From the NCBI RefSeq assembly GCF_013122565.1, contig NZ_CP053258.1: a stretch of 64,000 nucleotides of DNA; one strand, given 5' to 3'. Source of the DNA: Escherichia coli. GTDB lineage: Bacteria; Pseudomonadota; Gammaproteobacteria; Enterobacterales; Enterobacteriaceae. Position numbers and translations under genes: made by a program. Shown here one piece after another: positions 1 to 64,000 of this stretch (positions within the stretch are counted from its first letter, which is position 1; each line of letters starts with the position of its first letter). The notes under the pieces are model-generated. The model had not been told where the DNA came from. It worked only from the letters and a program-made list of their open reading frames with translations, and ran no database searches.

Positions 1-2268
1 ATGGCCGTTAAAGCCTCCGGGCGTTTTGTCCCTCCGTCAGCATTTGCCGCAGGCACCGGTAAGACGTTTACCGGTGCTTATGCATGGAACGCGCCACGCG
101 AGGCCGTCGGGCGCGAAAGACCCCTTACACGTGACGAGATGCGTCAGGTGCAAGGTGTTTTATCCACGATTAACCGCCTGCCTTACTTTTTGCGCTCGCT
201 GTTTACTTCACGCTATGACTACATCCGGCGCAATAAAAGCCCGGTGCACGGGTTTTATTTCCTCACATCCACTTTTCAGCGTCGTTTATGGCCGCGCATT
301 GAGCGTGTGAATCAGCGCCATGAAATGAACACCGACGCGTCGTTGCTGTTTCTGGCAGAGCGTGATCACTATGCGCGCCTGCCGGGAATGAATGACAAGG
401 AGCTGAAAAAGTTTGCCGCCCGTATCTCATCGCAGCTTTTCATGATGTATGAGGAACTCAGCGATGCCTGGGTGGATGCGCATGGCGAAAAAGAATCACT
501 GTTTACGGATGAGGCTCAGGATCACCTGTATGGTCATGTTGCTGGCGCTGCACGAGCTTTCAATATTTCCCCTCTCTACTGGAAAAAATACCGTAAAAGA
601 CAGATGACCACGAGGCAGGCATATTCTGCCATTGCCCGTCTGTTTAACGATGAGTGGTGGACTCATCAGCTTAAAGGCCAGCGTATGCGCTGGCATGAAG
701 CGTTACTGATAGCTGTCGGGGAGGTCAATAAAGACCGTTCTCCTTATGCCAGTAAACACGCCATTCGTGATGTGCGTGCGCGCCGCCAGGCAAATCTGGA
801 ATTTCTTAAATCGTGTGACCTTGAAAACAGGGAAACCGGCGAGCGCATCGACCTTATCAGTAAGGTGATGGGCAGTATTTCTAATCCTGAAATTCGCCGG
901 ATGGAGCTGATGAACACCATTGCCGGTATTGAGCGTTACGCCGCTGCAGAGGGTGATGTGGGGATGTTTATCACGCTGACCGCGCCGTCAAAGTATCACC
1001 CGACACGTCAGGTAGGAAAAGGCGAAAGTAAAACCGTGCAGCTTAATCACGGCTGGAACGATGAGGCATTTAATCCAAAGGATGCGCAGCGTTATCTCTG
1101 CCGTATCTGGAGCCTGATGCGCACGGCATTCAAGGATAATGATTTGCAGGTCTACGGTTTGCGTGTCGTCGAGCCACACCACGACGGAACGCCGCACTGG
1201 CATATGATGCTTTTTTGTAATTCACGCCAGCGTAACCAGATTATCGAAATCATGCGTCGCTATGCGCTCAAAGAGGATGGCGACGAAAGAGGAGCCGCGC
1301 GAAACCGTTTTCAGGCAAAACACCTTAACCGGGGCGGTGCTGCGGGATATATCGCGAAATACATTTCAAAAAACATCGACGGCTATGCACTGGATGGTCA
1401 GCTCGATAACGACACCGGCAGGCCGCTGAAAGACACTGCAGCGGCTGTTACCGCATGGGCGTCAACGTGGCGCATCCCGCAATTTAAAACGGTTGGCCTG
1501 CCGACAATGGGGGCTTACCGTGAACTACGCAAATTGCCGCGCGGCGTCAGCATTGCTGATGAGTTTGACGAGCGCGTCGAGGCTGCACGCGCCGCCGCAG
1601 ACAGTGGTGATTTTGCGTTGTATATCAGCGCGCAGGGTGGGGCAAATGTCCCGCGCGATTGTCAGACTGTCAGAGTCGCCCGTAGCCCGTCGGATGAAGT
1701 TAACGAGTACGAGGAAGAAGTCGAGAGAGTGGTCGGCATTTACGCTCCGCATCTCGGCGCGCGTCATATTCATATCACCAGAACGACGGACTGGCGCATT
1801 GTGCCGAAAGTTCCGGTCGTTGAGCCTTTGACTTTAAAAAGCGGCATCGCCGCGCCTCGGAGTCCTGTCAATAACTGTGGAAAGTTCACCGGCAGTGATA
1901 CTTCGTTAACGGCTTCCACACCTTCTGAACATGCCGCAGCCGTGCTTAATCTGGTCGATGACGGTGTTATCGAATGGAATGACCCGGATGTCGTGAGGGC
2001 GCTCAGGGGGGCATTAAAACACGAACTGAGAACACCAAATCGTCAGCAAAGAAACGGAAGCCCGTTAAAACCGCATGAAATTGCGCCTTCGGCCAGACTG
2101 ACCCGGTCGGAACGAATGCAAATCCCCCGTATCCGCGTTGACCTTGGTCAGAACGGTATCAGGCCTCAGCGATGGGAGCTTGAGGCGCTGGCGCGTGGGG
2201 CAACCGTAAATTATGAGGGGGTAAACTTCAGGTATCCGGTAAATGATGAGTGGCCGGGATTTAATTAA
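1..2268 (+). CDS. A: P2 gpA-like replication initiation protein (rolling-circle nickase); may be 5'-complete or truncated by the window edge
   Basis: 755-aa ORF starting at base 1, immediately upstream of the cargo locus and cos as in P2, where gpA is about 761 aa. Confidence 0.8.
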   Translation: MAVKASGRFVPPSAFAAGTGKTFTGAYAWNAPREAVGRERPLTRDEMRQVQGVLSTINRLPYFLRSLFTSRYDYIRRNKSPVHGFYFLTSTFQRRLWPRIERVNQRHEMNTDASLLFLAERDHYARLPGMNDKELKKFAARISSQLFMMYEELSDAWVDAHGEKESLFTDEAQDHLYGHVAGAARAFNISPLYWKKYRKRQMTTRQAYSAIARLFNDEWWTHQLKGQRMRWHEALLIAVGEVNKDRSPYASKHAIRDVRARRQANLEFLKSCDLENRETGERIDLISKVMGSISNPEIRRMELMNTIAGIERYAAAEGDVGMFITLTAPSKYHPTRQVGKGESKTVQLNHGWNDEAFNPKDAQRYLCRIWSLMRTAFKDNDLQVYGLRVVEPHHDGTPHWHMMLFCNSRQRNQIIEIMRRYALKEDGDERGAARNRFQAKHLNRGGAAGYIAKYISKNIDGYALDGQLDNDTGRPLKDTAAAVTAWASTWRIPQFKTVGLPTMGAYRELRKLPRGVSIADEFDERVEAARAAADSGDFALYISAQGGANVPRDCQTVRVARSPSDEVNEYEEEVERVVGIYAPHLGARHIHITRTTDWRIVPKVPVVEPLTLKSGIAAPRSPVNNCGKFTGSDTSLTASTPSEHAAAVLNLVDDGVIEWNDPDVVRALRGALKHELRTPNRQQRNGSPLKPHEIAPSARLTRSERMQIPRIRVDLGQNGIRPQRWELEALARGATVNYEGVNFRYPVNDEWPGFN

Positions 2269-2515
2269 TGCTTTGATTTTTTAGTTAGGCTGCTCTAGAA
2301 TCCACGCCAGTTACCGCTTGGGGTATCCTTGCATTGCTCTTGGTATTAGCTTTATACAAAGGGTGTAAAGGCTGCTATTGGCAACAATAGTGCTGGCATG
2401 GAGATAATCTCATGTTAAAGTTAGTGAAAGTACGTCAGTACAATCGCTATCGTTTCGGTAAGTGGGAGACGGTGTGTGAACACCGTCGTTCTTACCCAAC
2501 CCGATGATATGCGGC

Positions 2516-4735
2516 CTAAGCGGTAACGGTTTCCTCTTCCTCTTCGTCCATCATTTTCAAATAATGTTTTTCATCACCAGTCATACGAAAAATGGTTTTT
2601 AGTTGCTCCATATATTTCTCTGGAGATATATCTCCCATGTCTGTGATATTAACTGCATCTGAATGGGAACCTCTATTAATGTATCTATAAAATGCTCTAA
2701 AATCATTATTCTTATCATCGCTAGCAAGTTTATTTAACTCTGTCTGTAATGCATCCGTTCTATGAACAAATGCGAAGTAGTATTCCAGTATATTTCTCAT
2801 GATGTTAGGTATTATAACTTTATTTACCCTTCCATCCTTCGCATCTTTTAATACTTGCCATAGGGACTGGTATTCATTCTGAATGCTCTTTTTCTCTATT
2901 TCTGTAATTATGCTATATTCATTTTTTGTTACTCGTCCAAGATAATAATCACGCTTGAATGTTCTATCTTCTTTGCTTCTAGGAGCTAATTTGATAAGTT
3001 CATGAAAGAAATAAAGGTTATGTGTGAGTATTAATGTTTTCTTTACTGCTTTGTTATTGTTGATTATTTCATGGTGAATTATTGAAGCAATATCGTACAC
3101 ATAATTTTGAGAGAGGCTGGATATTGGATCATCAATAACGATAAATACATCTCGCATATCCGTATCATTCTTATCTGTCTTACCTTTACAGCATTCCAGA
3201 AAGTAGAGAAAGGTAATTAAAGTTTTTTCACCCTCGCTAAGAGATCTGTATACATCTTTATCTGTTGTGTTTTCAGAACGTGATATAATATATTTATCAT
3301 TGCTCTCAGTGTGTTTTTTTATGCTAAAACCATAAATTCCTAATAATTTTAGACGTTGATTTATAGAATCTATGGTTGCATCAATGTTAGATATTTGATC
3401 GCGTAGCTCTTTGATCTTTTTGCTATTGTTATCTCCTTGTTCTTTTATGGTATTTAATTCAAGTTGATATTGTTCATAAATGATTTTATAGTCATTCTCA
3501 TATTTTGAGAAAGCTTCAAACTCAGCGTTGCATAATTCTCTTATTGCTCCCCATATTTTGTAACGTATAGACTTTTCACTATCCTTAAATTGTTTGACTT
3601 TAATATTTATTTCTTTAATTCTATTGTTGTACTCTGCTATATTATCAACTACCTTTGCTTCAAGGTCGCTATTGGATTCCAAAATAATAGATATAGATGG
3701 GTTATTGATTTTATCTAACATCAATTTTAAGTTTTTGTTTGCTATTTCCTCTAGTAACGCTATATGAGATGATGTTATATCTTTTTCTTTTGAGGTGATT
3801 AATTCACAAGATGAAATCTCTTGTTTTATTTTTCTTAAATTATCTATGGTAGCGGATTCATAAGACGATCTGATAATGCGTATTTGGTCAACTTTCTTGG
3901 AGTAGCTATCATCAAAGATAGATTCAATTGCTTCTAAAAATTTGTCTTTAATAGTGTCTTCTTGGCAGAATGGGCAACATGTGCCATTTAAATATAATTC
4001 CTTCCCTTTTTTCACCCAGTCAAGGTTTTGAAGTTGTTTAATTGTTTCTGACAAATAGCTATTACTTGAGTCTATAATCGGAGTGGATAAAGATTCTTTA
4101 TCTTTTTCTGAAATGATATATTTTTCTAAAGGTGTAATTGATGCAGTGAATTTATCTTTGTTCTTTAAAAGAATACTATATTCTTGAGCAAGTGACTCGA
4201 TGTTAACGTCAGTGGTTTGAGGGGCTTTTTTAACTTGCTCATAAAATGATCTCTTGCTTCCTAACTGACCTTTCATCAAGTTCTTTAAGTCAGATGATCT
4301 AAAAGGTTCTGCTTTATTCCATATTAAATCAATATATTCATTTTCTTTATTGTTTTTATCTTTAATTAAACGCTCAATAACGTTTTTTTTATCTTTGTAT
4401 TTTGTAAGTAGGTCTTGTCTTATAGCTTCTTTTTCCAACAATTCTTTTTCAATGTCAGCATTTTCCTTACTTAAAGTGAATACTCCTTTTTGCTCTTTTG
4501 CATTATAAAAATTATCCTCAACAAACTTAGTATTATAAACCAATAGGCGAAAAGTATCTATGAAAGGACATTCGCATTCTTTGTAGTCCGTGTTATTTGG
4601 ATTATAGAAATAATTAGATATGGTTGATTTTCCACAACCGTTGTGACCATAAAGTATATTAATTTTTTTTGAGAGATTAAGAGTCGTGAAGCTATCTTTC
4701 TTATAGCTGGTTATATTCTTTAATTTAAGTTCCAT
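2516..4735 (-). CDS. Candidate antiphage/abortive-infection protein: split ABC/SMC-type ATPase with coiled-coil insert, CxxC motif and C-terminal HEPN-like domain (PrrC/RloC-like architecture, inferred)
   Basis: 739-aa ORF with ATG at 4733..4735 and GAGG-type RBS upstream. Walker A GHNGCGKST at residues 30-38; K/E-rich heptad-like region about 85-495 with CCPFC at 253-257; signature-like LSEGEK at 499-504; Walker B/D-loop VFIVIDDPISSLS at 530-542; H-loop LILTHN at 568-573; Rx6H (R684..H691) in the C-terminal ~150 aa. Much more AT-rich than the flanking phage genes. Sits at the P2 old/tin position. Confidence 0.8.
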   Translation of the reverse strand: MELKLKNITSYKKDSFTTLNLSKKINILYGHNGCGKSTISNYFYNPNNTDYKECECPFIDTFRLLVYNTKFVEDNFYNAKEQKGVFTLSKENADIEKELLEKEAIRQDLLTKYKDKKNVIERLIKDKNNKENEYIDLIWNKAEPFRSSDLKNLMKGQLGSKRSFYEQVKKAPQTTDVNIESLAQEYSILLKNKDKFTASITPLEKYIISEKDKESLSTPIIDSSNSYLSETIKQLQNLDWVKKGKELYLNGTCCPFCQEDTIKDKFLEAIESIFDDSYSKKVDQIRIIRSSYESATIDNLRKIKQEISSCELITSKEKDITSSHIALLEEIANKNLKLMLDKINNPSISIILESNSDLEAKVVDNIAEYNNRIKEINIKVKQFKDSEKSIRYKIWGAIRELCNAEFEAFSKYENDYKIIYEQYQLELNTIKEQGDNNSKKIKELRDQISNIDATIDSINQRLKLLGIYGFSIKKHTESNDKYIISRSENTTDKDVYRSLSEGEKTLITFLYFLECCKGKTDKNDTDMRDVFIVIDDPISSLSQNYVYDIASIIHHEIINNNKAVKKTLILTHNLYFFHELIKLAPRSKEDRTFKRDYYLGRVTKNEYSIITEIEKKSIQNEYQSLWQVLKDAKDGRVNKVIIPNIMRNILEYYFAFVHRTDALQTELNKLASDDKNNDFRAFYRYINRGSHSDAVNITDMGDISPEKYMEQLKTIFRMTGDEKHYLKMMDEEEEETVTA

Positions 4736-5065
4736 TTTAAAACCTCATCATTGCCAATGATATTGTATAAATATTTAAGCTGTTTAACATGAATTATTTT
4801 GCTAAACGATAAAGATCTACCTCAGAAGTTTACTTTGTTCAAGCAAAATCTTTTGTTCTAAGAGATATAAAAATTTTTATTAATAGTTTGATTTTTGTTC
4901 ATGGGATTTCCTTTTTTTATGTTTTTACAAAGTAATAACTATGCATGTATCAGGTGCATGGTTTTGCATGTGTCAAAGTTATGCGTCCTCATTGCTTTAC
5001 GTCACAGCTAGCGAGGATTCAACGTACTCATGCAACTGCATTAAAACCGCCCCATGAAGCGGGCG

Positions 5066-5084
5066 GGCGAGGCGGGGAAAGCAC
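5066..5084. other. P2-type cos cohesive-end sequence
   Basis: Exact 19-mer GGCGAGGCGGGGAAAGCAC, matching the P2 cohesive end from memory, located just past the stop of the portal gene Q as in P2. Confidence 0.6.
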
Positions 5085-5253
5085 TGCGCGCTGGCGGTGG
5101 TGCTGATTTTATTTTTTCAGCGTCTGAGCGCGTCTTGATGGCGTTTAGATTGTGCACCGGGGCGTTGGTGTGTCTGCGGGCTGTTTTGTGCGGTGGTGAG
5201 CGTGTGAGGGCGTGATGGCGGGGTGTAAAAAAGCCGCCCGCAGGCGGCGATGT

Positions 5254-6288
5254 TCAGCCGTTGTCAGTGTCCAGTGAGTAGTTTTTAAAGCGGATGACCT
5301 CCTGACCGAGCCAGCCGTTTATCTCGCGGATCCTGTCCTGTAACGGGATAAGCTCATTGCGGACAAAGACCTTTGCCACTTTCTCAATATCTCCCAGTGA
5401 CCCGACGTTCTCCGGCTTGCCGCCCATCAACTGAAAGGGGATACGGTGCGCGTCCAGCAGGTCAGCGGCGCTGGCTTTTTTGATATTAAAAAAATCGTCC
5501 TTCGTTGCCACTTCACTGAGCGGGATAATTTTAATGCCGTCAGCTTTCCCCTGCGGGGCATAGAGAAACAGATTTTTAAAGTTGTTGCGGCCTTTCGACT
5601 TAACCATGTTTTCGCGAAGCATTTCGATATCGTTGCGATCCTGCACGGCATCGGTGACGTACATGATGTATCCGGCATGAGCGCCGTTTTCGTAATACTT
5701 GCGGCGGAACAGCGTGGCCGACTCATTCAGCCAGGCAGAGTTAAGGGCGCTGAGATATTCCGGCAGGCCGTACAGCTCCTGATTAATATCAGGCTCCAGC
5801 AGATGAAACACGGAGCCGGGCGCGAAAGGTGTCGGCTCGTTGAAGGACGGCACCCACCAGTAAACATCCTCCTCCACGCCACGGCGGGTATATTTTGCCG
5901 GTGAGGTTTCCAGTCTGATGATCTTACCGGTGGTGCTGTAACGCTTTTCCAGAAACGCATTACCGAACACCAGAAAATCCAGCACAAAGCGGCTGAAATC
6001 CTGTTGCGAAAGCCACGGATGCGGGATAAATGTCGAGGCCAGAATATTGCGTTTGACGTAAATCGGGGAGCTGTGATGCACGGCAGCACGCAGGCTTTTT
6101 GCCAGACCGGTAAAGCTGACCGGCGGCTCATACCATCTGCTGTTACTGATGCACTCGACGTAATCCAGAATGTCACGGCGGTCGAGTACCGGCACCGGTT
6201 CGCCAAAGGTGAATGCCTCCATTTTCGGGGCGCTGGCGGTGATTGTTTTTGCCGCAGGTTGCGGTGTTTTCCCTTTTTTCTTGCTCAT
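5254..6288 (-). CDS. Q: Portal protein
   Basis: 344 aa, identical in length to P2 gpQ; leftward-transcribed next to the terminase gene and adjacent to cos. Confidence 0.9.
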   Translation of the reverse strand: MSKKKGKTPQPAAKTITASAPKMEAFTFGEPVPVLDRRDILDYVECISNSRWYEPPVSFTGLAKSLRAAVHHSSPIYVKRNILASTFIPHPWLSQQDFSRFVLDFLVFGNAFLEKRYSTTGKIIRLETSPAKYTRRGVEEDVYWWVPSFNEPTPFAPGSVFHLLEPDINQELYGLPEYLSALNSAWLNESATLFRRKYYENGAHAGYIMYVTDAVQDRNDIEMLRENMVKSKGRNNFKNLFLYAPQGKADGIKIIPLSEVATKDDFFNIKKASAADLLDAHRIPFQLMGGKPENVGSLGDIEKVAKVFVRNELIPLQDRIREINGWLGQEVIRFKNYSLDTDNG

Positions 6289-8090
6289 CAGTAAAACTCC
6301 AGAATGGTGGATGTCAGCGGGGTGCTGATACCGGCGGTGAGTGGCTCATTTAACAGGGCGTGCATGGTCGCCCAGGCGAGGTCGGCGTGGCTGGCTTCCT
6401 CGCTGCGGCTGGCCTCATAAGTGGCGCTGCGTCCGCTGCTGGTCATGGTCTTGCGGATAGCCATAAACGAGCTGGTGATGTCGGTGGCGCTGACGTCATA
6501 TTCCAGACAGCCACGGCGGATGACGTCTTTTGCCTTGAGCACCATTGCGGTTTTCATTTCCGGCGTGTAGCGGATATCGCGCGCGGCGGGATAGAACGAG
6601 CGCACGAGCTGGAACACGCCGACACCGAGGCCGGTGGCATCAATACCGATGTATTCGACGTTGTATTTTTCGGTGAGTTTGCGGATGGATTCAGCCTGGG
6701 TGGCAAAGTCCATGCCTTTCCACTGGTGACGCTCAAGTATTCTGAATTTGCCACCGGCCACCACCGGTGGTGCCAGCACCACGCATCCGGCGCTGTCGCC
6801 ACGGTGTGACGGGTCGTAACCAATCCATACCGGGCGGGAGCCGAACGGATTCGCGGCAAACGGCGCATAGTCTTCCCATTCTTCCAGCGTGTCGACCATG
6901 CAGCGTTGCAGCTCCTCGAACGGGAACACCGACGCCTTGTCGTCAACAAATTCACACATGAACAGGTTTTTAAAATCGTCGGCGCTGTTTTCACGTTTGA
7001 GCTGCTCAATGTCGAACAGCGTGCAGCCACCTTTCAGGGCGTCCTCAATGGTGACAATCTGCCGCCACTGGCCGTCCGCACAGAGAAGCCCACCGGCAAG
7101 GGCGTTATGACTGACGTCGATTTCCACGCGTTCGGCGGCGCTGGCGCGTCCCCGGTTAAACAGTTCACCCGACCAGAACGGGTAGGCGTCGTGCGCCAGC
7201 GTGGACGGGGTGGAGAAATAAGTCGAGCGCAGGTGACTTTGTGAGGCCATACCTGATGCCACCTTACGCAGTACCTGAAAATTCGGGATCCAGAAAATCT
7301 CGTCGACGTACAGGTCGCCGTTATGGCTCTGTGCGGTGTTGGAGTTGGTGCCGAGAAAAATCAGTTTTGCGCCGTTATTGCCCAGGACAATCGGGTCACC
7401 AGTCAGGTCAACGTCAACCAGCCGGGCAAAGGCGATGATGTATTCGCGGAACACATACGCCTGCGTTTTACTGGCCGACAGAAAAATCTGGTTATGACCG
7501 GTTTTCAGGGCGCGCAGCAGCGCCTCGCGGGAAAAATAAAACGTCGCGCCAATCTGGCGGGATTTCAGGATATCGCGGATGCGGTGCTCAAGCCCGGCGC
7601 GATACCAGTGCAACTGATATTCGAAAGACTGCTCAAAGAAAATCTGCTCCAGCTTTTCGATGGCCTCGTCACTGAAAAAATTCTTTTTCGGTTTGCGACG
7701 CCCGCCTTTGTTGCGGTTAGCGACGTTCGGATTAAGGTCTGCCTCGTTGCCGGTCTGACTGTAACGGTTGACCCGTGCCAGTCGTTCAATCTGGCGTCCC
7801 AGCAGGTCAATTTCCTTGAAGTCACCGCCGGTTTTCTGCGGTTTGATGATGAGCTGGGTCAGCCGCGCTTCCAGACTCATTTCGACACGGCTGATGGGGG
7901 CAACGCTGTCCCAGCCGTCGCGCTGTTTCCAGCTCTGCACCGTCGGGCGTTTCATCTGCAACATGGCGGCAATCTGCGGTACGGAAAACCCCTGCCAGTA
8001 CAGCAGCGCCGCCTGACGACGCGGGTCGTGTAAAAGAGTGGTGTCTGTGGTGATGGTCATGAATACCTCGCCGTGATGAATACACGGCAA
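6288..8090 (-). CDS. P: Terminase large subunit (ATPase/nuclease)
   Basis: 600-aa ORF overlapping the Q start by one base, divergent from the O N M operon as in P2. Confidence 0.9.
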   Translation of the reverse strand: MPCIHHGEVFMTITTDTTLLHDPRRQAALLYWQGFSVPQIAAMLQMKRPTVQSWKQRDGWDSVAPISRVEMSLEARLTQLIIKPQKTGGDFKEIDLLGRQIERLARVNRYSQTGNEADLNPNVANRNKGGRRKPKKNFFSDEAIEKLEQIFFEQSFEYQLHWYRAGLEHRIRDILKSRQIGATFYFSREALLRALKTGHNQIFLSASKTQAYVFREYIIAFARLVDVDLTGDPIVLGNNGAKLIFLGTNSNTAQSHNGDLYVDEIFWIPNFQVLRKVASGMASQSHLRSTYFSTPSTLAHDAYPFWSGELFNRGRASAAERVEIDVSHNALAGGLLCADGQWRQIVTIEDALKGGCTLFDIEQLKRENSADDFKNLFMCEFVDDKASVFPFEELQRCMVDTLEEWEDYAPFAANPFGSRPVWIGYDPSHRGDSAGCVVLAPPVVAGGKFRILERHQWKGMDFATQAESIRKLTEKYNVEYIGIDATGLGVGVFQLVRSFYPAARDIRYTPEMKTAMVLKAKDVIRRGCLEYDVSATDITSSFMAIRKTMTSSGRSATYEASRSEEASHADLAWATMHALLNEPLTAGISTPLTSTILEFY

Positions 8091-8233
8091 GGCTACTGAG
8101 TCGCGCCCCGCGATTCGCTAAGGTGCTGTTGTGTCAGTGATAAGCCATCCGGGACTGATGGCGGAGGATGCGCATCGTCGGGAAACTGATGCCGACATGT
8201 GACTCCTCTAATCACTATTCAGGACTCCTGACA

Positions 8234-9088
8234 ATGGCAAAAAAAGTCTCAAAATTCTTTCGTATCGGCGTTGAGGGTGACACCTGTGACGGGCGTGTCA
8301 TCAGTGCGCAGGATATTCAGGAAATGGCCGAAACCTTTGACCCGCGTGTCTATGGTTGCCGCATTAACCTGGAACATCTGCGCGGCATCCTGCCTGACGG
8401 TATTTTTAAGCGTTATGGCGATGTGGTCGAACTGAAGGCGGAAAAGATTGACGACGATTCGGCGCTGAAAGGCAAATGGGCGCTGTTTGCGAAAATCACC
8501 CCGACCGATGACCTTATCGCGATGAACAAGGCCGCGCAGAAAGTCTACACCTCAATGGAAATTCAGCCGAACTTTGCCAATACCGGCAAATGTTATCTGG
8601 TGGGGCTGGCCGTCACCGATGACCCGGCAAGCCTCGGCACGGAATACCTGGAATTCTGCCGCACGGCAAAACACAACCCCCTGAACCGCTTCAAATTAAG
8701 CCCTGAAAACCTGATTTCAGTGGCAACGCCTGTTGAGCTGGAATTTGAAGACCTGCCTGAAACCGTGTTCACCGCCCTGACCGAAAAGGTGAAATCCATT
8801 TTTGGCCGCAAACAGGCCAGCGATGACGCCCGTCTGAATGACGTGCATGAAGCGGTGACCGCTGTTGCTGAACATGTGCAGGAAAAACTGAGCGCCACTG
8901 AGCAGCGCCTCGCTGAGATGGAAACCGCCTTTTCCGCACTTAAGCAGGATGTGACTGACAGGGCGGATGAAACCAGCCAGGCATTCACCCGCCTGAAAAA
9001 CAGTCTCGACCACACCGAAAGTCTGACCCAGCAGCGCCGCAGCAAGGCCACCGGCGGTGGCGGTGACGCCCTGATGACGAACTGCTGA
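8234..9088 (+). CDS. O: Capsid scaffolding protein
   Basis: Start chosen at the internal ATG (MAKKVSKFFRIGVEG...), giving 284 aa as in P2 gpO; the track ORF extends upstream to 8168. Confidence 0.85.
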   Translation: MAKKVSKFFRIGVEGDTCDGRVISAQDIQEMAETFDPRVYGCRINLEHLRGILPDGIFKRYGDVVELKAEKIDDDSALKGKWALFAKITPTDDLIAMNKAAQKVYTSMEIQPNFANTGKCYLVGLAVTDDPASLGTEYLEFCRTAKHNPLNRFKLSPENLISVATPVELEFEDLPETVFTALTEKVKSIFGRKQASDDARLNDVHEAVTAVAEHVQEKLSATEQRLAEMETAFSALKQDVTDRADETSQAFTRLKNSLDHTESLTQQRRSKATGGGGDALMTNC

Positions 9089-9146
9089 CCGGCGTCAGTC
9101 AGTCCGGGAAAACCTTAACGATTAACCCTTAATTTCAGGAAAAACT

Positions 9147-10220
9147 ATGCGCCAGGAAACCCGCTTTAAATTTAATGCTTACCTGTCCCGTGTTGCCGAA
9201 CTGAACGGCATCGACGCCGGTGATGTGTCGAAAAAATTCACCGTTGAACCGTCGGTCACCCAGACCCTGATGAACACCATGCAGGAGTCCTCTGACTTTC
9301 TGACCCGCATCAACATTGTGCCGGTCAGCGAAATGAAAGGGGAAAAAATTGGCATCGGTGTCACCGGCTCCATCGCCAGCACCACCGACACCGCCGGTGG
9401 CACCGAGCGTCAGCCGAAGGACTTCTCGAAGCTGGCGTCTAACAAGTACGAATGCGACCAGGTTAACTTCGATTTTTATATCCGCTACAAAACGCTGGAC
9501 CTGTGGGCGCGTTATCAGGATTTCCAGCTCCGTATCCGTAACGCCATTATCAAACGCCAGTCCCTTGATTTCATCATGGCCGGTTTTAACGGCGTGAGGC
9601 GTGCCGAAACCTCTGACCGCCGCAGTAACCCGATGCTGCAGGATGTGGCGGTCGGCTGGCTGCAGAAATACCGCAATGAAGCCCCGGCGCGCGTGATGAG
9701 CAAGGTTACTGACGAGGAAAGTCACACGACCTCTGAGGTCATCCGCGTGGGTAAGGGCGGTGATTATGCCAGCCTCGATGCACTGGTGATGGATGCGACC
9801 AACAACCTGATTGAGCCGTGGTATCAGGAAGACCCTGACCTTGTGGTGATTGTGGGGCGTCAGCTACTGGCGGACAAGTATTTCCCCATCGTTAACAAGG
9901 AGCAGGACAACAGCGAAATGCTGGCCGCTGACGTCATCATCAGTCAGAAACGCATCGGTAACCTGCCGGCGGTACGCGTCCCGTACTTCCCGGCGGATGC
10001 GATGCTCATCACGAAGCTGGAAAACCTGTCCATCTACTACATGGATGACAGCCATCGCCGCGTGATTGAGGAAAACCCGAAACTCGACCGCGTGGAGAAC
10101 TACGAGTCAATGAACATTGATTACGTGGTGGAAGACTACGCCGCCGGTTGTCTGGTGGAAAAAATTAAGGTCGGTGATTTCTCCACACTGGCTAAAGCGA
10201 CCGCAGAGCCGGGAGCGTAA
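9147..10220 (+). CDS. N: Major capsid protein
   Basis: 357 aa, same length as P2 gpN; position between O and M. Confidence 0.9.
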   Translation: MRQETRFKFNAYLSRVAELNGIDAGDVSKKFTVEPSVTQTLMNTMQESSDFLTRINIVPVSEMKGEKIGIGVTGSIASTTDTAGGTERQPKDFSKLASNKYECDQVNFDFYIRYKTLDLWARYQDFQLRIRNAIIKRQSLDFIMAGFNGVRRAETSDRRSNPMLQDVAVGWLQKYRNEAPARVMSKVTDEESHTTSEVIRVGKGGDYASLDALVMDATNNLIEPWYQEDPDLVVIVGRQLLADKYFPIVNKEQDNSEMLAADVIISQKRIGNLPAVRVPYFPADAMLITKLENLSIYYMDDSHRRVIEENPKLDRVENYESMNIDYVVEDYAAGCLVEKIKVGDFSTLAKATAEPGA

Positions 10221-10223
10221 CCG

Positions 10224-10967
10224 ATGACGAGTCCCGCACAGCGCCACATGATGCGGGTCTCGGCAGCGATGACCGCGCAGCGGGAAGCCGCCCCGCTGCG
10301 ACATGCAACTGTCTATGAGCAGATGCTGGTTAAGCTCGCCGCAGACCAGCGCACACTGAAAGCGATTTATTCAAAAGAGCTGAAGGCCGCGAAAAAACGC
10401 GAACTGCTGCCGTTCTGGTTGCCGTGGGTGAACGGCGTGCTGGAGCAGGGCAAAGGTGCACAGGATGACATTCTGATGACGGTCATGCTGTGGCGTCTGG
10501 ATACCGGCGATATTGCCGGTGCGCTGGAGATTGCCCGTTATGCCCTGAAGTACGGTCTGACCATGCCGGGTAAACACCGCCGCACCCCGCCGTACATGTT
10601 CACCGAGGAGGTGGCGCTTGCGGCCATGCGCGCTCACGCTGCCGGTGAATCCGTGGATACCCGCCTGCTGACGGAGACCCTTGAACTGACCGCCACGGCT
10701 GACATGCCTGATGAAGTGCGCGCAAAGCTGCACAAAATCACCGGTCTGTTTCTGCGTGACGCTGGTGATGCCGCAGGGGCGCTGGCGCACCTGCAACGTG
10801 CGACACAGCTCGACTGTCAGGCAGGCGTCAAAAAAGAGATTGAACGACTGGAGCGGGAGCTGAAACCGAAGCCGGAGCCGCAGCCAAAAGCGGCCACCCG
10901 TACCCCGCGTAAGACCCGGAGCGTGACACCGGTAAAACGTGGACGCCCGAAAAAGAAAGCCAGTTAA
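10224..10967 (+). CDS. M: Terminase small subunit
   Basis: 247 aa, same length as P2 gpM; basic C-terminus. Confidence 0.85.
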   Translation: MTSPAQRHMMRVSAAMTAQREAAPLRHATVYEQMLVKLAADQRTLKAIYSKELKAAKKRELLPFWLPWVNGVLEQGKGAQDDILMTVMLWRLDTGDIAGALEIARYALKYGLTMPGKHRRTPPYMFTEEVALAAMRAHAAGESVDTRLLTETLELTATADMPDEVRAKLHKITGLFLRDAGDAAGALAHLQRATQLDCQAGVKKEIERLERELKPKPEPQPKAATRTPRKTRSVTPVKRGRPKKKAS

Positions 10968-11066
10968 CAACCGAATGCGCCCCGCGCCAGGGCGGCACGC
11001 CGGTCAGTGAGGGTGAATCACCTGACACTGCACCGGCGTCCACCGCCCGACTTTTCAGAGGTAGTC

Positions 11067-11576
11067 ATGATGACGCTGATTATTCCGCGAAAGGAGGCTC
11101 CCGTGTCCGGTGAGGGTACGGTGGTCATCCCGCAACCGGCAGGCGACGAGCCGGTGATTAAAAACACGTTCTTTTTTCCCGATATCGACCCGAAGCGCGT
11201 CCGGGAACGTATGCGCCTTGAGCAGACCGTCGCCCCCGCCCGTCTGCGTGAGGCCATCAAGTCAGGCATGGCGGAGACGAATGCGGAGCTGTACGAGTAC
11301 CGCGAACAGAAAATTGCCGCCGGTTTTACGCGTCTGGCGGACGTTCCGGCGGACGACATCGACGGTGAAAGCATCAGAGTTTTTTACTACGAGCGCGCCG
11401 TGTGTGCGATGGCGACCGCGTCGCTTTATGAGCGTTATCGCGGCGTGGATGCCAGTGCGAAAGGCGACAAGAAGGCTGACAGCATTGACAGCACCATCGA
11501 TGAACTGTGGCGGGATATGCGCTGGGCAGTGGCGCGCATCCAGGACAAGCCGCGCTGCATCGTGAGTCAAATCTGA
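11067..11576 (+). CDS. L: Head completion/stabilisation protein
   Basis: Internal start MMTLIIPRKE gives 169 aa as in P2 gpL; the track ORF extends to 11007. Confidence 0.8.
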   Translation: MMTLIIPRKEAPVSGEGTVVIPQPAGDEPVIKNTFFFPDIDPKRVRERMRLEQTVAPARLREAIKSGMAETNAELYEYREQKIAAGFTRLADVPADDIDGESIRVFYYERAVCAMATASLYERYRGVDASAKGDKKADSIDSTIDELWRDMRWAVARIQDKPRCIVSQI

Positions 11577-11779
11577 TGAAGACCTTTGCGCTACAGGGCG
11601 ACACGCTCGACGCCATTTGTGTCCGGTATTACGGGCGCACTGAGGGCGTGGTCGAGGCTGTGCTCGCCGCAAATCCGGGACTGGCTGAACTGGGGGCGGT
11701 GCTGCCACATGGCACCGCCGTCGAACTGCCCGACGTTCAGACCGCGCCCGTGGCTGAAACTGTCAATCTGTGGGAGTAA
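11576..11779 (+). CDS. X: Tail protein X
   Basis: Start MKTFALQGDTLD gives 67 aa as in P2 gpX; its start overlaps the L stop. Confidence 0.8.
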   Translation: MKTFALQGDTLDAICVRYYGRTEGVVEAVLAANPGLAELGAVLPHGTAVELPDVQTAPVAETVNLWE

Positions 11780-11782
11780 CGC

Positions 11783-12064
11783 ATGACAGCAGAAGAAAAA
11801 AGCGTCCTGTCGCTTTTCATGATTGGGGTGCTGATTGTTGTCGGCAAGGTGCTTGCCGGTGGTGAACCCATCACCCCGCGTCTGTTTATCGGGCGCATGT
11901 TGCTCGGTGGTTTTGTCTCGATGGTTGCCGGTGTTGTTCTGGTGCAGTTTCCTGACCTGTCACTGCCTGCGGTGTGCGGCATCGGCTCCATGCTGGGTAT
12001 CGCCGGTTATCAGGTGATTGAGATTGCCATTCAGCGCCGCTTTAAGGGCAGGGGGAAACCGTAA
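11783..12064 (+). CDS. Y: Holin
   Basis: 93 aa with hydrophobic helices, directly upstream of the endolysin gene as in P2. Confidence 0.85.
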   Translation: MTAEEKSVLSLFMIGVLIVVGKVLAGGEPITPRLFIGRMLLGGFVSMVAGVVLVQFPDLSLPAVCGIGSMLGIAGYQVIEIAIQRRFKGRGKP

Positions 12065-12561
12065 TGCCGGTAATTAACACGCATCAGAATATCGCGGCCT
12101 TTCTCGACATGCTGGCAGTGTCCGAAGGGACGGCGAATCATCCGCTGACGAAAAACCGGGGCTATGACGTGATAGTCACCGGACTGGACGGGAAGCCGGA
12201 AGTTTTCACCGACTACAGTGACCACCCGTTCGCGCATGGCCGACCGGCGAAGGTGTTTAACCGTCGCGGTGAAAAATCCACGGCCTCCGGTCGCTATCAG
12301 CAGCTTTACCTGTTCTGGCCGCACTACCGCAAACAGCTTGCCCTGCCGGATTTCAGTCCGCTGTCACAGGACAGGCTCGCCATTCAGTTGATCCGCGAAC
12401 GCGGTGCACTGGATGACATCCGGGCGGGACGCATTGAGCGCGCCATTTCACGCTGTCGCAATATCTGGGCGTCCCTGCCGGGTGCCGGTTACGGTCAGCG
12501 TGAGCATTCACTGGAAAAACTGGTCACCGTCTGGCGTACCGCTGGCGGCGTACCGGCTTAA
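12064..12561 (+). CDS. K: Endolysin (lysozyme)
   Basis: 165 aa, same length as P2 gpK; follows the holin. Confidence 0.85.
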   Translation: MPVINTHQNIAAFLDMLAVSEGTANHPLTKNRGYDVIVTGLDGKPEVFTDYSDHPFAHGRPAKVFNRRGEKSTASGRYQQLYLFWPHYRKQLALPDFSPLSQDRLAIQLIRERGALDDIRAGRIERAISRCRNIWASLPGAGYGQREHSLEKLVTVWRTAGGVPA

Positions 12562-12575
12562 ACGGAGTAAACACC

Positions 12576-13001
12576 ATGAAGAAATTATCCCTTTCACTGA
12601 TGCTGAACGTGTCGCTGGCGCTGATGCTGGCACTGTCCCTGATTTACCCGCAGAGCGTGGCCGTCAATTTTGTCGCCGCCTGGGCGATTCTGGCGACGGT
12701 TATCTGTGTGGTTGCCGGTGGTGTCGGCGTGTATGCCACTGAGTATGTGCTGGAACGCTACGGGCGGGAGCTGCCGCCGGAATCGCTGGCCGTGAAGATT
12801 GTCACGTCGCTGTTTTTGCAGCCGGTGCCGTGGCGCAGGCGGGCAGCGGCTCTGGTGGTGATGGTGGCGACATTTAGCTCGCTGGTCGCTGCCGGGTGGA
12901 TTTTTACTGCGCTGATTTACCTCGTGGCGTCGGTGTTCTTCCGGCTGATACGTACGGCCTGCCGTCAGCGTTTTGAGGGGCGGGAACCATGTCAAAGCTG
13001 A
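12576..13001 (+). CDS. lysA: Lysis timing/accessory membrane protein
   Basis: 141 aa, very hydrophobic with multiple TM helices; matches P2 LysA length and position. Confidence 0.8.
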   Translation: MKKLSLSLMLNVSLALMLALSLIYPQSVAVNFVAAWAILATVICVVAGGVGVYATEYVLERYGRELPPESLAVKIVTSLFLQPVPWRRRAAALVVMVATFSSLVAAGWIFTALIYLVASVFFRLIRTACRQRFEGREPCQS

Positions 13002-13414
13002 TGATTGTGCTGGTTGTATTGTTATCACTGGCGGTGGCGGGGCTGTTTCTGGTGAAGCATGAAAATGCCAGCCTGCGCACCTCACTGGACAGGGCGAACA
13101 GCGTCGCCAGCGGGCAGCAGACGACCATCACCATGCTGAAAAATCAGCTTCATGTTGCCCTCACCAGGGCAGACAAAAACGAGCTGGCGCAGGTGGCACT
13201 GCGTCAGGAACTGGAGAACGCCGCGAAGCGTGAAGCACTGCGCGAGAAAACCATCACGAGGTTACTTAATGAAAACGAGGATTTTCGCCGCTGGTATGGC
13301 GCTGACCTGCCTGATGCTGTGCGCCGGTTGCACCAGCGTCCGGCCTGCACTGACGCCAGTGATTGTCGCCAACGCCTGCCCGAAAGTGAGCCTTTGCCCG
13401 ATGCCGGGCAGTGA
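12989..13414 (+). CDS. lysB: Spanin inner-membrane subunit (Rz-like)
   Basis: 141 aa with N-terminal TM segment and coiled-coil-like body; matches P2 LysB. Confidence 0.8.
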   Translation: MSKLMIVLVVLLSLAVAGLFLVKHENASLRTSLDRANSVASGQQTTITMLKNQLHVALTRADKNELAQVALRQELENAAKREALREKTITRLLNENEDFRRWYGADLPDAVRRLHQRPACTDASDCRQRLPESEPLPDAGQ

Positions 13415-13559
13415 CCCGCAGAAGAACGGCGATTTAAGTGCCGATATCCGGCAGCTTGAGAACGCGCTGGCACGCTGTGCCAGCCAGGTAAAAATGATTA
13501 AACACTGTCAGGACGAAAACGATGCTCAAACCCGACAGCCTGCGCAGGGCGCTGACTGA
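13269..13559 (+). CDS. lysC: Spanin outer-membrane lipoprotein (Rz1-like), starts inside lysB in the +1 frame
   Basis: Internal start MKTRIFAAGMALTCLMLCAGC with lipobox LCAGC; 96 aa as for P2 LysC; begins within lysB and ends 145 nt after it. Confidence 0.7.
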   Translation: MKTRIFAAGMALTCLMLCAGCTSVRPALTPVIVANACPKVSLCPMPGSDPQKNGDLSADIRQLENALARCASQVKMIKHCQDENDAQTRQPAQGAD

Positions 13560-13989
13560 TGCCGTCACGGTGCTGAAAACCAGTCCCGAGATGCTGCGGA
13601 TATTCGTGGATAACGGGAGTATTGCCTCCACACTGGCGACGTCGTTGTCATTCGAAAAGCGTTACACGCTCAATGTGATTGTGACCGACTTTACCGGTGA
13701 TTTTGACCTGCTCATTGTGCCGGTGCTGGCGTGGCTGCGGGAAAATCAGCCCGACATCATGACCACTGACGAAGGTCAGAAAAAGGGCTTCACGTTTTAT
13801 GCAGACATCAACAATGACAGCAGCTTTGATATCAGCATCAGCCTGATGCTGACCGAGCGCACGCTGGTCAGTGAGGTTGACGGTGCGCTGCATGTGAAGA
13901 ATATCCCGGAACCTCCGCCGCCGGAGCCGGTTACCCGCCCGATGGAGCTGTATATCAATGGCGAACTGGTGAGCAAGTGGGATGAATGA
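13522..13989 (+). CDS. R: Tail completion protein
   Basis: 155 aa, same length and position as P2 gpR. Confidence 0.85.
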   Translation: MLKPDSLRRALTDAVTVLKTSPEMLRIFVDNGSIASTLATSLSFEKRYTLNVIVTDFTGDFDLLIVPVLAWLRENQPDIMTTDEGQKKGFTFYADINNDSSFDISISLMLTERTLVSEVDGALHVKNIPEPPPPEPVTRPMELYINGELVSKWDE

Positions 13990-14434
13990 GTTTAAGCGTT
14001 TTGAAGACCGGCTGACCGGACTGATTGAGTCGCTGTCACCGTCAGGGCGTCGACGACTGAGTGCCGAACTGGCGAAACGTCTGCGTCAGAGTCAGCAGCG
14101 TCGGGTGATGGCACAGAAAGCCCCGGACGGCACACCCTACGCGCCACGCCAGCAGCAGAGCGCCAGAAAAAAGACCGGTCGTGTTAAGCGAAAAATGTTT
14201 GCGAAACTTATCACCAGTCGCTTTTTGCATATCCGCGCCAGCCCGGAACAGGCATCAATGGAATTTTACGGCGGGAAGTCGCCGAAAATCGCCAGTGTGC
14301 ATCAGTTCGGTCTGTCGGAAGAAAACCGGAAAGACGGTAAGAAAATTGATTATCCGGCGCGTCCTCTGCTCGGCTTTACCGGTGAGGATGTGCAGATGAT
14401 TGAAGAGATTATTCTGGCTCACCTCGACCGTTAG
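13982..14434 (+). CDS. S: Tail completion protein
   Basis: 150 aa, same length and position as P2 gpS. Confidence 0.85.
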   Translation: MNEFKRFEDRLTGLIESLSPSGRRRLSAELAKRLRQSQQRRVMAQKAPDGTPYAPRQQQSARKKTGRVKRKMFAKLITSRFLHIRASPEQASMEFYGGKSPKIASVHQFGLSEENRKDGKKIDYPARPLLGFTGEDVQMIEEIILAHLDR

Positions 14435-14500
14435 TTGTGCCATTCCTGACACCTCATCGTCACATTGCCGCCGGTATGACCCGGCGGCATCCTTCCCGTT

Positions 14501-15136
14501 ATGAACACTCTCGCAAATATCCAGGAACTCGCGCGCGCACTGCGCAATATGATTCGCACCGGCCTTGTCGTCGAAACCGACCTTAACGCCGGTCGCTGCC
14601 GAGTGCAGACCGGCGGCATGTGCACTGACTGGCTTCAGTGGCTGACTCATCGCGCCGGGCGTTCGCGCACATGGTGGGCACCTTCCGTGGGGGAACAGGT
14701 GCTGATTCTGGCCGTGGGCGGTGAACTTGACACGGCGTTTGTTCTGCCGGGGATTTATTCCGGCGATAACCCCGCGCCGTCTGCGTCGGCGGATGCCCTG
14801 CATATCCGTTTCCCTGACGGGGCGGTGATTGAGTATGAACCCGAAACCAGTGCACTCACGGTAAGCGGAATTAAAACGGTCAGCGTGACGGCTTCTGATT
14901 CTGTTACTGCCACGGTGCCGGTGGTCATGGTGAAAGCGTCAACCCGCATCACCCTGGACACACCGGAGGTGGTCTGCACCAACAGGCTGATTACCGGCAC
15001 GCTGGAAGTGCAGAAGGGCGGGACGATGCGCGGCAACATTGAACACACCGGCGGTGAACTCTCATCAAACGGTAAGGTACTGCATACCCACAAACACCCC
15101 GGCGACAGCGGCGGCACAACCGGGAGTCCTTTATGA
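14501..15136 (+). CDS. V: Baseplate spike/central hub protein
   Basis: 211 aa, same length as P2 gpV; first gene of the V W J I H G operon. Confidence 0.85.
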   Translation: MNTLANIQELARALRNMIRTGLVVETDLNAGRCRVQTGGMCTDWLQWLTHRAGRSRTWWAPSVGEQVLILAVGGELDTAFVLPGIYSGDNPAPSASADALHIRFPDGAVIEYEPETSALTVSGIKTVSVTASDSVTATVPVVMVKASTRITLDTPEVVCTNRLITGTLEVQKGGTMRGNIEHTGGELSSNGKVLHTHKHPGDSGGTTGSPL

Positions 15137-15480
15137 CAGCTCGTTATCTCGGAATGAATCGCAGTAATGGCCTGACTGTCACTGACCTTGAGCATATCAG
15201 CCAGAGTATCGGCGATATCCTGCGTACACCGGTCGGCTCACGGGTGATGCGTCGTGATTACGGCTCGTTGCTGGCATCAATGATTGACCAGCCGCAGACC
15301 CCGGCGCTTGAGTTGCAGATTAAGGTCGCCTGTTACATGGCGGTGCTGAAATGGGAACCCCGCGTCACCCTGTCATCCGTCACCACGGCGCGCAGTTTTG
15401 ACGGGCGAATGACGGTCACGTTAACCGGCCAGCACAACGACACCGGCCAGCCACTTTCGTTAACCATCCCTGTGAGTTGA
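15133..15480 (+). CDS. W: Baseplate wedge protein (gp25-like)
   Basis: 115 aa, same as P2 gpW; start overlaps the V stop. Confidence 0.85.
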   Translation: MTARYLGMNRSNGLTVTDLEHISQSIGDILRTPVGSRVMRRDYGSLLASMIDQPQTPALELQIKVACYMAVLKWEPRVTLSSVTTARSFDGRMTVTLTGQHNDTGQPLSLTIPVS

Positions 15481-15484
15481 AACC

Positions 15485-16393
15485 ATGCCGATTATCGACC
15501 TGAACCAGCTACCCGCACCGGATGTGGTCGAGGAGCTGGACTTTGAAACCATTCTCGCCGAACGCAAGGCGACACTGATTTCCCTTTACCCGGAAGACCA
15601 GCAGGAGGCGGTCGCCCGTACCCTGACACTGGAATCTGAGCCTCTCGTCAAACTGCTGGAGGAAAATGCTTATCGTGAGCTTATCTGGCGTCAGCGTGTG
15701 AATGAGGCCGCACGGGCGGTGATGCTGGCTTGTGCCGCCGGTAATGACCTTGATGTGATTGGTGCCAATTACAACACCACGCGCCTGATTATCACCCCGG
15801 CAGATGATTCGACTATCCCGCCGACACCGGCAGTGATGGAGTCTGACACCGATTATCGTCTGCGTATTCAGCAGGCGTTTGAGGGCTTAAGCGTCGCCGG
15901 GTCGGTGGGAGCCTATCAGTATCATGGTCGCAGTGCTGACGGGCGTGTCGCGGATATTTCTGTCACCAGTCCGTCTCCGGCCTGCGTCACCATCTCTGTG
16001 CTGTCACGTGAAAATAACGGTGTTGCATCCGAAGACCTGCTGGCCGTGGTGCGTAACGCCCTTAATGGCGAGGACGTCAGGCCGGTGGCCGACCGCGTGA
16101 CCGTGCAGTCTGCCGCCATCGTTGAATACCAGATAAACGCCACGCTGTATCTTTACCCTGGTCCCGAAAGCGAACCCATTCGCGCTGCCGCCGTGAAAAA
16201 ACTGGAAGCGTATATCACGGCACAGCACCGGCTGGGGCGCGACATCCGTCTGTCTGCCATTTATGCCGCTTTGCATGTGGAAGGCGTGCAGCGTGTCGAA
16301 CTGGCTGCACCGCTGGCCGACATCGTGCTCAACAATACGCAGGCGTCTTTCTGTACCGAATACCGCGTCGTGACCGGAGGCTCGGATGAGTGA
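15485..16393 (+). CDS. J: Baseplate wedge protein
   Basis: 302 aa, same as P2 gpJ. Confidence 0.85.
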   Translation: MPIIDLNQLPAPDVVEELDFETILAERKATLISLYPEDQQEAVARTLTLESEPLVKLLEENAYRELIWRQRVNEAARAVMLACAAGNDLDVIGANYNTTRLIITPADDSTIPPTPAVMESDTDYRLRIQQAFEGLSVAGSVGAYQYHGRSADGRVADISVTSPSPACVTISVLSRENNGVASEDLLAVVRNALNGEDVRPVADRVTVQSAAIVEYQINATLYLYPGPESEPIRAAAVKKLEAYITAQHRLGRDIRLSAIYAALHVEGVQRVELAAPLADIVLNNTQASFCTEYRVVTGGSDE

Positions 16394-16997
16394 TTCGCGA
16401 CTGCTGCCGACCGGCTCATCACCGCTTGAAGTCGCCGCCGCAAAAGCCTGTGCGGAAATTGAAAAAACGCCGGTCAGTATTCGTGAGCTGTGGAACCCGG
16501 ATACCTGTCCGGCAAATCTGCTGCCGTGGCTGGCGTGGTCATTTTCGGTTGACCGCTGGGATGATAAGTGGCCGGAAGCGACAAAACGCGCTGTTATCCG
16601 CGATGCGTATTTCATTCACTGCCATAAGGGCACTATAGGCGCAATCCGGCGTGTGGTGGAGCCGCTCGGCTATCTGATTGAGGTAAGGGAGTGGTGGCAG
16701 CTCAACGAGGAGCCGGGGACGTTCCGTATCGTTGTTGGTGTGCTTGAGCAGGGTATTACCGAGGAAATGTATCAGGAGCTGGAGCGCCTCGTTGCTGATG
16801 CAAAACCGGCAAGCCGCCATCTGACGGGACTGGCTATCAGCTTAAGTACAACCGGCAACATTTTTGCCGGTGCGGGATGCTATCACGGCGACGCCCTGAC
16901 GGTTTATCCCTACACCCCGGAGGCCATTATTGTCGGAGGGGATTATTTCCCGGCCTCGGCCATTCATTTAATTGATAACCTGAGAGTAAACGCATGA
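16386..16997 (+). CDS. I: Baseplate protein
   Basis: 203-aa ORF in the gpI position (P2 gpI is 176 aa, so the true start may be internal). Confidence 0.75.
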   Translation: MSDSRLLPTGSSPLEVAAAKACAEIEKTPVSIRELWNPDTCPANLLPWLAWSFSVDRWDDKWPEATKRAVIRDAYFIHCHKGTIGAIRRVVEPLGYLIEVREWWQLNEEPGTFRIVVGVLEQGITEEMYQELERLVADAKPASRHLTGLAISLSTTGNIFAGAGCYHGDALTVYPYTPEAIIVGGDYFPASAIHLIDNLRVNA

Positions 16998-18331
16998 CAG
17001 TGAAATACTACGCCATTCTGACTAATCAGGGCGCAGCACGGCTGGCTAACGCGACGATGCTCGGCAGTAAGCTGAATCTGACGCAAATGGCCGTTGGTGA
17101 TGCGAATGGTGTCTTGCCGACACCAGACCCGGCACAGACAAAACTGATTAACCAGAAACGCATCGCGCCGCTGAATCTTCTGAGTGTTGACCCGAACAAC
17201 CAGAGCCAGATTATTGCGGAGCAAATCATCCCTGAGAACGAGGGCGGATTCTGGATCCGTGAGATTGGGCTTTATGATGATGAAGGCGTACTCATTGCGG
17301 TGGCGAACTGCCCGGAAACGTACAAACCGCAGTTGCAGGAAGGCAGTGGTCGTACCCAGACTATCCGCATGATTCTGGTTGTCACGAATACCGAAGCTAT
17401 CACGCTGAAAATCGACCCGTCGGTGGTACTGGCGACCCGTAAATACGTGGATGATGAAGTCCTGGAATTAAGGCTGTATGTGGATGACCAGATGAGCAAA
17501 CACATTGCCGCACAGGACCCTCATACCCAGTATGCACAGAAACATAATCCGACATTTACCGGAGAACCAAAAGCGCCGACGCCTGCCGCAGGAAATAACA
17601 CCACGCGGATTGCGACCACTGAGTTTGTTCAGGCCGCTATTACCGCTCTGATTAACGGCGCGCCAGCCACGCTGGACACACTGAAAGAAATTGCCGCAGC
17701 CATTAACAATGACCCGAAATTCAGTACCACCATTAACAATGCGCTGTCAGGTAAGCAGCCACTGGATGAGACGCTGACGCATTTGAGCGGAAAGGATGTT
17801 GCCGGTCTTCTCGCATACCTTGGTTTGGGAGAAGGTTCGGCATTACCCGTTGGTGTGCCTGTTCCGTGGCCTTCAGCCACACCGCCTACTGGCTGGCTGA
17901 AATGCAACGGTGCGGCTTTTTCTGCTGAAGAATACCCGGAACTGGCAAAGGTTTATCCGACAAATAAATTGCCTGATTTACGCGGTGAATTTATTCGTGG
18001 CTGGGATGACGGGCGTGGAGTGGATAGCGGTCGTACTTTATTAACGAATCAAGAGCATGCAGTAATTTCTCATAATCATGGAATACCTACAAAAGTGGGG
18101 TCAGTTACTAATATCCCGTATGGAATAGAACAGGTTATATCTGATGAAACCATTTTTTCATCAGCAAAAACAGTTGGTGTGGATTACTGGTCTAACAGTG
18201 AAAGAGTTTTTACTTATACAACTGGTGGAAGAAATGGTGCTGAATCAGTGAGTTCACCTGATGCCTCCTCTTTAATTAAAGAAACCAGACCACGGAACCT
18301 GGCATTTGCGTATATCGTGAGGGCTGCATAA
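16994..18331 (+). CDS. H: Tail fibre protein: constant N-terminal part plus currently expressed variable C-terminal part
   Basis: 445 aa in the gpH position. A gix-like crossover site lies inside the gene at 17808..17833, so residues after about 277 belong to the invertible segment. Confidence 0.85.
   Translation: MTVKYYAILTNQGAARLANATMLGSKLNLTQMAVGDANGVLPTPDPAQTKLINQKRIAPLNLLSVDPNNQSQIIAEQIIPENEGGFWIREIGLYDDEGVLIAVANCPETYKPQLQEGSGRTQTIRMILVVTNTEAITLKIDPSVVLATRKYVDDEVLELRLYVDDQMSKHIAAQDPHTQYAQKHNPTFTGEPKAPTPAAGNNTTRIATTEFVQAAITALINGAPATLDTLKEIAAAINNDPKFSTTINNALSGKQPLDETLTHLSGKDVAGLLAYLGLGEGSALPVGVPVPWPSATPPTGWLKCNGAAFSAEEYPELAKVYPTNKLPDLRGEFIRGWDDGRGVDSGRTLLTNQEHAVISHNHGIPTKVGSVTNIPYGIEQVISDETIFSSAKTVGVDYWSNSERVFTYTTGGRNGAESVSSPDASSLIKETRPRNLAFAYIVRAA
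17808..17833. other. gix/hix-like invertase crossover site (left), inside H
   Basis: TTCTCGCATACC TT GGTTTGGGAGAA: 12-2-12 layout with the same half-site style as hixL from memory, and an inverted match to the right site. Confidence 0.6.
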
Positions 18332-18933
18332 TGGATTACGCCGTATTAAATAACGAGTTTATCGCCACCCAGGCAGGAAATATTACTGTTTATAACTATG
18401 ATGGTGAAACGCGTGAATATATTTCTACATCAACTGAATATCTCGCTGTCGGCGTCGGTATTCCGGCATGTTCTTGTTTGGATGCACCAGGTACACATAA
18501 AGCTGGTTATGCAATCTGTCGCTCTGTAGATTTAAATTCATGGGAATATGTGCCAGACCATCGCGGTGAAATCGTCTATAGCACCGAAACAGGAGAATCG
18601 AAAGAAATCACAGCTCCGGGTGATTATCCTGAAAATACAACCACTATCGCCCCGTTAACGCCATACGATGAATGGAATGGTGAGAAATGGGTGACAGATA
18701 CTGAGGCACAGCATAGTGCCGCAGTAGACGCGGCAGAAGCACAGCGCCAGTCGCTGATTGATGCTGCAATGGCTTCCATCAGTCTGATTCAACTGAAATT
18801 ACGGGCCGGGCGGAAGCTGACGCAGCCAGAAAACACCCGACTTAACGCCGTGCTGGATTACATTGACGCGGTGACGGCAACAGATACCAGCACCGCACCG
18901 GATGTCATCTGGCCTGAACTGCCGGAGGCGTAG
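18331..18933 (+). CDS. G: Tail fibre assembly chaperone (expressed orientation)
   Basis: 200 aa, gpG position; C-terminal motif TSTAPDVIWPELPE typical of tail fibre assembly proteins. Confidence 0.8.
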   Translation: MDYAVLNNEFIATQAGNITVYNYDGETREYISTSTEYLAVGVGIPACSCLDAPGTHKAGYAICRSVDLNSWEYVPDHRGEIVYSTETGESKEITAPGDYPENTTTIAPLTPYDEWNGEKWVTDTEAQHSAAVDAAEAQRQSLIDAAMASISLIQLKLRAGRKLTQPENTRLNAVLDYIDAVTATDTSTAPDVIWPELPEA

Positions 18934-19345
18934 GCCATTCAATATCTGGAGCACTGGAGGAATCAACCAGTTCCAGTGCGTCCAGATAATCTAGCCATAA
19001 ATTATATTGCGCCAGTTCCTCACCTTTCAGACGACCAATCGCCGCTTTACCAGGCCATTGCTTACTGTTTATGTATTCGTTGACCTGATTAATCAATTGC
19101 TGCTTTTCCAATTCGGCTGCGGCAATTTGTTCCTCATGAGTTGGCGGTGGAATATCAATCCATGCAGGCATTCCGTCGATGACACCTCTGTATTTTCCTT
19201 CTGGTGCTTCCTTCATAAATTCGGCGGCAACAGTGTCGTCAATTTCGATTCCATCATCGGGCCATTCGCCGGATTCCTGATAAGCGATTTTAAGCTCCAC
19301 AGGGAAAAACGCATTTTTATCGGCACTGAAAATATATTTCTGCAT
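18905..19345 (-). CDS. Alternative tail fibre assembly chaperone (G'), silent in this orientation
   Basis: 146 aa, convergent with G and overlapping its 3' end; C-terminal motif SSAPDIEWPTPP; lies inside the invertible segment. Confidence 0.75.
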   Translation of the reverse strand: MQKYIFSADKNAFFPVELKIAYQESGEWPDDGIEIDDTVAAEFMKEAPEGKYRGVIDGMPAWIDIPPPTHEEQIAAAELEKQQLINQVNEYINSKQWPGKAAIGRLKGEELAQYNLWLDYLDALELVDSSSAPDIEWPTPPAVQAR

Positions 19346-19347
19346 TT

Positions 19348-19746
19348 CTACCGTCCTATCGAAATATAACTGAATCTGTATTGCTGTGAGATATCACTGG
19401 TTGCCACACGCCACGCTGAATTACTGATATGTTCAAAATTTACAGACAAAACCTGCGGGGCAGGAATCGACGGGTCTGACTGAACGGCATCAGACATAAC
19501 ACTGACTGAAACCATCGGCTGATTAGGGAATGGTATAGGGAAGTGTCCACTGATAAAGCGGGTCGTGTTTCCTGAAAAAGTGCCAAACTGAACAATATAT
19601 CCACCTGGTAGCCTGAACCATCCCGAACCAGAAGCGAATGCTCCCATATCCGGTATCTGATTATCTCCTGTGCCCACATCCCTTTTCGCCGCTTCTCCCA
19701 AACCAACGTTTATGAAAATGCAGAGATAACGGGCAACTGGCATCAT
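19348..19746 (-). CDS. Alternative tail fibre C-terminal cassette (H'), expressed only after inversion by fusion to the constant part of H
   Basis: The minus-strand frame encodes GLGEAAKRDVGTGDNQ..., which is in frame with the GLGE of H across the shared 14-bp crossover sequence; the functional part is about 19348..19706. Confidence 0.7.
   Translation of the reverse strand: MMPVARYLCIFINVGLGEAAKRDVGTGDNQIPDMGAFASGSGWFRLPGGYIVQFGTFSGNTTRFISGHFPIPFPNQPMVSVSVMSDAVQSDPSIPAPQVLSVNFEHISNSAWRVATSDISQQYRFSYISIGR
19693..19718. other. gix/hix-like invertase crossover site (right), about 50 bp upstream of the invertase gene
   Basis: TTCTCCCAAACC AA CGTTTATGAAAA; its reverse complement shares TTGGTTTGGGAGAA with the left site. 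The sites bound an invertible segment of about 1.9 kb (17820..19706). Confidence 0.6.
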
Positions 19747-19767
19747 CTCCGGTTTTTATTCAGGGGG

Positions 19768-20367
19768 ATGCTCATGCTTATTGGCTATGTACGCGTGTCA
19801 ACAAATGACCAGAACACGGAATTGCAGCGTAACGCGCTGGAGTGCGCAGGATGCGAGCGGATTTTTGAGGATAAAATCAGCGGCACGAAGTCCGACCGAC
19901 CGGGACTGAAAAAACTGCTCAGAACATTATCAGCAGGTGACACTCTGGTAGTCTGGAAGCTGGACCGGCTGGGGCGTAGTATGCGGCATCTGGTCATTCT
20001 GGTTGAGGAGCTGCGCGAACGCGGCGTTAATTTTCGCAGCCTGACAGATGCTATTGATACCAGCACGCCGATGGGGCGTTTTTTCTTTCATGTGATGGGT
20101 GCCCTGGCTGAAATGGAGCGAGAACTCATTGTCGAGCGGACACGCGCCGGACTGGAAGCGGCCAGAGCCAAAGGGCGTATTGGTGGCAGACGTCCGAAGC
20201 TCACCGCGAGTGAGTGGGAACAGGCAGGACGGTTGCTGGCTGCGGGTGAATCACGTCAACGCGTGGCGCTGATTTTTGATATTGGCCTGTCCACGCTCTA
20301 TAAAAAATTCCCCTCATCAGCGGCAAAGAATAAATTGTGTCATCCCTTAGCCAACCGGGACAAATAG
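19768..20367 (+). CDS. Serine DNA invertase (Hin/Gin/Cin/Pin family)
   Basis: 199 aa; N-terminal catalytic motif GYVRVSTNDQ with the active-site serine; C-terminal helix-turn-helix; immediately next to the invertible tail-fibre segment. Confidence 0.85.
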   Translation: MLMLIGYVRVSTNDQNTELQRNALECAGCERIFEDKISGTKSDRPGLKKLLRTLSAGDTLVVWKLDRLGRSMRHLVILVEELRERGVNFRSLTDAIDTSTPMGRFFFHVMGALAEMERELIVERTRAGLEAARAKGRIGGRRPKLTASEWEQAGRLLAAGESRQRVALIFDIGLSTLYKKFPSSAAKNKLCHPLANRDK

Positions 20368-20426
20368 CCTGACATCTCCGGCACAACTGAAAATATCACT
20401 CACCCATTAACCACGGAGTTAAACGG

Positions 20427-21617
20427 ATGAGTGACTATCATCACGGCGTGCAGGTGCTGGAGATTAACGACGGCACCCGCGTCATTTCCACCGTATCCAC
20501 TGCCATTGTTGGCATGGTCTGCACGGCCAGCGATGCGGATGCGGAAACCTTCCCCCTCAATAAACCGGTGCTGATTACCAATGTGCAGAGCGCAATTGCA
20601 AAGGCCGGTAAAAAAGGCACGCTGGCGGCATCGTTGCAGGCCATCGCCGACCAGTCAAAACCGGTCACCGTTGTCGTGCGTGTGGAAGATGGCACCGGTG
20701 ACGACGAGGAAACGAAACTCGCGCAGACCGTTTCCAATATCATCGGCACCACCGACGAAAACGGTCAGTACACCGGACTGAAAGCCCTGCTGGCGGCGGA
20801 GTCGGTAACCGGTGTTAAACCGCGCATTCTCGGTGTGCCGGGACTGGACACCAAAGAGGTGGCTGTTGCACTGGCATCAGTCTGTCAGAAGCTGCGCGCT
20901 TTCGGGTATATCAGCGCATGGGGCTGTAAAACCATTTCCGAGGTGAAAGCCTACCGCCAGAATTTCAGCCAGCGTGAGCTGATGGTCATCTGGCCGGATT
21001 TCCTCGCATGGGATACGGTCACCAGTACCACCGCCACCGCGTATGCCACCGCCCGTGCGCTGGGTCTGCGCGCTAAAATCGACCAGGAGCAGGGCTGGCA
21101 TAAAACGCTGTCCAACGTTGGGGTGAACGGTGTTACCGGCATCAGCGCCTCTGTATTCTGGGATTTGCAGGAGTCCGGCACCGATGCTGACCTGCTTAAC
21201 GAGTCAGGCGTCACAACGCTGATTCGCCGTGACGGTTTCCGCTTCTGGGGTAACCGTACCTGCTCTGATGACCCGCTGTTCCTCTTTGAAAACTACACCC
21301 GCACCGCGCAGGTGCTGGCCGACACGATGGCTGAGGCGCACATGTGGGCGGTGGACAAGCCCATCACCGCAACGCTGATTCGCGACATCGTTGACGGCAT
21401 CAATGCCAAATTCCGTGAGCTGAAAACAAACGGCTATATCGTGGATGCGACCTGCTGGTTCAGCGAAGAATCCAACGATGCGGAAACCCTCAAGGCCGGA
21501 AAACTGTATATCGACTACGACTATACCCCGGTGCCTCCTCTCGAAAACCTGACCCTGCGCCAGCGTATTACCGATAAATACCTGGCAAATCTGGTCACTT
21601 CGGTTAACAGCAATTAA
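20427..21617 (+). CDS. FI: Tail sheath protein
   Basis: 396 aa, same as P2 gpFI. Confidence 0.9.
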   Translation: MSDYHHGVQVLEINDGTRVISTVSTAIVGMVCTASDADAETFPLNKPVLITNVQSAIAKAGKKGTLAASLQAIADQSKPVTVVVRVEDGTGDDEETKLAQTVSNIIGTTDENGQYTGLKALLAAESVTGVKPRILGVPGLDTKEVAVALASVCQKLRAFGYISAWGCKTISEVKAYRQNFSQRELMVIWPDFLAWDTVTSTTATAYATARALGLRAKIDQEQGWHKTLSNVGVNGVTGISASVFWDLQESGTDADLLNESGVTTLIRRDGFRFWGNRTCSDDPLFLFENYTRTAQVLADTMAEAHMWAVDKPITATLIRDIVDGINAKFRELKTNGYIVDATCWFSEESNDAETLKAGKLYIDYDYTPVPPLENLTLRQRITDKYLANLVTSVNSN

Positions 21618-21629
21618 GGAGCCTGACCG

Positions 21630-22148
21630 ATGGCAATGCCGCGCAAACTCAAGTTAATGAACGTCTTTCTGAACGGCTACAGCTATCAGGGCGTCGCGAA
21701 GTCCGTCACGCTACCAAAACTGACCCGTAAGCTCGAAAACTATCGCGGTGCGGGGATGAACGGCAGCGCACCGGTAGACCTCGGCCTTGATGACGATGCG
21801 CTGTCAATGGAGTGGTCGCTCGGTGGCTTCCCGGATTCGGTTATCTGGGAGCTTTACGCCGCAACCGGTGTGGATGCCGTACCGATTCGTTTTGCAGGTT
21901 CTTACCAGCGCGACGATACCGGCGAAACGGTGGCCGTCGAGGTGGTCATGCGTGGACGTCAGAAAGAAATCGACACCGGCGAGGGCAAACAGGGAGAAGA
22001 CACCGAGTCGAAAATCTCCGTGGTCTGCACCTATTTCCGGCTGACGATGGACGGTAAGGAGCTGGTCGAAATCGACACCATCAACATGATTGAGAAGGTG
22101 AACGGCGTCGACCGGCTGGAGCAACACCGCCGCAATATCGGCCTGTGA
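21630..22148 (+). CDS. FII: Tail tube protein
   Basis: 172 aa, same as P2 gpFII. Confidence 0.9.
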   Translation: MAMPRKLKLMNVFLNGYSYQGVAKSVTLPKLTRKLENYRGAGMNGSAPVDLGLDDDALSMEWSLGGFPDSVIWELYAATGVDAVPIRFAGSYQRDDTGETVAVEVVMRGRQKEIDTGEGKQGEDTESKISVVCTYFRLTMDGKELVEIDTINMIEKVNGVDRLEQHRRNIGL

Positions 22149-22204
22149 TTTTCATCCGGTCAGCCTGGCTGACCGGTTAACCCCGATTCAGAAGTGAGAA
22201 AACC

Positions 22205-22480
22205 ATGAACAAAGAAAACGTCATTACCCTGGACAATCCGGTCAAACGTGGTGAGCAGGTTATCGAACAGGTCACGCTGATGAAACCCAATGCCGGGACG
22301 CTGCGCGGTGTCAGTCTGGCTGCGGTCGCAAACTCCGAAGTCGATGCACTGATTAAAGTGCTGCCGCGCATGACGGCACCGATGCTGACCGAGCAGGAGG
22401 TCGCCGCGCTGGAACTGCCTGACCTTGTGGCGCTGGCCGGTAAGGTGGTCGGTTTTTTGTCGCCGAACTCGGTGCAGTGA
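22205..22480 (+). CDS. E: Tail assembly chaperone E
   Basis: 91 aa, same as P2 gpE; sits just before the tape measure gene. Confidence 0.85.
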   Translation: MNKENVITLDNPVKRGEQVIEQVTLMKPNAGTLRGVSLAAVANSEVDALIKVLPRMTAPMLTEQEVAALELPDLVALAGKVVGFLSPNSVQ

Positions 22481-22632
22481 CGTTTCCGAAAAATCTGTCG
22501 GTCGATGACCTGATGGCGGATGTGGCAGTGATATTTCACTGGCCGCCATCAGAACTGTATCCCATGAGCCTGACCGAACTCATCACATGGCGCGAAAAGG
22601 CGCTCCGGCGAAGCGGAAACACGAATGAGTAA
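22205..22632 (+). CDS. E+E': Tail assembly chaperone E+E', made by programmed -1 frameshift at the slippery heptamer T_TTT_TTG (22453..22459)
   Basis: The heptamer lies 7 codons before the E stop. The -1 frame then runs 57 codons to TAA at 22630..22632, overlapping the T start; the extension ends ...LTELITWREKALRRSGNTNE. Predicted fusion of about 142 aa, as in P2. Confidence 0.7.
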
Positions 22633-25072
22633 CAATGTAAAATTACAGGTATTGCTCAGGGCTGTTGACCAGGCATCCCGCCCGTTTAAATCCATCCGCA
22701 CAGCGAGCAAATCGCTGTCGGGGGATATCCGGGAAACACAAAAATCACTGCGCGAGCTGAACGGTCAGGCATCCCGTATTGAGGGATTTCGCAAGACAAG
22801 TGCACAGCTCGCCGTGACTGGTCATGCACTTGAAAAGGCTCGGCAGGAAGCCGAAGCCCTTGCCACACAGTTTAAAAACACCGAACGTCCGACCCGTGCT
22901 CAGGCGAAAGTGCTGGAATCCGCAAAGCGTGCGGCGGAGGACTTACAGGCGAAATATAACCGCCTGACGGATTCCGTTAAACGCCAGCAGCGGGAACTGG
23001 CCGCTGTGGGAATTAATACCCGCAATCTTGCACATGATGAGCAGGGACTGAAAAACCGTATCGGTGAAACCACTGCACAGCTTAACCGTCAGCGTGATGC
23101 GCTGGCGCGTGTCAGTGCGCAACAGGCAAAACTTAACGCAGTAAAACAGCGTTATCAGGCCGGAAAGGAACTGGCCGGAAATATGGCCTCAGTGGGCGCT
23201 GCCGGTGTGGGGATTGCGGCGGCGGGAACGATGGCCGGAGTTAAGCTGCTGATGCCCGGTTATGAGTTTGCGCAGAAAAACTCAGAATTACAGGCTGTGC
23301 TCGGAGTGGCAAAAGACTCCACCGAAATGGCCGCACTACGCAAACAGGCGCGTCAGCTTGGCGACAATACCGCCGCCTCGGCAGATGATGCAGCCGGTGC
23401 GCAGATTATTATTGCGAAAGCCGGTGGGGATGTTGATGCCATTCAGGCGGCAACGCCGGTCACGCTGAATATGGCGCTGGCGAACCGTCGCACGATGGAA
23501 GAAAACGCTGCCCTGCTGATGGGGATGAAATCCGCCTTTCAGCTTTCAAACGATAAGGTCGCTCATATCGGGGATGTTCTCTCCATGACGATGAACAAAA
23601 CCGCCGCCGATTTTGACGGTATGAGCGATGCGCTGACCTATGCTGCACCTGTGGCAAAAAATGCCGGTGTCAGCATTGAAGAAACCGCCGCAATGGTCGG
23701 AGCGCTGCATGATGCAAAAATCACAGGCTCAATGGCGGGGACGGGAAGCCGTGCCGTGTTAAGTCGCCTGCAGGCACCGACGGGAAAAGCATGGGATGCA
23801 CTCAAAGAGCTTGGCGTGAAAACCTCAGACAGTAAGGGAAACACCCGACCAGTATTTACCATTCTGAAAGAAATGCAGGCCAGTTTTGAGAAAAACCGGC
23901 TCGGTACTGCCCAGCAGGCTGAATACATGAAAACCATTTTCGGGGAGGAAGCCAGCTCAGCCGCCGCCGTGCTGATGACTGCCGCCTCAACCGGAAAGCT
24001 GGACAAACTGACCGCTGCGTTTAAAGCCTCAGACGGGAAGACCGCCGAGCTGGTAAATATCATGCAGGACAACCTCGGCGGTGACTTTAAGGAGTTTCAG
24101 TCCGCTTATGAGGCGGTGGGGACTGACCTGTTTGACCAGCAGGAAGGCGCACTGCGTAAGCTCACGCAGACGGCCACAAAGTATGTGTTAAAACTCGACG
24201 GCTGGATCCAGAAAAACAAATCACTGGCGTCAACCATCGGCATCATTGTCGGTGGTGCACTGGCACTGACTGGTGTCATCGGTGCCATTGGCCTCGTAGC
24301 CTGGCCGGTTATCACCGGCATCAATGCCATCATCGCGGCAGCAGGCGCAATGGGGGCAATCTTCACGACGGTTGGCAGTGCTGTTATGACGGCCATCGGG
24401 GCGATTAGCTGGCCGGTTGTGGCCGTGGTGGCCGCAATTGTCGCCGGGGCGTTGCTTATCCGTAAATACTGGGAGCCTGTCAGCGCATTCTTTGGCGGTG
24501 TGGTTGAAGGGCTGAAAGCGGCATTTGCGCCAGTGGGGGAACTGTTCACGCCACTTAAGCCGGTGTTTGACTGGCTGGGTGAAAAGTTACAGGCCGCGTG
24601 GCAGTGGTTTAAAAACCTGATTGCCCCGGTTAAAGCCACTCAGGACACCCTGAACAGTTGCCGTGACACGGGGGTCATGTTCGGGCAGGCACTGGCTGAC
24701 GCGCTGATGCTGCCGCTTAATGCGTTCAACAAACTGCGCAGCGGAATTGACTGGGTACTGGAAAAACTCGGTGTTATCAACAAAGAGTCAGACACACTTG
24801 ACCAGACCGCCGCCAGAACTCAAGCCGCCACGTATGGCAGCGGTGGTTATATTCCGGCGACCAGCTCTTATGCAGGCTATCAGGCTTATCAGCCGGTCAC
24901 GGCACCGGCTGGCCGCTCTTATGTGGACCAGAGTAAAAACGAATATCACATCAGCCTGACGGGTGGTACTGCGCCGGGGACACAGCTTGACCGCCAGTTA
25001 CAGGATGCGCTCGAAAAATACGAGCGGGATAAACGTGCGCGCGCCCGTGCCAGCATGATGCATGACGGTTAA
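22625..25072 (+). CDS. T: Tail tape measure protein
   Basis: 815 aa, same as P2 gpT; alanine/glycine-rich with hydrophobic central segments. Confidence 0.9.
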   Translation: MSNNVKLQVLLRAVDQASRPFKSIRTASKSLSGDIRETQKSLRELNGQASRIEGFRKTSAQLAVTGHALEKARQEAEALATQFKNTERPTRAQAKVLESAKRAAEDLQAKYNRLTDSVKRQQRELAAVGINTRNLAHDEQGLKNRIGETTAQLNRQRDALARVSAQQAKLNAVKQRYQAGKELAGNMASVGAAGVGIAAAGTMAGVKLLMPGYEFAQKNSELQAVLGVAKDSTEMAALRKQARQLGDNTAASADDAAGAQIIIAKAGGDVDAIQAATPVTLNMALANRRTMEENAALLMGMKSAFQLSNDKVAHIGDVLSMTMNKTAADFDGMSDALTYAAPVAKNAGVSIEETAAMVGALHDAKITGSMAGTGSRAVLSRLQAPTGKAWDALKELGVKTSDSKGNTRPVFTILKEMQASFEKNRLGTAQQAEYMKTIFGEEASSAAAVLMTAASTGKLDKLTAAFKASDGKTAELVNIMQDNLGGDFKEFQSAYEAVGTDLFDQQEGALRKLTQTATKYVLKLDGWIQKNKSLASTIGIIVGGALALTGVIGAIGLVAWPVITGINAIIAAAGAMGAIFTTVGSAVMTAIGAISWPVVAVVAAIVAGALLIRKYWEPVSAFFGGVVEGLKAAFAPVGELFTPLKPVFDWLGEKLQAAWQWFKNLIAPVKATQDTLNSCRDTGVMFGQALADALMLPLNAFNKLRSGIDWVLEKLGVINKESDTLDQTAARTQAATYGSGGYIPATSSYAGYQAYQPVTAPAGRSYVDQSKNEYHISLTGGTAPGTQLDRQLQDALEKYERDKRARARASMMHDG

Positions 25073-25086
25073 GGAGGTGACGAAAA

Positions 25087-25566
25087 ATGATGCTCGCGTT
25101 AGGTATGTTTGTTTTTATGCGCCAGACGCTGCCACACCAGACCATGCAGCGTGAATCAGATTATCGCTGGCCGTCAAATTCCCGTATCGGTAAACGGGAT
25201 GCCTTTCAGTTTCTCGGTGTTGGCGAGGAAAACATCACGCTTGCCGGTGTGCTTTATCCCGAACTGACCGGCGGAAAGCTGACGATGACCACGCTCAGGC
25301 TGATGGCAGAGGAAGGTCGGGCGTGGCCGTTGCTGGATGGCACTGGCATGATTTACGGCATGTATGTCATCAGCAGGGTGAGTGAAACAGGGAGTATTTT
25401 CTTTGCAGACGGCACACCCCGGAAAATTGATTTTACGCTGTCGCTCACCCGCGTTGATGAATCACTGGCCGCACTTTATGGCGATATCGGTAAACAGGCG
25501 GAATCGCTCATCGGTAAGGCTGGCAGTATGGCGACTAAATTCACGGGTATGACGGGGGCGGGATAA
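25087..25566 (+). CDS. U: Tail protein U
   Basis: 159 aa, same as P2 gpU. Confidence 0.85.
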   Translation: MMLALGMFVFMRQTLPHQTMQRESDYRWPSNSRIGKRDAFQFLGVGEENITLAGVLYPELTGGKLTMTTLRLMAEEGRAWPLLDGTGMIYGMYVISRVSETGSIFFADGTPRKIDFTLSLTRVDESLAALYGDIGKQAESLIGKAGSMATKFTGMTGAG

Positions 25567-26729
25567 TGCTGGATGCGCTGACATTTGATGCAGGCAGTAC
25601 ACTGACGCCGGATTACATGCTGATGCTCGACAGCAGGGATATTACCGGCAATATCAGCGACCGTCTGATGAGCATGACCCTGACGGATAACCGGGGCTTT
25701 GAGGCTGACCAGCTTGATATTGAACTGAACGACGCCGACGGGCAGGTAGGGCTACCGGTTCGTGGCGCTGTCCTGACGGTGTATATCGGCTGGAAAGGTT
25801 TTGCCCTGGTATGCAAAGGGAAATTTACCGTTGATGAGGTTGAACACCGGGGCGCACCGGATGTGGTCACCATCCGCGCCCGGAGTGCAGATTTTCGCGG
25901 GACGCTCAATTCCCGCCGGGAAGGCTCCTGGCATGACACCACGCTCGGTGCGATTGTTGAGGCGATAGCCACCCGTAACAGGCTGGAAGCCAGTGTCGCT
26001 CCGTCACTGGCCGGAATTAAAATCCCGCACATCGACCAGTCGCAGGAGTCCGATGTGAAATTCCTGACCCGTCTTGCTGAACGCAACGGCGGCGAGGTGT
26101 CGGTAAAAATGGGAAAACTGCTGTTTCTCAAAGCGGGGCAGGGGGTGACGGCCAGTGGTAAAAAAATCCCGCAGATCACCATCACCCGCAGCGACGGTGA
26201 CCGTCATCATTTTGCGATTGCTGACCGTGGAGCCTATACCGGCGTAACGGCAAAGTGGTTACACACCAAAGACCCGAAACCGCAAAAGCAGAAGGTAAAA
26301 CTGAAACGCAAAAAGAAAGAAAAACACCTGCGCGCACTGGAGCACCCGAAAGCGAAACCAGTCAGGCAGAAGAAAGCGCCAAAAGTACCGGAAGCGCGCG
26401 AAGGTGAATACATGGCCGGTGAGGCTGACAACGTTTTTGCCCTGACCACGGTATATGCCACGAAAGCGCAGGCCATGCGCGCCGCTCAGGCGAAGTGGGA
26501 CAAACTGCAACGGGGTGTGGCGGAGTTCTCCATCAGCCTGGCTACTGGTCGGGCAGATATTTACACGGAAACGCCGGTCAAAGTGTCAGGCTTTAAGCGC
26601 GTCATAGACGAGCAGGACTGGACAATCACTAAGGTGACACATTTTCTGAATAATAGCGGCTTCACGACGTCCTTAGAGCTTGAGGTAAGGCTTTCTGATG
26701 TGGAGTACGAAACCGAAGATGATGAGTGA
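25566..26729 (+). CDS. D: Tail protein D (late control gene D)
   Basis: 387 aa, same as P2 gpD; lysine-rich internal segment. Confidence 0.85.
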   Translation: MLDALTFDAGSTLTPDYMLMLDSRDITGNISDRLMSMTLTDNRGFEADQLDIELNDADGQVGLPVRGAVLTVYIGWKGFALVCKGKFTVDEVEHRGAPDVVTIRARSADFRGTLNSRREGSWHDTTLGAIVEAIATRNRLEASVAPSLAGIKIPHIDQSQESDVKFLTRLAERNGGEVSVKMGKLLFLKAGQGVTASGKKIPQITITRSDGDRHHFAIADRGAYTGVTAKWLHTKDPKPQKQKVKLKRKKKEKHLRALEHPKAKPVRQKKAPKVPEAREGEYMAGEADNVFALTTVYATKAQAMRAAQAKWDKLQRGVAEFSISLATGRADIYTETPVKVSGFKRVIDEQDWTITKVTHFLNNSGFTTSLELEVRLSDVEYETEDDE

Positions 26730-26811
26730 TGTGTTTTATTTTATCTGTTTGTTTTATAAGGATAAATTAACTAAAATGGCAACATCAACAAAACCGGAAG
26801 AGGTGCTCGCG

Positions 26812-27030
26812 ATGTTTCATTGTCCTTTATGCCAGCATGCCGCACATGCGCGTACAAGTCGCTATATCACTGACACGACAAAAGAGCGTTATCACCAGTG
26901 TCAGAACGTGAATTGCAGCGCCACGTTCATCACTTATGAGTCTGTACAGCGATACATTGTGAAGCCGGGAGAAGTCCACGCCGTGAGGCCGCACCCGTTG
27001 CCGTCAGGGCAGCAAATTATGTGGATGTAA
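26812..27030 (+). CDS. ogr: Ogr zinc-finger late-gene transcriptional activator
   Basis: Internal start MFHCPLCQHAAHAR gives 72 aa as for P2 Ogr; CxxC...CxxxxC zinc-finger cysteines; last phage gene before att. Confidence 0.85.
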   Translation: MFHCPLCQHAAHARTSRYITDTTKERYHQCQNVNCSATFITYESVQRYIVKPGEVHAVRPHPLPSGQQIMWM

Positions 27031-27043
27031 TTACAAACAGAAA

Positions 27044-27068
27044 GCCCCTCAGTCGAGGGGCTTTTTTT
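27044..27068 (+). terminator. Rho-independent terminator after ogr
   Basis: GCCCCTC-AGTC-GAGGGGC hairpin followed by a run of seven T, 14 nt past the ogr stop. Confidence 0.7.
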
Positions 27069-27132
27069 GTCGATGTGGTCAATGTGTGGACGTGACCAGA
27101 AATAAATCCTTTTATTTCAATTTGTTGTACGT

Positions 27133-27159
27133 AAAAAATAAGCCCGTGTAAGGGAGATT
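27133..27159. other. Prophage attR core (P2 att core)
   Basis: AAAAAATAAGCCCGTGTAAGGGAGATT, the 27-nt P2 attP/attB core from memory; it coincides with the 3' end of cyaR and marks the prophage/host junction. Confidence 0.55.
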
Positions 27160-27219
27160 ACACAGGCTAAGGAGGTGGTTCCTGGTACAGCTAGCATTTT
27201 ATGGGTTATGTTTTTCAGC
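27133..27219 (-). ncRNA. cyaR: CyaR (RyeE) Hfq-dependent sRNA
   Basis: Minus-strand sequence GCUGAAAAACAUAACCCAUAAAAUGCUAGCUGUACCAGGAACCACCUCCUUAGCCUGUGUAAUCUCCCUUACACGGGCUUAUUUUUU (87 nt) matches CyaR from memory, including the terminator hairpin; position between yegQ and ogr as in K-12. Confidence 0.75.
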
Positions 27220-27253
27220 GAAACGGATGATAACCTTAATAAATGCAGCTGTA

Positions 27254-27269
27254 TGTGATCGGTTTCTAA
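27254..27269. promoter_or_regulatory. Candidate CRP site of the cyaR promoter (class II position)
   Basis: TGTGA-N6-TCTAA centred about 42 bp upstream of the inferred CyaR 5' end; CyaR is known to be CRP-cAMP activated; the second half-site is weak. Confidence 0.35.
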
Positions 27270-27303
27270 GAATTTTCCATCCGGGAAAAATAATCGAAAT
27301 TAA

Positions 27304-28665
27304 TCACTTACCGTGGGGGTTACGCGTGGTTTCCCCGGAGAAATTACGCATCAGCAGCGCGTAATTCAGTTCAAGATCCTGCGGTACCGGGATCCAAACA
27401 GTATAACCATCGCCAGGTGCGACCGGCATAGCTTCACCTTTGGCGTTTTCCATGTGCTCAAGGGTAAAGTTAATGTTGCCTTGCGGCGTCATCAGCTCGA
27501 GGCTGTCGCCAACGGAGAATTTATTTTTCACCGCTACCGCCGCGAGGTCCCCCTTGCGCTCACCGGTAAACTCACCAACAAACTGCTGGCGGTCAGAAAC
27601 CGAATAACCGTATTCGTAGTTCTGATAATCGTCGTGAGTATGACGACGCAGGAAACCTTCGGTATAGCCACGATGCGCCAGACCTTCCAGAGTTTCCAGC
27701 AGGCTGGTATCGAACGGTTTGCCCGCAGCGGCATCATCGATAGCTTTGCGATAAACCTGCGCGGTGCGTGCGCAATAGTAGAAAGATTTGGTACGGCCTT
27801 CGATTTTCAGCGAATGCACGCCCATTTTGGTCAGGCGTTCAACATGGGCGATGGCGCGCAGATCTTTCGAGTTCATGATGTAAGTGCCGTGCTCATCTTC
27901 AAACGCGGTCATATACTCGCCCGGACGCTGGGCTTCTTCGATCATAAACACTTTGTCGGTTGGCGCGCCGATACCCAGCGTCGGCTCAACATTTTGCACC
28001 GGAATCGGCTCGTACTTGTGTACGATGTTGCCAACGTCATCTTCTTTCCCTTCCTGGACGTTGTACTCCCAGCGGCAGGCGTTGGTGCAGGTACCCTGGT
28101 TCGGGTCGCGCTTGTTGATATAGCCAGAGAGCAGGCAGCGACCGGAGTAGGCCATGCACAGTGCGCCGTGAACGAAGATCTCGATCTCCATATCCGGCAC
28201 CTGATTGCGGATCTCTTCAATCTCTTCCAGCGACAGCTCGCGAGAGAGGATCACGCGGGTCAGGCCCATTTGCTGCCAGAATTTCACCGTCGCCCAGTTT
28301 ACGGCGTTAGCCTGCACCGAGAGGTGGATCGGCATTTCAGGGAAGTGCTCACGCACCAGCATAATCAACCCCGGATCGGACATAATCAGCGCATCCGGCC
28401 CCATCTCCACCACCGGTTTCAGGTCACGGATAAAGGTTTTCAGCTTGGCGTTGTGCGGGGCAATGTTGACCACGACATAAAACTTTTTCCCCAGCGCGTG
28501 GGCTTCATTGATGCCGAGCTGAAGATTTTCGTGGTTGAATTCGTTGTTGCGCACACGCAGGGAGTAACGCGGCTGGCCCGCATAAACAGCATCTGCGCCA
28601 TAAGCGAAAGCGTAACGCATATTTTTCAGCGTTCCCGCCGGGGAAAGGAGTTCCGGTTTAAACAT
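27304..28665 (-). CDS. yegQ: U32-family peptidase-like protein YegQ
   Basis: 453 aa, same length as K-12 YegQ; conserved position next to cyaR. Confidence 0.9.
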   Translation of the reverse strand: MFKPELLSPAGTLKNMRYAFAYGADAVYAGQPRYSLRVRNNEFNHENLQLGINEAHALGKKFYVVVNIAPHNAKLKTFIRDLKPVVEMGPDALIMSDPGLIMLVREHFPEMPIHLSVQANAVNWATVKFWQQMGLTRVILSRELSLEEIEEIRNQVPDMEIEIFVHGALCMAYSGRCLLSGYINKRDPNQGTCTNACRWEYNVQEGKEDDVGNIVHKYEPIPVQNVEPTLGIGAPTDKVFMIEEAQRPGEYMTAFEDEHGTYIMNSKDLRAIAHVERLTKMGVHSLKIEGRTKSFYYCARTAQVYRKAIDDAAAGKPFDTSLLETLEGLAHRGYTEGFLRRHTHDDYQNYEYGYSVSDRQQFVGEFTGERKGDLAAVAVKNKFSVGDSLELMTPQGNINFTLEHMENAKGEAMPVAPGDGYTVWIPVPQDLELNYALLMRNFSGETTRNPHGK

Positions 28666-28767
28666 AATTCTCTCGTTCTGATGACAGGTCAGATCCGCTT
28701 CACCTGATGAAGCGGCCAGGGGAGTGCCCCCACTTTAAGGGCGGGCATTGTAGCGCAATCGGCGGGT

Positions 28768-29064
28768 TTAGCTCCAGTGTAAATGTCTGGTGGCGTCCTG
28801 GTTTTGGTTAAGGATACGAATGACGATAATTTCCCCTGGTGATTGCAGGAAATAAATTACGTGGCGTTCAAAAGGAAGAACAAAAATACCTTCGCCTAAT
28901 TCAGGTCTGGGCGTACCTATATTATTGTTACTCAGAATCTGGAGAACGTCTGAAAGATGTTCCACATATCTGTCGGCTTGTGGTTCGCCGAAATGGTGAT
29001 AACTGTAATACCAGATGCCTTCTAAATCCTCATTGGCTTTTGGCATGAGTTTAATAATACGCAC
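28768..29064 (-). CDS. ParE/RelE-family type II toxin
   Basis: 98 aa; pattern ...GEGIFVLPFERHVIYFLQSPGEIIVIRILNQNQD typical of ParE toxins; starts one base after the antitoxin stop. Confidence 0.7.
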   Translation of the reverse strand: MRIIKLMPKANEDLEGIWYYSYHHFGEPQADRYVEHLSDVLQILSNNNIGTPRPELGEGIFVLPFERHVIYFLQSPGEIIVIRILNQNQDATRHLHWS

Positions 29065-29065
29065 A

Positions 29066-29317
29066 TTATTTCCTTATCCCTGCTTTCACCTTCCGTAAAA
29101 ACGCGTCCTTTTCCCACGGCTGAGCTTCACCACTACTCAACCCTTCTGCAAGCATGTCACGTAATGCTTGCAGGCGAGACTCTGCTTGCTTTTCTCGAAG
29201 TAAGCGCAGTGACTCACGGATCACTTCGCTTTGGGTGCGATAGTCGCCGGATTCAATTAAGGACTCGATAAATTCACGCAACTCATCGCCGAGATCAACC
29301 GTCATCGTTCTGGCCAT
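29066..29317 (-). CDS. ParD-like ribbon-helix-helix antitoxin
   Basis: Start chosen at MARTMTVDLGDELREFIESL (83 aa); small acidic RHH-like protein immediately upstream of the toxin; the track ORF extends to 29413. Confidence 0.65.
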   Translation of the reverse strand: MARTMTVDLGDELREFIESLIESGDYRTQSEVIRESLRLLREKQAESRLQALRDMLAEGLSSGEAQPWEKDAFLRKVKAGIRK

Positions 29318-29562
29318 TTTACGTCCGCCTGTAAGTAAAAATCTTACATCAGTGTATTTCATAAAACGCATAGCGTCACGAAAGTATTGGAAGATATTTT
29401 GGCATATGAACATGTTCAGGAGGGGATGGTAAACAAAGAAAGCACAACGAGTGCTCGTCAGTGCCCACTATTTTAATGGCGGAGGTTAATCTTAATTATC
29501 AATAACTAAGCGTTATTTTGATATAAAGCCGGACGCCAACAAACCCACGCCCGGCATCGTAA

Positions 29563-29895
29563 TTACGTATTGTCTTTTACCGTCTGACTTGTGCCATTGG
29601 CTTTAACGGAGGCAATTCCGGTTTCACGAGATTGCGCGGTGGCGTACATCTGGCTGGAGCCGATAATTTGATGATTGGCGGCTTTCAGATTGAAATAGAA
29701 TTTGCCGTTGCTTGCCGTTTTTTTCTCATAGCGTTCTTCTTGCGGGCTGTTGCTACGCACCGACGCGATGCCCTTTTCCGCAGAGGCTTTTGAGGTATAC
29801 AGCTCGCTGGTGAGGATAGTCTCACCATTGCCCGCTTTTAGCACAAACCGGAATTGATTATCACTGCTCTTACTGAGTTCAAACCAACCAGCCAT
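29563..29895 (-). CDS. yegP: DUF1508/UPF0339 protein YegP
   Basis: Start MAGWFELSK gives 110 aa as in K-12 YegP; two tandem DUF1508-like halves; next to baeR. Confidence 0.85.
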   Translation of the reverse strand: MAGWFELSKSSDNQFRFVLKAGNGETILTSELYTSKASAEKGIASVRSNSPQEERYEKKTASNGKFYFNLKAANHQIIGSSQMYATAQSRETGIASVKANGTSQTVKDNT

Positions 29896-30085
29896 AATGA
29901 CTCCTTGATTGAAATTGCGTATCGAAAACAGCATCTAAAGGTGCTGTTGACCGATTAAAGTATGAGCGATTTTCTGGTGCCTGCCAGGGCGGAGAGATAA
30001 TGTCAGTTTGCTGACCATACGTGGGATAATGTTGCCGGATCTGATCTGAACGCCATCTCCGGCTAACAAAGTAATGTCGCTAAAA

Positions 30086-30808
30086 CTAAACGATGCGGCA
30101 GGCGTCGGCTTCCCAGCGGTAACCAACGCCGTAAACGGCGCGGATAAATGACTGTTCGGCGTCGAGAGATTCCAGCTTGCGGCGCAGGTTTTTAATGTGG
30201 CTGTCGATGGTGCGGTCGGTTACTACGCGGTAGTCGTCATAAAGATGATTGAGCAATTGCTCGCGGGAGAACACTTTTCCTGGTTCGTGAGAGAGCGTTT
30301 TCAGCAGACGAAATTCCGCAGGCGTCAGGTCAAGCATTTTACCGCGCCATGAAGCCTGAAAACGACCTTCGTCGATAATCAACGGGCTTTCGGCATCCTG
30401 TTGCTGCAATTCGCGCTGCGGTTTGCAACGGCGCAAAATGGTTTTGACGCGCGCTACGACTTCCCGCGGGCTGTACGGCTTGCAGATATAATCATCTGCG
30501 CCAATTTCCAGCCCGAGCAGGCGGTCGATCTCTTCGATTTTCGCCGTCACCATCACGATCGGAATGTCAGAAAAACGACGAATTTCCCGGCACAGCGTCA
30601 GGCCATCGGTGCCAGGGAGCATCAGATCCAACAGGATCAGATCCGGTGGTGTCTGGCGCACATACGGCAGTACCTGATCGCCGTGGCTGATAAGCGTCGG
30701 CGCATAGCTCGCAGCACGCAGATAATCAATGAGCAACTGTCCCAGCTTCGGTTCATCTTCCACGATCAAAATACGCGGTGTGTTTTCGTCGATTGGTAAC
30801 TCGGTCAT
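30086..30808 (-). CDS. baeR: Response regulator BaeR (OmpR family)
   Basis: 240 aa; receiver domain plus winged-helix; last gene of the mdtABCD-baeSR operon. Confidence 0.95.
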
Positions 30809-32208
30809 ACTTCTCTCTGTAAATCCCGTTCCAGCGGTAACTCTACTGTAATGCTTACCCCGCCAAAAGGCGAATGGGCAGCAATAATGCGGCCATTATG
30901 TGCTACAACAATGTTCAGGCAAATCGCCAGCCCTAGCCCGGAACCGCCGCTGGCGCGGTTGCGGGAACCTTCGGTGCGATAAAAACGTTCAAACAATTTT
31001 TGTAGCTGATCGTCACTGACGCCCGGCGCGCTGTCGGCAAAGGTCAGTCGCACCGTTTTGTCGTGCTGCTCGGCAGAGATTTTCAGGCTGCCGCCGCTGT
31101 CAGTGTAGCGCAGACTGTTTTCAAGTAAGTTATTGAACAGCTGCATTAAACGGTCGCGATCGCCAAATACGGTAATACTGTCTGGCAGGGAAAATTGCAG
31201 TTTCAGGCCACGGCTGGCAAATCGTTCGCGAAATGCGCCGCCCGCCACTTCCAGCAGTGGGATCAAATCTACCGGTGCTTTTTGATAGGCGAGAGCGCCT
31301 TCATCAGACATCGACAACTGATGAAGATCGTCTACCAGTTTGGTCAGTGTACCGACCTCCATCTGTAAAGACGCCACCGTCTCCGGCGTGAATTTGCGCA
31401 CGCCATCCTGAATGGCTTCCAGTTCACCGCGCAGCACCGCTAATGGCGTACGCAGTTCGTGAGAAATATCGGCCATAAAATCGCGCCGCATTTGCTGGTT
31501 TTTCTCCAGCGTGCTGGCGAGCTGGTTGAAGTCTTGCGCCAGTTTGCCCAGTTCATCTTCACTGGTGGGCGTTACGCGGGTAGTGAAATCGCCCGCCGCC
31601 AGTTTGTGCGTGCCATCGACAAGTCGTTTTACCGGTGCCAGCAAACCGCGCGCCAGCAGAAAGGTGGCGAGCGCCGCGAGTAACGTTGCCAGGGCGACAA
31701 TCAGCCAGCTGGTTTGCCGCTGTTGTTTATCGAAATTGATATCAGTATTGCGGGTCAGCCGCTCAACAGGGGAGGCAATCACCGCGCCCACTTCCGCACC
31801 GTTGACCAGAATGGGTCGCCGTGTACCGTCAGGTGGAATCGGCGCTCGCGGACCAACCAGCACCTTGTTGTTTTGATCAACCACCCAGAACTGAGTACGC
31901 CAGCCGTGCGGTGGCATACCCGGGCCGGGTTTATCTTCCGAATTATCGTGTTCAAATGAACGCAGGATCTGAAAGACAAAGCGATCATTGTTGCGCAGGA
32001 AGCGCCAGTTGCCATGCTGCGCATACTGCTCGCCAAGCGCATCACTTAACAGTTGTAATCGCTGTTCATTACCATGCTTGATGTAATCAATAAAGCCACG
32101 CTCAAAACTGATACGCACCGCCCAGTGCATACTGATCAGCAAGACAATGCAGGTGGCGAAAATCGCCAGAAACAGTTTGCCGGTAATACCGGGTCGCCAG
32201 AACTTCAT
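30805..32208 (-). CDS. baeS: Sensor histidine kinase BaeS
   Basis: 467 aa; two TM segments, HAMP, H-box (SHELRTP) and ATPase domain; overlaps the baeR start. Confidence 0.95.
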
Positions 32209-33620
32209 TGCGCGCTCCTTTTTCGCCGCGAAATAGCTACATTTTGATGCGTATCGTTCGGCACTCTGGCAAAGATGAACGCCGGAAGGGCGATGATAAA
32301 CGCCATGCTAAGCCAGGTGTACATAAAGACGGTTTGTGTGGTGCCGCTGTCGACGCTGACATGCTGCGAACCAAAAAGTCCCAGCAACAGCCCGGCGATG
32401 GTGACGCCGATACTCATCGACAATTGCATAATCATCGACAGCAGACTGTTGCCGCTGCTCGCCAGATTGTCCGGGAGATCTTTCAGCGTCAGGGTGTTCA
32501 TGGAGGAGAAACGGGTCGAGTTGACCATCCCTTGTAAAAACAGGACGAACGGCAAAACGTAGTACCAGCCCAACAGAGCGGTAGTCATAAACAACAGGGT
32601 GACCAGCGACAGACCCAGCGTGGTCGCTACCAGTACCCGACGATAACCAAAGCGATTCACCACCTGTACAACAATCCGCTTCATCCCCATGCTGCCAAGC
32701 ACCATCGGGATCATCATCAGTCCGGCATGAAACGGTGAGAAGCCAAGGCCAATTTGCAGGAAAACCGGCGTCATAAAGGGCAACATGCCGCTACCGATAC
32801 GTCCGGCAAAGCTCCCCGCCAGGCCCAGCGAAAAGGTACGAGTGCGGAACAGTTTCAGACTGAAAAGAGCGCGGTTGTTATTTCTGGCGTGCAGCAGATA
32901 AAGCACCAGTGCCACCACGCCAACTGCGACCAGGCCAGCAATCGCCAGCGGCGATAAACCTGTACCTTTACTGCCGTCCAGCGCCAGGGTTAATACCGCC
33001 ATGCCAACCGCCAGCAATAAAAATCCGGAGAGATCAAAGCGCCGCGTCTGCATGGTGTAGTTCGGCATTAACATCAGCGTGGCGATCGCGCCGATAATCC
33101 CCACCGGAATGTTGATCAAAAAGATCCAGTGCCAGGAGGCGTATTCCACCAACAGACCGCCGAGCGCCGGACCGAGCAGCGGCCCGACCTGACCGGGTAA
33201 CGTGACAAAGGTCATCGCCGCCATATATTGCTCGCGCGGTACGATTTTCATCACCGTCAACCTGCCGACCGGCACCATCATCGCACCGCCAACACCCTGT
33301 AACGCACGTGCCAGCAACAGTTCGTTCAGCGTGCCGGAAAGCGCGCAAAACAGTGAACCGAGAGTAAACAGCACGATGGCGGTAAAGAAAATATTGCGCA
33401 CGCCGACTTTGTCCGCCAGCCAGCCGCTGGCGGGCAGCATCACCGCCACGGTCAGCACATAAGAGACAATGACCATGTGCATATGCAACGGACTTTCCCC
33501 GAGGCTTTGCGCCATTGAGGGAAGGGCGGTGTTTACGATGGTGGTGTCCAGCGACTGCATAAAGAAGCCGAAAGCCACAATCCACAATTGCCAGCGGGTG
33601 CTGTCGGGAAGATCTGTCAT
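32205..33620 (-). CDS. mdtD: MFS transporter MdtD
   Basis: 471 aa, polytopic membrane protein, operon position. Confidence 0.95.
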
Positions 33621-36600
33621 TTACTCGGTTACCGTTTGTTTAGGTTTACGCGAAAAACGCAGCCGCAGACGGTCGAAAAAGAGATACACCACCGGCGTGG
33701 TATACAGCGTCAGGAGCTGACTCATCACCAGACCGCCGACAATGGTGATCCCCAAGGGTTGGCGCAGCTCCGAGCCGTCACCGCCCGACAACACCAGCGG
33801 CAGCGCGCCAAACAGCGCCGCCAGGGTAGTCATCATAATCGGGCGAAAACGCAGCAGACAGGCCTGGAAAATAGCTTCCTGCGGCGTCAGGTTACCGTGC
33901 CGTTGGGCTTCAAGCGCAAAATCGACCATCATAATGGCGTTTTTCTTCACGATGCCGATTAATAGCATGATCCCTATCAGGGCGATTAGGCTGAACGGGG
34001 CATTGAACAGCTCCAGCGCCAGCAGCGCTCCAACGCCCGCCGAGGGCAGGGTGGAGAGAATCGTCAGCGGATGTACGTAACTCTCGTAAAGGATACCCAG
34101 CACGATATACACCGTGGCGATGGCGGCGATAATCAGGATCACCTGCGAGTTCATCGTCTCCTGGAACACCTGCGCCGTGCCGGCAAAACTGCCGCGCACC
34201 GTCGAAGGCACGCCAAGCTGGGTCATTGCGCGGTCGATCGCGGCACTGGCGTCCGAGAGCGATTTCCCGGTCGGCAGGTTGAACGAGATGGTCGAGGCCG
34301 CCGATAATCCCTGATGATTCACCGACAGCGGAGCATTCGCCGGTTGCCATTTAGCGAAATACGACAGCGGGATCGCTTTGCCTTCGTTATTGATAACGAA
34401 CATTTTTTCCAGCGCGCTGATGTCCTGGGTATAGCGCGGATCCACTTCCATCACCACTTTATACTGGTTCATCGGCTGGTAAATGGTCGAGATTTGCCGC
34501 TGACCGAAGGCGTTATTTAACAGGCTGTTGGCGGCCTGTACGTCGATTCCCAGCCGTGCCATGGTGTCGCGATCGTAAACCAGATTCATCTCCGCGCCGT
34601 TATCCTGCTGATCGGAGTTCACGTCCGCCAGTTCCGGCAATGTCGCCAGTTTTTTGCGGATTTTCGGCTCCCATTCGCGCAGTGCCGCCAGGTCGTCGGA
34701 TAACAACGTGTACTGGTAGCTGGCGTTCGACTGACGCCCACCAACGCGAATATCCTGTACCGCCATCAGGAACAGATTCGCCCCCGGTTCTTTCGCCAGT
34801 TTTACGCGCAGACGGTCGATAATTTGCTGCGCTGTTTCGCTGCGTTCGTCGCGTGGCTTGAGGGTGATAAACATCATGCCGCTGTTCACTCGCGAACCGC
34901 CGGTAAATCCGGTGACATTATCCACTGCCGGATCGTCACGGATAATTTTCATGAAATCCTGCAATTTGCCGCGCATTGCCTGAAACGAAATACTCTGATC
35001 CGCCTGTATCCCGCCCATCAGCACGCCGGTGTCTTGTTCCGGGAAGAAGGTCTTCGGGATCGAGATATAGAGCCAGATATTCAAAGCAATGGTGCCAAGC
35101 AGCACCACGCCCACCAGACGGGTATGATTGAGCACCCATTTCAGTGACTTACCATAGCCTTGTTGCAGGGCTACCAACATGCGACCAAAACCACGCAGTC
35201 GCTTTTGCTCGCGCGGCTTGCTGGCTTTCAGCATCCAGCCACACATCATTGGCGTTAATGTCAGAGAAACCAGCAACGAAATACCAATGGCGACAGAAAG
35301 CGTCACGGCAAACTCGCGTAACAGTCGGCCCGGCAATCCGCCCATCAACAGCAGCGGCAGGAACACCGCCACCAGTGACAGACTCATCGACAGCACCGTA
35401 AAGCCGACTTCGCGAGTACCTTGTAGCGCGGCCTGTAGTGGTTTCATCCCCGCTTCCAGATGACGGGCAATGTTTTCCAGCACCACGATGGCGTCATCCA
35501 CCACGAAACCAGTAGCGATGGTGAGCGCCATTAACGACAGGTTATTGAGACTGAATCCGCACAGGTACATCGCCGCAAACGTACCAATCAGCGAAACCGG
35601 CACCGCAACGGCGGGAATAATAGTGGCGCGACCCGAGCGCAGGAATAAAAAGACCACCAGAATCACCAGCGCCACCGAGATAATCAGCGTTTGCTCGACT
35701 TCTTCCAGCGAGGCGCGAATGGTGGGGGAGCGATCCTGAGCAATTTGCAGATCAATCGCCGCCGGAATGGTCTCCTGCAACTCCGGTAATTTTGCCCGGA
35801 TGCTGTCTACCGTCTGGATAATATTGGCTTCCGGCAGTTTGCGGATCATCAGCAAAATAGCCGGTTTGGCGTTGGTCATCCCGGCGTTGCGCACATCCTG
35901 CACTGAGTCGGTTACCGTTGCCACATCGCCCAGACGAACCGCACCACCATTGTTGTAGTGAATAATCAGCGGCTGATATTCAGCGGCGGTTTTCAGTTCA
36001 TCGTTGGTCTGGATCTGCCAGCGGTGAATGCCATCTTCCAGCGCCCCCTGTGGTTTACGTACGTTGGCATTGCTGATGGCAGTGCGTACGTCGTCCAGCG
36101 ACACGCCCTGATTAAACAGTGCTTGCGGGTTCAGCCCGACGCGCACCGCAGGCAGCGAGCTGCCGCCGACATCGACATCACCGACGCCGTCGATTTGAGA
36201 AATCGTCGGAGCCAGCTGCGTCGAGGCAAAATCGTACAGTTCACCTTGCGAATAAGTATCGGACGTCAGCGTGAGGATCATAATTGGCGCATCCGACGGG
36301 TTCGCTTTGCGATAGGTCGGACGGCTGGGCATCCCGCTGGGCAGCAAACTTTGTGCAGCGTTGATCGCCGCCTGCACATCGCGCGCTGCGCCGTTGATAT
36401 CGCGGTCAAAATCAAACTGCAAAATAATGCGCGTGCTGCCGAGCGAACTGCTGGAGGTCATTTCACTGACCCCGGCAATGCGCCCAAGTGATCGCTCCAG
36501 CGGCGTGGCAACGGAAGACGCCATTGTTTCTGGTGACGCACCGGGCAGCGAGGCGCTGACCATAATCACTGGAAAATCGACCTGCGGCAGCGGGGCGACC

Positions 36601-36698
36601 GGCAGCATACGGAAACCCAGTATGCCGCACAGGGTAATGGCGACCGACAGTAAAATCGTTGCCACCGGGCGGTAAATGAAGAGGGCAAAAAACTTCAC
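33621..36698 (-). CDS. mdtC: RND multidrug efflux pump subunit MdtC
   Basis: 1025 aa RND transporter; same length as K-12 MdtC. Confidence 0.95.
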
Positions 36699-39600
36699 TT
36701 ACGCCTCCTCTTCATGACGGGCAAAGCGACTTTTGGTCCACAATGCCAGGCGGTCGAACAGCAGATAAATCACCGGCGTGGTGAACAGCGTCAGCACCTG
36801 GCTGACAATCAGACCGCCGACCATGCCGATACCTAACGGACGACGCAGTTCCGCGCCGACCCCGGTACTCAACATCAGCGGCAGCGCGCCAAGCAGAGCC
36901 GCCAGGGTGGTCATCAGGATCGGACGAAAACGCAACAGACAAGCCTGGTAGATTGCATCGCGCGGCGACATGCCTTGCTCGCGCTCAGCAGCCAGCGCGA
37001 AGTCGATCATCATGATGGCGTTCTTCTTCACGATACCGATCAGCAAAATAATGCCGATAATCGCAATCACATCCAGTTCGCTACCGGCAATCATTAACGC
37101 CAGCAGTGCGCCAACACCTGCCGTGGGTAGCGTCGAGAGAATGGTGATCGGGTGAATAAAGCTCTCGTACAGAATGCCGAGCACGATATACATCGCCACC
37201 ACCGCCGCGACAATCAGCCAGACGGTGCTGCCCAGCGCCGACTGGAAGGCGAGGGTGCTGCCCTGGAACTGCGTGGTGATATCCACCGGCAGATTCAGAG
37301 TCTTTTCGGTGTCCATAATCGCCTGCACCGCATCGCCCAGCGAATAGTTATCCGGCACGTTAAAGGAGATGGTCGTTACCGGGAACTGATCCAGATGGTT
37401 GATGGAAAGCGGCGCAAAACGCTGCTCAATTTTGGCAATTGAGCTTAACGGCACCACGCCACCGTCGCTGCTGGTCAGGCGAATGGTATCCAGCGCCGCG
37501 AGGCCTGGGGTATTTTCGGTGTTGTGCTCCAGCACCACGCGATACTGGTTAGCCTGAGTATAAATAGTGGAAATCAGCCGCTGACCAAACGCGTTGTACA
37601 GGGCGTTATCGACGTCCGCCATGCTGATCCCCAGACGGCTGGCGCTGTCGCGATCAACATTGACATACGCCACCAGCCCTTTGTCCTGCCAGTCGCTGGA
37701 GACATCAGATAGCTGTGGCAGCTGCTGGAGTTTTTCCATCAACTGTGGCACCCAGGTACTGAGCGCATCCAGTGACGTGGCCTGCAAGGTAAACTGGTAC
37801 TGGGTGCGGCTGACCTGAGTATCGATGGTCAGGTCCTGCGTTGGTTGCAGGAAGAGATCGACGCCCGGCACTTTATCCACCGCCGTTTGCAGACGGGCGA
37901 TGACTTTTTGCACCCGATCATCACGTTCATCCAGCGGTTTGAGGTTGATCTGCAAACGCGCACTGTTCAGCGACGGGTTAGTGCCATCAACGCCAACAAA
38001 TGAGGTCAGACTTTGCACTGCCGGATCCTGCAAAATCACGTCCGCGACCTGGCGTTGCCGCTGGGCCATATTGGCAAAGGAGCTGGATTGCGGTGCCTGC
38101 AAAGTGCCCTGAATAATGCCGTTATCCTGTACCGGGAAGAAACCTTTCGGAATGAACACCCACAATAGAACGCTAAGCAGCAGCGTGCTGAGCGCCACGC
38201 TTAAGGTCAGCCACGGATGATTCAGCACTTTCGCAAGTCCCTGACCATAGGCGGCGATTATCCTGTCGAACATTTTTTCCGAGGCACGGGAGAAGCGGTT
38301 CTGTTTACGCAGTGACTCCTGGCTGAGCATCCGCGCGCACATCATCGGTGTCAGGGTCAGCGACACCACGGCTGAGATCAAAATCGCTACCGCCAGGGTA
38401 ATAGCAAATTCGCGGAACAGTCGCCCGACGATATCGCCCATAAACAGCAGTGGGATCAACACCGCAATCAGCGAGAAGGTCAGCGAGATAATGGTAAAGC
38501 CGATTTCACCCGCGCCTTTGAGCGCCGCCGCCAACGGTTTTTCGCCTTTTTCGATATAGCGGGAAATGTTTTCGATCACCACGATGGCGTCATCGACCAC
38601 AAATCCGGTGGCGATAGTTAACGCCATCAGCGTCAGGTTATTGATTGAAAAATCGAGAAACACCATGACCGCGAAGGTGCCGATTAACGACAGCGGCACT
38701 GCGACGCCGGGAATGATGGTCGCCGGAATATTGCGCAAAAACAGGTAGATAATCATGACTACCAGCGCGATAGCCATCATCAATTCAAACTGAGTATCAT
38801 CGACGGATGCGCGGATATTGGTGGTACGGTCAGAAAGTACCGTCACCTTCACCGATTTCGGCAGACTCTCGGTGAGCTGTGGCAGCATCTGCCGGATGCT
38901 GTCGGCGGTGGAGATAATGTTAGCACCGGGCTGGCGCTGAACATTCATCACAATGGCCTGTTCTTTGTTCGCCCATGCGCCGAGCCAGCTGTTTTCTGCA
39001 CCTTGCTCTACGGTTGCGACATCGCCCAGACGAATCGGCGCGCCGTTCTGGTAGGCGATGATTAGCTGGCGATACTCTTCGGCGGATTGCATCTGGTCGT
39101 TAGCGGAAAGCGTAACCGCACGGGAAGGGCCGTCAAGGCTACCTTTAGCCGAGTTAACGTTAGCGCCGGTAATGGCGGTGCGCACGGTTTCGCTGGTCAG
39201 GCCGAGGGCGGCAATCGCCTGAGCGTTAAGTTTGACGCGAACAGCCGGACGCTGGCCGCCGGAAAGCGTCACCAGACCGACGCCGGAAATCTGCGAGATT
39301 TTCTGCGCGACGCGGGTTTCCACCATATCTTCCACTTGCGTCATCGGCATGGCTGTTGAGGTGACGGCGAGCGTCATGATCGGCGGATCTGCCGGGTTCA
39401 CTTTGCTGTAAACCGGCGGGTTAGGCAGATCGCTCGGCAACAAGTTGGTCGCAGCGTTAATCGCGGCCTGTACTTCCTGCTCGGCGACATCCAGCGGTAA
39501 TGTTAGCTGGAACTGCAAAGTGATAACTGACGCACCGCCGGAACTTTGCGACGACATCTGTTTCAGACCAGACATCTGCCCGAACTGGCGTTCGAGCGGC

Positions 39601-39821
39601 GCGGTAACGGCAGAGGTCATGACATCCGGGCTCGCACCTGGGTAGAGCGTGACCACCTGAATGGTCGGATAGTCCACTTCCGGCAGCGCCGAAACGGGCA
39701 GGGCGCGATAACCGATAATCCCGGCGAGTAAGATCGCCACCATCAGCAGCGTGGTGGCCACAGGACGCATAATAAACAGGCGCGACGGGCCGCCTGTGCT
39801 GCTCGGGGGTAACACCTGCAT
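36699..39821 (-). CDS. mdtB: RND multidrug efflux pump subunit MdtB
   Basis: 1040 aa RND transporter; same length as K-12 MdtB. Confidence 0.95.
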
Positions 39822-41068
39822 CAGGAGCGTGCTCCTTTTTTCGCGTATTCGCGGCTGGTGGCTTTCTCTTCCGAAGTGGTGGCGCTCTGGGCTTCCACCA
39901 CTTCCACTTTCGCCCCTTCGGTCAGGCGATCAATGCCGTCTGTCACCACGCGATCGCCCGCAGAAATACCTGCGCGGATCACCACTTTCTGACTGTCCTG
40001 AATGCCCGGCGTCACCAGATGTTTGCTGACCTTGTTTTCGCTATTCAGCACCCAGACAAAATGGCCTTCATTGCCCATTTGCAGGGCGGCTGTTGGGATC
40101 ACCACGGCGTTTTGTTCGGTGTCGACTAACATACGCGCGTTAACAAACTGATTGGGAAACAGCGCATCATCCTGATTATTAAAGCGTGCTTTCACTTTAA
40201 TCGTACCGGTAGTGGCATCGATTTGGTTATCGAGACTTAACAGCGTGCCTTCACTTAATTTCTTCGAGTTGGTGCGATCCCAGGCTTCTACCACCAGCGG
40301 TTTTCCGGTTTTTTGCGCCTGCACAACGGTAGCGATATCGCTTTCCGGCAGGGTAAAGACTAAATCGATAGGATGCGTCTGGGTGATCACCACAATCCCG
40401 GAGGTATCACCACTGGAGATTTGGTTACCAACATCAACCTGCTTGAGACCAACGCGACCATCGACTGGTGCGGTGATGCGGCTCCAGTCGAGTTGCAGCT
40501 GTGCGCTGGCGACGCTTGCTTCATCAGCCTTAATGGTGCCTTCGGTTTCACTGACCAGCGCCTGTTGGGCATCCAGTTCCTGACGAGATACGAGATTGGT
40601 TTTTGCCAGTTGTTGATAACGCGCCAGGTCACGGCGGGCGTTGGCGAGCGTGGCTTTATCTTTTGCCAGTTGGCCCTGGGCTTGTGCTAATGCAACTTTG
40701 AACTGGCTTGGGTCAATTTCTGCCAGTAAATCGCCTGCTTTGACCTGCTGGCCTTCCTGGAAATGTAACGCCATCAGTTGACCGTCCACGCGGCTGCGCA
40801 CCGTAACAGTATTAGCGGCGGTAATGGTGCCAAGCCCGGTGAGGTAACGCGGAACAGCCTGTTCTACTGCGGTCGCCGCCTGAACCGGAGCTAATGGGCC
40901 GGCACGCATACCACGGCGACCACCCGCTGGCGATTGCTGCGCTTGTTTCGTCGCCCCAGGGGCTGCACTCTGGGAGTCATTGCGGCCTTGCCAGAACCAG
41001 AATGCGGCGATGGCGGCGATAACCACCACGATTACGATTACCCAACGGGATTTATAACTGCCTTTCAT
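39821..41068 (-). CDS. mdtA: Membrane fusion (periplasmic adaptor) protein MdtA
   Basis: Start [16 protein letters not shown] gives 415 aa as in K-12; the longer track ORF (to 41215) is an upstream extension. Confidence 0.9.
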
Positions 41069-41121
41069 CGTTAAGAGTTTCTCTTCCTGAAACGTTTCGC
41101 GGAATGATACTAGTGTAGCCA

Positions 41122-41139
41122 GCCAATAAGGGAGAAAAA
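41122..41139 (-). promoter_or_regulatory. Candidate BaeR box in the mdtA promoter
   Basis: Minus-strand TTTTTCTCCCTTATTGGC, about 55-70 bp upstream of the mdtA start; matches the BaeR consensus TTTTTCTCCATDATTGGC from memory. Confidence 0.5.
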
Positions 41140-41284
41140 TGGAGGAATTATGAAACACTATCGGGAATCGTCTGAATGGCGGGCACATTTGCGAGCACGC
41201 ATCCAGTAATAACACAGGAAACTATTTTATCTACGCGTTAGCGATAGACTGCTTGCATGGCGAAAGGAGGTAAGCCGACGATTT

Positions 41285-41425
41285 CAGCGGGACGCTGAAA
41301 CGGGAAAGCCCCTATAAGGAAAGGGTCATGATGAAGTGGATCATCATCGTGGTGCTCTTAGTCATAAGCTTCCCGGCTTACTAAGACTACCAGGGCGGGG
41401 GAAACCCCGCTCTACCCTCACTCCT
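41285..41425 (-). ncRNA. Sib antisense RNA (antitoxin) opposite ibs copy 1; ends approximate
   Basis: In K-12 each ibs ORF lies wholly inside a ~140-nt antisense Sib RNA (established knowledge); the extent here is estimated and no promoter or terminator was mapped. Confidence 0.3.
41328..41384 (+). CDS. Ibs-family type I toxin peptide (MMKWIIIVVLLVISFPAY)
   Basis: 18-codon hydrophobic ORF with GGAAAGGG RBS-like sequence upstream; Ibs family signature MMK...ILV...ISFPAY. Confidence 0.75.
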   Translation: MMKWIIIVVLLVISFPAY

Positions 41426-41611
41426 GAAATTATGCCTTCACGATAAGATTGTCAATCCGCAGGCTTTGTAGTCTGCGATCCTGCCAGCAAATATTCTTTG
41501 CGAGTCGTTACGCAATAATCACACTGGAAACTATTTTATCCGCAAGTCAGCGATAGACTGCATACAGGGCGAAAGGAGGTAAGCCGACGATTTCAGCGGG
41601 ACGCTGAAACG

Positions 41612-41752
41612 GGAAAGCCCCTCCCGAGGAAGGGGCCTTAAATAAGGAAAGGGTCATGATGAAGATACTCATCATCGTGGTGCTCTTAGTGATTAGCTAC
41701 CCAGCATACTAAGACTACCAGGGCGGGGGAAACCCCGCTCTACCCTCACTCC
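41612..41752 (-). ncRNA. Sib antisense RNA opposite ibs copy 2; ends approximate
   Basis: As for copy 1. Confidence 0.3.
41656..41712 (+). CDS. Ibs-family type I toxin peptide (MMKILIIVVLLVISYPAY)
   Basis: Second repeat copy, same frame and context as the first. Confidence 0.75.
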   Translation: MMKILIIVVLLVISYPAY

Positions 41753-41941
41753 TGAAATTATGCCTTCACGATAAGATTGTCAATCCGCAGGCTTTGTAGT
41801 CTGCGATCCTGCCAGCAAATATTCTTTGCGAGTCGTTACGCAATAATCACAGAGGAAACTATTTTGTTCACGCGTTAGCGATAGACTGCATTCAGGGCGA
41901 AAGGAGGTAAGCCGACGATTTCAGCGGGATGCTGAAACGGG

Positions 41942-42085
41942 AAACCCTCTCCCGGAGAAGAGGGCTTTTAATAAGGAAAGGGTTATGATGAAGCACGTCA
42001 TCATACTGGTGATACTCTTAGTGATTAGCTTCCAGGCTTACTAAGAACACCAGGGGGAGGGGGAAACCTCTCCCTAACCCTCACT
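41942..42085 (-). ncRNA. Sib antisense RNA opposite ibs copy 3; ends approximate
   Basis: As for copy 1. Confidence 0.3.
41985..42044 (+). CDS. Ibs-family type I toxin peptide (MMKHVIILVILLVISFQAY)
   Basis: Third repeat copy; 19 codons; closest of the three to K-12 IbsA from memory. Confidence 0.75.
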   Translation: MMKHVIILVILLVISFQAY

Positions 42086-42264
42086 CCTGAAATTATGTCA
42101 CTCCGCCCTTAGTGTCAATCGACGGCTCTCCGTTCTTGCGAGGCGAATAGCAAAATTTTCTGCGCCGCCGGGCCTAATTCTGAAAGTTTCTTCGTTTGCT
42201 CTTATTTCATTATTGCAATCGGTATGATACCGGACCTCGATAATTCTCTAAGAAAGGATTTCTT

Positions 42265-42924
42265 ATGAGCGAACAAATCACGTTTGCCACCAGCGATTTT
42301 GCCAGTAACCCGGAACCACGTTGCCCCTGCATTTTGCTGCTGGATGTTTCTGGTTCGATGAACGGTAGACCCATTAATGAACTTAACGCCGGATTGGTTA
42401 CCTTTCGCGATGAGCTGCTTGCCGATTCGCTGGCCTTAAAAAGAGTGGAACTCGGTATTGTGACGTTCGGCCCGGTGCATGTGGAACAACCATTTACCAG
42501 CGCCGCTAATTTTTTCCCGCCCATCCTGTTTGCCCAGGGCGATACACCAATGGGGGCCGCCATTACCAAAGTCCTGGATATGGTTGAGGAGCGCAAACGT
42601 GAGTATCGTGCAAATGGTATTTCGTATTATCGCCCGTGGATTTTCCTGATCACCGATGGCGCTCCAACCGATGAGTGGCAGGCTGCCGCCAACAAAGTGT
42701 TTCAGGGGGAAGAAGATAAGAAGTTTGCCTTCTTTACCATCGGTGTGCAGGGGGCGGATATGAAGACGCTGGCACAAATCAGCGTTCGTCAGCCTTTGCC
42801 ACTGCAGGGATTACAATTCCGTGAACTGTTTAGCTGGTTATCCAGTTCACTGCGTTCGGTTTCCCGCTCCACGCCGGGAACGGAAGTTGTGCTGGAAGCA
42901 CCAAAAGGCTGGACGTCAGTGTGA
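42265..42924 (+). CDS. yegL: von Willebrand factor A domain protein YegL
   Basis: 219 aa; MIDAS-like DxSxS motif (LLLDVSGSM); same length as K-12 YegL. Confidence 0.9.
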
Positions 42925-43682
42925 GCTGGCGTCTGGTCTATGCATCAACCGTTGGAACGTCGCACATCAGCGCGGACTTGCCTTGCCAGGATGCCTGCCA
43001 GATGCAGGTTGCCTGGTTAAATGACCAGCAGCCATTATTGTCGGTATTTGTCGCTGATGGCGCAGGCAGTGTCTCGCAGGGTGGCGAAGGCGCGATGCTT
43101 GCCATCAATGAAGCGATGGCTTATGTGTCGCAAAAAGTGCAGCACGGTGAATTTGGACTCAATGATATCCTCGCCACGGATATTGTGCTGACCGTTCGTC
43201 AGCGACTTTTTGCCGAGGCGGAAGCCAAAGAATTAGCAGTTCGCGATTTTGCCTGCACGTTTCTGGGATTGATTTCATCGGCTAACGGCACCTTGATTAT
43301 GCAGATTGGCGATGGCGGCGTGGTGGTGGATTTTGGTCACGGTCTGCAATTACCGCTTACGCCGATGGTGGGTGAATATGCCAATATGACGCATTTCATT
43401 ACCGATGAAGATGCCGTTTCCAGACTGGAAACTTTCACCATCACTGAGCGTGTGCATAAAGTTGCAGCATTTACGGACGGTATCCAGCGACTGGCGTTAA
43501 ATATGTTGGATAATTCTCCGCATGTGCCTTTCTTTACCCCGTTTTTCAATGGACTGGCGTCAGCAACGCAGGAACAACTCGATTTATTACCTGAATTGTT
43601 AAAGCAGTTTTTGTCCAGCCCGGCGGTAAACGAGCGTACGGATGATGATAAAACGTTGGCACTGGCGCTGTGGGCAGAGTGA
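42921..43682 (+). CDS. pphC: PP2C-family Ser/Thr protein phosphatase PphC (YegK)
   Basis: 253 aa, start overlaps the yegL stop; matches K-12 PphC length and position. Confidence 0.85.
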
Positions 43683-43746
43683 GTTTCTCATGGCGGTTGA
43701 AGACAACAATTCAACCGCCAGTTTAAGCAATCAATATAACGGCTGA

Positions 43747-44208
43747 TTAGCGAACTAATTTTGCTCTTAGCTCGTCGGCTTCTTCTTTTGGATAGGTGAC
43801 CAATAAAGGATCAATGGTATAACCGCCGTAAATTTTATCCCCGCGCGTATACATCCAGTCTGAAATATCTTCTTTCTTGATTTTCCACTCCTGGCCATAT
43901 TCTACGTTTGTAACAATACCAGGGTCATTGCTGATTACGCCAATAAACATGCCGTTAGAATAAGTGACATCCGTAAGCCAGAAATGCTCGGTTCTTCCGT
44001 GATCGGTTATCGGGGCTTTGACTGCGAAAGTATCGGCATCTTTTTTATTCATAACCTCGATGAATTTATCGGTTTCTTTCCGCGCATGTTTAATCGCGTC
44101 AGACATCGCTTGTTTATCATAACCTCCTGTCACTAACGTATCCGAAACTTCACAATAGCCTGCGGTAGTAAAACATAGCAGGCTCAACATGAGTAATATC
44201 TTTTTCAT
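43747..44208 (-). CDS. yegJ: Secreted DUF2314-type protein YegJ
   Basis: 153 aa with N-terminal signal peptide (MKKILLMLSLLCFTTAGYC); same length as K-12 YegJ. Confidence 0.85.
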   Translation of the reverse strand: MKKILLMLSLLCFTTAGYCEVSDTLVTGGYDKQAMSDAIKHARKETDKFIEVMNKKDADTFAVKAPITDHGRTEHFWLTDVTYSNGMFIGVISNDPGIVTNVEYGQEWKIKKEDISDWMYTRGDKIYGGYTIDPLLVTYPKEEADELRAKLVR

Positions 44209-44405
44209 TTTTTCTCCAGAATCTCTGTGTAGTAAAAGTTAGCAAAACCTGTGGAAGTTAATCATTATCAGGTTGGAATTGAATTGTATCCTGATGAAAT
44301 TACATTATCATTTTTATTCTTGAGTGGGCTCTTCCCATATAGAAATAATTATAATGGGCAGTGTTATTATTCATTGAAATATAATATTACTGCCCTTGAA
44401 ACATT

Positions 44406-46352
44406 ATGAAGACAAATATAAAAGTATTTACATCAACAGGTGAAATGACCACTCTCGGTCTTGAACTGGGCAAAGGTGGCGAAGGTGCGGTTTATGATAT
44501 CGAGGAGTTTGTCGATAGCGTCGCTAAGATTTATCACACGCCGCCACCCGCCTTAAAACAGGACAAACTTGCCTTTATGGCTGCGACAGCTGACGCGCAG
44601 TTGTTGAATTATGTCGCCTGGCCGCAGGCAACGCTTCACGGTGGACGAGGCGGAAAAGTTATCGGTTTTATGATGCCAAAAGTTTCTGGTAAAGAACCGA
44701 TTCATATGATCTATAGCCCGGCACATCGTCGCCAGAGTTACCCTCATTGTGCGTGGGATTTTCTACTCTATGTTGCGCGCAATATTGCTTCATCTTTTGC
44801 TACGATTCACGAGCACGGGCACGTCGTGGGTGACGTAAACCAGAACAGCTTTATGGTAGGTCGCGACAGCAAAGTGGTGTTGATTGATAGCGACTCCTTT
44901 CAGATTAATGCCAATGGCACGCTGCATTTATGCGAAGTCGGCGTGTCGCATTTTACGCCGCCAGAGCTACAAACCTTGCCATCATTTGTCGGCTTTGAAC
45001 GCACCGCGAATCACGATAATTTTGGCCTTGCGTTGCTGATTTTTCACGTCTTGTTTGGTGGGCGGCATCCTTATTCTGGTGTGCCGCTTATCTCTGATGC
45101 GGGGAATGCGCTGGAGACGGATATTGCCCATTTCCGTTATGCCTACGCGTCAGATAATCAGCGACGTGGTTTAAAACCGCCGCCACGATCGATTCCGCTG
45201 TCGATGTTACCGGGCGATGTTGAAGCCATGTTTCAGCAGGCATTCACGGAAAGTGGCGTGGCAACCGCGCGTCCGACGGCAAAAGCGTGGGTAGCGGCAC
45301 TTGATTTACTACGCCAACAGTTAAAGAAATGTACCGTTTCGGCAATGCATGTTTACCCCGGTCATTTGACTGACTGCCCGTGGTGTGCGCTGGATAATCA
45401 AGGCGTTATCTATTTTATTGATCTCGGCGAAGAGGTCATTACCACCAGTGGTGATTTTGTGCTGGCGAAAGTCTGGGCGATGGTGATGGCGTCAGTAGCA
45501 CCGCCAGCATTGCAATTGCCATTACCCGATCATTTCCAACCGACTGGCCGGCCGCTTCCTTTAGGCCTGTTACGGCGCGAATACATCATTCTGATTGAGA
45601 TCGCACTGTCAGTGTTATCGCTGTTGCTTTGCGGCCTTCAGGCAGAACCGCGTTATATTATTTTGGTTCCTGTGCTGGCGGCTATCTGGATTATTGGCAG
45701 CCTGACAAGCAAAGCGTACAAAGCAGAAGTCCAGCGACGAAGAGAGGCTTTTAATCGCGCGAAAATGGACTATGATCATTTAGTCAGCCAGATCCAACAA
45801 TTGGGCGGGCTGGAAGGTTTTATCGCCAAACGGGCGATGCTCGAAAAAATGAAGGACGAAATTCTCGGGTTACCGGAAGAAGAGAAACGCGCTCTGGCAG
45901 CACTTCATGACACTGCAAGGGAACGGCAGAAGCAGAAGTTTCTGGAGGGATTTTTTATTGATGTTGCCTCTATTCCCGGCGTTGGCCCTGCGCGTAAAGC
46001 GGCGTTACGGTCCTTTGGTATTGAAACAGCAGCGGATGTTACCCGTCGTGTCGTTAAGCAAGTGAAAGGGTTTGGTGATCATCTGACCCAGGCAGTTATC
46101 GACTGGAAAGCAAGTTGCGAACGCCGTTTTGTGTTCAGGCCGAATGAAGTGGTAACGCCAGCAGACAGACAAGCGGTAATGGCGAAAATGACCGCCAAAC
46201 GACATCGGCTGGAATCGGCGTTGACTGTCGGCGCGACAGAGTTGCAGCGATTCCGCCTTCATGCTCCAGCACGGACCATGCCGTTGATGGAACCTTTACG
46301 TCAGGCGGCAGAAAAACTGGCTCAGGCGCAGGCAGATTTAAGCCGCTGCTGA
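44406..46352 (+). CDS. yegI: Atypical Ser/Thr protein kinase YegI with C-terminal membrane and coiled-coil region
   Basis: 648 aa; kinase-like fold features (HGHVVGDVNQNSFMV; DSDSF); same length as K-12 YegI. Confidence 0.9.
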   Translation: MKTNIKVFTSTGEMTTLGLELGKGGEGAVYDIEEFVDSVAKIYHTPPPALKQDKLAFMAATADAQLLNYVAWPQATLHGGRGGKVIGFMMPKVSGKEPIHMIYSPAHRRQSYPHCAWDFLLYVARNIASSFATIHEHGHVVGDVNQNSFMVGRDSKVVLIDSDSFQINANGTLHLCEVGVSHFTPPELQTLPSFVGFERTANHDNFGLALLIFHVLFGGRHPYSGVPLISDAGNALETDIAHFRYAYASDNQRRGLKPPPRSIPLSMLPGDVEAMFQQAFTESGVATARPTAKAWVAALDLLRQQLKKCTVSAMHVYPGHLTDCPWCALDNQGVIYFIDLGEEVITTSGDFVLAKVWAMVMASVAPPALQLPLPDHFQPTGRPLPLGLLRREYIILIEIALSVLSLLLCGLQAEPRYIILVPVLAAIWIIGSLTSKAYKAEVQRRREAFNRAKMDYDHLVSQIQQLGGLEGFIAKRAMLEKMKDEILGLPEEEKRALAALHDTARERQKQKFLEGFFIDVASIPGVGPARKAALRSFGIETAADVTRRVVKQVKGFGDHLTQAVIDWKASCERRFVFRPNEVVTPADRQAVMAKMTAKRHRLESALTVGATELQRFRLHAPARTMPLMEPLRQAAEKLAQAQADLSRC

Positions 46353-46364
46353 GCCATTTTTCAA

Positions 46365-47717
46365 TTAACGAAACACCACTTCCGCCCAGCGTGCCAGCCC
46401 GGCGGTGACGGAGCCAAAGTCATCGCCGCCTGCAATCGGAATGCCCGGCAACTGTTCTGCCAGCGCTTTTTTAATCAGCGGAGAACGGGCGCTACCGCCG
46501 GTCAGGTATATAACGTCCGGTTTTTCCTGGGCGTTATCCAGGGCCAGTTGCACCTGTTCCAGAATCCGCGCCAGTGGCTGGCTGAGGGCGCTTTCCAGCC
46601 CTTGCTGGCTAATCAGCGTAGCCAGTTCATCGCTAATAAACGGCAGTGAGGCGCGGGTTTCCGCAGTGCTGGAAAGAGCAATTTTGCTCTCTTCTGCGCT
46701 ACGCACCAGGCGATAGCTTAAACGCTGACGCCAGACTTTCTGTAGCAGGGCCACTTTTTCCGGTTCGCGGGCATCGCGTACCAGATCGTTAAGCAGACGA
46801 CCGTTGGCACTACTGTAGAAATCACTCTGCGCAGGAACGTCGTTGATGGCAACCGCATTCCACCACGGCAGAATCGGCAGGGCGATGCCTTTTTCGGTTT
46901 CGCCACCCATGCCCAGTAACGGCATCAGGTTTTTAAACGCCAGCGCGATATCCAGATCGTTACCGCCAATACGGCAACCACTGTGACCGAGCAGGCTGGC
47001 TTCACGATCGAGACGCGAACGCCACTGCGGCCCCATCAGCAGCAATGAACAGTCAGTCGTACCACCGCCGATATCCACCACCAGCACCCGTTTTTCTTCC
47101 TGCAAGGTGGCCTCGTAATCCAGCCCAGCTGCTACCGGCTCGTACTGGAATACCACATCCTTAAACCCGGCACGCTTTGCCGCGCGTTCCAGAATTCCTT
47201 GCGCCTGAGCGTTTGCTTCATCACCCCCCAGCCCCTGGAAGTTGATCGGGCGACCAATCACCGCCTGAGTAATCGCTTCTGGCAGCTGCGCCTGCGCCTG
47301 CTGGCGAATGTGCAACATCATTGCGCAGACCAGATCCTCAAACAGCGCTACCTGCTGCGGTTTTAAGCCGCTGGCACCGAGGAACGATTTTGGTGATTTC
47401 ACAAACCACACTTCTTCTGGATCATCAATGTACTGTGCCAGTGAGGAAAGACCGAACTGCACGCTTTTCGCCGTAACATCGATATCTTCTTCGCGGTTAT
47501 AACGAATCGCCCGACGTAACAGCGCCTGCGTTTCATCGTCGTCTGCCGGAACATCATGATGGCGGTACAGCCATTCGCTTACCGCTTCACGCGTTGGCGC
47601 GCAAAGCATTGAAGGCAGCAGCGTGCTGTCGTTTTCCATTTTTAGCAAGTGCGGTTTACCGTCACGCATGACCGCCACTGAACAGTTTGCTGTACCGTAA
47701 TCAAAACCAATAAACAC
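46365..47717 (-). CDS. yegD: Hsp70/actin-fold ATPase YegD
   Basis: DnaK-like motifs (IGFDYGTANCSVAV; VVDIGGGTTDCSLL); GTG start giving 450 aa as annotated in K-12; the ATG-initiated track ORF extends to 47780 (471 aa). Confidence 0.85.
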   Translation of the reverse strand: MFIGFDYGTANCSVAVMRDGKPHLLKMENDSTLLPSMLCAPTREAVSEWLYRHHDVPADDDETQALLRRAIRYNREEDIDVTAKSVQFGLSSLAQYIDDPEEVWFVKSPKSFLGASGLKPQQVALFEDLVCAMMLHIRQQAQAQLPEAITQAVIGRPINFQGLGGDEANAQAQGILERAAKRAGFKDVVFQYEPVAAGLDYEATLQEEKRVLVVDIGGGTTDCSLLLMGPQWRSRLDREASLLGHSGCRIGGNDLDIALAFKNLMPLLGMGGETEKGIALPILPWWNAVAINDVPAQSDFYSSANGRLLNDLVRDAREPEKVALLQKVWRQRLSYRLVRSAEESKIALSSTAETRASLPFISDELATLISQQGLESALSQPLARILEQVQLALDNAQEKPDVIYLTGGSARSPLIKKALAEQLPGIPIAGGDDFGSVTAGLARWAEVVFR

Positions 47718-47850
47718 GAAATAATCCCCATGCCGGTGAAGAAGGGGCGTGACTTTAGCGAAATGTTGCCGTCGCGACAACCGGAATATGAAAGCAAAGC
47801 GTAGCGTCTGAATAACGTTTATGCTGAAAGCGGATTAACGAGGAGATGCG

Positions 47851-48708
47851 ATGTATACCCTGAACTGGCAGCCGCCGTATGACTGGTCGTGGATGTTGGG
47901 ATTTCTCGCCGCCCGTGCGGTGAACGGTGTGGAAACGGTCGCTGACGATTATTATGCCCGTAGTCTGACGGTGGGCGAATATCGCGGCGTGGTGACTGCT
48001 ATTCCGGATATAGCCCGCCATACTCTGCACATAAATTTAAGTGCAGGTTTAGAACCCGTTGCCGCAGAGTGTCTGGCGAAAATGAGCCGCCTGTTTGATC
48101 TGCAATGTGACCCGCAGATTGTTAACGGTGCGTTGGGAAAGTTAGGCGCGGGGCGGCCCGGATTGCGTTTACCCGGCAGTGTTGATGCTTTTGAGCAGGG
48201 CGTGCGGGCGATTTTAGGCCAACTGGTGAGCGTGGCGATGGCGGCAAAATTGACCGCCAAAGTGGTACAGCTTTATGGCGAAAGGCTGGATGATTTTCCG
48301 GATTATGTCTGCTTCCCGACGCCTCATCGGCTGGCTGCAGCCGACCCGCAGGCATTAAAAGCGTTAGGTATGCCGTTGAAACGGGCAGAGGCGCTGATTC
48401 ATCTGGCAAATGCGGCGCTGGAGGGCACCTTACCAATGACAATACCGGGCGACGTAGAACAAGCGATGAAAACGCTGCAAACTTTTCCGGGTATCGGGCG
48501 CTGGACGGCGAATTATTTTGCTTTGCGTGGCTGGCAGGCGAAAGATGTTTTCCTGCCGGATGATTATCTGATTAAACAGCGATTTCCGGGTATGACACCG
48601 GCACAAATCCGCCGTTATGCCGAACGCTGGAAGCCCTGGCGTTCTTATGCGCTGTTGCATATCTGGTATACGGAAGGCTGGCAACCAGACGGAACGGACA
48701 AATTGTAG
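47851..48708 (+). CDS. alkA: 3-methyladenine DNA glycosylase II
   Basis: 285-aa ORF beginning MYTLNWQPPYDWSWMLGFLAARAV, recognised as AlkA; helix-hairpin-helix motif (FPGIGRWTANYF). Confidence 0.9.
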   Translation: MYTLNWQPPYDWSWMLGFLAARAVNGVETVADDYYARSLTVGEYRGVVTAIPDIARHTLHINLSAGLEPVAAECLAKMSRLFDLQCDPQIVNGALGKLGAGRPGLRLPGSVDAFEQGVRAILGQLVSVAMAAKLTAKVVQLYGERLDDFPDYVCFPTPHRLAAADPQALKALGMPLKRAEALIHLANAALEGTLPMTIPGDVEQAMKTLQTFPGIGRWTANYFALRGWQAKDVFLPDDYLIKQRFPGMTPAQIRRYAERWKPWRSYALLHIWYTEGWQPDGTDKL

Positions 48709-48729
48709 GCCTGATACGTCGTATCAGGC
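48709..48729. terminator. Shared hairpin between convergent alkA and dgcE (candidate bidirectional terminator or REP-like element)
   Basis: GCCTGATACG / CGTATCAGGC perfect inverted repeat starting immediately after the alkA stop; no clear U-tract on either strand. Confidence 0.4.
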
Positions 48730-48745
48730 GATGGAGAAGCACGCC

Positions 48746-51700
48746 TCAGTTAATCGCGAAATAACTACTATTCACCAGCAAATCCAGCGGTTGGGCACCG
48801 GCAATCACATCACCATAAATCAGATCGAGGCCGATGCCAGAAAGCGTATCCATCACTAAGGGTAAAACGACTGGCCCGGCGATGGTTTTCATCCCGAGTC
48901 GCTGAGCGTGCCCCTGAATAATCGTAATCAGCATCTCATCCATCAAATTACCCTGCACGTTGGCGCATAACTCACCATCAAGTAGCAGGTAATCTGCCAT
49001 ATTCGCTTTCAGCGAGTTGAAGATTTGCAGATCGCGGCCCACCTGGCTGAGCACTATCCGACATCCCGCCAGCCGCAGTTTTTGCACGCTTTCTGCGTGA
49101 TCTAAAATCGCTTCAGCCGGAATAATCAGATGTAATAACCGTGGTGGTAGAGGGCTATTTTCCAGCTGCTCAAGCAGATCATTCACCAGCGTGGCGCTAC
49201 TCAAACCGGCAACGGAAAGGGGGAGGGCGATGCTTATGCCTTTACTGGCAACCGCTTTTGCGGCCTGCTGGAAAAATTCGTGGAATACCCGGCGGTCAAG
49301 AGCATGGCTAAGCGCCGGATCGCTGAAGCTACGACGAAATGTTTGTTCATCAATAATCTCGCCTTCGCAACTCCAGAGCTTAAGTGAAATCAGCCACAAA
49401 TTACGCGCTTCCGGGATCCGTGGCGAAGCGACACCGTGGGCGAGCATCATCAACTGATTCTCTTTAATCATCCGCCACTGTTCATCAAGCGACATCGCCG
49501 CCCGTTCGCTATGTGCGGCAGCTTGCTGCGGTTCGTACATCGTCACCCGGCCCCGGCCACCATTTTTGGAGGCATAACAGGCGATATCAGCCTGCGACAT
49601 CACTTCTGCCGCCTGATGATTGTTGTCATCAATCAAGGTAATCCCGGCACTGGCACCTACCCGATGCACACGGCCTTCCCATATAAAGTGATAGTCATTC
49701 ACGGCACTGATAATGCGTGTAGCGATAAAACGCGCGCTTTCAACATTACAGTCTGGCAGCAGCAGACCAAATTCATCACCACCGAGTCGCGCCAGCACGT
49801 CGCTGGAGCGCAGCATACTCAGCATCAACGACGCCAGTTCTCGCAGCAAAGCGTCGCCCGCCGCATGCCCGGCGCTGTCATTCACCGCTTTAAAGCGATC
49901 AAGATCGATAAACACCAGGGCATGTCGCTGATGTGTACTGTTTACCGTTTGCAGCAGGATACGCAGTTGCTTCTCAAAACTGGCGCGATTGGCGAGATGC
50001 GTCAGTGCATCATGGGAGGCGCTGTAGCTCAGCTGGCGCAGCATTTTGCGTGATTCGGTAACGTCCTGAATCACCAGTACCGAGCCTATATTGCTGCCGT
50101 CCAGAGTACTTAACGGCGTAATACTGTAATGCACGTCGTAGCTACCGCCGCTCCGGCAGTGCAACACCACATCTTGTTCAATCGCGGAACGTGAGGTGTC
50201 GGCACTGTAAATGTTCTCCATTAATGGTCCGTTGTCGCCAAAAGTAATATGCAACACCGTCAGGAGCGGAACACCTAATGCTTCTTCCTGCGTCCAGCCG
50301 CTCATCTTCTCCGCCACTGGATTCATAAAGGTAATTTTCATCGCCATATCAATACAGACCACGGCTTCACCGATGGAGTCCAGCGTAATGTGCAGGCGTT
50401 CTTTTTCCTGAAACAATGCCTCGTTAAGCTGTTTAACTTCGGTCATATCCATATTAATGCCGAGCAGGCGTTCGACTTCGCCTTCTTTATTCAATACCCG
50501 GTTGGCGAGGGCGCGGATATGGCGAATACCGTCTTTCACGGTAATGCGAAATTCCAGTTTAAAGGGCGAGCGTGATTGCAACGAATCACGAATTACTTTT
50601 TCGGCATGCTGGCGATCTTCCGGCAGCACACACTCGTACCACACCTGCCAGTTCGGTTTGATATGCGGAGGAATTTCATACAGCTCGAACATCCGCTTAT
50701 CCCAACTGAAAATATCCGGCTTCAGCTCCCATTCCCAGATACCAATCCCGCCCGCTTCGTTAGCCAGCGTGATGCGCTCCATCAGTTGCTGATTGACCTG
50801 TTCGGTGCGTTTTAGTTCGTTAATGTCTTCAATCTGAGCGATAAAATAGAGCGGCGTGCCATCCGTGTGGCGCACCAGTGAGACGGCAAGCAACGCCCAG
50901 ACAACATCGCCATTGCGGTTGTAGTAACGTTTTTCCATTGAATAGGTGTTTATTTCACCGCTTATCAGCTTTTCAACCTGTTGGAGATCTTTATTGAGAT
51001 CCTCCGGCCAGGTCAGTTGCTGAAAGGTGAGTCCGCGCAGCTCTTCCTGACTGTAACCGAGAAACTGGCAGAGTGCTTTGTTGGATTGCAGCCATTGTCC
51101 CTCGGTGCCCACTAACGCCATGCCGATAGCGGAATATTCCATCGCGTTCCGAAAGCGGGTTTCGCTTTCGGAAATGTGTTTGCGTTCCGCACGAAAGGCA
51201 TACATCACCATGGTCATGATGTTGGCGGGCAGCAGGATCAGCAAAAACGGTAGCCACGGCATATGGCTCATTAGGTATGTACGCGGCGTAGCAAGCAGGG
51301 AGGGATCCGCGGCCATCATCAGCGACACCATCATCACCGTGGTAAGGAAGATCAAAAAGGCTTCCATTCGTGGCAGGCGCACGGCGCTCCACATCAACAG
51401 CACAATAATGAAAGTAAAAGGCCACGGCAGATACAGCATCGAAAGCCAGCTTAACGTCAGTGTGATGGCTAACGTGAGCAGCGACTCAAAAAGCAACCTT
51501 GGGTTGCGATGGCGCAGCAGATAGTGTGGTTTAAATAACAATCCCAGCGGCACCAGTGCCAGAGCGCCGATGGATTCTGACAGTACCCATATCAAAAATG
51601 CCCTGAGAGGATCGTCTCCGGGCGTCAGCAGGACAACCAGAACACCCCCCAACAGAGGCGGAACAATGGCGCTGCCGAGTGCCAGACGCAGCCAGTCAGC

Positions 51701-52063
51701 CAGATTTTGCAAGGGGTTATACCACGGCAGCAATTTACGTAGTAGCACTGCCCCGACCACGGCTTCAACAATATTGATGGTCGTCCAGGTCATGTTCAGC
51801 GAGCTGGTGGAAAAAAGCAGGATGGATGCGGCGATATTTCCCAGCGAACAGCTCAGCGCAATTCCCGGCCACATGCGCCCGGCATGGCGATAAAACGCCA
51901 CCATCATGATGGACGTCGGGAACCACAGTGGGGCGAGTTGGGTGCCAAACTGCGAAAGCTCAAGCGAGAAAAGGGTGAAGATAAACGAGACTAAACCTAA
52001 ACTGACCAGGTGAAGCAGCGGGTGGGGCAGGGCAATTAATACATGCTGTGATTGTTTGCTCAT
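48746..52063 (-). CDS. dgcE: Diguanylate cyclase/phosphodiesterase DgcE (MASE1-PAS-GGDEF-EAL)
   Basis: 1105 aa; N-terminal multi-TM domain; GGDEF motif present; C-terminal degenerate EAL-like region; same length as K-12 DgcE (YegE). Confidence 0.9.
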   Translation of the reverse strand: MSKQSQHVLIALPHPLLHLVSLGLVSFIFTLFSLELSQFGTQLAPLWFPTSIMMVAFYRHAGRMWPGIALSCSLGNIAASILLFSTSSLNMTWTTINIVEAVVGAVLLRKLLPWYNPLQNLADWLRLALGSAIVPPLLGGVLVVLLTPGDDPLRAFLIWVLSESIGALALVPLGLLFKPHYLLRHRNPRLLFESLLTLAITLTLSWLSMLYLPWPFTFIIVLLMWSAVRLPRMEAFLIFLTTVMMVSLMMAADPSLLATPRTYLMSHMPWLPFLLILLPANIMTMVMYAFRAERKHISESETRFRNAMEYSAIGMALVGTEGQWLQSNKALCQFLGYSQEELRGLTFQQLTWPEDLNKDLQQVEKLISGEINTYSMEKRYYNRNGDVVWALLAVSLVRHTDGTPLYFIAQIEDINELKRTEQVNQQLMERITLANEAGGIGIWEWELKPDIFSWDKRMFELYEIPPHIKPNWQVWYECVLPEDRQHAEKVIRDSLQSRSPFKLEFRITVKDGIRHIRALANRVLNKEGEVERLLGINMDMTEVKQLNEALFQEKERLHITLDSIGEAVVCIDMAMKITFMNPVAEKMSGWTQEEALGVPLLTVLHITFGDNGPLMENIYSADTSRSAIEQDVVLHCRSGGSYDVHYSITPLSTLDGSNIGSVLVIQDVTESRKMLRQLSYSASHDALTHLANRASFEKQLRILLQTVNSTHQRHALVFIDLDRFKAVNDSAGHAAGDALLRELASLMLSMLRSSDVLARLGGDEFGLLLPDCNVESARFIATRIISAVNDYHFIWEGRVHRVGASAGITLIDDNNHQAAEVMSQADIACYASKNGGRGRVTMYEPQQAAAHSERAAMSLDEQWRMIKENQLMMLAHGVASPRIPEARNLWLISLKLWSCEGEIIDEQTFRRSFSDPALSHALDRRVFHEFFQQAAKAVASKGISIALPLSVAGLSSATLVNDLLEQLENSPLPPRLLHLIIPAEAILDHAESVQKLRLAGCRIVLSQVGRDLQIFNSLKANMADYLLLDGELCANVQGNLMDEMLITIIQGHAQRLGMKTIAGPVVLPLVMDTLSGIGLDLIYGDVIAGAQPLDLLVNSSYFAIN

Positions 52064-52380
52064 TACCGCTTTATCCGCAAGACCTGGTCGCCAGTATTCG
52101 TTTCTGTGTTTATGCTAGTACAAAAGTTTTACATTTTATATGCGAATTGCTCATAAAGTGACGTAAAGGCGGATAATTTGCGCAACTGCGTATAACATTT
52201 TTTACCTTGTATAAAACTGATCAACGTAATTTGCCACCGGGAATTCTTCGTCAACAATTAACTCTGAGCGCGCGGCAACGCTATTCGACTGGTATCAGGC
52301 GGATGAAATCCCTATAATTGCCGCGTTTGGCGCTTCGTCGCCCCCTTCCTAACATCCAGGTTAATCAGGTCGCTAAATAT

Positions 52381-53022
52381 ATGACTGATCAGTCTCATCA
52401 GTGCGTCATTATCGGTATCGCTGGCGCATCGGCTTCCGGCAAGAGTCTTATTGCCAGTACCCTTTATCGTGAATTACGTGAGCAAGTCGGTGATGAACAC
52501 ATCGGCGTAATTCCCGAAGACTGCTATTACAAAGATCAAAGCCATCTGTCGATGGAAGAACGCGTTAAGACCAACTACGACCATCCCAGCGCGATGGATC
52601 ACAGTCTGCTGCTTGAGCATTTACAAGCGTTGAAACGCGGCTCGGCAATTGACCTGCCGGTTTACAGCTATGTTGAACATACGCGTATGAAAGAAACGGT
52701 GACGGTTGAGCCGAAGAAGGTCATCATTCTCGAAGGCATTTTGTTGCTGACGGATGCGCGTTTGCGTGACGAACTTAACTTCTCCATTTTCGTTGATACC
52801 CCGCTGGATATCTGCCTGATGCGCCGCATCAAGCGTGACGTTAACGAGCGTGGGCGTTCAATGGATTCAGTGATGGCGCAATATCAAAAAACCGTGCGCC
52901 CGATGTTCCTGCAATTCATTGAGCCTTCTAAACAATATGCGGACATTATCGTGCCGCGCGGCGGGAAAAACCGCATCGCGATCGATATATTGAAAGCGAA
53001 AATAAGTCAGTTCTTTGAATAA
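52381..53022 (+). CDS. udk: Uridine/cytidine kinase
   Basis: Start [22 protein letters not shown] gives 213 aa as in K-12; P-loop present; the track ORF extends to 52318. Confidence 0.9.
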
Positions 53023-53113
53023 GCTTGATAAATTGTGTACCGTTCAGTGATAACCTGGTATGCCCTTGACGTAATTGGCGTTAAGGGAGTGATGCGCGAA
53101 AGGAGAAAATGCC

Positions 53114-53695
53114 ATGCGTCTGTGTGACCGAGATATTGAAGCCTGGCTTGATGAAGGCCGTTTGTCGATCAACCCACGTCCGCCAGTGGAGCGTATTAAC
53201 GGCGCGACGGTGGATGTACGCCTGGGCAATAAATTTCGTACCTTCCGTGGTCACACGGCAGCGTTTATCGATCTGAGCGGTCCCAAAGATGAAGTGAGCG
53301 CCGCGCTTGACCGCGTGATGAGCGATGAGATCGTTCTCGACGAGGGCGAGGCGTTCTATCTTCACCCAGGAGAGCTGGCGCTGGCGGTGACGCTGGAGTC
53401 GGTGACGCTGCCAGCCGATCTGGTGGGCTGGCTGGACGGGCGTTCCTCACTGGCGCGTCTGGGGCTGATGGTGCACGTCACCGCGCACCGCATCGATCCG
53501 GGCTGGTCTGGCTGCATTGTGCTGGAGTTCTACAACTCCGGTAAGCTGCCGCTGGCGCTACGTCCGGGCATGTTAATTGGTGCGCTGAGCTTTGAGCCGC
53601 TTTCCGGTCCGGCGGCGCGACCTTACAACCGCCGTGAAGATGCGAAATATCGCAACCAGCAGGGCGCGGTAGCCAGCCGAATCGATAAAGACTAA
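53114..53695 (+). CDS. dcd: dCTP deaminase
   Basis: 193 aa; begins [17 protein letters not shown]; udk-dcd synteny. Confidence 0.95.
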
Positions 53696-53716
53696 TTCAG
53701 GCCCATTGAGGATACC

Positions 53717-55570
53717 ATGAGACGATTTCTGACGACGCTGATGATACTCCTGGTCGTGCTGGTGGCCGGGTTATCTGCGTTAGTGTTGCTGGTGAATCCG
53801 AATGATTTCCGCGACTATATGGTCAAGCAAGTTGCTGCACGTAGCGGTTATCAATTGCAGCTCGACGGGCCACTGCGTTGGCACGTCTGGCCGCAACTTA
53901 GTATCCTCTCCGGGCGAATGTCTCTCACCGCCCAGGGCGCGAGCCAGCCACTGGTTCGCGCCGACAACATGCGTCTGGACGTGGCGCTTTTACCACTACT
54001 GAGTCATCAACTGAGCGTTAAGCAGGTGATGCTAAAAGGGGCAGTGATCCAACTGACGCCGCAGACGGAAGCGGTGCGCAGTGAAGACGCTCCGGTTGCA
54101 CCACGCGACAATACCTTGCCGGATCTGTCAGACGATCGCGGATGGTCGTTTGATATATCCAGTCTTAAGGTGGCGGACAGCGTTCTGGTGTTCCAGCATG
54201 AAGATGACGAGCAGGTGACAATCCGCAATATCCGCCTGCAAATGGAACAAGATCCCCAACATCGTGGCTCATTTGAGTTCTCCGGGCGGGTTAATCGCGA
54301 TCAGCGCGATCTCACGATATCCCTTAACGGTACGGTAGATGCTTCTGATTATCCGCATGATTTAACGGCGGCTATTGAACAAATTAACTGGCAGTTGCAG
54401 GGTGCCGATTTACCAAAACAAGGTATTCAGGGGCAAGGGAGTTTCCAGGCCCAGTGGCAGGAGTCACATAAACGCCTTTCATTTAACCAAATCAGCTTGA
54501 CCGCCAATGACAGTACGCTGAGCGGGCAAGCACAGGTCACGCTGACAGAGAAGCCGGAATGGCAGCTGAGACTGCAATTCCCGCAACTGAATCTTGACAA
54601 CCTCATCCCGCTTAATGAAACCGCGAATGGTGAAAACGGTGCCGCGCAGCAGGGGCAGAGCCAATCAACGTTGCCGCGCCCGGTTATTTCTTCGCGTATT
54701 GATGAACCGGCCTATCAGGGACTGCAAGGCTTTACGGCTGATATTTTGTTGCAAGCCAGTAACGTGCGCTGGCGCGGAATGAATTTTACAGATGTTGCCA
54801 CGCAAATGACCAACAAGTCGGGTTTGCTGGAAATTACTCAACTGCAGGGCAAGCTTAACGGTGGACAGGTTTCACTGCCGGGCACGCTGGACGCGACATC
54901 AATAAATCCGCGGATAAACTTCCAGCCACGGCTGGAAAACGTTGAGATTGGTACCATACTGAAGGCGTTTAACTATCCGATTTCGTTGACCGGAAAGATG
55001 TCACTGGCTGGTGATTTCTCCGGTGCTGACATAGATGCTGACGCATTCCGCCATAACTGGCAAGGACAGGCACATGTCGAAATGGCCGATACGCGCATGG
55101 AAGGGATGAACTTCCAGCAGATGATTCAGCAAGCGGTAGAACGTAATGGTGGTGATGTGAAGGCCGCTGAAAACTTCGATAACGTGACGCGTCTTGACCG
55201 CTTTACCACCGATTTGACGTTGAAGGATGGCATCGTGACGTTAAACGACATGCAAGGTCAATCGCCTGTGCTGGCGTTGACAGGGGAAGGCATATTGAAT
55301 CTGGCAGATCAAACCTGCGACACCCAGTTTGATATTCGGGTCGTGGGTGGCTGGAACGGGGAAAGTAAACTGATTGATTTCCTGAAAGAAACGCCAGTAC
55401 CGCTGCGGGTTTATGGCAACTGGCAGCAACTCAATTACAGTCTGCAAGTGGATCAGTTACTGCGCAAACATCTACAGGACGAAGCGAAACGTCGTCTGAA
55501 TGACTGGGCCGAGCGGAATAAAGATTCCCGCAATGGCAAAGATGTGAAGAAGTTGCTGGAGAAGATGTAG
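53717..55570 (+). CDS. asmA: Outer membrane assembly protein AsmA
   Basis: 617 aa with N-terminal TM anchor; same length and position as K-12 AsmA. Confidence 0.9.
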   Translation: MRRFLTTLMILLVVLVAGLSALVLLVNPNDFRDYMVKQVAARSGYQLQLDGPLRWHVWPQLSILSGRMSLTAQGASQPLVRADNMRLDVALLPLLSHQLSVKQVMLKGAVIQLTPQTEAVRSEDAPVAPRDNTLPDLSDDRGWSFDISSLKVADSVLVFQHEDDEQVTIRNIRLQMEQDPQHRGSFEFSGRVNRDQRDLTISLNGTVDASDYPHDLTAAIEQINWQLQGADLPKQGIQGQGSFQAQWQESHKRLSFNQISLTANDSTLSGQAQVTLTEKPEWQLRLQFPQLNLDNLIPLNETANGENGAAQQGQSQSTLPRPVISSRIDEPAYQGLQGFTADILLQASNVRWRGMNFTDVATQMTNKSGLLEITQLQGKLNGGQVSLPGTLDATSINPRINFQPRLENVEIGTILKAFNYPISLTGKMSLAGDFSGADIDADAFRHNWQGQAHVEMADTRMEGMNFQQMIQQAVERNGGDVKAAENFDNVTRLDRFTTDLTLKDGIVTLNDMQGQSPVLALTGEGILNLADQTCDTQFDIRVVGGWNGESKLIDFLKETPVPLRVYGNWQQLNYSLQVDQLLRKHLQDEAKRRLNDWAERNKDSRNGKDVKKLLEKM

Positions 55571-55590
55571 GTTACCAGGTGATCTGTCCT

Positions 55591-55628
55591 GTAGGCCTGA
55601 TAAGACGCGTAAAGCGTCGCATCAGGCA
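55591..55628. repeat. REP (repetitive extragenic palindrome) element
   Basis: GTAGGCCTGATAAGACGCGTAAAGCGTCGCATCAGGCA, the canonical E. coli REP form, just after the asmA stop. Confidence 0.7.
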
Positions 55629-55986
55629 ATCACGTAGATTACTTTCAGCAAAGATGAATCATCAGTAAAAGCAAGATATTTCCGCGAGGGGGTTGGTCCG
55701 GCTGTAAATCGCCGAATCGTTTCCTGTAGGCCGGGGCAGCCCACATGGATGTGGGCTGAGGGCGCGTTTTACAGGGATGTTACCTCGCGCCCGTACCCGA
55801 TAGCCGAAAGGAATAAGATGAGGGAACCGCGCTAGCGGCGATTTACCGCCGGGAGCCCGGGTTGCCAGGGTGGTGGCGATTGAGCCACCCTGGCACGTTC
55901 ACCGACTTGAGCGTTCCATAGTAGCGAGGAACATAAAGTGAACGGAACAGCCTTCAATGTCACATACTCTCCCGGTTGAACGAAAC

Positions 55987-56023
55987 GCCTGATGCGACGC
56001 TTTACGCGTCTTATCAGGCCTAC
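55987..56023. repeat. REP element, inverted relative to the one at 55591
   Basis: GCCTGATGCGACGCTTTACGCGTCTTATCAGGCCTAC, immediately before the yegH stop. Confidence 0.7.
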
Positions 56024-56029
56024 ATGCCA

Positions 56030-57613
56030 TCACACCTCGTACTCCATCTCGCCATCCTTACGCAGCGGAATAATTTGCACCTTCTGCACGCGATGGCTTT
56101 CCACCTGCAACGTTTTAAGCAAATAATCCCCCACCTGAACTTCTTCGCCAGGTTTTGGAATACGCTGTAAATATTCCATCAACAGCCCGGCAATGGTGTG
56201 ATATTCACGTTTTTCATCCAGCGGCAGCGGCACATATTGCACCAGATCTTCCAGCGGCATATGACCATTCGCCGTCCAGGAACCGTCCGCATTCTTCTGA
56301 ATATCATGGCGGGCGTCGATCTCTTCCACTTCGTTCGGTAAGTTACCGGCAATGGTTTCAGTGACGTCACTTAATGTCACAATCCCTTCCACCGAGCCAA
56401 ACTCATCCACCACAAAAGCAAAGTGTGTGCGGGCATTACGGAACTGCTCCAGGGCAGGTAACAACGGCAAGGTTTCCGGGAACACCAGCGGCTGGCGAAT
56501 CAACACCCGCAGGTTGAGCGGTTCGCCGCGCAGAGACTGTTGTAGCAGGTCGATAACGTGAACAACACCGAGCAAATCTTCTGCGTCATCACCGTCGGTA
56601 ACCACCAGCCGCGTATGCTGATTTCGCTCCAGCAACTGGCGGATCTCGTCTTCCGGCGCGTTGAGATCGATATGCTCAATATCGTGGCGCGACGTCATAA
56701 TGCTGCTGACGGTACGCTGGTTAAGATTAAGTACCCGCTCAATCATCCGCCGTTCCTGCGGATTAAAGATCTGCTGGTTACCATGATCCACCAGCATGGA
56801 CGCGGTTTCGGCGTCCAGTTCCGCATCCTCTTTTTGCCCGCTAAGCAGGCGCATTACCGCTTCGGTAGTCCGCTGGCGCAGCGTCTGGTTAGCGGAAAGA
56901 AAACGTCGCCGGTTAAAGATAGCCAACTGATTGAGCGCCTCGATCATCACCGAGAAACCAATGGCAGCATACAGGTAGCCTTTCGGAATGACGAAGCCGA
57001 AACCTTCTGCCACCAGGCTAAAGCCAATCATCAACAGGAAGCTTAAGCAGAGAATAACGATTGTCGGGTGACTGTTAACAAATTGCGTTAACGGCTTGCT
57101 GGCCATCAACATCAGGCTGATAGCGATAACCACGGCGGCCATCATGACCACTAAATGGTCGACCATCCCGACGGCGGTAATCACTGAGTCGAGTGAGAAG
57201 ATGGCGTCCAGTACCACAATTTGTGTCACCACCCCCCAGAACTTCGCACCTTTGCGTTGTGTGGGATTATTGCTGTCTTTCCCTTCCAGCCGTTCGTTCA
57301 GCTCCATCGTGGCTTTGAACAACAGGAAGAAACCACCAAACAGCATGATTAAGTCGCGGGCGCTAAAGGTAAACGAGCGGAAGCTGAACAGCGGTTGAGT
57401 CAGGGTGACCAGCCAGGAGATTGACGCCAGCAGTAACAGGCGCATTAACATCGCCAGCAGCAGCCCGGTAACCCGTGCGCGGTCGCGCTGCTTCGGCGGT
57501 AGTTTTTCGGCGAGGATGGCAATAAAGACCAGGTTATCAATGCCGAGGACCAGTTCGATCACAATCAGCGTGATTAACCCGGCCCAGATAGACGGATCGG
57601 CAATCCATTCCAT
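56030..57613 (-). CDS. yegH: TerC/CBS/CorC-domain inner membrane protein YegH
   Basis: Start [13 protein letters not shown] gives 527 aa as in K-12; multi-TM N-terminus; the track ORF extends to 57679. Confidence 0.9.
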
Positions 57614-58080
57614 AGTAAGTACAAAACCTATTCGTTGTATGACAAATGTCACAATTCGATCATGGATAAATCGGGGCAAAAATGCAATGTTGCAGCACTA
57701 TTTATCTCATATTATTTGAGGGTAATAACCTCACATTATCCCTGAATTAAAAGTGGTAATAATAAACATTATTTAAGAAATATCGCATGTGGAGACGCAA
57801 TATTAAATATTGTCAACCTAAAGAAACTCCTAAAAACCATATTGAATGACACTTAATATAATTCTTAAAAATAGCCAATTGCCGAATTGTTACCTTGCCT
57901 GCTATTCCGTTAGCTGTAACACTTCCTCCTGCATTATTGGAGAGCCAATATTCAATTACCATAATGTCACCTTATATTCGGAAGTTAATTTCCGCAATAA
58001 CCCTTTCTCATCAACGATTGTATGCAGAGAGGGTTTGAAAAATTAAGCTAAATCAGTGTATTGGTAGCTAAAAAGCCAGG

Positions 58081-58092
58081 GGCGGTAGCGTG
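58081..58092 (+). promoter_or_regulatory. ops / JUMPstart element upstream of the colanic acid (wza) operon
   Basis: GGCGGTAGCGTG, the ops consensus, about 180 bp upstream of the wza start in the untranslated leader. Confidence 0.6.
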
Positions 58093-58270
58093 TCTGGATG
58101 CCTGAAAGACCAGTCTGAATTATTCTGTCAATAGCCTGCGGATGAAATCAATTTTTTTAGGACTGATGCCAGTTAAATTTTTATTCAATTAACTGCAAGG
58201 TAAATGTGCATGGCGACATTGCTATTAATAGTGCACAGGATAATTACTCTGCCAAAGTGATAAATAAACA

Positions 58271-59410
58271 ATGATGAAATCCAAAATGAAATTGATGCCA
58301 TTATTGGTGTCAGTAACCTTGATAAGCGGTTGCACAGTACTTCCGGGCAGCAATATGTCGACGATGGGGAAAGACGTCATCAAACAGCAGGACGCTGATT
58401 TCGATCTCGACAAAATGGTGAATGTTTATCCGCTGACCCCGCGCCTGATTGACCAATTACGCCCACGACCCAACGTAGCGCGCCCCAATATGACGCTGGA
58501 AAGCGAGATCGCGAATTACCAGTATCGCGTCGGGCCGGGGGACGTTCTTAATGTCACCGTCTGGGATCACCCGGAACTCACCACGCCAGCCGGTCAGTAC
58601 CGCAGCTCCAGCGACACCGGCAACTGGGTACAGCCTGACGGCACTATGTTTTACCCGTATATCGGCAAGGTCCACGTAGTCGGGAAAACGCTCGCTGAAA
58701 TCCGCAGTGATATTACCGGGCGCTTAGCGACGTACATCGCTGACCCGCAGGTGGACGTTAATATCGCCGCCTTCCGCTCACAAAAGGCCTATATCTCAGG
58801 TCAGGTGAATAAATCTGGTCAACAGGCGATCACCAACGTACCACTGACCATTCTCGACGCCATCAACGCCGCAGGTGGCCTGACCGACACCGCTGACTGG
58901 CGCAACGTGGTGCTAACACACAATGGTCGTGAAGAGCGCATTTCTTTGCAGGCGCTGATGCAAAACGGCGACCTCAACCAGAATCGCCTGCTTTACCCCG
59001 GCGATATTCTCTACGTGCCACGTAATGATGATCTGAAAGTATTTGTGATGGGTGAAGTGAAGAAACAGAGCACCCTGAAAATGGACTTTAGCGGCATGAC
59101 CCTGACTGAAGCTCTGGGCAATGCCGAAGGTATCGACATGACCACCTCCAACGCCAGCGGTATCTTTGTCATTCGTCCGTTGAAAGGCGAGGGCGGGCGT
59201 AACGGCAAGATTGCCAATATCTACCAGCTGGATATGTCCGATGCCACGTCGCTGGTGATGGCGACAGAATTCCGCCTGCAACCTTATGACGTGGTATATG
59301 TCACCACCGCCCCGGTTTCCCGCTGGAACCGTCTGATCAATCAGTTGCTGCCAACTATTAGCGGTGTCCGTTACATGACGGATACAGCCAGCGACATTCA
59401 TAACTGGTAA
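58271..59410 (+). CDS. wza: Outer membrane polysaccharide export lipoprotein Wza
   Basis: 379 aa; lipoprotein signal (LISGC); first gene of the colanic acid cluster. Confidence 0.95.
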
Positions 59411-59415
59411 TCGTC

Positions 59416-59859
59416 ATGTTTAACAACATCTTAGTTGTCTGTGTCGGCAATATTTGCCGCTCCCCGACGGCGGAACGCTTACTGCAACGTTATCACCCGG
59501 AGCTGAAAGTGGAGTCCGCTGGACTCGGCGCGCTGGTCGGTAAGGGCGCTGATCCTACCGCTATCAGCGTCGCCGCAGAACATCAACTGTCTCTGGAAGG
59601 TCACTGTGCCCGTCAAATCAGCCGCCGTCTGTGTCGCAACTACGACCTGATTTTGACCATGGAAAAGCGCCATATCGAACGCTTATGCGAGATGGCACCG
59701 GAGATGCGCGGCAAAGTGATGCTGTTTGGTCACTGGGATAACCAATGTGAAATCCCCGATCCGTATCGCAAAAGCCGGGAAACGTTTGCAGCGGTGTACA
59801 CATTACTTGAACGGTCTGCCCGCCAGTGGGCGCAGGCATTGAACGCAGAGCAGGTATAA
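59416..59859 (+). CDS. wzb: Low-molecular-weight protein-tyrosine phosphatase Wzb
   Basis: 147 aa; CX5R motif (VCVGNICRSP). Confidence 0.95.
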   Translation: MFNNILVVCVGNICRSPTAERLLQRYHPELKVESAGLGALVGKGADPTAISVAAEHQLSLEGHCARQISRRLCRNYDLILTMEKRHIERLCEMAPEMRGKVMLFGHWDNQCEIPDPYRKSRETFAAVYTLLERSARQWAQALNAEQV

Positions 59860-59861
59860 GA

Positions 59862-62024
59862 ATGACAGAAAAAGTAAAACAACATGCCGCTCCGGTAACG
59901 GGCAGTGATGAAATCGATATTGGTCGCCTGGTCGGCACCGTCATTGAAGCGCGCTGGTGGGTGATTGGCATCACCGCTGTATTCGCCCTTTGTGCCGTGG
60001 TTTACACCTTCTTCGCCACGCCGATTTATAGTGCCGACGCACTGGTACAAATCGAGCAAAGCAGCGGCAATTCGTTAGTGCAGGATATCGGATCGGCGTT
60101 AGCCAACAAACCGCCTGCATCGGACGCCGAGATCCAGTTGATTCGTTCGCGCCTGGTGCTTGGTAAAACGGTGGACGATCTCGACCTCGATATTGCGGTG
60201 AGCAAAAACACGTTCCCGATTTTCGGGGCGGGCTGGGATCGCCTGATGGGGCGTCAGAACGAGACGGTGAAAGTGACTACCTTTAACCGCCCGAAAGAGA
60301 TGGCGGACCAGGTGTTTACGCTTAATGTGCTGGACAATAAAAACTACACCCTGAGCAGCGATGGCGGCTTTAGTGCCCGTGGGCAAGCGGGCCAGATGCT
60401 GAAAAAAGAAGGCGTCACGCTGATGGTTGAAGCCATTCACGCCAGCCCGGGCAGTGAGTTTACCGTCACCAAATACTCCACGCTGGGGATGATCAACCAA
60501 CTGCAAAACAGCCTGACGGTAACGGAGAACGGCAAAGACGCAGGCGTACTGAGCCTGACTTATACCGGTGAAGATCGCGAACAGATCCGCGACATTCTTA
60601 ACAGCATCGCTCGTAACTATCAGGAACAAAATATTGAGCGCAAATCGGCGGAAGCGTCGAAAAGCCTCGCTTTCCTCGCGCAACAGTTACCGGAAGTACG
60701 CAGCCGCCTTGATGTTGCCGAAAACAAACTGAATGCCTTCCGTCAGGATAAAGATTCTGTTGATCTGCCGCTGGAAGCGAAAGCGGTGCTCGATTCGATG
60801 GTGAACATCGACGCACAGTTGAACGAACTGACCTTTAAAGAAGCGGAAATCTCCAAGCTGTTCACCAAAGTTCATCCGGCGTACCGCACGCTGTTGGAGA
60901 AACGTCAGGCGCTGGAAGACGAAAAAGCCAAACTTAACGGTCGCGTAACGGCGATGCCGAAAACCCAGCAGGAAATTGTCCGTCTGACCCGCGATGTCGA
61001 GTCTGGTCAACAGGTCTATATGCAACTGCTGAATAAAGAGCAAGAGCTGAAAATCACCGAAGCCAGCACCGTCGGCGATGTGCGCATTGTTGACCCGGCA
61101 ATCACCCAGCCTGGCGTGCTAAAACCGAAGAAAGGGCTGATTATCCTTGGGGCGATTATCCTCGGCCTGATGCTTTCTATCGTGGGTGTACTGCTGCGCT
61201 CGTTGTTTAATCGCGGTATTGAAAGCCCGCAAGTGCTGGAAGAACACGGAATCAGCGTCTATGCCAGCATCCCGCTGTCGGAATGGCAGAAAGCGCGCGA
61301 TAGCGTCAAAACCATCAAAGGGATTAAACGCTATAAACAGAGCCAGCTACTGGCGGTGGGGAATCCAACCGATCTGGCGATTGAAGCCATCCGCAGTCTG
61401 CGTACCAGTTTGCACTTCGCGATGATGCAGGCGCAGAACAATGTGTTGATGATGACCGGGGTTAGCCCGTCAATCGGTAAAACCTTTGTCTGCGCCAACC
61501 TGGCGGCGGTGATCAGCCAGACCAATAAACGCGTGTTGTTGATCGACTGCGATATGCGCAAAGGCTACACCCACGAGCTGTTGGGCACCAATAACGTCAA
61601 TGGGCTGTCGGAAATTCTGATTGGTCAGGGCGATATTACTACCGCTGCTAAACCGACCTCTATTGCCAAATTTGACCTGATCCCGCGCGGTCAGGTACCG
61701 CCAAATCCTTCTGAACTGTTGATGAGCGAACGCTTTGCCGAACTGGTGAACTGGGCGAGTAAAAACTACGACCTGGTGTTGATTGATACGCCGCCGATTC
61801 TGGCAGTGACCGATGCGGCAATTGTTGGTCGTCATGTCGGAACGACGTTAATGGTGGCGCGTTATGCGGTCAACACATTGAAAGAAGTGGAAACCAGTCT
61901 GAGCCGCTTTGAGCAAAATGGTATTCCGGTGAAAGGGGTGATTCTGAACTCCATCTTCCGCCGCGCCAGCGCGTATCAGGATTATGGCTATTACGAATAC
62001 GAATATAAGTCGGATGCGAAATAA
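59862..62024 (+). CDS. wzc: Tyrosine autokinase / polysaccharide co-polymerase Wzc
   Basis: Start MTEKVKQHAAP gives 720 aa as in K-12; Walker A (SPSIGKTF); C-terminal tyrosine-rich tail (YQDYGYYEYEY); the track ORF extends to 59826. Confidence 0.95.
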   Translation: MTEKVKQHAAPVTGSDEIDIGRLVGTVIEARWWVIGITAVFALCAVVYTFFATPIYSADALVQIEQSSGNSLVQDIGSALANKPPASDAEIQLIRSRLVLGKTVDDLDLDIAVSKNTFPIFGAGWDRLMGRQNETVKVTTFNRPKEMADQVFTLNVLDNKNYTLSSDGGFSARGQAGQMLKKEGVTLMVEAIHASPGSEFTVTKYSTLGMINQLQNSLTVTENGKDAGVLSLTYTGEDREQIRDILNSIARNYQEQNIERKSAEASKSLAFLAQQLPEVRSRLDVAENKLNAFRQDKDSVDLPLEAKAVLDSMVNIDAQLNELTFKEAEISKLFTKVHPAYRTLLEKRQALEDEKAKLNGRVTAMPKTQQEIVRLTRDVESGQQVYMQLLNKEQELKITEASTVGDVRIVDPAITQPGVLKPKKGLIILGAIILGLMLSIVGVLLRSLFNRGIESPQVLEEHGISVYASIPLSEWQKARDSVKTIKGIKRYKQSQLLAVGNPTDLAIEAIRSLRTSLHFAMMQAQNNVLMMTGVSPSIGKTFVCANLAAVISQTNKRVLLIDCDMRKGYTHELLGTNNVNGLSEILIGQGDITTAAKPTSIAKFDLIPRGQVPPNPSELLMSERFAELVNWASKNYDLVLIDTPPILAVTDAAIVGRHVGTTLMVARYAVNTLKEVETSLSRFEQNGIPVKGVILNSIFRRASAYQDYGYYEYEYKSDAK

Positions 62025-62116
62025 CGACGCCTGCATTCGCACCGCCCCGTAAGCCGGATAAGGCGCTCACGCCGCATCCGGCAAGCAAACCAGCTCATAA
62101 GCCGGGAGAACAACCT

Positions 62117-62956
62117 ATGAAAGACAATCCGCTGATCTCAATCTATATGCCGACCTGGAACCGCCAACAACTGGCGATTCGGGCGATAAAATCGGTCCTG
62201 CGCCAGGACTACAGTAACTGGGAGATGATCATCGTGGATGATTGCTCCACCTCCTGGGAACAACTGCAACAGTACGTCAGCGCCCTCAACGATCCGCGTA
62301 TCACTTACATTCACAACGACATTAACAGCGGGGCGTGCGCGGTACGTAACCAGGCGATTATGCTGGCGCAAGGGGAATACATCACCGGGATCGATGATGA
62401 TGATGAATGGACACCCAACCGTCTGAGCGTCTTCCTCGCCCATAAACAGCAACTGGTCACACACGCCTTTTTGTACGCTAACGACTACGTTTGCCAGGGC
62501 GAAGTCTATTCCCAACCGGCAAGTTTGCCACTGTATCCCAAATCGCCGTACTCACGCCGCCTGTTCTATAAACGCAATATCATTGGCAATCAGGTCTTTA
62601 CCTGGGCGTGGCGTTTCAAAGAGTGTTTGTTCGATACCGAACTGAAAGCGGCACAGGATTACGACATCTTCCTGCGGATGGTGGTGGAGTATGGCGAACC
62701 GTGGAAAGTGGAAGAGGCGACGCAGATCCTGCATATCAATCACGGTGAAATGCAGATCACCTCGTCACCGAAAAAATTCTCCGGATACTTCCACTTTTAC
62801 CGCAAGCACAAAGATAAATTTGACCGCGCCAGCAAAAAATATCAGCTGTTTACCCTCTACCAGATCCGCAATAAACGTATGACCTGGCGCACTTTGCTGA
62901 CGCTGCTGTCGGTGCGTAACGGCAAACGTCTGGCTGATGGTATTCGGGGGCGCTAA
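62117..62956 (+). CDS. wcaA: Colanic acid glycosyltransferase WcaA (GT2)
   Basis: 279 aa; GT2 motifs (DDCS, DDDDEW). Confidence 0.9.
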   Translation: MKDNPLISIYMPTWNRQQLAIRAIKSVLRQDYSNWEMIIVDDCSTSWEQLQQYVSALNDPRITYIHNDINSGACAVRNQAIMLAQGEYITGIDDDDEWTPNRLSVFLAHKQQLVTHAFLYANDYVCQGEVYSQPASLPLYPKSPYSRRLFYKRNIIGNQVFTWAWRFKECLFDTELKAAQDYDIFLRMVVEYGEPWKVEEATQILHINHGEMQITSSPKKFSGYFHFYRKHKDKFDRASKKYQLFTLYQIRNKRMTWRTLLTLLSVRNGKRLADGIRGR

Positions 62957-62958
62957 AG

Positions 62959-63447
62959 ATGCTGGAAGATCTGCGCGCCAACAGCTGGAGTTTACGCCCG
63001 TGCTGCATGGTTCTTGCCTATCGCGTCGCTCATTTTTGTTCGGTGTGGCGCAAAAAGAACGTCCTCAACAATATTTGGGCGGCCCCGCTGCTGGTGCTGT
63101 ATCGCATTATCACCGAATGCTTTTTCGGTTATGAAATCCAGGCTGCCGCGACCATTGGCCGCCGCTTTACTATCCATCACGGTTACGCCGTAGTGATCAA
63201 TAAAAACGTGGTTGCGGGGGATGATTTCACCATTCGCCATGGCGTCACTATCGGCAATCGTGGTGCCGATAACATGGCATGTCCACACATTGGCAACGGC
63301 GTCGAACTCGGTGCCAACGTCATTATTCTTGGTGATATCACGCTTGGTAACAACGTCACCGTGGGCGCGGGCAGCGTGGTGCTCGACTCTGTCCCGGACA
63401 ACGCGCTGGTGGTGGGAGAAAAAGCGCGAGTGAAGGTAATTAAATGA
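62959..63447 (+). CDS. wcaB: Colanic acid acetyltransferase WcaB (hexapeptide-repeat)
   Basis: 162 aa; left-handed beta-helix hexapeptide repeats. Confidence 0.9.
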   Translation: MLEDLRANSWSLRPCCMVLAYRVAHFCSVWRKKNVLNNIWAAPLLVLYRIITECFFGYEIQAAATIGRRFTIHHGYAVVINKNVVAGDDFTIRHGVTIGNRGADNMACPHIGNGVELGANVIILGDITLGNNVTVGAGSVVLDSVPDNALVVGEKARVKVIK

Positions 63448-64000
63448 ATATTCTGCAATTTAATGTGCGACTGGCGGAAGGCGGGGCAGCAGGTGTGGCG
63501 TTAGATCTCCACCAGCGTGCGCTGCAACAGGGGCTGGCGTCACATTTTGTCTACGGCTACGGCAAAGGCGGCAAAGAGAGCGTCAGCCATCAGAACTATC
63601 CGCAGGTCATCAAACATACGCCGCGGATGACCGCGATGGCGAACATTGCCCTGTTTCGTCTGTTTAATCGCGATCTGTTTGGCAATTTCAATGAGTTATA
63701 TCGCACCATTACTCGCACACCGGGTCCGGTGGTCCTGCATTTTCATGTGCTGCACAGCTACTGGTTGAATCTTAAGAGCGTGGTGCGCTTTTGCGAAAAA
63801 GTGAAAAACCATAAACCGGATATCACTCTGGTCTGGACGTTACACGATCACTGGAGCGTTACCGGACGCTGCGCCTTTACCGACGGTTGCGAAGGCTGGA
63901 AAACGGGCTGCCAGAAATGCCCGACCTTAAATAACTATCCGCCGGTGAAGATTGATCGCGCGCACCAGCTGGTGGCGGGCAAACGCCAGTTATTCCGCGA
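63444..64000 (+). CDS. wcaC: Colanic acid glycosyltransferase WcaC, 3'-truncated by the window end
   Basis: ATG at 63444 overlapping the wcaB stop (ATGA); open frame MNILQFNVRLAEGGAAGVALDL... runs to the window end with no stop, which is why it is absent from the ORF track. Confidence 0.8.
   Translation, partial: MNILQFNVRLAEGGAAGVALDLHQRALQQGLASHFVYGYGKGGKESVSHQNYPQVIKHTPRMTAMANIALFRLFNRDLFGNFNELYRTITRTPGPVVLHFHVLHSYWLNLKSVVRFCEKVKNHKPDITLVWTLHDHWSVTGRCAFTDGCEGWKTGCQKCPTLNNYPPVKIDRAHQLVAGKRQLFR

Follow-up and report, generated by a model that had tools for sequence, protein, structure and literature searches.

A P2-type cos site as the probable packaging site of a P2-like prophage beside yegQ in Escherichia coli

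The Escherichia coli sequence analyzed here (64,000 nucleotides; hereafter, the window) opens with gene A of a P2-like prophage and runs through its right end into the chromosome (Table 1). Downstream of the gpA gene lies a single accessory gene, encoding a 739-aa ATPase, followed by the cos region and then by Q and P, which diverge from O-N-M-L, such that the cognate terminase and portal genes stand beside cos; lysis, tail, and ogr genes complete the rightward series. Beyond attR, the window continues with yegQ, parDE-like genes, yegP, baeRS, and mdtDCBA, on to the colanic acid genes. The ParD/ParE-like toxin-antitoxin pair (28768-29413, minus strand) sits between yegQ and yegP and is read as two uninterrupted ORFs, its antitoxin being annotated as frameshifted in the closest relative, NZ_OZ197100. 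The remaining prophage components (int, C, cox, B, orf80-83, and attL) lie beyond the window, and their state was read from that relative.

Table 1. Features of the prophage and its cos region, in window coordinates (offsets are given relative to the cut)
Feature	Coordinates	Strand	Basis
gpA replication endonuclease (window begins with its first codon)	1-2268	+	96.6% identical to P2 A; Pfam Phage_GPA
ori nick region within A	1844-1874	+	0/31 mismatches to P2
Hotspot cargo, 739-aa AAA_13/RloC-like ATPase	2516-4735	-	Pfam AAA_13 2e-102; PADLOC PDC-S06 4e-253
Distal TGCAT boxes at -124, -111, and -101	4942-4969 (starts 4942, 4955, 4965)	+	P2/P4/186 comparison
Conserved cos core, ~-37 to +26	5029-5091		ATGCAACTGCATTAAAACCGCCCC-ATGA-AGCGGGCG / 19-mer / TGCGCGC
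Proximal TGCAA/TGCAT boxes at -35 and -29	5031-5041 (starts 5031, 5037)	+	P2/P4/186 comparison
G+C hairpin abutting the cut, terminator-like	5047-5066	-	CCGCCC-N8-GGGCGG, then TTTTAATGCA
cosN equivalent, 19-nt P2 cohesive end	5066-5084	+	unique exact match, identical to P2 cosL/cosR
Hairpin (5088-5103) plus T-run right of the cohesive end, terminator-like	5088-5113	+	conserved in P2
tQ terminator of the P-Q operon	5227-5248	-	0/22 mismatches to annotated P2 tQ
gpQ portal	5254-6288	-	98.5% identical to P2 Q over 343/344 aa; Pfam Phage_portal
gpP terminase large subunit	6288-8060	-	99.8% identical to P2 P, 590 aa; Pfam Terminase_5/6N/6C
Ogr activator site common to divergent late promoters pP/pO	8124-8154	+	0/31 mismatches to P2 3057-3087
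Head genes O (scaffold), N (major capsid), M, L (head completion)	8234-11576	+	98.3-99.3% identical to P2, full length
M, terminase small/endonuclease subunit	10224-10967	+	gpM 98.4% identical to P2; Pfam Phage_term_smal
X, then lysis genes Y (holin), K (endolysin), lysA, lysB, lysC	11576-13559	+	90.6-100% identical to P2, full length
Tail genes R S V W J I, fiber module, FI FII E/E' T U D, and ogr	13522-27030	+	P2 protein comparison
Alternative H/G-type fiber module with invertible segment and invertase	16994-20367		inverted repeats; annotation of near-identical genome
ogr late activator	26812-27030	+	comparison with P2
attR core AAAAAATAAGCCCGTGTAAGGGAGATTA, prophage right end, then yegQ	27133-27160	+	27/28 versus P2 attP core

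The cohesive end reads GGCGAGGCGGGGAAAGCAC and has no second match in the window, on either strand, even when up to 3 mismatches are allowed; shuffled versions of the window contain a mean of 0.04 such matches, and by our own arithmetic the expectation for an exact chance match is about 5e-7 for 2 × 64 kb. In the P2 record (NC_001895), both annotated sites, cosL (1-19) and cosR (33575-33593), have this sequence, 19/19 against the window, and PMC3931495 prints the same sequence for the cohesive end (19 nt, 5'-extruding) of P2-related phages. The first base of the linear records of phages fiAA91-ss (which carries an annotated cosL), S164, and P24A7b aligns to window position 5066. The 19-mer stands in the canonical position, 170 bp from the stop codon of the portal gene Q, with P as the next gene. 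These results bear out the preliminary description, which had recognized an exact, single-copy P2-type cohesive end next to portal/terminase genes, had assigned the prophage on this basis to the P2 packaging family (an assignment that the P2 cohesive end and the cognate terminase and portal support), and had proposed a comparison with the published P2 cos as a check: the P2 19-mer is the same and not a different one. That the 19-mer arose by chance and plays no part in packaging has a negligible probability, being contradicted by the 19/19 match, the conserved flanks, and the cognate genes; we rejected this reading on the uniqueness and shuffle counts together with the genomic context. Taking the cut polarity from the annotation of the phage 186 cos and from PMC3931495, we would place the nicks at 5065/5066 (top strand) and 5084/5085 (bottom strand), which would yield 5' protruding ends.

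The cohesive end is embedded in a longer conserved core. Placed side by side, the joined ends of P2, P4, 186, and the window share ...(A/G)TGCA(A)CTGCATTAAAACCG(C/A)CCC-loop-AAG(C/T)GGGC(G/A) / cohesive end / (T/C)GCGCGC, and the core of the window departs from that of P2 by a single substitution in the hairpin loop, at a position that also varies among P2, P4, and 186. Judged by its sequence, this core corresponds to the “55-bp core” common to P2, P4, and 186 (Ziermann and Calendar 1990, as cited in PMC3931495). The hairpin to the left of the cut belongs to the core, its stem being kept and its loop being variable in P2, P4, and 186. To see how far conservation extends, we scanned IMG/VR with a P2/186-type cos pattern and obtained 120 loci (87 with a P2-type 19-mer, 29 with a 186-type 19-mer, and 4 hybrids), from which 118 distinct flanks were compared without gaps. 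Column conservation is 0.9 to 1.0 from about -37 to +26 and drops to the left of about -37, as it does to the right of about +26 in non-P2 elements. The two terminator-like hairpins flank the cohesive end on opposite strands, and transcription entering cos from either side would cross the 19-mer and then stop just past it.

Beyond the core, TGCA(T/A) boxes recur in P2, P4, and 186 at identical offsets but with unrelated intervening sequence. Among 107 distinct IMG/VR flanks, the boxes at -124, -111, -101, -35, and -29 are present at the exact offset in 45, 67, 76, 68, and 105, respectively, against a background of 0.019 per position, with a hypervariable intervening spacer (-95 to -40) that falls into 72 clusters at 70% identity. 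The window thus holds every conserved element, core and boxes, of the cos architecture of P2, P4, and 186. By analogy with lambda cos, the distal TGCAT boxes may form a recognition array for terminase. A role of the boxes as the promoter of the cargo gene was rejected as the main explanation: their positions are kept in P4 and 186, where the neighboring genes face the opposite way. According to the P2 record, the old-tin mRNA starts ~150 bp from the cut, so that the corresponding promoter would overlap the boxes.

Four known cos sites offer points of comparison. (i) The cos of P2 shares with that of the window the 19-mer, the core (bar the one loop base), an identical tQ, and the position between an accessory-gene hotspot and Q/P, the terminase and portal proteins being 98 to 99.8% identical; it differs in the spacer from the distal TGCAT boxes to the core, which is unrelated (homology starts at window 5037), in a 15-bp variable patch at about +85 to +99 (window 5151-5165), and in its cargo, old/tin/orf91 in P2 versus the AAA_13 gene here. 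(ii) The cos of P4 (NC_001609) has the same 19-mer and core and likewise carries TGCAT boxes at -124, -111, and -101; its -35/-29 motif, GCAACTGCATT, is that of the window and thus closer than that of P2, and a defense hotspot likewise adjoins it. Unlike the prophage, P4 encodes neither a terminase nor structural proteins, and rightward of the cohesive end its sequence is unrelated after GCGCGC. (iii) The cos of 186 (NC_001317) has the same architecture with the same box positions, but its 19-mer differs at 2 positions (GGCGTGGCGGGGAAAGCAT), and the LexA-controlled tum SOS module that lies close to its cos and makes 186 inducible is absent here. (iv) In lambda, cos (cosQ-cosN-cosB) consists of a nicking site that has, on one side, repeated short elements for the small terminase subunit. 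The likeness to the window lies in this combination of a nicking site with one-sided repeats, the TGCAT boxes being putative counterparts of the lambda elements by analogy; lambda differs in its 12-nt (versus 19-nt) ends, in its unrelated sequence and proteins, and in its preferred substrate, which is concatemeric, whereas that of P2 and P4 is the closed circular monomer.

The late region is, for the most part, that of P2. DNA homology is collinear at 95 to 97% and breaks only at three known accessory loci: at old/tin/orf91, where one gene stands in its place; at orf30, which is absent from this prophage; and at H-G-fun(Z), which is exchanged for another fiber module. All essential P2 late genes, as well as ogr, are full length and free of frameshifts, with the exception of H and G, which are replaced. 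The products of R, S, V, W, J, FI, FII, E, T, U, D, and ogr are 97 to 100% identical to those of P2, with lower values for lysC (90.6%) and I (82%); H matches P2 at 39% over its N-terminal half only, and P2 G finds no match in the window. Regulatory and recombination sites are similarly preserved: the E/E' slip site has 0/31 mismatches to P2, the ogr terminator is identical, and the Int P arm and IHF site have 0/28 and 1/34 mismatches, respectively. The full set of head, tail, and lysis genes that the preliminary description had credited to this prophage therefore stands as regards the essential genes, which are full length, but not as regards the fiber genes H and G, which are not those of P2 and have been replaced by a complete module.

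Two late promoters deviate from those of P2. No P2-like pV activator site is recognizable in the S-V region, and the pF activator site is P2-like in its right half only, with P2 homology resuming in the middle of the site (window 20347, corresponding to P2 17572). Activation of the late tail genes is assumed here by analogy with other P2-like phages. The S-V intergenic region (14435-14500) measures 66 bp, orf30 being absent, and a recombination junction falls inside the regulatory site pF (20330-20370).

The exchanged fiber module comprises 27-nt inverted repeats with an AAACC..GGTTT-type core (17808-17834 and 19692-19718), minus-strand genes for alternative fiber-tip and assembly proteins (18905-19746), and a gene encoding a recombinase/invertase (19768-20367). 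This arrangement suggests an invertible fiber segment capable of host-range switching, a capacity that P2 itself is without.

For the early region, we turned to NZ_OZ197100, which matches the window better than any other of 5,426 complete E. coli genomes (99.9% identity over 8.2 kb). Its int, C, cox, B, and orf80-83 show 95 to 100% protein identity to P2 (100% for C and Cox), its attL core is exact, and its attL-attR unit measures 30,805 bp, within the range of the deposited phages of the P2-like family (~28.9 to 33.8 kb). At ~25066-25083 of this genome, the GGGG run of the 19-mer has one G fewer than in the window; this loss is probably a homopolymer assembly error, given that several genes are “frameshifted” in the same record. 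At ~25150-25160, the genome carries a different 13-bp patch from that in the window (5151-5165, ~85 to 100 bp right of the cut), a stretch that is poorly conserved among P2-like phages generally.

Our reading is that a complete P2-like (Peduovirus-type) prophage beside yegQ, where annotation places ogrK, has its cos packaging site here; we assign this reading a probability of roughly 85%. The competing reading is a cryptic or defective prophage, in which cos would be an intact-looking but unused relic and the lesion would lie in the early region, a late promoter, or the fiber module. Each of these places offers some room for it, the early region not being covered by the window, the activator sites of pV and pF differing from those of P2, and H/G having been replaced; moreover, this chromosomal site is known to harbor P2 remnants, such as the one in K-12, to which the name ogrK goes back. 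Weighing against a relic are late genes that, where they have a P2 counterpart, are full length, mostly 95 to 100% identical (lysC and I being the lower values), and without frameshifts; key cis sites identical to those of P2; and a nearest genome in which the early region is complete and neither att core is missing. In addition, near-identical prophages, with the same arrangement including the AAA_13 gene, occur in 67 complete E. coli genomes, and similar genomes have been deposited as phages. With late genes of full length and cis sites identical to those of P2, we judged a degraded prophage to be unlikely.

Whether a complete prophage is also an inducible one is a separate matter. P2 is the prototype of a noninducible temperate phage, with a repressor that lacks a RecA cleavage site, whereas its 186-type relatives undergo SOS induction through the LexA-controlled tum, situated just upstream of cos. 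The suggestion in the preliminary description that this prophage could be inducible fares poorly against the present results: the C repressor of NZ_OZ197100 is 100% identical to that of P2, and no Tum/Orf97 homolog was found in the window or in the NZ_OZ197100 prophage (best E-value, 0.03 to 0.04 over 25 aa). Given the repressor of the relative and the lack of tum, immunity in this prophage is most likely of the P2 kind, which would leave the prophage not SOS inducible; release would be expected to occur only spontaneously or through derepression by a P4-type antirepressor (E/epsilon). Induction by mitomycin C or UV in the manner of 186 has a precedent in the P2-like prophage of E. coli HS, which is SOS induced through tum, and the immunity region of the present prophage lies outside the window; with the near-identical full prophage lacking tum/orf97, its repressor matching P2 C, and the cos-proximal slot that houses the tum module in 186 being occupied by the AAA_13 gene alone, we regard SOS inducibility as very unlikely.

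The content of this slot places the locus within a known hotspot. The gpA-cos-gpQ interval of P2-like phages has been described as an anti-phage hotspot (Rousset et al. 2022, PMC9122126), and in the parts of that paper drawn on here the interval is like that of the window, with variable cargo from gpA to cos/gpQ and no difference found. The window has defense-type domains in just this position, making its cargo a candidate defense gene. Read by eye, the cargo protein shows RloC-like features: Walker A (GHNGCGKST) and Walker B (VIDDP) motifs, the signature LSEGE, and CPFC within a long helical insert. Its C terminus is PrrC-like (PADLOC), with an R-x3-E...H stretch. It is 100% identical to WP_021520307 as annotated in NZ_OZ197100. 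Table S5A of Rousset et al. 2022 (PMC9122126) enters WP_021520307 as “AAA_13” and curates a homolog as “RloC-like,” and the portions of the paper drawn on here hold no mention of anti-phage activity for WP_021520307 itself. On the map, the gene falls between attL and attR and within the cos-to-cos unit; it would close the right end of the virion DNA, with 331 bp left to the terminus, and would accordingly be copackaged with the phage DNA. The earlier proposal that the defense candidate would be transferred with the phage thus agrees with the predicted map, with the published P2 hotspot, and with the listing of the protein in Table S5A. The AAA_13 cargo was found in one IMG/VR contig (the locus L079 below); at the level of megablast, none of the 50,697 phage records on deposit has it.

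By homology to P2 and P4, packaging of this prophage would proceed as follows. Upon derepression, Int and Cox would excise the ~30.8-kb element as a circle, and gpA would nick ori, leading to replication and monomeric circles. What terminase (gpM plus gpP) would recognize in cos is the conserved core, probably together with the position-locked TGCAT boxes toward the right end; packaging in P2 and P4 is known to start from closed circular monomers that are cut at cos. Nicking of the two strands 19 nt apart, at the positions given above, would produce the 5' protruding ends, and the DNA would be threaded via the gpQ portal into the gpN capsid. Gene order in the virion would be cos-Q-P-O...D-ogr-att-int-C-cox-B-A, with the AAA_13 gene last before the right end; after injection, the ends would anneal and be ligated, and the genome would recircularize.

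The cos of the window is an ordinary, already known feature. A 71-bp core (window 5025-5095) occurs in 2,161 of 5,426 complete E. coli genomes (~40%), at 2,965 places, and is at least 99% identical in 261 records; P2-like matches to the 8.2-kb region are present in 2,299 complete E. coli genomes. The site matters little beyond annotation, where it defines the two termini that a virion genome would have. It also makes the AAA_13/RloC-like gene phage-borne cargo of a packageable unit rather than a chromosomal gene. P4-like satellites, which have the same cos, could potentially use this prophage as their helper. All of these implications match published accounts of P2 and its cos-adjacent hotspot.

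The distal flank of cos invites a further, more speculative proposal. In P2/186/P4-type elements generally, the functional cos might reach ~125 bp toward the right end, as position-locked TGCAT boxes separated by a free spacer, with each hotspot cassette bringing its own distal half of cos and being exchanged by crossover within the cos core. We consider this scheme, which is drawn from sequence comparison, to be rather unlikely; if it is true and not already described, it would supply a concrete mechanism for turnover of the cos-adjacent hotspot. A role of cos in promoting cassette exchange is voiced as speculation in Rousset et al. 2022 (PMC9122126), and the codivergence of distal flank and cargo described next fits that speculation.

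Measured from the cut, homology of the window to most other P2-like phages starts between about -42 and -35. Four of the 120 cos-bearing IMG/VR loci (L079, L026, L102, and L046) have an AAA_13 homolog beside cos, with protein identities to that of the window of 100%, 72%, 65%, and 52%, respectively, the matches in L079 (484 aa aligned) and L026 (105 aa aligned) ending at the contig edge. In the same order, the distal cos flank (-130 to -37; window 4936-5029) is 100%, 20%, 57%, and 43% identical to that of the window. Set beside each other, the flank and cargo identities of these four loci are only suggestive of a distal cos flank that travels and diverges with its AAA_13 cargo.

Follow-up and report, generated by a model that had tools for sequence, protein, structure and literature searches.

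The window analysed here, a 64,000-nucleotide stretch of Escherichia coli DNA, is a 100% match to the chromosome of E. coli isolate NZ_OZ197100.1. It contains a block of phage lysis and tail genes whose DNA identity to P2-group phages is 95.6–99%, and a related block is found in 1701 of 5426 complete E. coli genomes, about a third. The genes follow the order of the late-operon lysis and tail block of P2, namely holin Y, endolysin K, lysA, lysB/lysC, R and S; their positions as far as R, together with features of lysC itself, are collected in Table 1. In P2, lysA is annotated "affects timing of lysis", and its product has been called an antiholin (PMC3091744). We found no sigma-70-like promoter in 11500..14700, which fits transcription of lysC as part of the late operon.

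Table 1. Genes of the lysis cassette and sequence features of lysC, with their positions in the window
Feature	Position	Strand	Basis or remarks
Holin gene (P2 Y homologue), first of the lysis cassette	11783..12064	+	PF04550, E = 2.6e-42; PHROG 175 holin
Endolysin gene (P2 K homologue)	12064..12561	+	PHROG 90; RefSeq name: glycoside hydrolase family 104
lysA homologue, membrane protein; lysis timing / putative antiholin	12576..13001	+	NF038378, 124.6 bits
lysB, i-spanin gene	12989..13414	+	141 aa; TIGR03495 phage_LysB, 172 bits (cutoff 92.75); PHROG 89
Shine-Dalgarno motif GAGG	13258..13261	+	7 nt upstream of the lysC ATG; sequence acGAGGttacttaATG
lysC, o-spanin gene (almost certain)	13269..13559	+	ORF, HMMs, P2/Wphi geometry and dN/dS; predicted 96-aa prolipoprotein, 76 aa when mature
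Predicted signal peptide, coding part (aa 1-20)	13269..13328	+	n-region MKTR, h-region IFAAGMALTCLMLCAG
Codon of Cys21, predicted lipidation and signal peptidase II site	13329..13331	+	box C-A-G-C, +2 Thr
Dual-coding stretch, 146 nt	13269..13414	+	LysB C-terminus (frame 0); LysC signal peptide and Pro-rich linker (+1)
lysC-only stretch	13415..13521	+	without lysC would resemble a lysB-R intergenic gap
Overlap of lysC 3' end and R start, 38 nt	13522..13559	+	R ATG at 13522
R, tail completion gene	13522..	+	PF06891 P2_Phage_GpR, E = 6e-45

An open reading frame that overlaps lysB and R

The frame that we call lysC opens with an ATG at 13269..13271, closes with a stop codon whose last nucleotide is 13559, and is 291 nt long; translated from ATG 13269, its 96-aa product begins MKTRIFAAGMALTCLMLCAGCTSV... 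It starts 280 nt into lysB, in the +1 frame relative to that gene. The original prediction had described exactly such a 96-aa out-of-frame ORF at 13269-13559, beginning inside lysB and continuing 145 nt beyond its stop into the 5' end of R, and every one of these coordinates holds on reading the sequence and the ORF listing, with 38 nt lying in R. The helical, Cys-rich half of LysC is encoded almost entirely past the lysB stop, its last 12 codons being common to R. The word "nested", which the prediction had also used, has to be given up: lysC runs on after the lysB stop, and the gene does not lie wholly within the i-spanin gene, as an embedded o-spanin gene does. The literature keeps "embedded" for lambda Rz1 and calls the lysB/lysC arrangement of P2 "overlapped" (PMC6139136; PMC3556154).

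Profile searches place the product in one family. LysC matches the NCBIfam equivalog NF038368 P2_Rz1, "Rz1-like lysis system protein LysC", at 124.5 bits (cutoff 27) over positions 2-85 of 85, and Pfam PF23793 LysC at 53.4 bits (cutoff 27) over positions 1-69 of 69; it also matches PHROG 456, "Rz-like spanin". A PDB profile search with LysC returned nothing meaningful, the best hit being a designed coiled coil at E = 0.012. The setting is the one expected of an o-spanin gene, with an overlapping i-spanin gene and with holin, endolysin and lysA genes directly upstream; LysB has an N-terminal transmembrane helix at residues ~4-22 (LMIVLVVLLSLAVAGLFLV), which is its best 19-aa hydropathy window (mean 3.1). 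Collectively, these data make it nearly certain that the gene is lysC, the o-spanin gene of a two-component spanin in a P2-like E. coli prophage. Both this identity and the architecture were already known: P2 lysB/lysC is the paradigm of "overlapped" spanins, and the exact 96-aa protein is present in NCBI as "Rz1-like lysis system protein LysC". The value of the locus as a discovery is thus small, as it is a textbook "overlapped" spanin whose exact protein is public under the right name.

The predicted lipoprotein signal

The N-terminus of LysC reads MKTRIFAAGMALTCLMLCAGC followed by TSV, with 2 basic residues among the first four, an h-region of 16 residues (5-20) with a mean Kyte-Doolittle hydropathy of 2.1, and then Gly-Cys. 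The lipoprotein signal with the box LCAGC that had been proposed from the letters therefore stands as a string, its Cys at residue 21, and is weaker as a motif: the box is non-canonical at -3 and passes relaxed rules only. With a Cys at that position, it fails the strict consensus [LVI][ASTVI][GAS]C and likewise a transcribed version of the PROSITE lipoprotein pattern. Among the 15 loci that we compared, the residue preceding Cys21 is G or A in every relative. In the more distant relatives the box at this point of the alignment is canonical, of the form L-[SAPC]-[GA]-C (LSGC, LAGC, LCAC, LPAC), and the Cys at -3 is therefore peculiar to the P2-like and SEN1-like relatives. For the P2 family, SpaninDB lists a 20-aa signal, the box LCAG and a mature protein beginning CTS. 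Because Cys21 is invariant, the distant boxes are canonical and SpaninDB accepts LCAG followed by C, we do not take the failure of the strict rules as a refutation. LysC is thus a predicted lipoprotein, on the strength of a rule-based check and of the published SpaninDB curation.

The pattern is rare in the window. Applied to the 1695 candidate starts with at least 60 codons downstream, a simple lipoprotein-signal rule picked out a signal plus lipobox at 3 distinct places, 13269 included, against a mean of 0.2 in triplet-shuffled windows. The sole other convincing lipoprotein-signal ORF in the window, at 58271 (+), encodes 379 aa and is presumably a chromosomal lipoprotein.

Sorting by the Lol pathway follows an established rule, which turns on Asp at +2. 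In LysC, residue +2 is Thr and residue +3 is Ser; because +2 is Thr rather than Asp, the protein would be sorted to the outer membrane.

Comparison with known spanins

The closest well-described counterpart is LysC of P2 itself (NP_757382.1; NC_001895, lysC at 8202..8492), which is likewise 96 aa long and about 91% identical to the LysC of the window. According to a passage in PMC3091744 that cites Markov et al. (2004), P2 lysC opens inside lysB, in the +1 frame, and has its stop in R. The offsets of lysC to lysB and R in P2 and Wphi are identical to those in the window (start at 280 nt; 146, 145 and 38 nt), and P2 LysC shares the ...CLMLCAGC signal, the Shine-Dalgarno motif and the four periplasmic cysteines. 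The two proteins differ at 9 of 96 residues, all within the N-terminal 52. Given from window to P2, the signal peptide accounts for four of the changes (K2R, R4K, M10T, A11V) and the Pro-rich linker region for the other five (V24A, R25P, L28P, A35P, K52T), and the mature protein has 7 prolines in the window and 10 in P2.

Lambda Rz1 is a small outer-membrane lipoprotein, as LysC is predicted to be; its gene, too, is read in the +1 frame relative to the i-spanin gene and closes the lysis cassette, and the two proteins would do the same job (PMC6139136; PMC3091744). The architecture differs, in that Rz1 lies wholly inside Rz whereas the lysC of the window continues past lysB into the next gene. 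In sequence, we detected no similarity to lambda Rz1; a Pfam scan at E <= 0.01 returned PF23793 LysC only. Lambda Rz1 has one periplasmic cysteine (Cys29; PMC6139136), compared to four in the LysC of the window, and the lambda-like Rz1 of phage KS5 is 26% proline (PMC3091744), compared to about 9%. The unimolecular spanin T1 gp11 has an N-terminal outer-membrane lipoprotein signal, as predicted for LysC, and acts in the last step of lysis, as LysC would, but it also has a C-terminal transmembrane helix and works alone, whereas LysC would depend on a separate i-spanin. The C-terminus of LysC (...DENDAQTRQPAQGAD) is of another kind than that of a unimolecular spanin, its last 30 residues being polar and charged.

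Proposed function in lysis

The model into which LysC fits is the published spanin model, which is based mostly on lambda Rz/Rz1 (PMC6139136; PMC3556154). Under this model, translation would begin at ATG 13269, behind the GAGG ribosome-binding site that lies inside lysB, and the 96-aa precursor would be exported, lipidated at Cys21 and cut by signal peptidase II between Gly20 and Cys21. The Lol pathway would then place LysC in the outer membrane, on its inner leaflet. The part of LysC that lies in the periplasm, made up of a Pro-rich linker and then a helical C-terminal half with four cysteines, would bind the periplasmic domain of LysB, which would itself be held in the inner membrane by its N-terminal helix, and the resulting LysB-LysC complexes would span the periplasm through the peptidoglycan mesh. 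Once holin and endolysin had destroyed the peptidoglycan, the complexes could fuse the two membranes as the last step of lysis. We infer processing, sorting, complex formation and membrane fusion from family membership, and they are to be read as predictions for this protein. A 2004 study by Markov et al. is said to have found that P2 lysB plus lysC complemented a lambda Rz/Rz1 defect. Spanins are believed to need disulfide bonds as a rule; the periplasmic cysteines number four in LysC and two in LysB, and SpaninDB gives the same counts for the P2 family.

The older annotation of these genes points elsewhere. The P2 and Wphi records speak of "regulation of lysis" and of a "lysis control protein", and the P2 GenBank record describes lysB and lysC as non-essential genes that affect the timing of lysis, from which one could argue that LysC mainly regulates when lysis occurs, possibly through holin/antiholin, and does not disrupt the outer membrane. 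Loss of a spanin under ordinary laboratory conditions looks like a timing effect, as is generally known for lambda Rz/Rz1. We regard a mainly regulatory LysC as unlikely, as the protein resembles an o-spanin in all its sequence features and has an i-spanin for a partner, and as P2 LysB/LysC is now classed as a two-component spanin (PMC6139136; PMC3556154).

Start codon and annotation of lysC

Two questions bear on where the o-spanin gene begins: how far upstream the frame reaches, and which of its methionines is used. The longest ORF in the lysC frame opens at ATG 13152 and would give 135 aa; we rejected it, as Wphi and EtG have a stop immediately before the ATG aligned with 13269. On the other side, the RefSeq/PGAP annotation of the same DNA (NZ_OZ197100.1, WP_225390765.1) begins lysC at 13296, which is Met10 and yields 87 aa. 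With 295 contigs, this is the commonest deposited form; public databases also contain LysC versions of 96, 81 and 57 aa, those of 81 aa corresponding to a start at Met16. It is nevertheless very improbable that lysC is real and starts at Met10 or Met16. Met10 is unconserved, being Thr in P2, Ile or Leu in other relatives and Met in the window and Wphi only; a protein that began there would lose the basic n-region (K2, R4) and keep just 11 residues before the lipidation Cys; and no Shine-Dalgarno motif precedes 13296, in contrast to the GAGG before 13269. A purine-rich GAGG, GGAG or AAGG lies at a similar distance upstream of the lysC start in nearly all relatives, and for fiAA91-ss, a phage of the P2 family, SpaninDB marks this same GAGG. 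At alignment position 1, all 15 loci have ATG or GTG, and the 96-aa form is the one used by the P2 record, the Wphi record and SpaninDB. We therefore prefer Met1, because it is the sole start conserved in the 15 loci and has the Shine-Dalgarno motif and the basic n-region, and because P2 has Thr at position 10. The Met10 start in RefSeq is very probably nine codons too late.

Gene callers had been expected to miss lysC easily, and the public records bear this out. Among 14 phage records, lysC is annotated at full length in 5 (P2, Wphi, ST79, phiCTX and Menos), as a stub in 7 and not at all in 2. The stubs are 38-57 aa long, start near the lysB stop and are without a signal peptide. In all nine records with a stub or a missing gene (SEN1, EtG, ST147-VIM1phi7.1, 613R3, 500465-1, MLG42, ST512-KPC3phi13.2, YenM_06.16-2 and SopEPhi), the full +1-frame lysC ORF is there, its signal and lipobox intact. 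That such genes escape gene callers is also said by Kongari et al. (2018; PMC6139136). The practical value of the present analysis lies in annotation, since phage and prophage records still frequently cut lysC short or leave it out (9 of the 14 phage records inspected). In a shortened call the lipoprotein signal is lost from view, and nothing else allows an o-spanin to be recognised in families that lack sequence similarity.

Conservation and selection

Our comparison comprised the window and 14 P2-like phage loci, 15 in all, with phage hosts in Escherichia, Salmonella, Erwinia, Klebsiella, Yersinia, Burkholderia and Pseudomonas. At every one of them the start codon of lysC is ATG or GTG and lies within lysB, in the +1 frame, and the gene reaches its stop within R. 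Cys21, Cys37, Cys43 and Cys70 are invariant (15/15), Cys80 is present in 14 of the 15, and the LysC of the window has all five. The frame, the start and the cysteines are kept down to 31-33% identity. An interruption of the frame in relatives, which the original prediction had named as a finding that would speak against it, was not seen; the frame is uninterrupted in every relative examined. By tblastn, the lysC frame was found in 282 phage records, in 235 of them as a single piece spanning 80% or more of its length.

We then consider selection in the stretch that belongs to lysC alone. Using 105 nt of whole lysC codons within 13415..13521, and comparing the window with SEN1, EtG and 613R3, we obtained a dN/dS of 0.06-0.10 for the lysC frame, as against 1.5-2.1 for the two remaining forward frames. 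These ratios point to strong purifying selection on the lysC frame. ORF length alone is not evidence for lysC, because alternative-frame ORFs of 80-180 aa are common in the region, with several others in the same 3.5 kb; yet the notion that the frame is open by chance, on the strand that codes for lysB and R and as a by-product of GC-rich coding DNA, and makes no protein, has next to no probability left and is already refuted by selection and conservation, given a dN/dS that exceeds 1.5 in the remaining frames of a stretch free of other genes, HMM scores at 2-4.6 times the curated cutoffs, and a frame, start and cysteines that persist across the 15 loci.

Between the window and P2, 7 of the 9 nucleotide differences in the dual-coding 146 nt are silent in lysB (7 synonymous, 2 non-synonymous), and the same differences count as 1 synonymous and 8 non-synonymous in lysC; between the window and Wphi, the counts are 5 synonymous and 1 non-synonymous in lysB, and 0 and 6 in lysC. 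Changes in the overlap among close relatives are thus mostly silent in lysB and amino-acid-changing in lysC, and the conserved LysB C-terminus (...DLPDAVRRLHQRPAC...) therefore dominates the constraint there. Variation in the overlap is, on this substitution pattern, absorbed by the LysC signal peptide and Pro-rich linker.

Within the linker, residues 24-35 of LysC (13338..13373) have Arg25, Leu28 and Ala35 at positions where P2 has prolines, and Arg25 is common to Wphi. A speculative reading, to which we assign only a slim chance, is that the window prophage and Wphi, with their Arg25, represent a natural lysis-timing variant of the spanin and, separately, that the LysC linker, given the tighter constraint on the overlap in the lysB frame, has room to change and acts as a tuning knob.

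Finally, P2 has an annotated "putative transcription attenuator" inside lysC, which corresponds to 13466..13484 in the window. A hairpin with an 8-bp stem, GCTGGCAC-GCT-GTGCCAGC, is present, with no T-run after it and a folding z-score of -0.87. A consensus terminator scan does not pick it up, and SEN1-like or Fels-2-like relatives do not conserve the pairing. We rejected this candidate, having found no support at these positions for a conserved RNA element.

Other features of the prophage

Three further places in the prophage and at its border deserve mention. Between the portal gene and replication gene A, 2519..4738 (-) encodes a 740-aa AAA ATPase with a PrrC-like C-terminal region; it scores 840 bits against PDC-S06, a candidate defence family of PADLOC. 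This site is probably the variable cargo slot where P2 carries old/tin. At ~18905..20367, a gene for an invertase-type serine recombinase (19774..20367) adjoins oppositely oriented tail-fibre and tail-fibre-assembly genes, and the whole looks like an invertible tail-fibre segment; phage P2 is not known to have one. The prophage has its right end at ogrK, beside yegQ (~26811..29361), and just beyond that end, in the same interval, are genes for a parE toxin and for a parD antitoxin, the latter frameshifted.

Follow-up and report, generated by a model that had tools for sequence, protein, structure and literature searches.

The stretch of Escherichia coli DNA analysed here (64,000 nucleotides, hereafter the window) contains, by the RefSeq annotation across window positions 1-27029, a prophage with the late-gene order of P2: Q P O N M L X Y K lysB/C R S V W J I H G ... 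FI FII E T U D ogr. The top phage matches are Peduovirus genomes. The P2 late-gene set is complete, and the tail-fibre gene H belongs to the Ogr-controlled late operon. Reference P2 has the order H-G-terminator-fun(Z)-FI, and in this intact-looking P2-like (Peduovirus) prophage it is the H-G/fun(Z) position that is occupied by an inversion switch. According to the earlier note canonical P2 has no such switch, which is in line with the absence of an invertase between G and FI in the reference genome, yet one lone gix-like relic is present inside its H gene. The P2 pF late-promoter region upstream of FI was located at 20335..20426 (+ strand) by aligning the window with P2, in which the activator-binding site and pF are annotated, and is nearly identical to that of P2. 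The last approximately 13 codons of the invertase gene run into this region, and it is here that the inserted module has its right edge.

The layout consists of two convergent cassettes, each with a fibre tip and its own chaperone, and an invertase gene just outside the segment. Gene H as now assembled (16994..18331, + strand, 445 aa) is an open reading frame with a P2-H-like constant N-terminus and a collar-type variable C-terminus; Pfam PF12571 covers residues 1-150 and Collar PF07484 residues 287-334. The N-terminal part is 42% identical to P2 gpH, and this homology stops at the crossover site. The constant part, about 276-280 residues common to both fibre forms (16994..17819, + strand), was delimited by in-silico inversion and is identical in both orientations of two related loci (L003 and L004, described below). 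It is followed by the currently expressed variable cassette Hv (17822..18331, + strand), which begins with G-L-G-E and is 57% identical to the C-terminus of StfE of the E. coli K-12 prophage e14, and by the assembly chaperone for Hv (18331..18933, + strand, 200 aa; PHROG 105, E = 3.7e-97), which is 90% identical to TfaE of e14. On the opposite strand lie an alternative assembly chaperone (18905..19345, - strand, 146 aa; PHROG 188, E = 2.6e-62; 56% identical to e14 TfaP) and the currently silent alternative cassette Hv' (19348..19704, - strand), which also begins with G-L-G-E and has a gp53-like C-terminal domain, matched by Pfam PF21882 in the fused H' protein. The two chaperone genes are convergent and overlap by 29 bp. 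None of the five proteins gave an NCBIfam family over the cut-off.

Two 26-bp sites of 12-2-12 architecture could be read directly from the sequence in inverted orientation, as the earlier note had proposed. The left site, TTCTCGCATACC TT GGTTTGGGAGAA (17808-17833, + strand), lies inside H, and the right site, TTCTCCCAAACC AA CGTTTATGAAAA (19693-19718, + strand), lies upstream of the invertase gene. The central dinucleotides match (TT in the left site; AA in the right one, read as TT from the opposite strand), and all four half-sites conform to TTNTCNNAWACS. Together the sites form the top inverted repeat of the region, with 27-nt arms that are 81% complementary and a spacing of 1857 nt. A search with the Hin/Gin-type palindromic consensus, allowing up to 3 mismatches, returned these two sites only in 64 kb and nothing in 100 shuffles. 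The 14-mer TTGGTTTGGGAGAA, put forward as the shared sequence, occurs exactly twice in the window, on opposite strands, where 0.02 copies are expected; the identity in fact extends to 15 nt. From the end of the right site it is 55 bp to the invertase ATG at 19774, or 49 bp to an upstream ATG at 19768, close to the 50 bp first estimated, and the spacing is 54-55 bp in all 71 site/invertase pairs from the related loci and the window. The left site is identical or nearly so in most of the related viral loci. The tetrapeptide G-L-G-E is encoded in the fibre frame at both sites, again as claimed, and it or a close variant (GFGE, GLRE, GLKE) is found on both cassettes in 54 of 54 tabulated loci, window included. 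A shufflon-like multiple inversion, as in one P2-like prophage of enteropathogenic E. coli (EPEC), was also considered and rejected, as a search of the 64-kb window that tolerated up to 4 mismatches from the consensus gave no third site.

The invertible unit measures 1,885 bp from core to core. Inversion in silico at the central dinucleotides gave an uninterrupted H' of 394 aa, made of H residues 1-280 and 114 new residues with no stop at the junction, and placed the ATG of the alternative chaperone 4 nt past the H' stop. Both predictions of the earlier note, that flipping about 1.9 kb would join some 277 constant residues in frame to the alternative C-terminus and that the second chaperone would then follow the fused fibre, are thereby borne out in silico. 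The Hv and Hv' tips are unrelated in sequence and belong to different Pfam domains (Collar versus Gp53-like_C), which is consistent with a different receptor or host specificity of the two orientations. By analogy with Mu, P1 and carotovoricin, receptor specificity would be expected to alternate between the two tips.

The invertase (19774..20367, + strand, 197 aa) is a serine DNA invertase of the Pin/Gin/Hin/Cin subfamily (PHROG 125, DNA invertase) with the catalytic Ser9 in the motif YVRVSTNDQ. Over residues 1-184 it aligns end to end with the Gin structures 3uj3/4m6f (E = 6e-95), and residues 139-188 align with the DNA-binding domain of Hin (1hcr). The protein thus has both an N-terminal catalytic serine and a C-terminal helix-turn-helix, as is typical of small serine recombinases of about 190 aa. 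It is 87% identical to PinE of e14 and 79% identical to Gin of Mu. A recombinational enhancer with a Fis-binding region is predicted at the 5' end of the gene (19790..19865), from homology and synonymous-site conservation. The blocks TCAACAAATGACCAGAA and GCAGGATG are invariant across the window, pinE and gin, including synonymous positions, and according to an eLife paper the two Fis sites are separated by a stretch with the AT-rich tracts ATTTA and TAATG. Among the closely related sequences compared, the 28-codon window with the lowest synonymous diversity in the invertase gene is codons 4-31, and the window at the enhancer position (codons 6-33) ranks sixth lowest of 153. A 5'-end effect or shared ancestry could yield the same low diversity. 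The 5' coding region of the invertase gene is accordingly described here as the putative seat of a Fis-bound enhancer. A simple scan gave no sigma-70-like promoter upstream of the invertase gene; terminator matches from the promoter and terminator scan fell within coding sequence and were disregarded.

Evidence for inversion in nature comes from relatives of the prophage. The loci L003 and L004 (E. coli strains BS74R-D and E-93) have the same two 26-bp sites as the window and an invertase that is 98% identical to ours. They are identical to each other over 5,101 bp except for an interior 1,857 bp, which is the exact reverse complement with 0 mismatches, and the breakpoints fall within the shared repeat. 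Inversion at exactly these sites has demonstrably happened in nature, in near-identical prophages. In complete E. coli genomes, 20 match the orientation of the window and 22 match the form inverted in silico (at least 80% coverage). A set of 51 loci, comprising the window and 50 viral contigs, contains collar/gp53-like cassette pairs of which 12 have one orientation and 13 the other; every pair counted has G-L-G-E at both junctions and TT/AA cores, and over the 51 loci the same cassette types are about equally frequent in the expressed and in the silent position. The near equality of the two orientations among relatives suggests that flipping continues throughout the lineage. Three contigs of the mirror type (L013, L016 and L068) were left out of the orientation count, and L048, an e14-like remnant that carries an IS insertion and has been rearranged on a larger scale, is absent from it because it has no left site with a TT core. 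The odd left sites of some viral contigs were considered as a possible different architecture, and this was rejected, L013 and L068 being mirror-image contigs.

Opposite orientations in the databases could in principle also have another origin, either RecA-dependent recombination at short repeats or faulty assembly, with no site-specific recombination involved. The contigs L013 and L068 lend this some weight, as they are mirror-image assemblies around the segment and indicate that assemblers do mishandle the locus; they are probably assembly artefacts of a population with mixed orientations. Against this, the shared repeat is just 15 bp, far below the length for efficient RecA recombination, and at every locus the breakpoints are the canonical 26-bp invertase sites beside an invertase gene. 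Moreover, the chromosomes of L003 and L004 are both finished and were produced by independent laboratories, and inversion verified by PCR has been published both for e14 (PMC12529663) and for P2-like prophages (PMC4272514). We regard an origin of this kind as having a close to negligible probability, and site-specific recombination as the source of the two orientations.

A different question is whether the module, intact in sequence, still flips here, or whether the invertase is unexpressed or disabled so that only the assembled H is made. The window assembly displays a single consensus orientation, the scan for an invertase promoter was negative as described above, and 4 of the 197 invertase residues are not those of the L003/L004 pair, for which inversion is proven, all of which would suit a locked switch. 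However, one of these four differences is R29L and the other three fall in the non-conserved C-terminal tail, and both sites, the Ser9 motif and the entire invertase reading frame are intact. The balance of orientations among relatives also speaks against locking, and Pin-family invertases can act in trans, as illustrated by PinQ, which inverts the e14 segment (PMC12529663). A fossil or locked switch is accordingly judged to be highly unlikely.

The best explanation of the locus, to which we assign a probability of roughly 0.9, is therefore a functional site-specific inversion switch of the Pin/Gin family that swaps the fibre tip together with the matching chaperone, and we infer that it is active in this particular isolate. 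Dimers of the serine invertase would bind both 26-bp sites, which would be synapsed, very probably on the Fis-bound enhancer within the invertase's own 5' coding region. Both sites would then be cleaved at the central TT/AA, and strand rotation would flip the 1.89-kb segment. In this scheme the late V-W-J-I-H operon would continue from the roughly 280 constant residues of H into either of two C-terminal receptor-binding cassettes and the chaperone that belongs to it. As now assembled, the pair is a StfE-like tip of the collar type and a TfaE-like chaperone; the inverted orientation would supply a gp53-like tip and a TfaP-like chaperone. With two alternative tip/chaperone pairs, a lysogen population is proposed to release two kinds of virion with different adsorption specificity. 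By analogy with Mu, P1 and carotovoricin, the two fibre forms may also differ in host range. A correct annotation would show a single phase-variable tail-fibre gene that has two alternative C-termini, and not a 'phage tail protein' and a separate 'gp53-like domain-containing protein'. In phage typing, in host-range prediction and in the use of this prophage both fibre forms need to be taken into account, and loci of this kind can be joined wrongly in assemblies.

A further feature of the right end is an ATGATG start 41 nt outside the right site, which opens a leader of 14 codons, MMP... (MMPVARYLCIFINV), running through the site into the adjacent tip. The corresponding minus-strand reading frame begins at 19746. 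The leader is present in 70 of 73 related loci, and in Mu an analogous ATG-initiated frame (MPCVPKSTIIQNLGLQE) runs through the site. Being conserved and reading into whichever tip adjoins, it could allow a free receptor-binding tip protein to be made in the lysogen. It is tempting to imagine that the promoter-distal "silent" cassette may be translated in this way, with the free tip acting in superinfection exclusion or receptor masking; we consider this a long shot. If true, the switch of this intact P2-like prophage would control defence as well as host range. A rival reading holds that the inversion is chiefly an anti-phage device of the host and not a means of varying the phage's host range, and that a chimeric short tip protein initiated at the conserved ATG blocks adsorption of other phages. 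The closest homologue of the module, the e14 P segment, gives grounds for this, its inversion by PinQ/PinE being reported to block T2 adsorption through StfE2 (PMC12529663), and the frequency of the leader among related loci points the same way. On the other hand, conservation of the leader is confined to the part that doubles as recombination half-site and region upstream of the invertase, the other codons vary freely, and no promoter-like site for the leader was detected by simple scan. In addition, this prophage, unlike e14, has the complete P2 late genes with H in the late operon, which makes a function in the virion the simplest reading. A mainly anti-phage role is thus very improbable, though it is compatible with the main explanation. 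The preferred reading remains a switch of virion fibres.

Among known systems, the comparison with the Mu G segment made in the earlier note holds for the logic of the inversion, while on identity values the nearest characterised relative is the P segment/Pin system of the cryptic prophage e14 of E. coli K-12. Mu G/Gin as the primary classification was rejected on these grounds: the invertase is closer to PinE than to Gin (87% versus 79%), the first chaperone and TfaE share 90% identity, and at the right site all 26 of 26 positions agree with e14. The left sites of e14 and the window differ at 3 positions. The gene order of e14 (stfP-tfaP / tfaE-stfE / pinE) is the same, as is the 29-bp convergent overlap of the chaperone genes. 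The two elements also have in common the G-L-G-E junction and the crossover repeat TTGGTTTGGGAGAAG(G), which is the crossover mapped experimentally in e14 (PMC12529663). The two differ in that e14 is defective, a remnant that lacks a functional virion and whose constant fibre gene is truncated (the whole of StfP is 209 aa), whereas in the window the module lies in a complete P2-type late operon with a P2-H-like constant part of 280 residues. Furthermore, Hv' and the e14 StfP tip are unrelated (25% identity), the second chaperone and TfaP are 56% identical, and the window invertase, unlike that of e14, has a 13-residue C-terminal extension into the P2 pF promoter.

Mu G/Gin (S/U versus S'/U') follows the same logic, with a constant N-terminus, a site within the fibre reading frame, two convergent tip and chaperone cassettes, and, just outside the segment, an invertase gene whose start codon follows a site after 54 bp. 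The 5' coding blocks of gin that are homologous to the enhancer are conserved in the window. In contrast, the core dinucleotide of Mu is TC/GA and not TT/AA, the junction reads L-G-L-Q-E and not L-G-L-G-E, the G segment is 3.0 kb long, and the virion backbone differs. The tips (31-37% identity over short stretches) and the chaperones (26-32%) of Mu are essentially unrelated to those of the window. The P1 C segment/Cin, p15B Min and Salmonella Hin/hix systems belong to the same invertase subfamily and use 26-bp 12-2-12 sites, with an enhancer within or near the invertase gene. The Hin core is AA/TT, as in the window, and Hin inverts a promoter and not a coding segment; Min has six sites.

In P2-like prophages of EPEC E2348/69 both orientations coexist in clonal cultures (Goldberg et al. 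2014, PMC4272514). By their published description these loci are elements of the same kind, with the invertase between the fibre chaperones and FI; one of them has three sites and four variants, the window two sites only. Fels-2/Fin of Salmonella and the annotated Peduovirus genomes pro483, 500465-2, P2-like T22 and MET_P1_103_31 have the same kind of element at the same position, and the match to MET_P1_103_31 covers 92% of the 3.6-kb region with 96% identity. The cassette content varies from phage to phage. An invertase is reported to occur often at the Z/fun hotspot of P2-like phages, with neighbouring genes inverted, and a likely programmed inversion has been reported for Fels-2. The switch is in this sense an ordinary and already documented one: P2-like prophages with an invertase are common, and loci nearly identical to this one have been annotated in many phages and genomes. 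It represents a further case of the classical mechanism of Mu G/Gin and e14 P/Pin, already seen operating in P2-like prophages.

Natural inversion in genomes is the strongest evidence that the switch at the tail-fibre gene H is real and active. BS74R-D (Switzerland) and E-93 (China) both have the two 26-bp recombination sites of the window, together with identical flanking proteins and an invertase 98% identical to that of the window. Over 5,101 bp the two genomes differ solely in the 1,857 bp that separate the shared repeats, which are reverse-complemented exactly, without a single mismatch. Among complete E. coli genomes, a match covering at least 80% was found in 20 for the region as assembled and in 22 for its in-silico inverted version. 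The evidence does not favour the view that the switch is a locked fossil, nor that the opposite orientations reflect RecA recombination or an assembly artefact. The switch would also be active in the window isolate, and its two fibre forms would differ in host range.

The locus consists of H (16994-18331, plus strand, 445 aa; tail-collar fibre N-terminal domain PF12571 and Collar domain by Pfam), two fibre-assembly chaperone ORFs with matches to PHROG 105 and PHROG 188 (18331-18933, plus; 18905-19345, minus), a fibre-tip ORF (19348-19746, minus) with a Gp53-like C-terminal domain in Pfam/PHROG searches, and a recombinase ORF (19774-20367, plus) matching PHROG 125, 'DNA invertase', followed by the tail sheath gene FI from 20427. 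The constant part of H is P2-like, with 42% identity to P2 gpH, and the homology stops at the crossover site. The invertible segment (17850-19650) has a GC content of 40-48%, lower than the roughly 57% of the P2 late genes next to it, as would be expected of a module that unrelated phages pass on by horizontal exchange.

The two 26-mers reported in the earlier note are present exactly at 17808-17833 and 19693-19718 and form the top-scoring inverted repeat of the region. A Hin/Gin-style palindromic consensus with at most three mismatches matches both sites and nothing else in the 64 kb, and has no match in 100 shuffles; the repeat shared between them, TTGGTTTGGGAGAA, is found twice, on opposite strands, vs 0.02 occurrences expected. 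After in-silico inversion of 17820-19706, the constant part of H continues in frame through L-G-L-G-E into the minus-strand cassette with no stop, giving a 394-aa protein, and the ATG of the second chaperone lies 4 nt past the stop, so that the alternative chaperone is placed behind the fused fibre. Canonical P2 is indeed without the switch, its reference order being H, G, terminator, fun(Z) and FI with no invertase. With sites, repeat, fusion, chaperone position and the P2 comparison all checked, every part of the earlier observation is confirmed, and its interpretation is supported.

A scan of viral contigs gave 79 loci with invertases 80-99% identical to that of the window, which were analysed along with it. 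The distance from the end of the right site to the invertase start codon is 54-55 bp in 71/71 site/invertase pairs, the site cores are TT on the left and AA on the right, and both cassettes start with G-L-G-E or a close variant in all 54 tabulated loci. In the 51 loci counted, collar-type and gp53-like-type tips are paired as expressed and silent 12 times in one arrangement and 13 times in the reverse. This is what a freely flipping segment sampled in consensus assemblies should look like.

In two of the viral loci, L013 (IMGVR_UViG_2695420821_000010) and L068 (2585427784_000007), the sequence upstream of the left site repeats the invertase-side flank in reverse complement for as far as the sequence extends (990 nt and 1,032 nt, respectively), and these contigs are therefore mirror-image around the invertible segment. 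They are probably an assembly artefact of a population holding both orientations, and call for care when such loci are annotated automatically. Another locus, L048 (1-4600), is an e14-like element where two sites in the same orientation enclose a StfP-like constant gene and a gpI-like gene, both on the opposite strand. Its invertase-proximal cassette is adjoined by an IS3-family insertion (orfA/orfB), and the element appears to be a rearranged, decaying form of the switch.

The invertase is a full-length member of the Gin/Hin/Cin/Pin subfamily, matching the Gin crystal-structure sequence over residues 1-184 (E = 6e-95), with the catalytic serine within YVRVSTNDQ and 79% identity to Mu Gin and 87% to e14 PinE. 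Hin, Gin and Cin require a Fis-bound enhancer in the 5' part of the invertase gene. The stretch corresponding to the enhancer position (about 19790-19865) aligns with pinE and gin, and the blocks TCAACAAATGACCAGAA and GCAGGATG are invariant among them, synonymous positions included. In a set of 69 distinct invertase genes, the 5' end has the lowest synonymous codon diversity: the lowest-diversity 28-codon window begins at codon 4 and codons 6-33 have a mean of 0.53 bits vs 0.83 elsewhere in the gene. Such conservation agrees with an embedded cis element but is no proof of one. The switch would probably depend on Fis.

The final 13 or so invertase codons (ending in …KNKLCHPLANRDK and the stop) are encoded by a homologue of the P2 pF late-promoter upstream region (20335-20426), including a stretch annotated in P2 as activator-binding site, and from about 20352 up to where FI begins, window and P2 are nearly identical. 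The invertase module thus directly abuts the FI late promoter. PinE and Gin lack the C-terminal tail gained in this way.

The sole reading with any novelty is a role in host defence like that of e14 StfE2, which we do not favour. An ATGATG start at 19705-19746 (minus strand) begins a leader of 14 codons, MMPVARYLCIFINV, whose frame continues across the right site and into the neighbouring cassette, and RefSeq annotates the product as a 132-aa 'gp53-like domain-containing protein'. An ATG-initiated leader of this kind is found in 70/73 loci, an analogous frame exists in Mu, and through the leader a free fibre tip comparable to e14 StfE/StfE2 may be expressed. However, the conserved part of the leader falls on the recombination half-site and on the region upstream of the invertase, and the leader may for that reason be incidental; a promoter scan also found no promoter for it.

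The switch as such is an ordinary, already known feature. In EPEC E2348/69, inversions were detected in two P2-like prophages, one two-state and the other with three repeats and four variants (Goldberg et al. 2014, PMC4272514), and the Z/fun hotspot of P2-like phages often holds a DNA invertase, with adjacent genes inverted (2024 preprint on P2-like hotspots). 'Phage tail protein I' and 'tail fiber assembly protein' were enriched beside programmed-inversion targets in a genome-wide screen (PMC9881135), and a likely programmed inversion has been reported for the P2-like prophage Fels-2. The same annotated arrangement is present in the Peduovirus MET_P1_103_31 (92% coverage at 96% identity) and in the deposited Peduovirus genomes pro483, 500465-2, P2-like T22 phage and a series of Klebsiella phages, and parts of the query region were matched in 3,460 of 5,426 complete E. 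coli genomes.

An intact-looking P2-like prophage is represented at positions 1 to about 27,030 by its replication and late half (gpA replication endonuclease, portal, terminase, capsid, lysis, V-W-J-I-H, tail sheath and tube, tape measure, D and ogr), with the switch at the end of the V-W-J-I-H operon that holds the tail fibre. The prophage ends at ogr (26811-27029), directly past which lie the CyaR sRNA gene (27136-27221, minus strand) and then yegQ; this places the prophage in the P2 attachment region adjacent to yegQ/CyaR, in which the ogrK remnant is all that K-12 retains. Between replication gene A and the portal gene, at the P2 old/tin hotspot, a 740-aa AAA-family ATPase (2519-4738, minus strand) has an end-to-end match to PADLOC candidate defence family PDC-S06 (E = 4e-253) and a weak one to the PrrC C-terminal region, and is likely a prophage-borne anti-phage gene. 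The window also contains a ParD/ParE toxin-antitoxin pair (28766-29361; ParD antitoxin annotated frameshifted, ParE toxin intact), three Sib antitoxin RNAs arranged in tandem opposite ibsA, two more Ibs-family toxin genes (41313-42118), and a JUMPstart element upstream of wza (58054-58092).

Canonical P2 (L011, NC_001895) has a single gix-like site inside H (2658-2683), TTATCGAATATC TC GGTTTACAGGAA, which is 22/26 identical to Mu gixL and encodes Y-L-G-L-Q-E-T-V as the Mu S junction does. A switch that P2 once had, or an exchange of cassettes with Mu/P1-type fibres, seems to have left this lone site behind.

The earlier label of the switch as Mu G-segment-like holds for its logic but not for its nearest relative. 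Mu has the same spacing between right site and invertase. Its cassettes are essentially unrelated to those of the window and its site core is TC/GA instead of TT/AA. The P segment of e14, the cryptic K-12 prophage, has the same gene order (stfP-tfaP / tfaE-stfE / pinE) and the same 29-bp overlap of convergent chaperone genes; its TfaE is 90% identical to the TfaE-like chaperone of the window and its StfE C-terminus 57% identical to the tip currently expressed. The right site of e14 is identical at 26/26 positions and the left site differs at three, and its experimentally mapped crossover repeats, TTGGTTTGGGAGAAGG and its complement (PMC12529663), are the repeat common to the two sites of the window. 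Judged by gene order, identities and sites, e14 P segment/Pin and not Mu G is the nearest characterised relative.

Follow-up and report, generated by a model that had tools for sequence, protein, structure and literature searches.

A tail-fibre gene of a P2-like prophage in Escherichia coli is followed by two open reading frames (ORFs) that run against it. The question raised by this locus is whether they encode a stored alternative fibre tip with its own chaperone and, if so, how such a backward pair of genes could come to be expressed. The whole stretch of DNA that was analysed, hereafter the window, measures 64 kb. In the first-pass annotation, the two minus-strand ORFs were described as a silent cassette, H' and G', converging on the chaperone gene G. 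Both were found in the ORF list at exactly the coordinates proposed, 18905..19345 (146 aa) and 19348..19746 (132 aa), and the convergence on G was confirmed by the same list, the 3' ends of G and G' overlapping by 29 bp (18905-18933). The proposed extent of H' was correct for 19348-19704 but not for the last 42 nt (19705-19746), which contain the ATG of the 132-aa ORF, lie beyond the crossover point and correspond to the outer half-site and the spacer that precedes the invertase gene. As a whole, the locus very probably serves the prophage as a host-range switch of its tail-fibre operon, with two states and driven by an invertase (Table 1).

Table 1. Coordinates of the features of the tail-fibre locus in the window.
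Feature	Position	Strand	Description
H, whole ORF	16994-18331	+	445 aa
H constant N-terminal part, aa 1-276	16994..17821	+	Outside the segment, common to both fibre versions
Left crossover site	17808..17833		TTCTCGCATACC-TT-GGTTTGGGAGAA, 12-2-12, core TT; within H, encodes ...LAYLGLGE
Hv, current variable tip	17822..18331	+	169 aa; collar domain and variable insert; end ...RPRNLAFAYIVRAA
G, chaperone for expressed tip	18331..18933	+	200 aa
G', stored chaperone for alternative tip	18905..19345	-	146 aa
H', stored alternative tip	19348..19704	-	118 aa, GLGE to stop
Annotated H' ORF	19348..19746	-	132 aa
Start of the 132-aa ORF, leader MMPVARYLCIFINV...	19705..19746	-	Outside the segment, absent from the fused fibre
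Right crossover site	19693..19718		TTCTCCCAAACC-AA-CGTTTATGAAAA, core AA on the + strand; inverted with respect to the left site
Serine DNA invertase	19774..20367	+	197 aa, starts MLIGYVRVSTNDQ; outside the segment, reads away from it
Candidate Fis-dependent recombinational enhancer	19867..19931		Within the invertase coding region; putative

The window matches, at 100% identity, the chromosome of E. coli isolate 23S01245-7 (NZ_OZ197100.1, reverse strand). According to the RefSeq annotation, approximately positions 1-27,000 belong to the late-gene side of a P2-like prophage that is integrated next to yegQ, and in which replication gene A, portal, capsid, lysis, baseplate V-W-J-I, fibre H, sheath FI, tube FII, tape measure, D and ogr genes can be recognized. 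The remainder is ordinary chromosome, with bae and mdt at one end and the colanic acid genes at the other. The annotated order V-W-J-I-H-G-(insert)-FI-FII-E-T-U-D-ogr is the one expected around a P2-like (Peduoviridae) H gene, and the P2 late region surrounding the locus is complete from portal to D and ogr. All five genes of the locus are full length, without stops or frameshifts, in the ORF list and upon in-silico inversion.

The invertible segment is 1,885 bp long and is bounded by two inverted 26-bp crossover sites (17808-17833 and 19693-19718). In each of them, a 2-bp core separates two half-sites of 12 bp, and the cores match once the sites are aligned. Two sites of 26 bp, in inverted orientation and with matching cores, are what is known of crossover sites of the Gin/Hin/Cin/Pin type. 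The longest inverted repeat of the region (27 nt) pairs 17808-17834 with 19692-19718, and a degenerate pattern covering both sites gave 2 matches in the 64 kb for 0.00 expected from 100 shuffles. At its right end, the e14 P segment carries the same 26 bp as the right site. The inner half-sites match the e14 P-segment repeats published by Kirigo et al. (PMC12529663), with no difference between that of the left site and TTGGTTTGGGAGAAGG. The Mu gix site, TTATCCAAAACC-TC-GGTTTACAGGAA as read from the Mu genome, has the 12-2-12 layout of the window sites. A multi-site shufflon of the p15B Min or three-repeat EPEC type was considered and rejected, as a search of the 64 kb that allowed up to 3 mismatches gave no more than two sites and the ORF list contains only two tip cassettes.

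The recombinase encoded next to the segment belongs, judging from its sequence, to the DNA-invertase subfamily of small serine recombinases and is of the Gin/Pin type. It contains Pfam Resolvase (E=8e-53) and HTH_7 (E=1e-12) domains, matches the Gin structure 3uj3 over residues 1-184 by sequence (E=6e-95) and has 87% identity with e14 PinE and, over 184 aa, 79% with Mu Gin. From its first residue onwards, the protein is colinear with Gin (residues 1-184) and PinE (residues 1-181), and it shares with them the conserved stretch YVRVSTNDQ at the N-terminus. The ORF can start at 19768 or 19774, and RefSeq uses the second ATG (19774), with which the protein begins in the family-typical MLIGYVRVSTNDQ. 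No sigma-70-like promoter was found for the invertase by a simple scan. Known invertases need a Fis-bound enhancer in cis (PMC3798978). Fis-like 15-mers of the form G-N13-C with A/T-rich centres are present at +94, +131 and +144 of the invertase gene, this consensus being loose and the region coding; the one at +94 has positional counterparts in gin and pinE, a conservation that is inseparable from that of the coding sequence. By analogy with Gin and Hin, host Fis probably assists the inversion through an enhancer located in the 5' part of the invertase gene, and the switch would depend on it.

The left crossover site divides H into a constant part, which carries the Pfam Phage_tail_fib N-terminal domain (E=1.3e-62), and the variable tip Hv. 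In the expressed position, Hv is of the T4 gp37/gp12 collar type. A Pfam Collar domain (E=1.5e-14) covers residues 287-334 of H, and Hv matches by sequence the T4 gp37 tip 2xgf (E=9e-15), in the collar domain and at the extreme C-terminus, as well as the phiTE short tail fibre 9cuy (E=7e-17). The C-terminal end RPRNLAFAYIVRAA aligns with KNIAFNYIVRLA of T4 gp37. Finally, Hv is 57% identical to e14 StfE.

The stored tip is of another kind. Residues 45-132 of the 132-aa ORF match Pfam Gp53-like_C (PF21882) with 37.3 bits for a cut-off of 24.9 (E=4e-9). Relatives of H' comprised 448 representatives at E<=0.001, of which 21 were aligned with the query together with the C-terminus of e14 StfP, making 22 relatives in all, and the AlphaFold2 model obtained from this alignment had a mean pLDDT of 81.5. 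In a Foldseek search, the C-terminal receptor-binding domains of R1/R2 pyocin fibres were the sole significant PDB matches of the model (6cl6, 6cl5, 6ct8 and 6cxb, E=5e-6 to 4e-5, probability 1.00, TMq 0.54-0.61). A direct sequence search of solved structures with H' gave a weak match only (4mtm, E=0.19), and the fold assignment is based on Pfam and on the model. From these, H' is predicted to be a gp53-like lectin-fold receptor-binding "foot" that resembles the one of R-type pyocins: the PF21882 score, the beta-sandwich fold and the position at the C-terminus of a fibre all agree with this domain. Elsewhere, the H' tip terminates fibres of 367, 653 and 846 aa.

Searching both tips against known receptor-binding domains, as had been advised in the first-pass annotation, thus led to the gp37 and phiTE fibres for Hv and to the R1/R2 pyocin fibres for the H' model. 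The two tips belong to different Pfam families and fold classes, far from the near-identity that would have spoken against an alternative tip. The earlier statement that H' bears no obvious similarity to the expressed C-terminus of H was corroborated, since BLASTP detected none between Hv and H' (E=7.1). Similarity of H' to Mu S/S' was also looked for and none was found. Because it resembles neither the expressed tip nor Mu S/S', the idea that H' is a diverged duplicate was discarded. As the tip folds are unrelated, particles of the two orientations may reasonably be expected to bind different surface receptors.

Each tip is followed by a predicted chaperone. G contains a Pfam Caudo_TAP domain (E=9e-32) and is 89.5% identical to e14 TfaE. 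G', which starts 2 nt past the H' stop, matches the same family (PF02413, to which P2 G, Mu U and lambda Tfa belong) over residues 9-141 with 118.7 bits for a cut-off of 22.1 (E=2.5e-34), a membership from which it is predicted to be a chaperone, and is 56% identical to e14 TfaP. It had been proposed that G and G' share only a C-terminal motif. The motif, S-x-APD-x-x-WP, is indeed present in both (STAPDVIWP in G and SSAPDIEWP in G'), but the resemblance extends to 34% identity across the C-terminal 80 aa (E=1e-11), and the N-terminal parts differ. In a structural study of the Mu fibre chaperone, the family is said to combine a variable, fibre-specific N-terminal domain with a conserved C-terminal domain, and the split between G and G' fits this pattern.

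Direct evidence for the switch comes from other E. coli genomes. Inversion of 17821-19705 in silico, at the crossover cores, produced an uninterrupted in-frame H::H' gene of 394 aa that ends in ...FSYISIGR, with neither stop nor frameshift at the fusion; G' begins 2 nt past the H::H' stop and is preceded by TAGGACGGTAGAA. Among 5,426 complete E. coli genomes, where a locus was counted if at least 80% of it was covered, 16 had the orientation of the window and 22 the flipped one. Strain BS74R-D represents the former and strain E-93 the latter, with identical flanking proteins. The E-93 locus equals the BS74R-D locus inverted in silico, with 0 mismatches in 5,374 bp, and when the two are compared uninverted, the differences are confined to the equivalent of window positions 17835-19691. 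Moreover, the fused gene of E-93 is annotated as a 1185-nt tail protein, which corresponds exactly to the 394 aa predicted. The comparison gives direct evidence of site-specific inversion at the predicted sites, observed in a 96%-identical relative rather than in the window isolate. The closest relative with the Hv tip of the window, bR_120_Kylling, was also examined as a flipped example and set aside, as its locus proved to be joined to a second prophage rather than simply flipped.

Expression of the stored pair was addressed by a promoter scan of 16500-20600, in which 4 promoter-like sites were detected for 5.1 +/- 2.1 in shuffles. None of them was on the minus strand upstream of H', which upholds the earlier remark that H' and G' lack a promoter context of their own. 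The two minus-strand matches, at 19390-19363 (18 nt before the G' start) and 19030-19001, were examined as a promoter for the pair and taken as chance, the total being below the shuffle mean. The P2 late-promoter dyad TGT-N12-ACA was searched for upstream of FI and in the 3' end of the invertase gene, with no match near the locus. In P2, V-W-J-I-H-G form a single late operon, and H' and G' should therefore be read only after inversion.

A mechanism can be proposed along these lines. The constant part of H (aa 1-276), separated from its tip by the 26-bp crossover site, would attach to the baseplate, and the segment contains two convergent cassettes, Hv with G in the expressed position and H' with G' stored backwards. 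The Gin/Pin-type invertase would pair the inverted sites, cut at the central TT/AA and rotate the segment by 180 degrees. After such a flip, the late operon transcript would encode the constant part of H fused to H' (394 aa) and then G', which would act as the cognate assembly chaperone of the H' tip. The receptors of the two particle types are probably LPS or other saccharides.

Another reading concerns the 132-aa ORF itself. Instead of being silent, it would use its own conserved ATG to make a free lectin of 132 aa, in which an 18-aa leader precedes the gp53-like tip. This protein, perhaps produced along with G', would block the adsorption of other phages by coating a surface receptor of the lysogen. 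Such a protein has been described in e14, where StfE2 consists of a leader encoded beside pinE (17 aa) joined to a gp53-like tip (Kirigo et al. 2025, PMC12529663) and where plasmid-produced StfE2 cut T2 adsorption to 3% at 8 min (PMC12529663). The 132-aa ORF is built in the same way, with the leader MMPVARYLCIFINVGLGE for MPFACYFFIFINVGLGE in e14 and Gp53-like_C at residues 45-132. Conservation of its ATG-ATG and spacer extends to e14 and to Klebsiella phage Kp4845-2, and PGAP calls the ORF a CDS. On the contrary, no promoter-like site lies upstream of the ORF on the minus strand, and the GGAG abuts the ATG, a poor Shine-Dalgarno spacing. The conservation of the spacer is explained equally well by regulatory sequence of the invertase, and a lone monomeric tip deprived of a trimerising shaft may not fold. 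The adsorption and survival effects cited for StfE2 were measured with plasmid-produced protein, and the T2 result is not transferable to H', because the H' and e14 StfP tips share only about 26% identity. A free lectin of this sort is therefore improbable at this locus; if it were made, the flip would switch the host range of the virion and a prophage-encoded adsorption block together.

That the cassette is a decaying relic, with a switch that is dead in the window prophage and H'/G' never expressed, is hardly credible: e14, the closest known relative, is a defective prophage whose stfE is annotated as a pseudogene, but here the five genes are intact in length and reading frame as is the invertase, the site cores match, the P2 late region is whole, H'-G' share 98-99% DNA identity with cassettes in sequenced Peduoviridae genomes and near relatives occur in both orientations.

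The two-state switch has well-known counterparts, and the locus is an already known kind of system, real but ordinary. With a constant N-terminus outside the segment, convergent pairs of tip and chaperone genes and fusions in frame, it has the organization of Mu G, P1 C and e14 P-type cassettes. The e14 P segment (stfP tfaP / tfaE stfE / pinE) is identical to the window locus in gene order and orientations and also shows the 29-bp overlap of the chaperone genes. Its cassette pair is likewise made of a collar-type tip and a gp53-like tip; the tips are considered to be of the same types since the StfP C-terminus aligns into the H' family (about 26% identity). Nevertheless, several differences separate the two elements. 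The window carries a complete P2-like myovirus prophage and e14 is a defective lambdoid one, its fibre has a P2 H-type N-terminus (Phage_tail_fib) as constant part instead of StfP, and the segment is 1,885 bp long instead of 1,797 bp. The collar tip occupies the expressed position here, which differs from the e14 orientation, and the H' tip is merely about 26% identical to that of StfP.

The Mu G segment (S U / U' S' / gin) has the same layout, the invertase gene being likewise placed beyond the segment and directed away from it. Mu gix and the window sites have in common the conserved AAACC-NN-GGTTT, and the chaperones are Caudo_TAP proteins in both, the C-terminal part of Mu U' being matched by G' at 32% identity. 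On the other hand, Mu S and S' have no detectable similarity to the window tips, the segment measures 1.9 kb here for about 3 kb in Mu, and the core dinucleotide is TT/AA here and TC/GA in Mu. The P1 C segment with Cin is analogous to the Mu G segment. As for the stored tip, the predicted C-terminal fold of H' matches the receptor-binding domain of R-type pyocin fibres (6cl5, 6cl6, 6ct8, 6cxb) and of AP22 gp53 (4mtm), at a sequence identity of 20-24% at which sugar specificity is not transferable. R-pyocins are P2-type tails; their fibres, unlike H', are not known to be under inversion control.

Within P2-like phages, an annotated DNA invertase is found in many sequenced genomes at the position equivalent to that in the window. 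It lies likewise between G and FI in the Escherichia phages pro483 and 500465-2, in MET_P1_103_31 of Salmonella and in Kp4845-2 of Klebsiella. Inversion-based phase variation has been demonstrated in two P2-like prophages of EPEC (Goldberg et al., PMC4272514). By their published description, the loci of the EPEC E2348/69 prophages are counterparts of the window locus, and one EPEC prophage has three repeats and four variants, for two sites in the window.

The cassettes also differ from their surroundings in composition and history. The G+C content is 39-49% inside the segment for 56-57% in the flanking late genes. When the locus was compared with Klebsiella phage Kp4845-2, DNA identity reached 99.4% for H' and 98.4% for G', and was 76% for the constant part of H and 79% for the invertase gene. 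H'-G' are also 97-99% identical in several of the P2-like prophages and phages named above. The near-identity of H' with the Klebsiella phage showed what appears to be a recent cassette transfer. The dN/dS ratio for this pair was uninformative because of too few differences (2 in 357 nt). The window differs from its closest E. coli relatives chiefly in the distal Hv tip, 210 of the 350 mismatches being located in 18000-18399, and the distal 100 aa of Hv (18030-18331) represent a rarer variant, found in 47 of the 5,426 E. coli genomes; H'-G' were found in 203 of them. These patterns of G+C content, identity and frequency point to exchangeable cassettes, as is typical of the modular exchange of fibre tips.

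The locus represents the classic hedging of host range by a phage through the flip of its tail fibre, first described for Mu, P1 and e14. The automatically annotated 132-aa "gp53-like domain-containing protein" should accordingly be regarded as a fragment of a switchable fibre gene and not as an independent gene, and any prediction of host range for the window prophage must take in two tips. Crossover sites of this kind can also recombine with those of other prophages, thereby rearranging chromosomes or confusing assemblies. Finally, a gp37-like collar tip and an R-pyocin-like foot carried by the same shaft would make a convenient natural test bed for receptor mapping.

The distal part of the fibre tip expressed in the window is a rare variant. 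Most of the differences from the nearest relatives fall in this part (210 of 350 mismatches lie in 18000-18399), while the remaining locus is 96-99% identical. This distal tip variant was present in only 47 of 5,426 complete Escherichia coli genomes. It looks like a receptor-binding insert that was recently swapped inside a gp37-like collar frame.

The closest relative of this tip was found in E. coli bR_120_Kylling. Its gene order reads V-W-J-I-H::H'-G', followed on the opposite strand by G and Hv and then by I-J-W-V of a second prophage. Hv is joined there to a different fibre constant part of 519 aa, and no invertase gene adjoins the locus. This arrangement looks like the product of a large inversion in the chromosome, with crossover sites in two prophages as its end points, or like an assembly artefact.

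Features of the window and of the related locus in bR_120_Kylling
Feature	Record	Coordinates	Strand	Description
Distal part of expressed Hv tip	Window	18030-18331		G+C 39%
Annotated ORF of stored tip H'	Window	19348-19746		RefSeq ACNUEE_RS19720; automatically annotated as a CDS in its own right (132 aa, "gp53-like domain-containing protein")
AAA-family ATPase gene	Window	2519-4738	-	739 aa; between replication gene A and portal gene
ParD/ParE toxin-antitoxin pair	Window	about 28766-29361 (record 4066898-4067493)		Just outside prophage, between yegP and yegQ
Related fibre locus	E. coli bR_120_Kylling, NZ_CP182374.1	3001-8716		Closest relative of the window's Hv tip

The stand-alone call of the stored tip is repeated in hundreds of database entries (131-132 aa); in ACNUEE_RS19720, the initial 14 codons fall beyond the invertible segment. 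At the centre of this segment, the 3' ends of G and G', which lie on opposite strands, overlap by 29 bp (18905-18933). The same 29-bp overlap is shared by tfaP and tfaE of the cryptic prophage e14, and the segment centre is therefore conserved between both elements.

Elsewhere in the prophage, the AAA-family ATPase gene holds the position that is occupied in P2 by tin/old. A search with its product hit PDC-S06, a candidate defence family of PADLOC (E=4e-253), and gave a weaker, PrrC-like match at the C-terminus; the gene is likely anti-phage cargo. In the toxin-antitoxin pair next to the prophage, the antitoxin gene parD is annotated as frameshifted and the toxin gene parE is intact.

Related loci were also observed in the same and in other strains. 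In NZ_OZ197100.1, the chromosome of isolate 23S01245-7 in which the window is matched at 100% identity, both the Hv distal tip and H'-G' have a second match outside the window (two places in the record each), and a search with the whole locus matched three places. In the assembly of E. coli MS 198-1, a related locus was found flipped in the chromosome (NZ_CP146687.1), and another record of 66.8 kb (NZ_CP146689.1) has it in the unflipped state; the match statistics are identical for the two copies (95.7%, 4266 bits). This suggests that both orientations, or a phage genome in free form, were present in the culture as sequenced. As for the window's own strain, a second prophage probably carries a related invertible segment, which could cross-react with the window's invertase.

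Follow-up and report, generated by a model that had tools for sequence, protein, structure and literature searches.

The question raised by this locus is what a DNA invertase gene does immediately upstream of the tail sheath gene FI of a P2-type prophage, in the slot where P2 itself carries Z/fun. The window, that is, the whole 64-kb stretch of DNA that was analyzed, carries this prophage with gpA (1-2268), a cargo gene in the old/tin slot and the minus-strand genes Q and P in its left part, followed by the head, lysis and tail genes. V, W, J, I and H span 14501-18331, FI through D span 20427-26729 and ogr occupies 26698-27030, beyond which lies a host peptidase U32 gene. According to the annotation of P2, a terminator follows G in that phage; fun(Z) comes next, in minus-strand orientation, and between it and FI lie the activator-binding site of pF and the transcription start. 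An earlier, sequence-only reading of the window had placed Z/fun between G and FI in P2, which agrees both with the annotation of fun(Z) there, on the opposite strand, and with the literature on the two P2 hotspots. It had also put a candidate defence gene into the old/tin slot, and a 739-aa AAA_13 protein with a PADLOC match to PDC-S06 is indeed encoded there. Its claim that an invertase gene occupies the G-to-FI interval holds, with one refinement. An intact invertase gene does lie upstream of FI and, as FI starts at 20427, the interval 19768-20426 runs exactly from the invertase start to the FI start; however, the whole interval between G and FI (18934-20426) also holds a second assembly gene, a silent tail-fibre end, a crossover site and the promoter pF.

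The explanation favoured here, with a probability of roughly 0.9, is that a Fis/enhancer-dependent invertase of the Din family (Gin/Cin/Pin/Hin/Fin) switches the receptor-binding end of the prophage tail fibre. The anatomy of the sequence, its homologies, its conservation and a natural polymorphism of orientation were all observed, and are described below in turn. The genes next to the invertase gene are as follows.

16994-17821, plus strand: Hc, the constant N-terminal part of the tail-fibre gene H, up to the crossover dinucleotide (Pfam Phage_tail_fib, 1-150)
17822-18331, plus strand: Hv, the variable C-terminus of H that is now expressed (Pfam Collar, 287-334; a relative of e14 StfE)
18331-18933, plus strand: tfa, the gene for a 200-aa TfaE-like tail-fibre assembly protein, equivalent to G and paired with Hv (Pfam Caudo_TAP)
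18905-19345, minus strand: tfa', the gene for an alternative assembly protein of 146 aa, silent in the present orientation (Pfam Caudo_TAP)
19348-19704, minus strand: Hv', a silent alternative C-terminus of H, the ORF of which runs to 19746 (Pfam Gp53-like_C)
20427-21617, plus strand: FI, the tail sheath gene, collinear with P2 FI (Pfam Phage_sheath_1 and related)

The order between I and FI is therefore H (+), tfa (+), tfa' (-), Hv' (-) and invertase (+), a layout that matches the S-U/U'-S'/gin arrangement of phage Mu. As mechanical ORFs, H comprises 445 aa (16994-18331, plus strand) and the Hv' frame 132 aa (19348-19746, minus strand).

The gene for the invertase and the leader in front of it were delimited as follows.

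19774-20367, plus strand: DNA invertase gene, 197 aa (longest ORF from 19768)
19719-19773, plus strand: invertase leader, with the invariant block TGGCATCAT at 19738-19746 in an alignment of seven Din-family upstream regions and GGGGG at 19763-19767

In the list of ORFs the longest frame at the locus is 19768-20367 on the plus strand, and the 199-aa protein of the sequence-only reading does exist as this ORF. Nevertheless, the second ATG, at 19774, is the likely start codon, giving 197 aa. The same start is used by RefSeq in NZ_OZ197100.1 (isolate 23S01245-7, in which the window is 100% identical), where the gene is annotated as a `recombinase family protein' at 19774-20367 with 197 aa, and the homologues in pro483 and MET_P1_103_31 are also annotated at 197 aa. 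Furthermore, the Shine-Dalgarno sequence GGGGG at 19763-19767 has the right spacing for 19774, whereas it abuts 19768, and the later start agrees with the MLIGYVRVST N-terminus of Gin, Cin and PinE.

The protein has the build of a small serine recombinase, with a Resolvase domain (PF00239, 8e-53, residues 5-137 of the 199-aa form) followed by HTH_7 (PF02796, 1e-12), and its length falls within the range of about 185-200 aa of the Din family. It aligns with Mu Gin (structures 3uj3 and 4m6f) without gaps over residues 1-184, with an E value of 6e-95 and 319 bits, so that it resembles a characterized member over nearly its full length. Over the first 180 aa, Gin and Cin are each about 80% identical to it, and e14 PinE and Fels-2 Fin 87%. 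The catalytic Ser (residue 9; S10 in Hin and S9 in Gin) and Arg42 (R43 in Hin) are both kept. Since the gene is intact and encodes the catalytic Ser, it is not a pseudogene, and the earlier claim stands on this point. The residues specific to Fis/enhancer-dependent invertases have been described for Hin as K47, R48 and K51 in helix B and Q151, R154 and L155 in helix 1 of the DNA-binding domain (McLean et al., 2013). Their counterparts are present here as K46, K47 and R50 in a basic helix B and as Q150, R153 and L154 in helix 1.

The Pfam architecture of Resolvase plus HTH_7 is common to resolvases, and the gene could accordingly be read as that of a resolvase or transposon recombinase of the Tn3/gamma-delta type, unrelated to the tail-fibre repeats. 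Against this, gamma-delta resolvase gives only 117 bits (E 7e-33) compared with the Gin match above, the helix-B and helix-1 residues are specific to invertases, and the neighbours are tail genes with no adjacent transposase gene. Gix-like sites, described below, moreover flank the invertible segment in a Mu-type layout.

In the leader, the invariant block TGGCAT(C/G)AT (19738-19746) is a mere candidate for an extended -10 element; alternatively, it may be kept as the ATG of the minus-strand ORF.

A sigma-70 scan of 18800-20500 revealed no plus-strand promoter for the invertase. The lack of a recognizable promoter upstream of the gene would suit a frozen relic, in which the invertase or its sites are inactive and the segment is locked in its present Hc-Hv state; however, the ORF is of full length and has all of the catalytic and Fis-contact residues.

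The crossover sites provide the second part of the argument for a Din-type switch. The best inverted repeat in 16900-20500 is a 27-nt pair at 17808-17834 and 19692-19718, within which the two sites were defined.

17808-17833, unstranded: left 26-bp crossover site, inside H, TTCTCGCATACC TT GGTTTGGGAGAA (best inverted repeat; boundary of the inverted block in the genome ECONIH5)
19693-19718, unstranded: right 26-bp crossover site, TTCTCCCAAACC AA CGTTTATGAAAA (inverted repeat; aligns column for column with Mu gixR)

The two are inverted 26-bp sites with conserved 12-bp half-sites and matching central dinucleotides, as in the Din family, TT and AA being compatible with each other. When the Din-type pattern TTCTCNNAAACCNNGGTTTNNGAGAA was searched with up to three mismatches, the only two matches in 64 kb were these sites, with 0.00 expected in shuffles. 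Mu gixR reads TTCCTGTAAACCGAGGTTTTGGATAA, and the annotated boundary of the G segment falls on the same central dinucleotide as in the right site; the e14 site, TTCTCCCAAACCAACGTTTATGAAAA, is identical in sequence to the right site. A third site, as in the shufflon-like multi-inversion of one EPEC P2-like prophage, was not found in the 64-kb window, which holds two. Given the Gin match, the presence of only two Din-type sites and the alignment with Mu gixR, a resolvase or transposon identity is effectively refuted, and its chances are minimal; the features of a Tn3-type member were not found.

The left site includes a half-site that departs from the consensus (TTCTCGCATACC), and the outer half-site of the right site (TTTTCATAAACG) may be counted in the same direction, in favour of such a relic. 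Both sites, however, depart from the consensus no further than the Mu and e14 sites aligned with them, which are functional.

An in silico flip of 17822-19704 (1.9 kb) places codons 1-276 of H in frame with the minus-strand cassette. This predicts an H' of 394 aa (...LAYLGLGEAAKRDVGTGDNQIP...), with the gene for the 146-aa chaperone next in order.

A Din-family invertase also requires a recombinational enhancer, which the sequence-only reading had expected in the 5' part of the invertase gene. A candidate was located at this place.

About 19796-19858, unstranded: putative recombinational enhancer, inside the invertase gene (alignment with the cin enhancer; synonymous conservation)

The P1 record annotates an `enhancer of Cin-mediated C-segment inversion' at nt 19-90 of cin, which correspond to 19792-19863 of the window in ungapped alignments of six, and then nine, invertase genes over their whole length. 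Fis recognizes a degenerate core pattern, K-NN-YR-NN-W-NN-YR-NN-M. The paired Fis sites that had been proposed for this part of the gene were found as two core-like 15-mers, TGTCAACAAATGACC (19796-19810, Core I) and GCGCAGGATGCGAGC (19844-19858, Core II), with centres 48 bp apart, and both match the pattern in all nine invertase genes. The Fis consensus by itself was dropped as evidence for an enhancer, as each invertase gene contains 5-10 matches. Because the consensus is weak when taken alone, constraint beyond that on the protein was tested, and position, homology to P1 and synonymous conservation were relied on instead. Synonymous codon identity was defined as the fraction of identical codons among pairs of codons for the same amino acid in the nine invertase genes, with the following values.

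Core I, codons 8-13: 0.82
Core II, codons 24-29: 0.69
Spacer between Core I and Core II: 0.41
Rest of the invertase gene: 0.42

When the 179 six-codon windows are ranked, the top 14 fall without exception at codons 1-11 or 22-26, on or next to the cores. Core I overlaps the codon of the catalytic Ser near the 5' end, where conservation could partly reflect constraints on the protein or on translation; Core II has no such excuse. Core I starts with T, where G is preferred.

The cores span 63 bp, the centre of Core I lies 97.5 bp and that of the enhancer 121 bp from the right crossover point. These values agree with the published Hin enhancer, which comprises 65 bp with a Fis site at each end and is located about 100 bp from hixL. 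At the level of sequence, the invertase gene thus holds an enhancer like those of the Din family, which are some 60-70 bp long and carry Fis sites at both ends.

Natural evidence on orientation was obtained from 5,426 complete E. coli genomes, which were searched with a flipped-junction query consisting of 402 nt of Hc joined to 405 nt of reverse-complemented Hv'. As one uninterrupted stretch (at least 80% coverage), this predicted junction occurs in 38 genomes, the best matches having 100% coverage and up to 99.4% identity, and the equivalent unflipped junction was found in 13 genomes of the same set. In ECONIH5, a genome in the flipped state, the flanks are collinear with the window (99.6% identity for the flank with Hc and 98.8% for the other) and the block between the sites is reversed, with breakpoints at 17820-17834 and 19692-19709. 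The order of the RefSeq genes in ECONIH5 corresponds to this: a 394-aa tail protein and a 146-aa chaperone, the latter being the product of tfa' downstream of H', then a 200-aa chaperone and a fragment of H on the opposite strand, and then the invertase and FI. With the domains, the sites and these flipped junctions, the assignment of this hotspot to host-range variation by a Hin/Gin-family invertase and its tail-fibre segment is supported.

The polymorphism of orientation is found between strains and not within a clone, the present assembly displaying one orientation. The occurrence of both orientations among strains is what an active switch predicts, but does not prove that the segment flips in this strain. 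For two P2-like prophages of EPEC E2348/69, inversion has been demonstrated to go on within clonal cultures (Goldberg et al., 2014).

A frozen relic would likewise account for the single orientation seen in the window. Nevertheless, near-identical prophages commonly show both orientations and the enhancer is still under synonymous constraint, and together with the intact ORF and the near-consensus sites these observations make an inactive switch very unlikely.

By homology to Hin and Gin, an active switch of the Din type would operate as follows. Dimers of the invertase would bind the inverted 26-bp sites at 17808-17833 and 19693-19718, and two Fis dimers would bind the enhancer in the 5' end of the invertase gene itself (about 19796-19858). 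In supercoiled DNA, the three segments would be brought together into an invertasome, in which Ser 9 would cut at the central TT/AA, one pair of subunits would rotate by 180 degrees and the DNA would be religated, so that the 1.9-kb segment 17822-19704 would be flipped. The present orientation is predicted to yield the 445-aa H (Hc plus Hv) with the 200-aa TfaE-like chaperone, and the inverted one the 394-aa H' (Hc plus Hv') with the 146-aa chaperone. Fis binding, catalysis and an effect on host range are thus expected by analogy with the characterized systems.

The module of Hv, tfa, tfa', Hv' and invertase occupies the place of the H C-terminus, G and Z/fun of P2, and is joined to the backbone at pF. 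H shares just 42% identity with its P2 counterpart, the N-terminal part being no exception, and the assembly protein is barely related to G; the whole H-G-Z/fun stretch has therefore been replaced, rather than the Z/fun slot alone. On the other side of the module, the junction was located by the comparison with P2 and its relatives across G to FI that had been proposed earlier. DNA homology to P2 resumes at about 20335 (TTGTG...TTAGCCAACCGGGACAAATAGCC), within the pF activator-binding site, and in E. coli genomes that have this FI without the invertase the match begins at position 20335 or 20347 of the window.

20330-20403, plus strand: pF late promoter, retained from the P2 backbone (alignment with P2 and its annotated features)

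Mapped by offset from P2, the activator-binding site lies at 20330-20358 and the transcription start at 20401-20403. The site of insertion is therefore that of Z/fun cargo on a P2-type backbone, between the tail-fibre and assembly genes and the pF promoter of FI. Neither a terminator nor a structured RNA was found in the gap between invertase and FI (fold z-score 0.32), and there was no Rfam match in 16500-21500 at E values up to 1.

The stop codon of the invertase gene, TAG at 20365-20367, is inside the conserved pF region, and because it sits within conserved promoter sequence the protein is about ten residues longer than Fin, Cin and PinE. The last 11 or so codons and the stop codon lie within the upstream region of pF, together with the Ogr/activator site, and it is conceivable, though quite unlikely, that the gene is physically wired into the promoter, a kind of regulation that has not been described in Din systems. 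If so, invertase transcripts made in the lysogen could extend into the tail operon, or else binding of the activator at late times could block completion of the invertase transcript and freeze the orientation of the tail fibre while virions are being built. The overlap may otherwise be a scar of the recombination that inserted the module.

The same order of I, H, tfa, tfa' (-), Hv' (-), invertase and FI is present in Fels-2 (Fin, STM2702), pro483, the Salmonella phage MET_P1_103_31, the `Escherichia phage P2' of O157:H43 T22, S164 and Cartapus, and the layout is annotated in many other phages too. These P2-like relatives differ only in the content of the Hv/tfa cassettes and in the present orientation. 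The invertases of pro483, MET_P1_103_31 and S164 are 96.5-98.5% identical to that described here, and pro483 and MET_P1_103_31 share the pF junction and the length of 197 aa with this prophage. In contrast, Fels-2 and Cartapus have a shorter invertase (185-188 aa) and a longer spacer to FI. Fin, the invertase of Fels-2, is that of the study by Kutsukake et al. (2006), which Goldberg et al. (2014) cite.

Among the classical systems, the G segment of Mu with Gin and the C segment of P1 with Cin belong to the same class of mechanism, with 80% identity of the invertase, sites of the gix/cix type and an enhancer in the 5' coding region, and their S-U/U'-S' logic corresponds to H-tfa/tfa'-Hv' here. 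However, with 1.9 kb the segment is shorter here than those of Mu (about 3 kb) and P1 (4.2 kb), and the receptor-binding tips differ. In P1, cin points towards the segment and the enhancer lies about 500 bp from cixL, whereas here and in Mu the 5' end of the gene and the enhancer are about 100 bp from the nearest site. The H segment of Salmonella and its invertase Hin use a Fis/enhancer invertasome, as is predicted here, and share with this system 26-bp sites with an AA/TT core; the Hin enhancer, 65 bp long, likewise lies about 100 bp from one of the sites, and the Fis-contact and helix-B residues of Hin are conserved. In contrast, hin is inside its segment and moves a promoter, whereas the present invertase gene lies outside the segment, and its switch would exchange the 3' ends of coding sequences. 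At the equivalent chromosomal position, which lies between the tail-fibre genes and pF/FI, P2 itself has a single leftward lysogenic-conversion gene, fun(Z); here, a module for host-range switching takes the place of this slot as well as of H and G.

The closest relation outside the P2-like phages is the P segment of e14 in E. coli K-12 with its invertase PinE, which is transcribed away from the segment, as here. One cassette is common to both elements: Hv has 55% identity to e14 StfE and is nearly identical to it for about 75 residues past the crossover site, and the 200-aa assembly protein is 90% identical to TfaE. This shared StfE/TfaE cassette is in line with the exchange of cassettes among Din segments, which is well known. 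The product of tfa' is 56% identical to TfaP, whereas StfP is unrelated to the gp53-like Hv'.

The e14 homology of the Hv and Tfa cassette also bears on a possible role of the invertase in serving mainly the lysogen as a defence function, either by acting in trans on other Din-type segments or through chimeric fibres that block adsorption of phages, as with PinQ and the e14 StfE2. PinQ acts in trans on the e14 P segment and thereby blocks the adsorption of T2, which provides a precedent. In addition, the source chromosome of the window contains further matches to the query, and in one related genome, bR_120_Kylling, two prophages are joined across an invertible segment. However, e14 is a decayed lambdoid remnant in which stfE is a pseudogene, whereas H is a complete tail-fibre gene in an apparently intact P2-type late and tail operon. 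The late operon of P2 is silent in lysogens, and the same is to be expected of an operon of this type; the sequence gives no sign of lysogenic expression of H or H'. Furthermore, a PADLOC scan gave no match for the invertase. A function mainly for the benefit of the lysogen is therefore judged to be highly improbable, and the switching of the tail fibre by the Din-type invertase is retained as the best explanation.

The arrangement is a common one. The junction of invertase, pF and FI was found with at least 80% coverage in 580 of the 5,426 complete E. coli genomes, or roughly one in three of the 1,689 genomes with a match to this P2-type FI region. Invertases have been described as frequent in the Z/fun hotspot, with inversion of adjacent genes (2024 preprint), and the paper on P88 and pro147 makes no mention of them. 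The prophage combines a textbook mechanism with a common, annotated and published arrangement, and is in this sense already known and not unusual. It is of little importance as a discovery, and its value is that of an annotation map of the switch in this prophage. Added here are the coordinates of crossover at the level of the base, the position of the enhancer with the argument from synonymous sites and the corrected start codon, as well as the two fusion products, the natural evidence for both orientations and the exact pF junction. The genes that RefSeq annotates as a `gp53-like domain protein' and as another `tail fiber assembly protein' are, on this map, the silent half of a host-range switch and not independent genes. 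As the two orientations would give two pairs of H and chaperone, the virions set free by one lysogen population would fall into two host ranges. Where the Z/fun slot is considered as a hotspot of defence genes, the frequency of invertases in it needs to be taken into account.

The expressed cassette of the invertible segment, comprising the variable C-terminus Hv of the tail-fibre gene H and a 200-amino-acid Tfa assembly chaperone (17822-18933), is homologous to stfE/tfaE of the e14 locus of E. coli K-12 (positions 3518-4656 of that locus). The Tfa is 90% identical to its e14 counterpart, and Hv is nearly identical to StfE over the first ~75 residues past the crossover site. In e14, inversion of the segment has been reported to yield StfE2, which blocks T2 adsorption (2025 paper). 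The silent alternative Hv' is annotated in RefSeq as a free-standing gene:

19348-19746, minus strand, 'gp53-like domain-containing protein', 132 amino acids, the silent Hv' cassette

The first ~14 codons of this ORF lie outside the invertible segment, so the most fitting interpretation is that it represents the half of the switch that is not expressed, and not an independent gene.

An alignment of the regions upstream of seven Din-family invertase genes (this prophage, pro483, Fels-2, Mu, Cartapus, e14 and Chris1) revealed a block, TGGCAT(C/G)AT (19738-19746 here), that is invariant in all seven. This block could be an extended -10 element of the invertase promoter; alternatively, its conservation could reflect the ATG start codon of the silent cassette ORF, which is read from the opposite strand.

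A different arrangement was observed in E. coli bR_120_Kylling (NZ_CP182374.1, 2140639-2145007), in which the left arms of two different P2-like prophages are opposed and share one invertible segment, with the gene order ...I, H, tfa / tfa', H', I, J, W, V... and with both the invertase and the tail-sheath gene FI absent between the facing arms. This pattern fits either a large chromosomal inversion via recombination between the crossover sites of the two prophages or an assembly artefact.

The sequence-only reading had placed a candidate defence gene at the old/tin cargo position, and such a gene was found there, between gpA (1-2268) and Q (5254-6288):

2516-4735, minus strand, AAA_13 ATPase, 739 amino acids (Pfam, 2e-102)

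In PADLOC the protein matches PDC-S06 (4e-253), a candidate system, and its C-terminal region is PrrC-like.

At the other end of the invertase gene, the last ~11 codons and the stop codon (20330-20367) fall in DNA that is conserved between this prophage and the upstream region of the P2 late promoter pF, a stretch that includes the annotated P2 activator-binding site, and no terminator was found between the invertase and FI. The overlap is probably a recombination scar, and it places the late-activator site within coding sequence.
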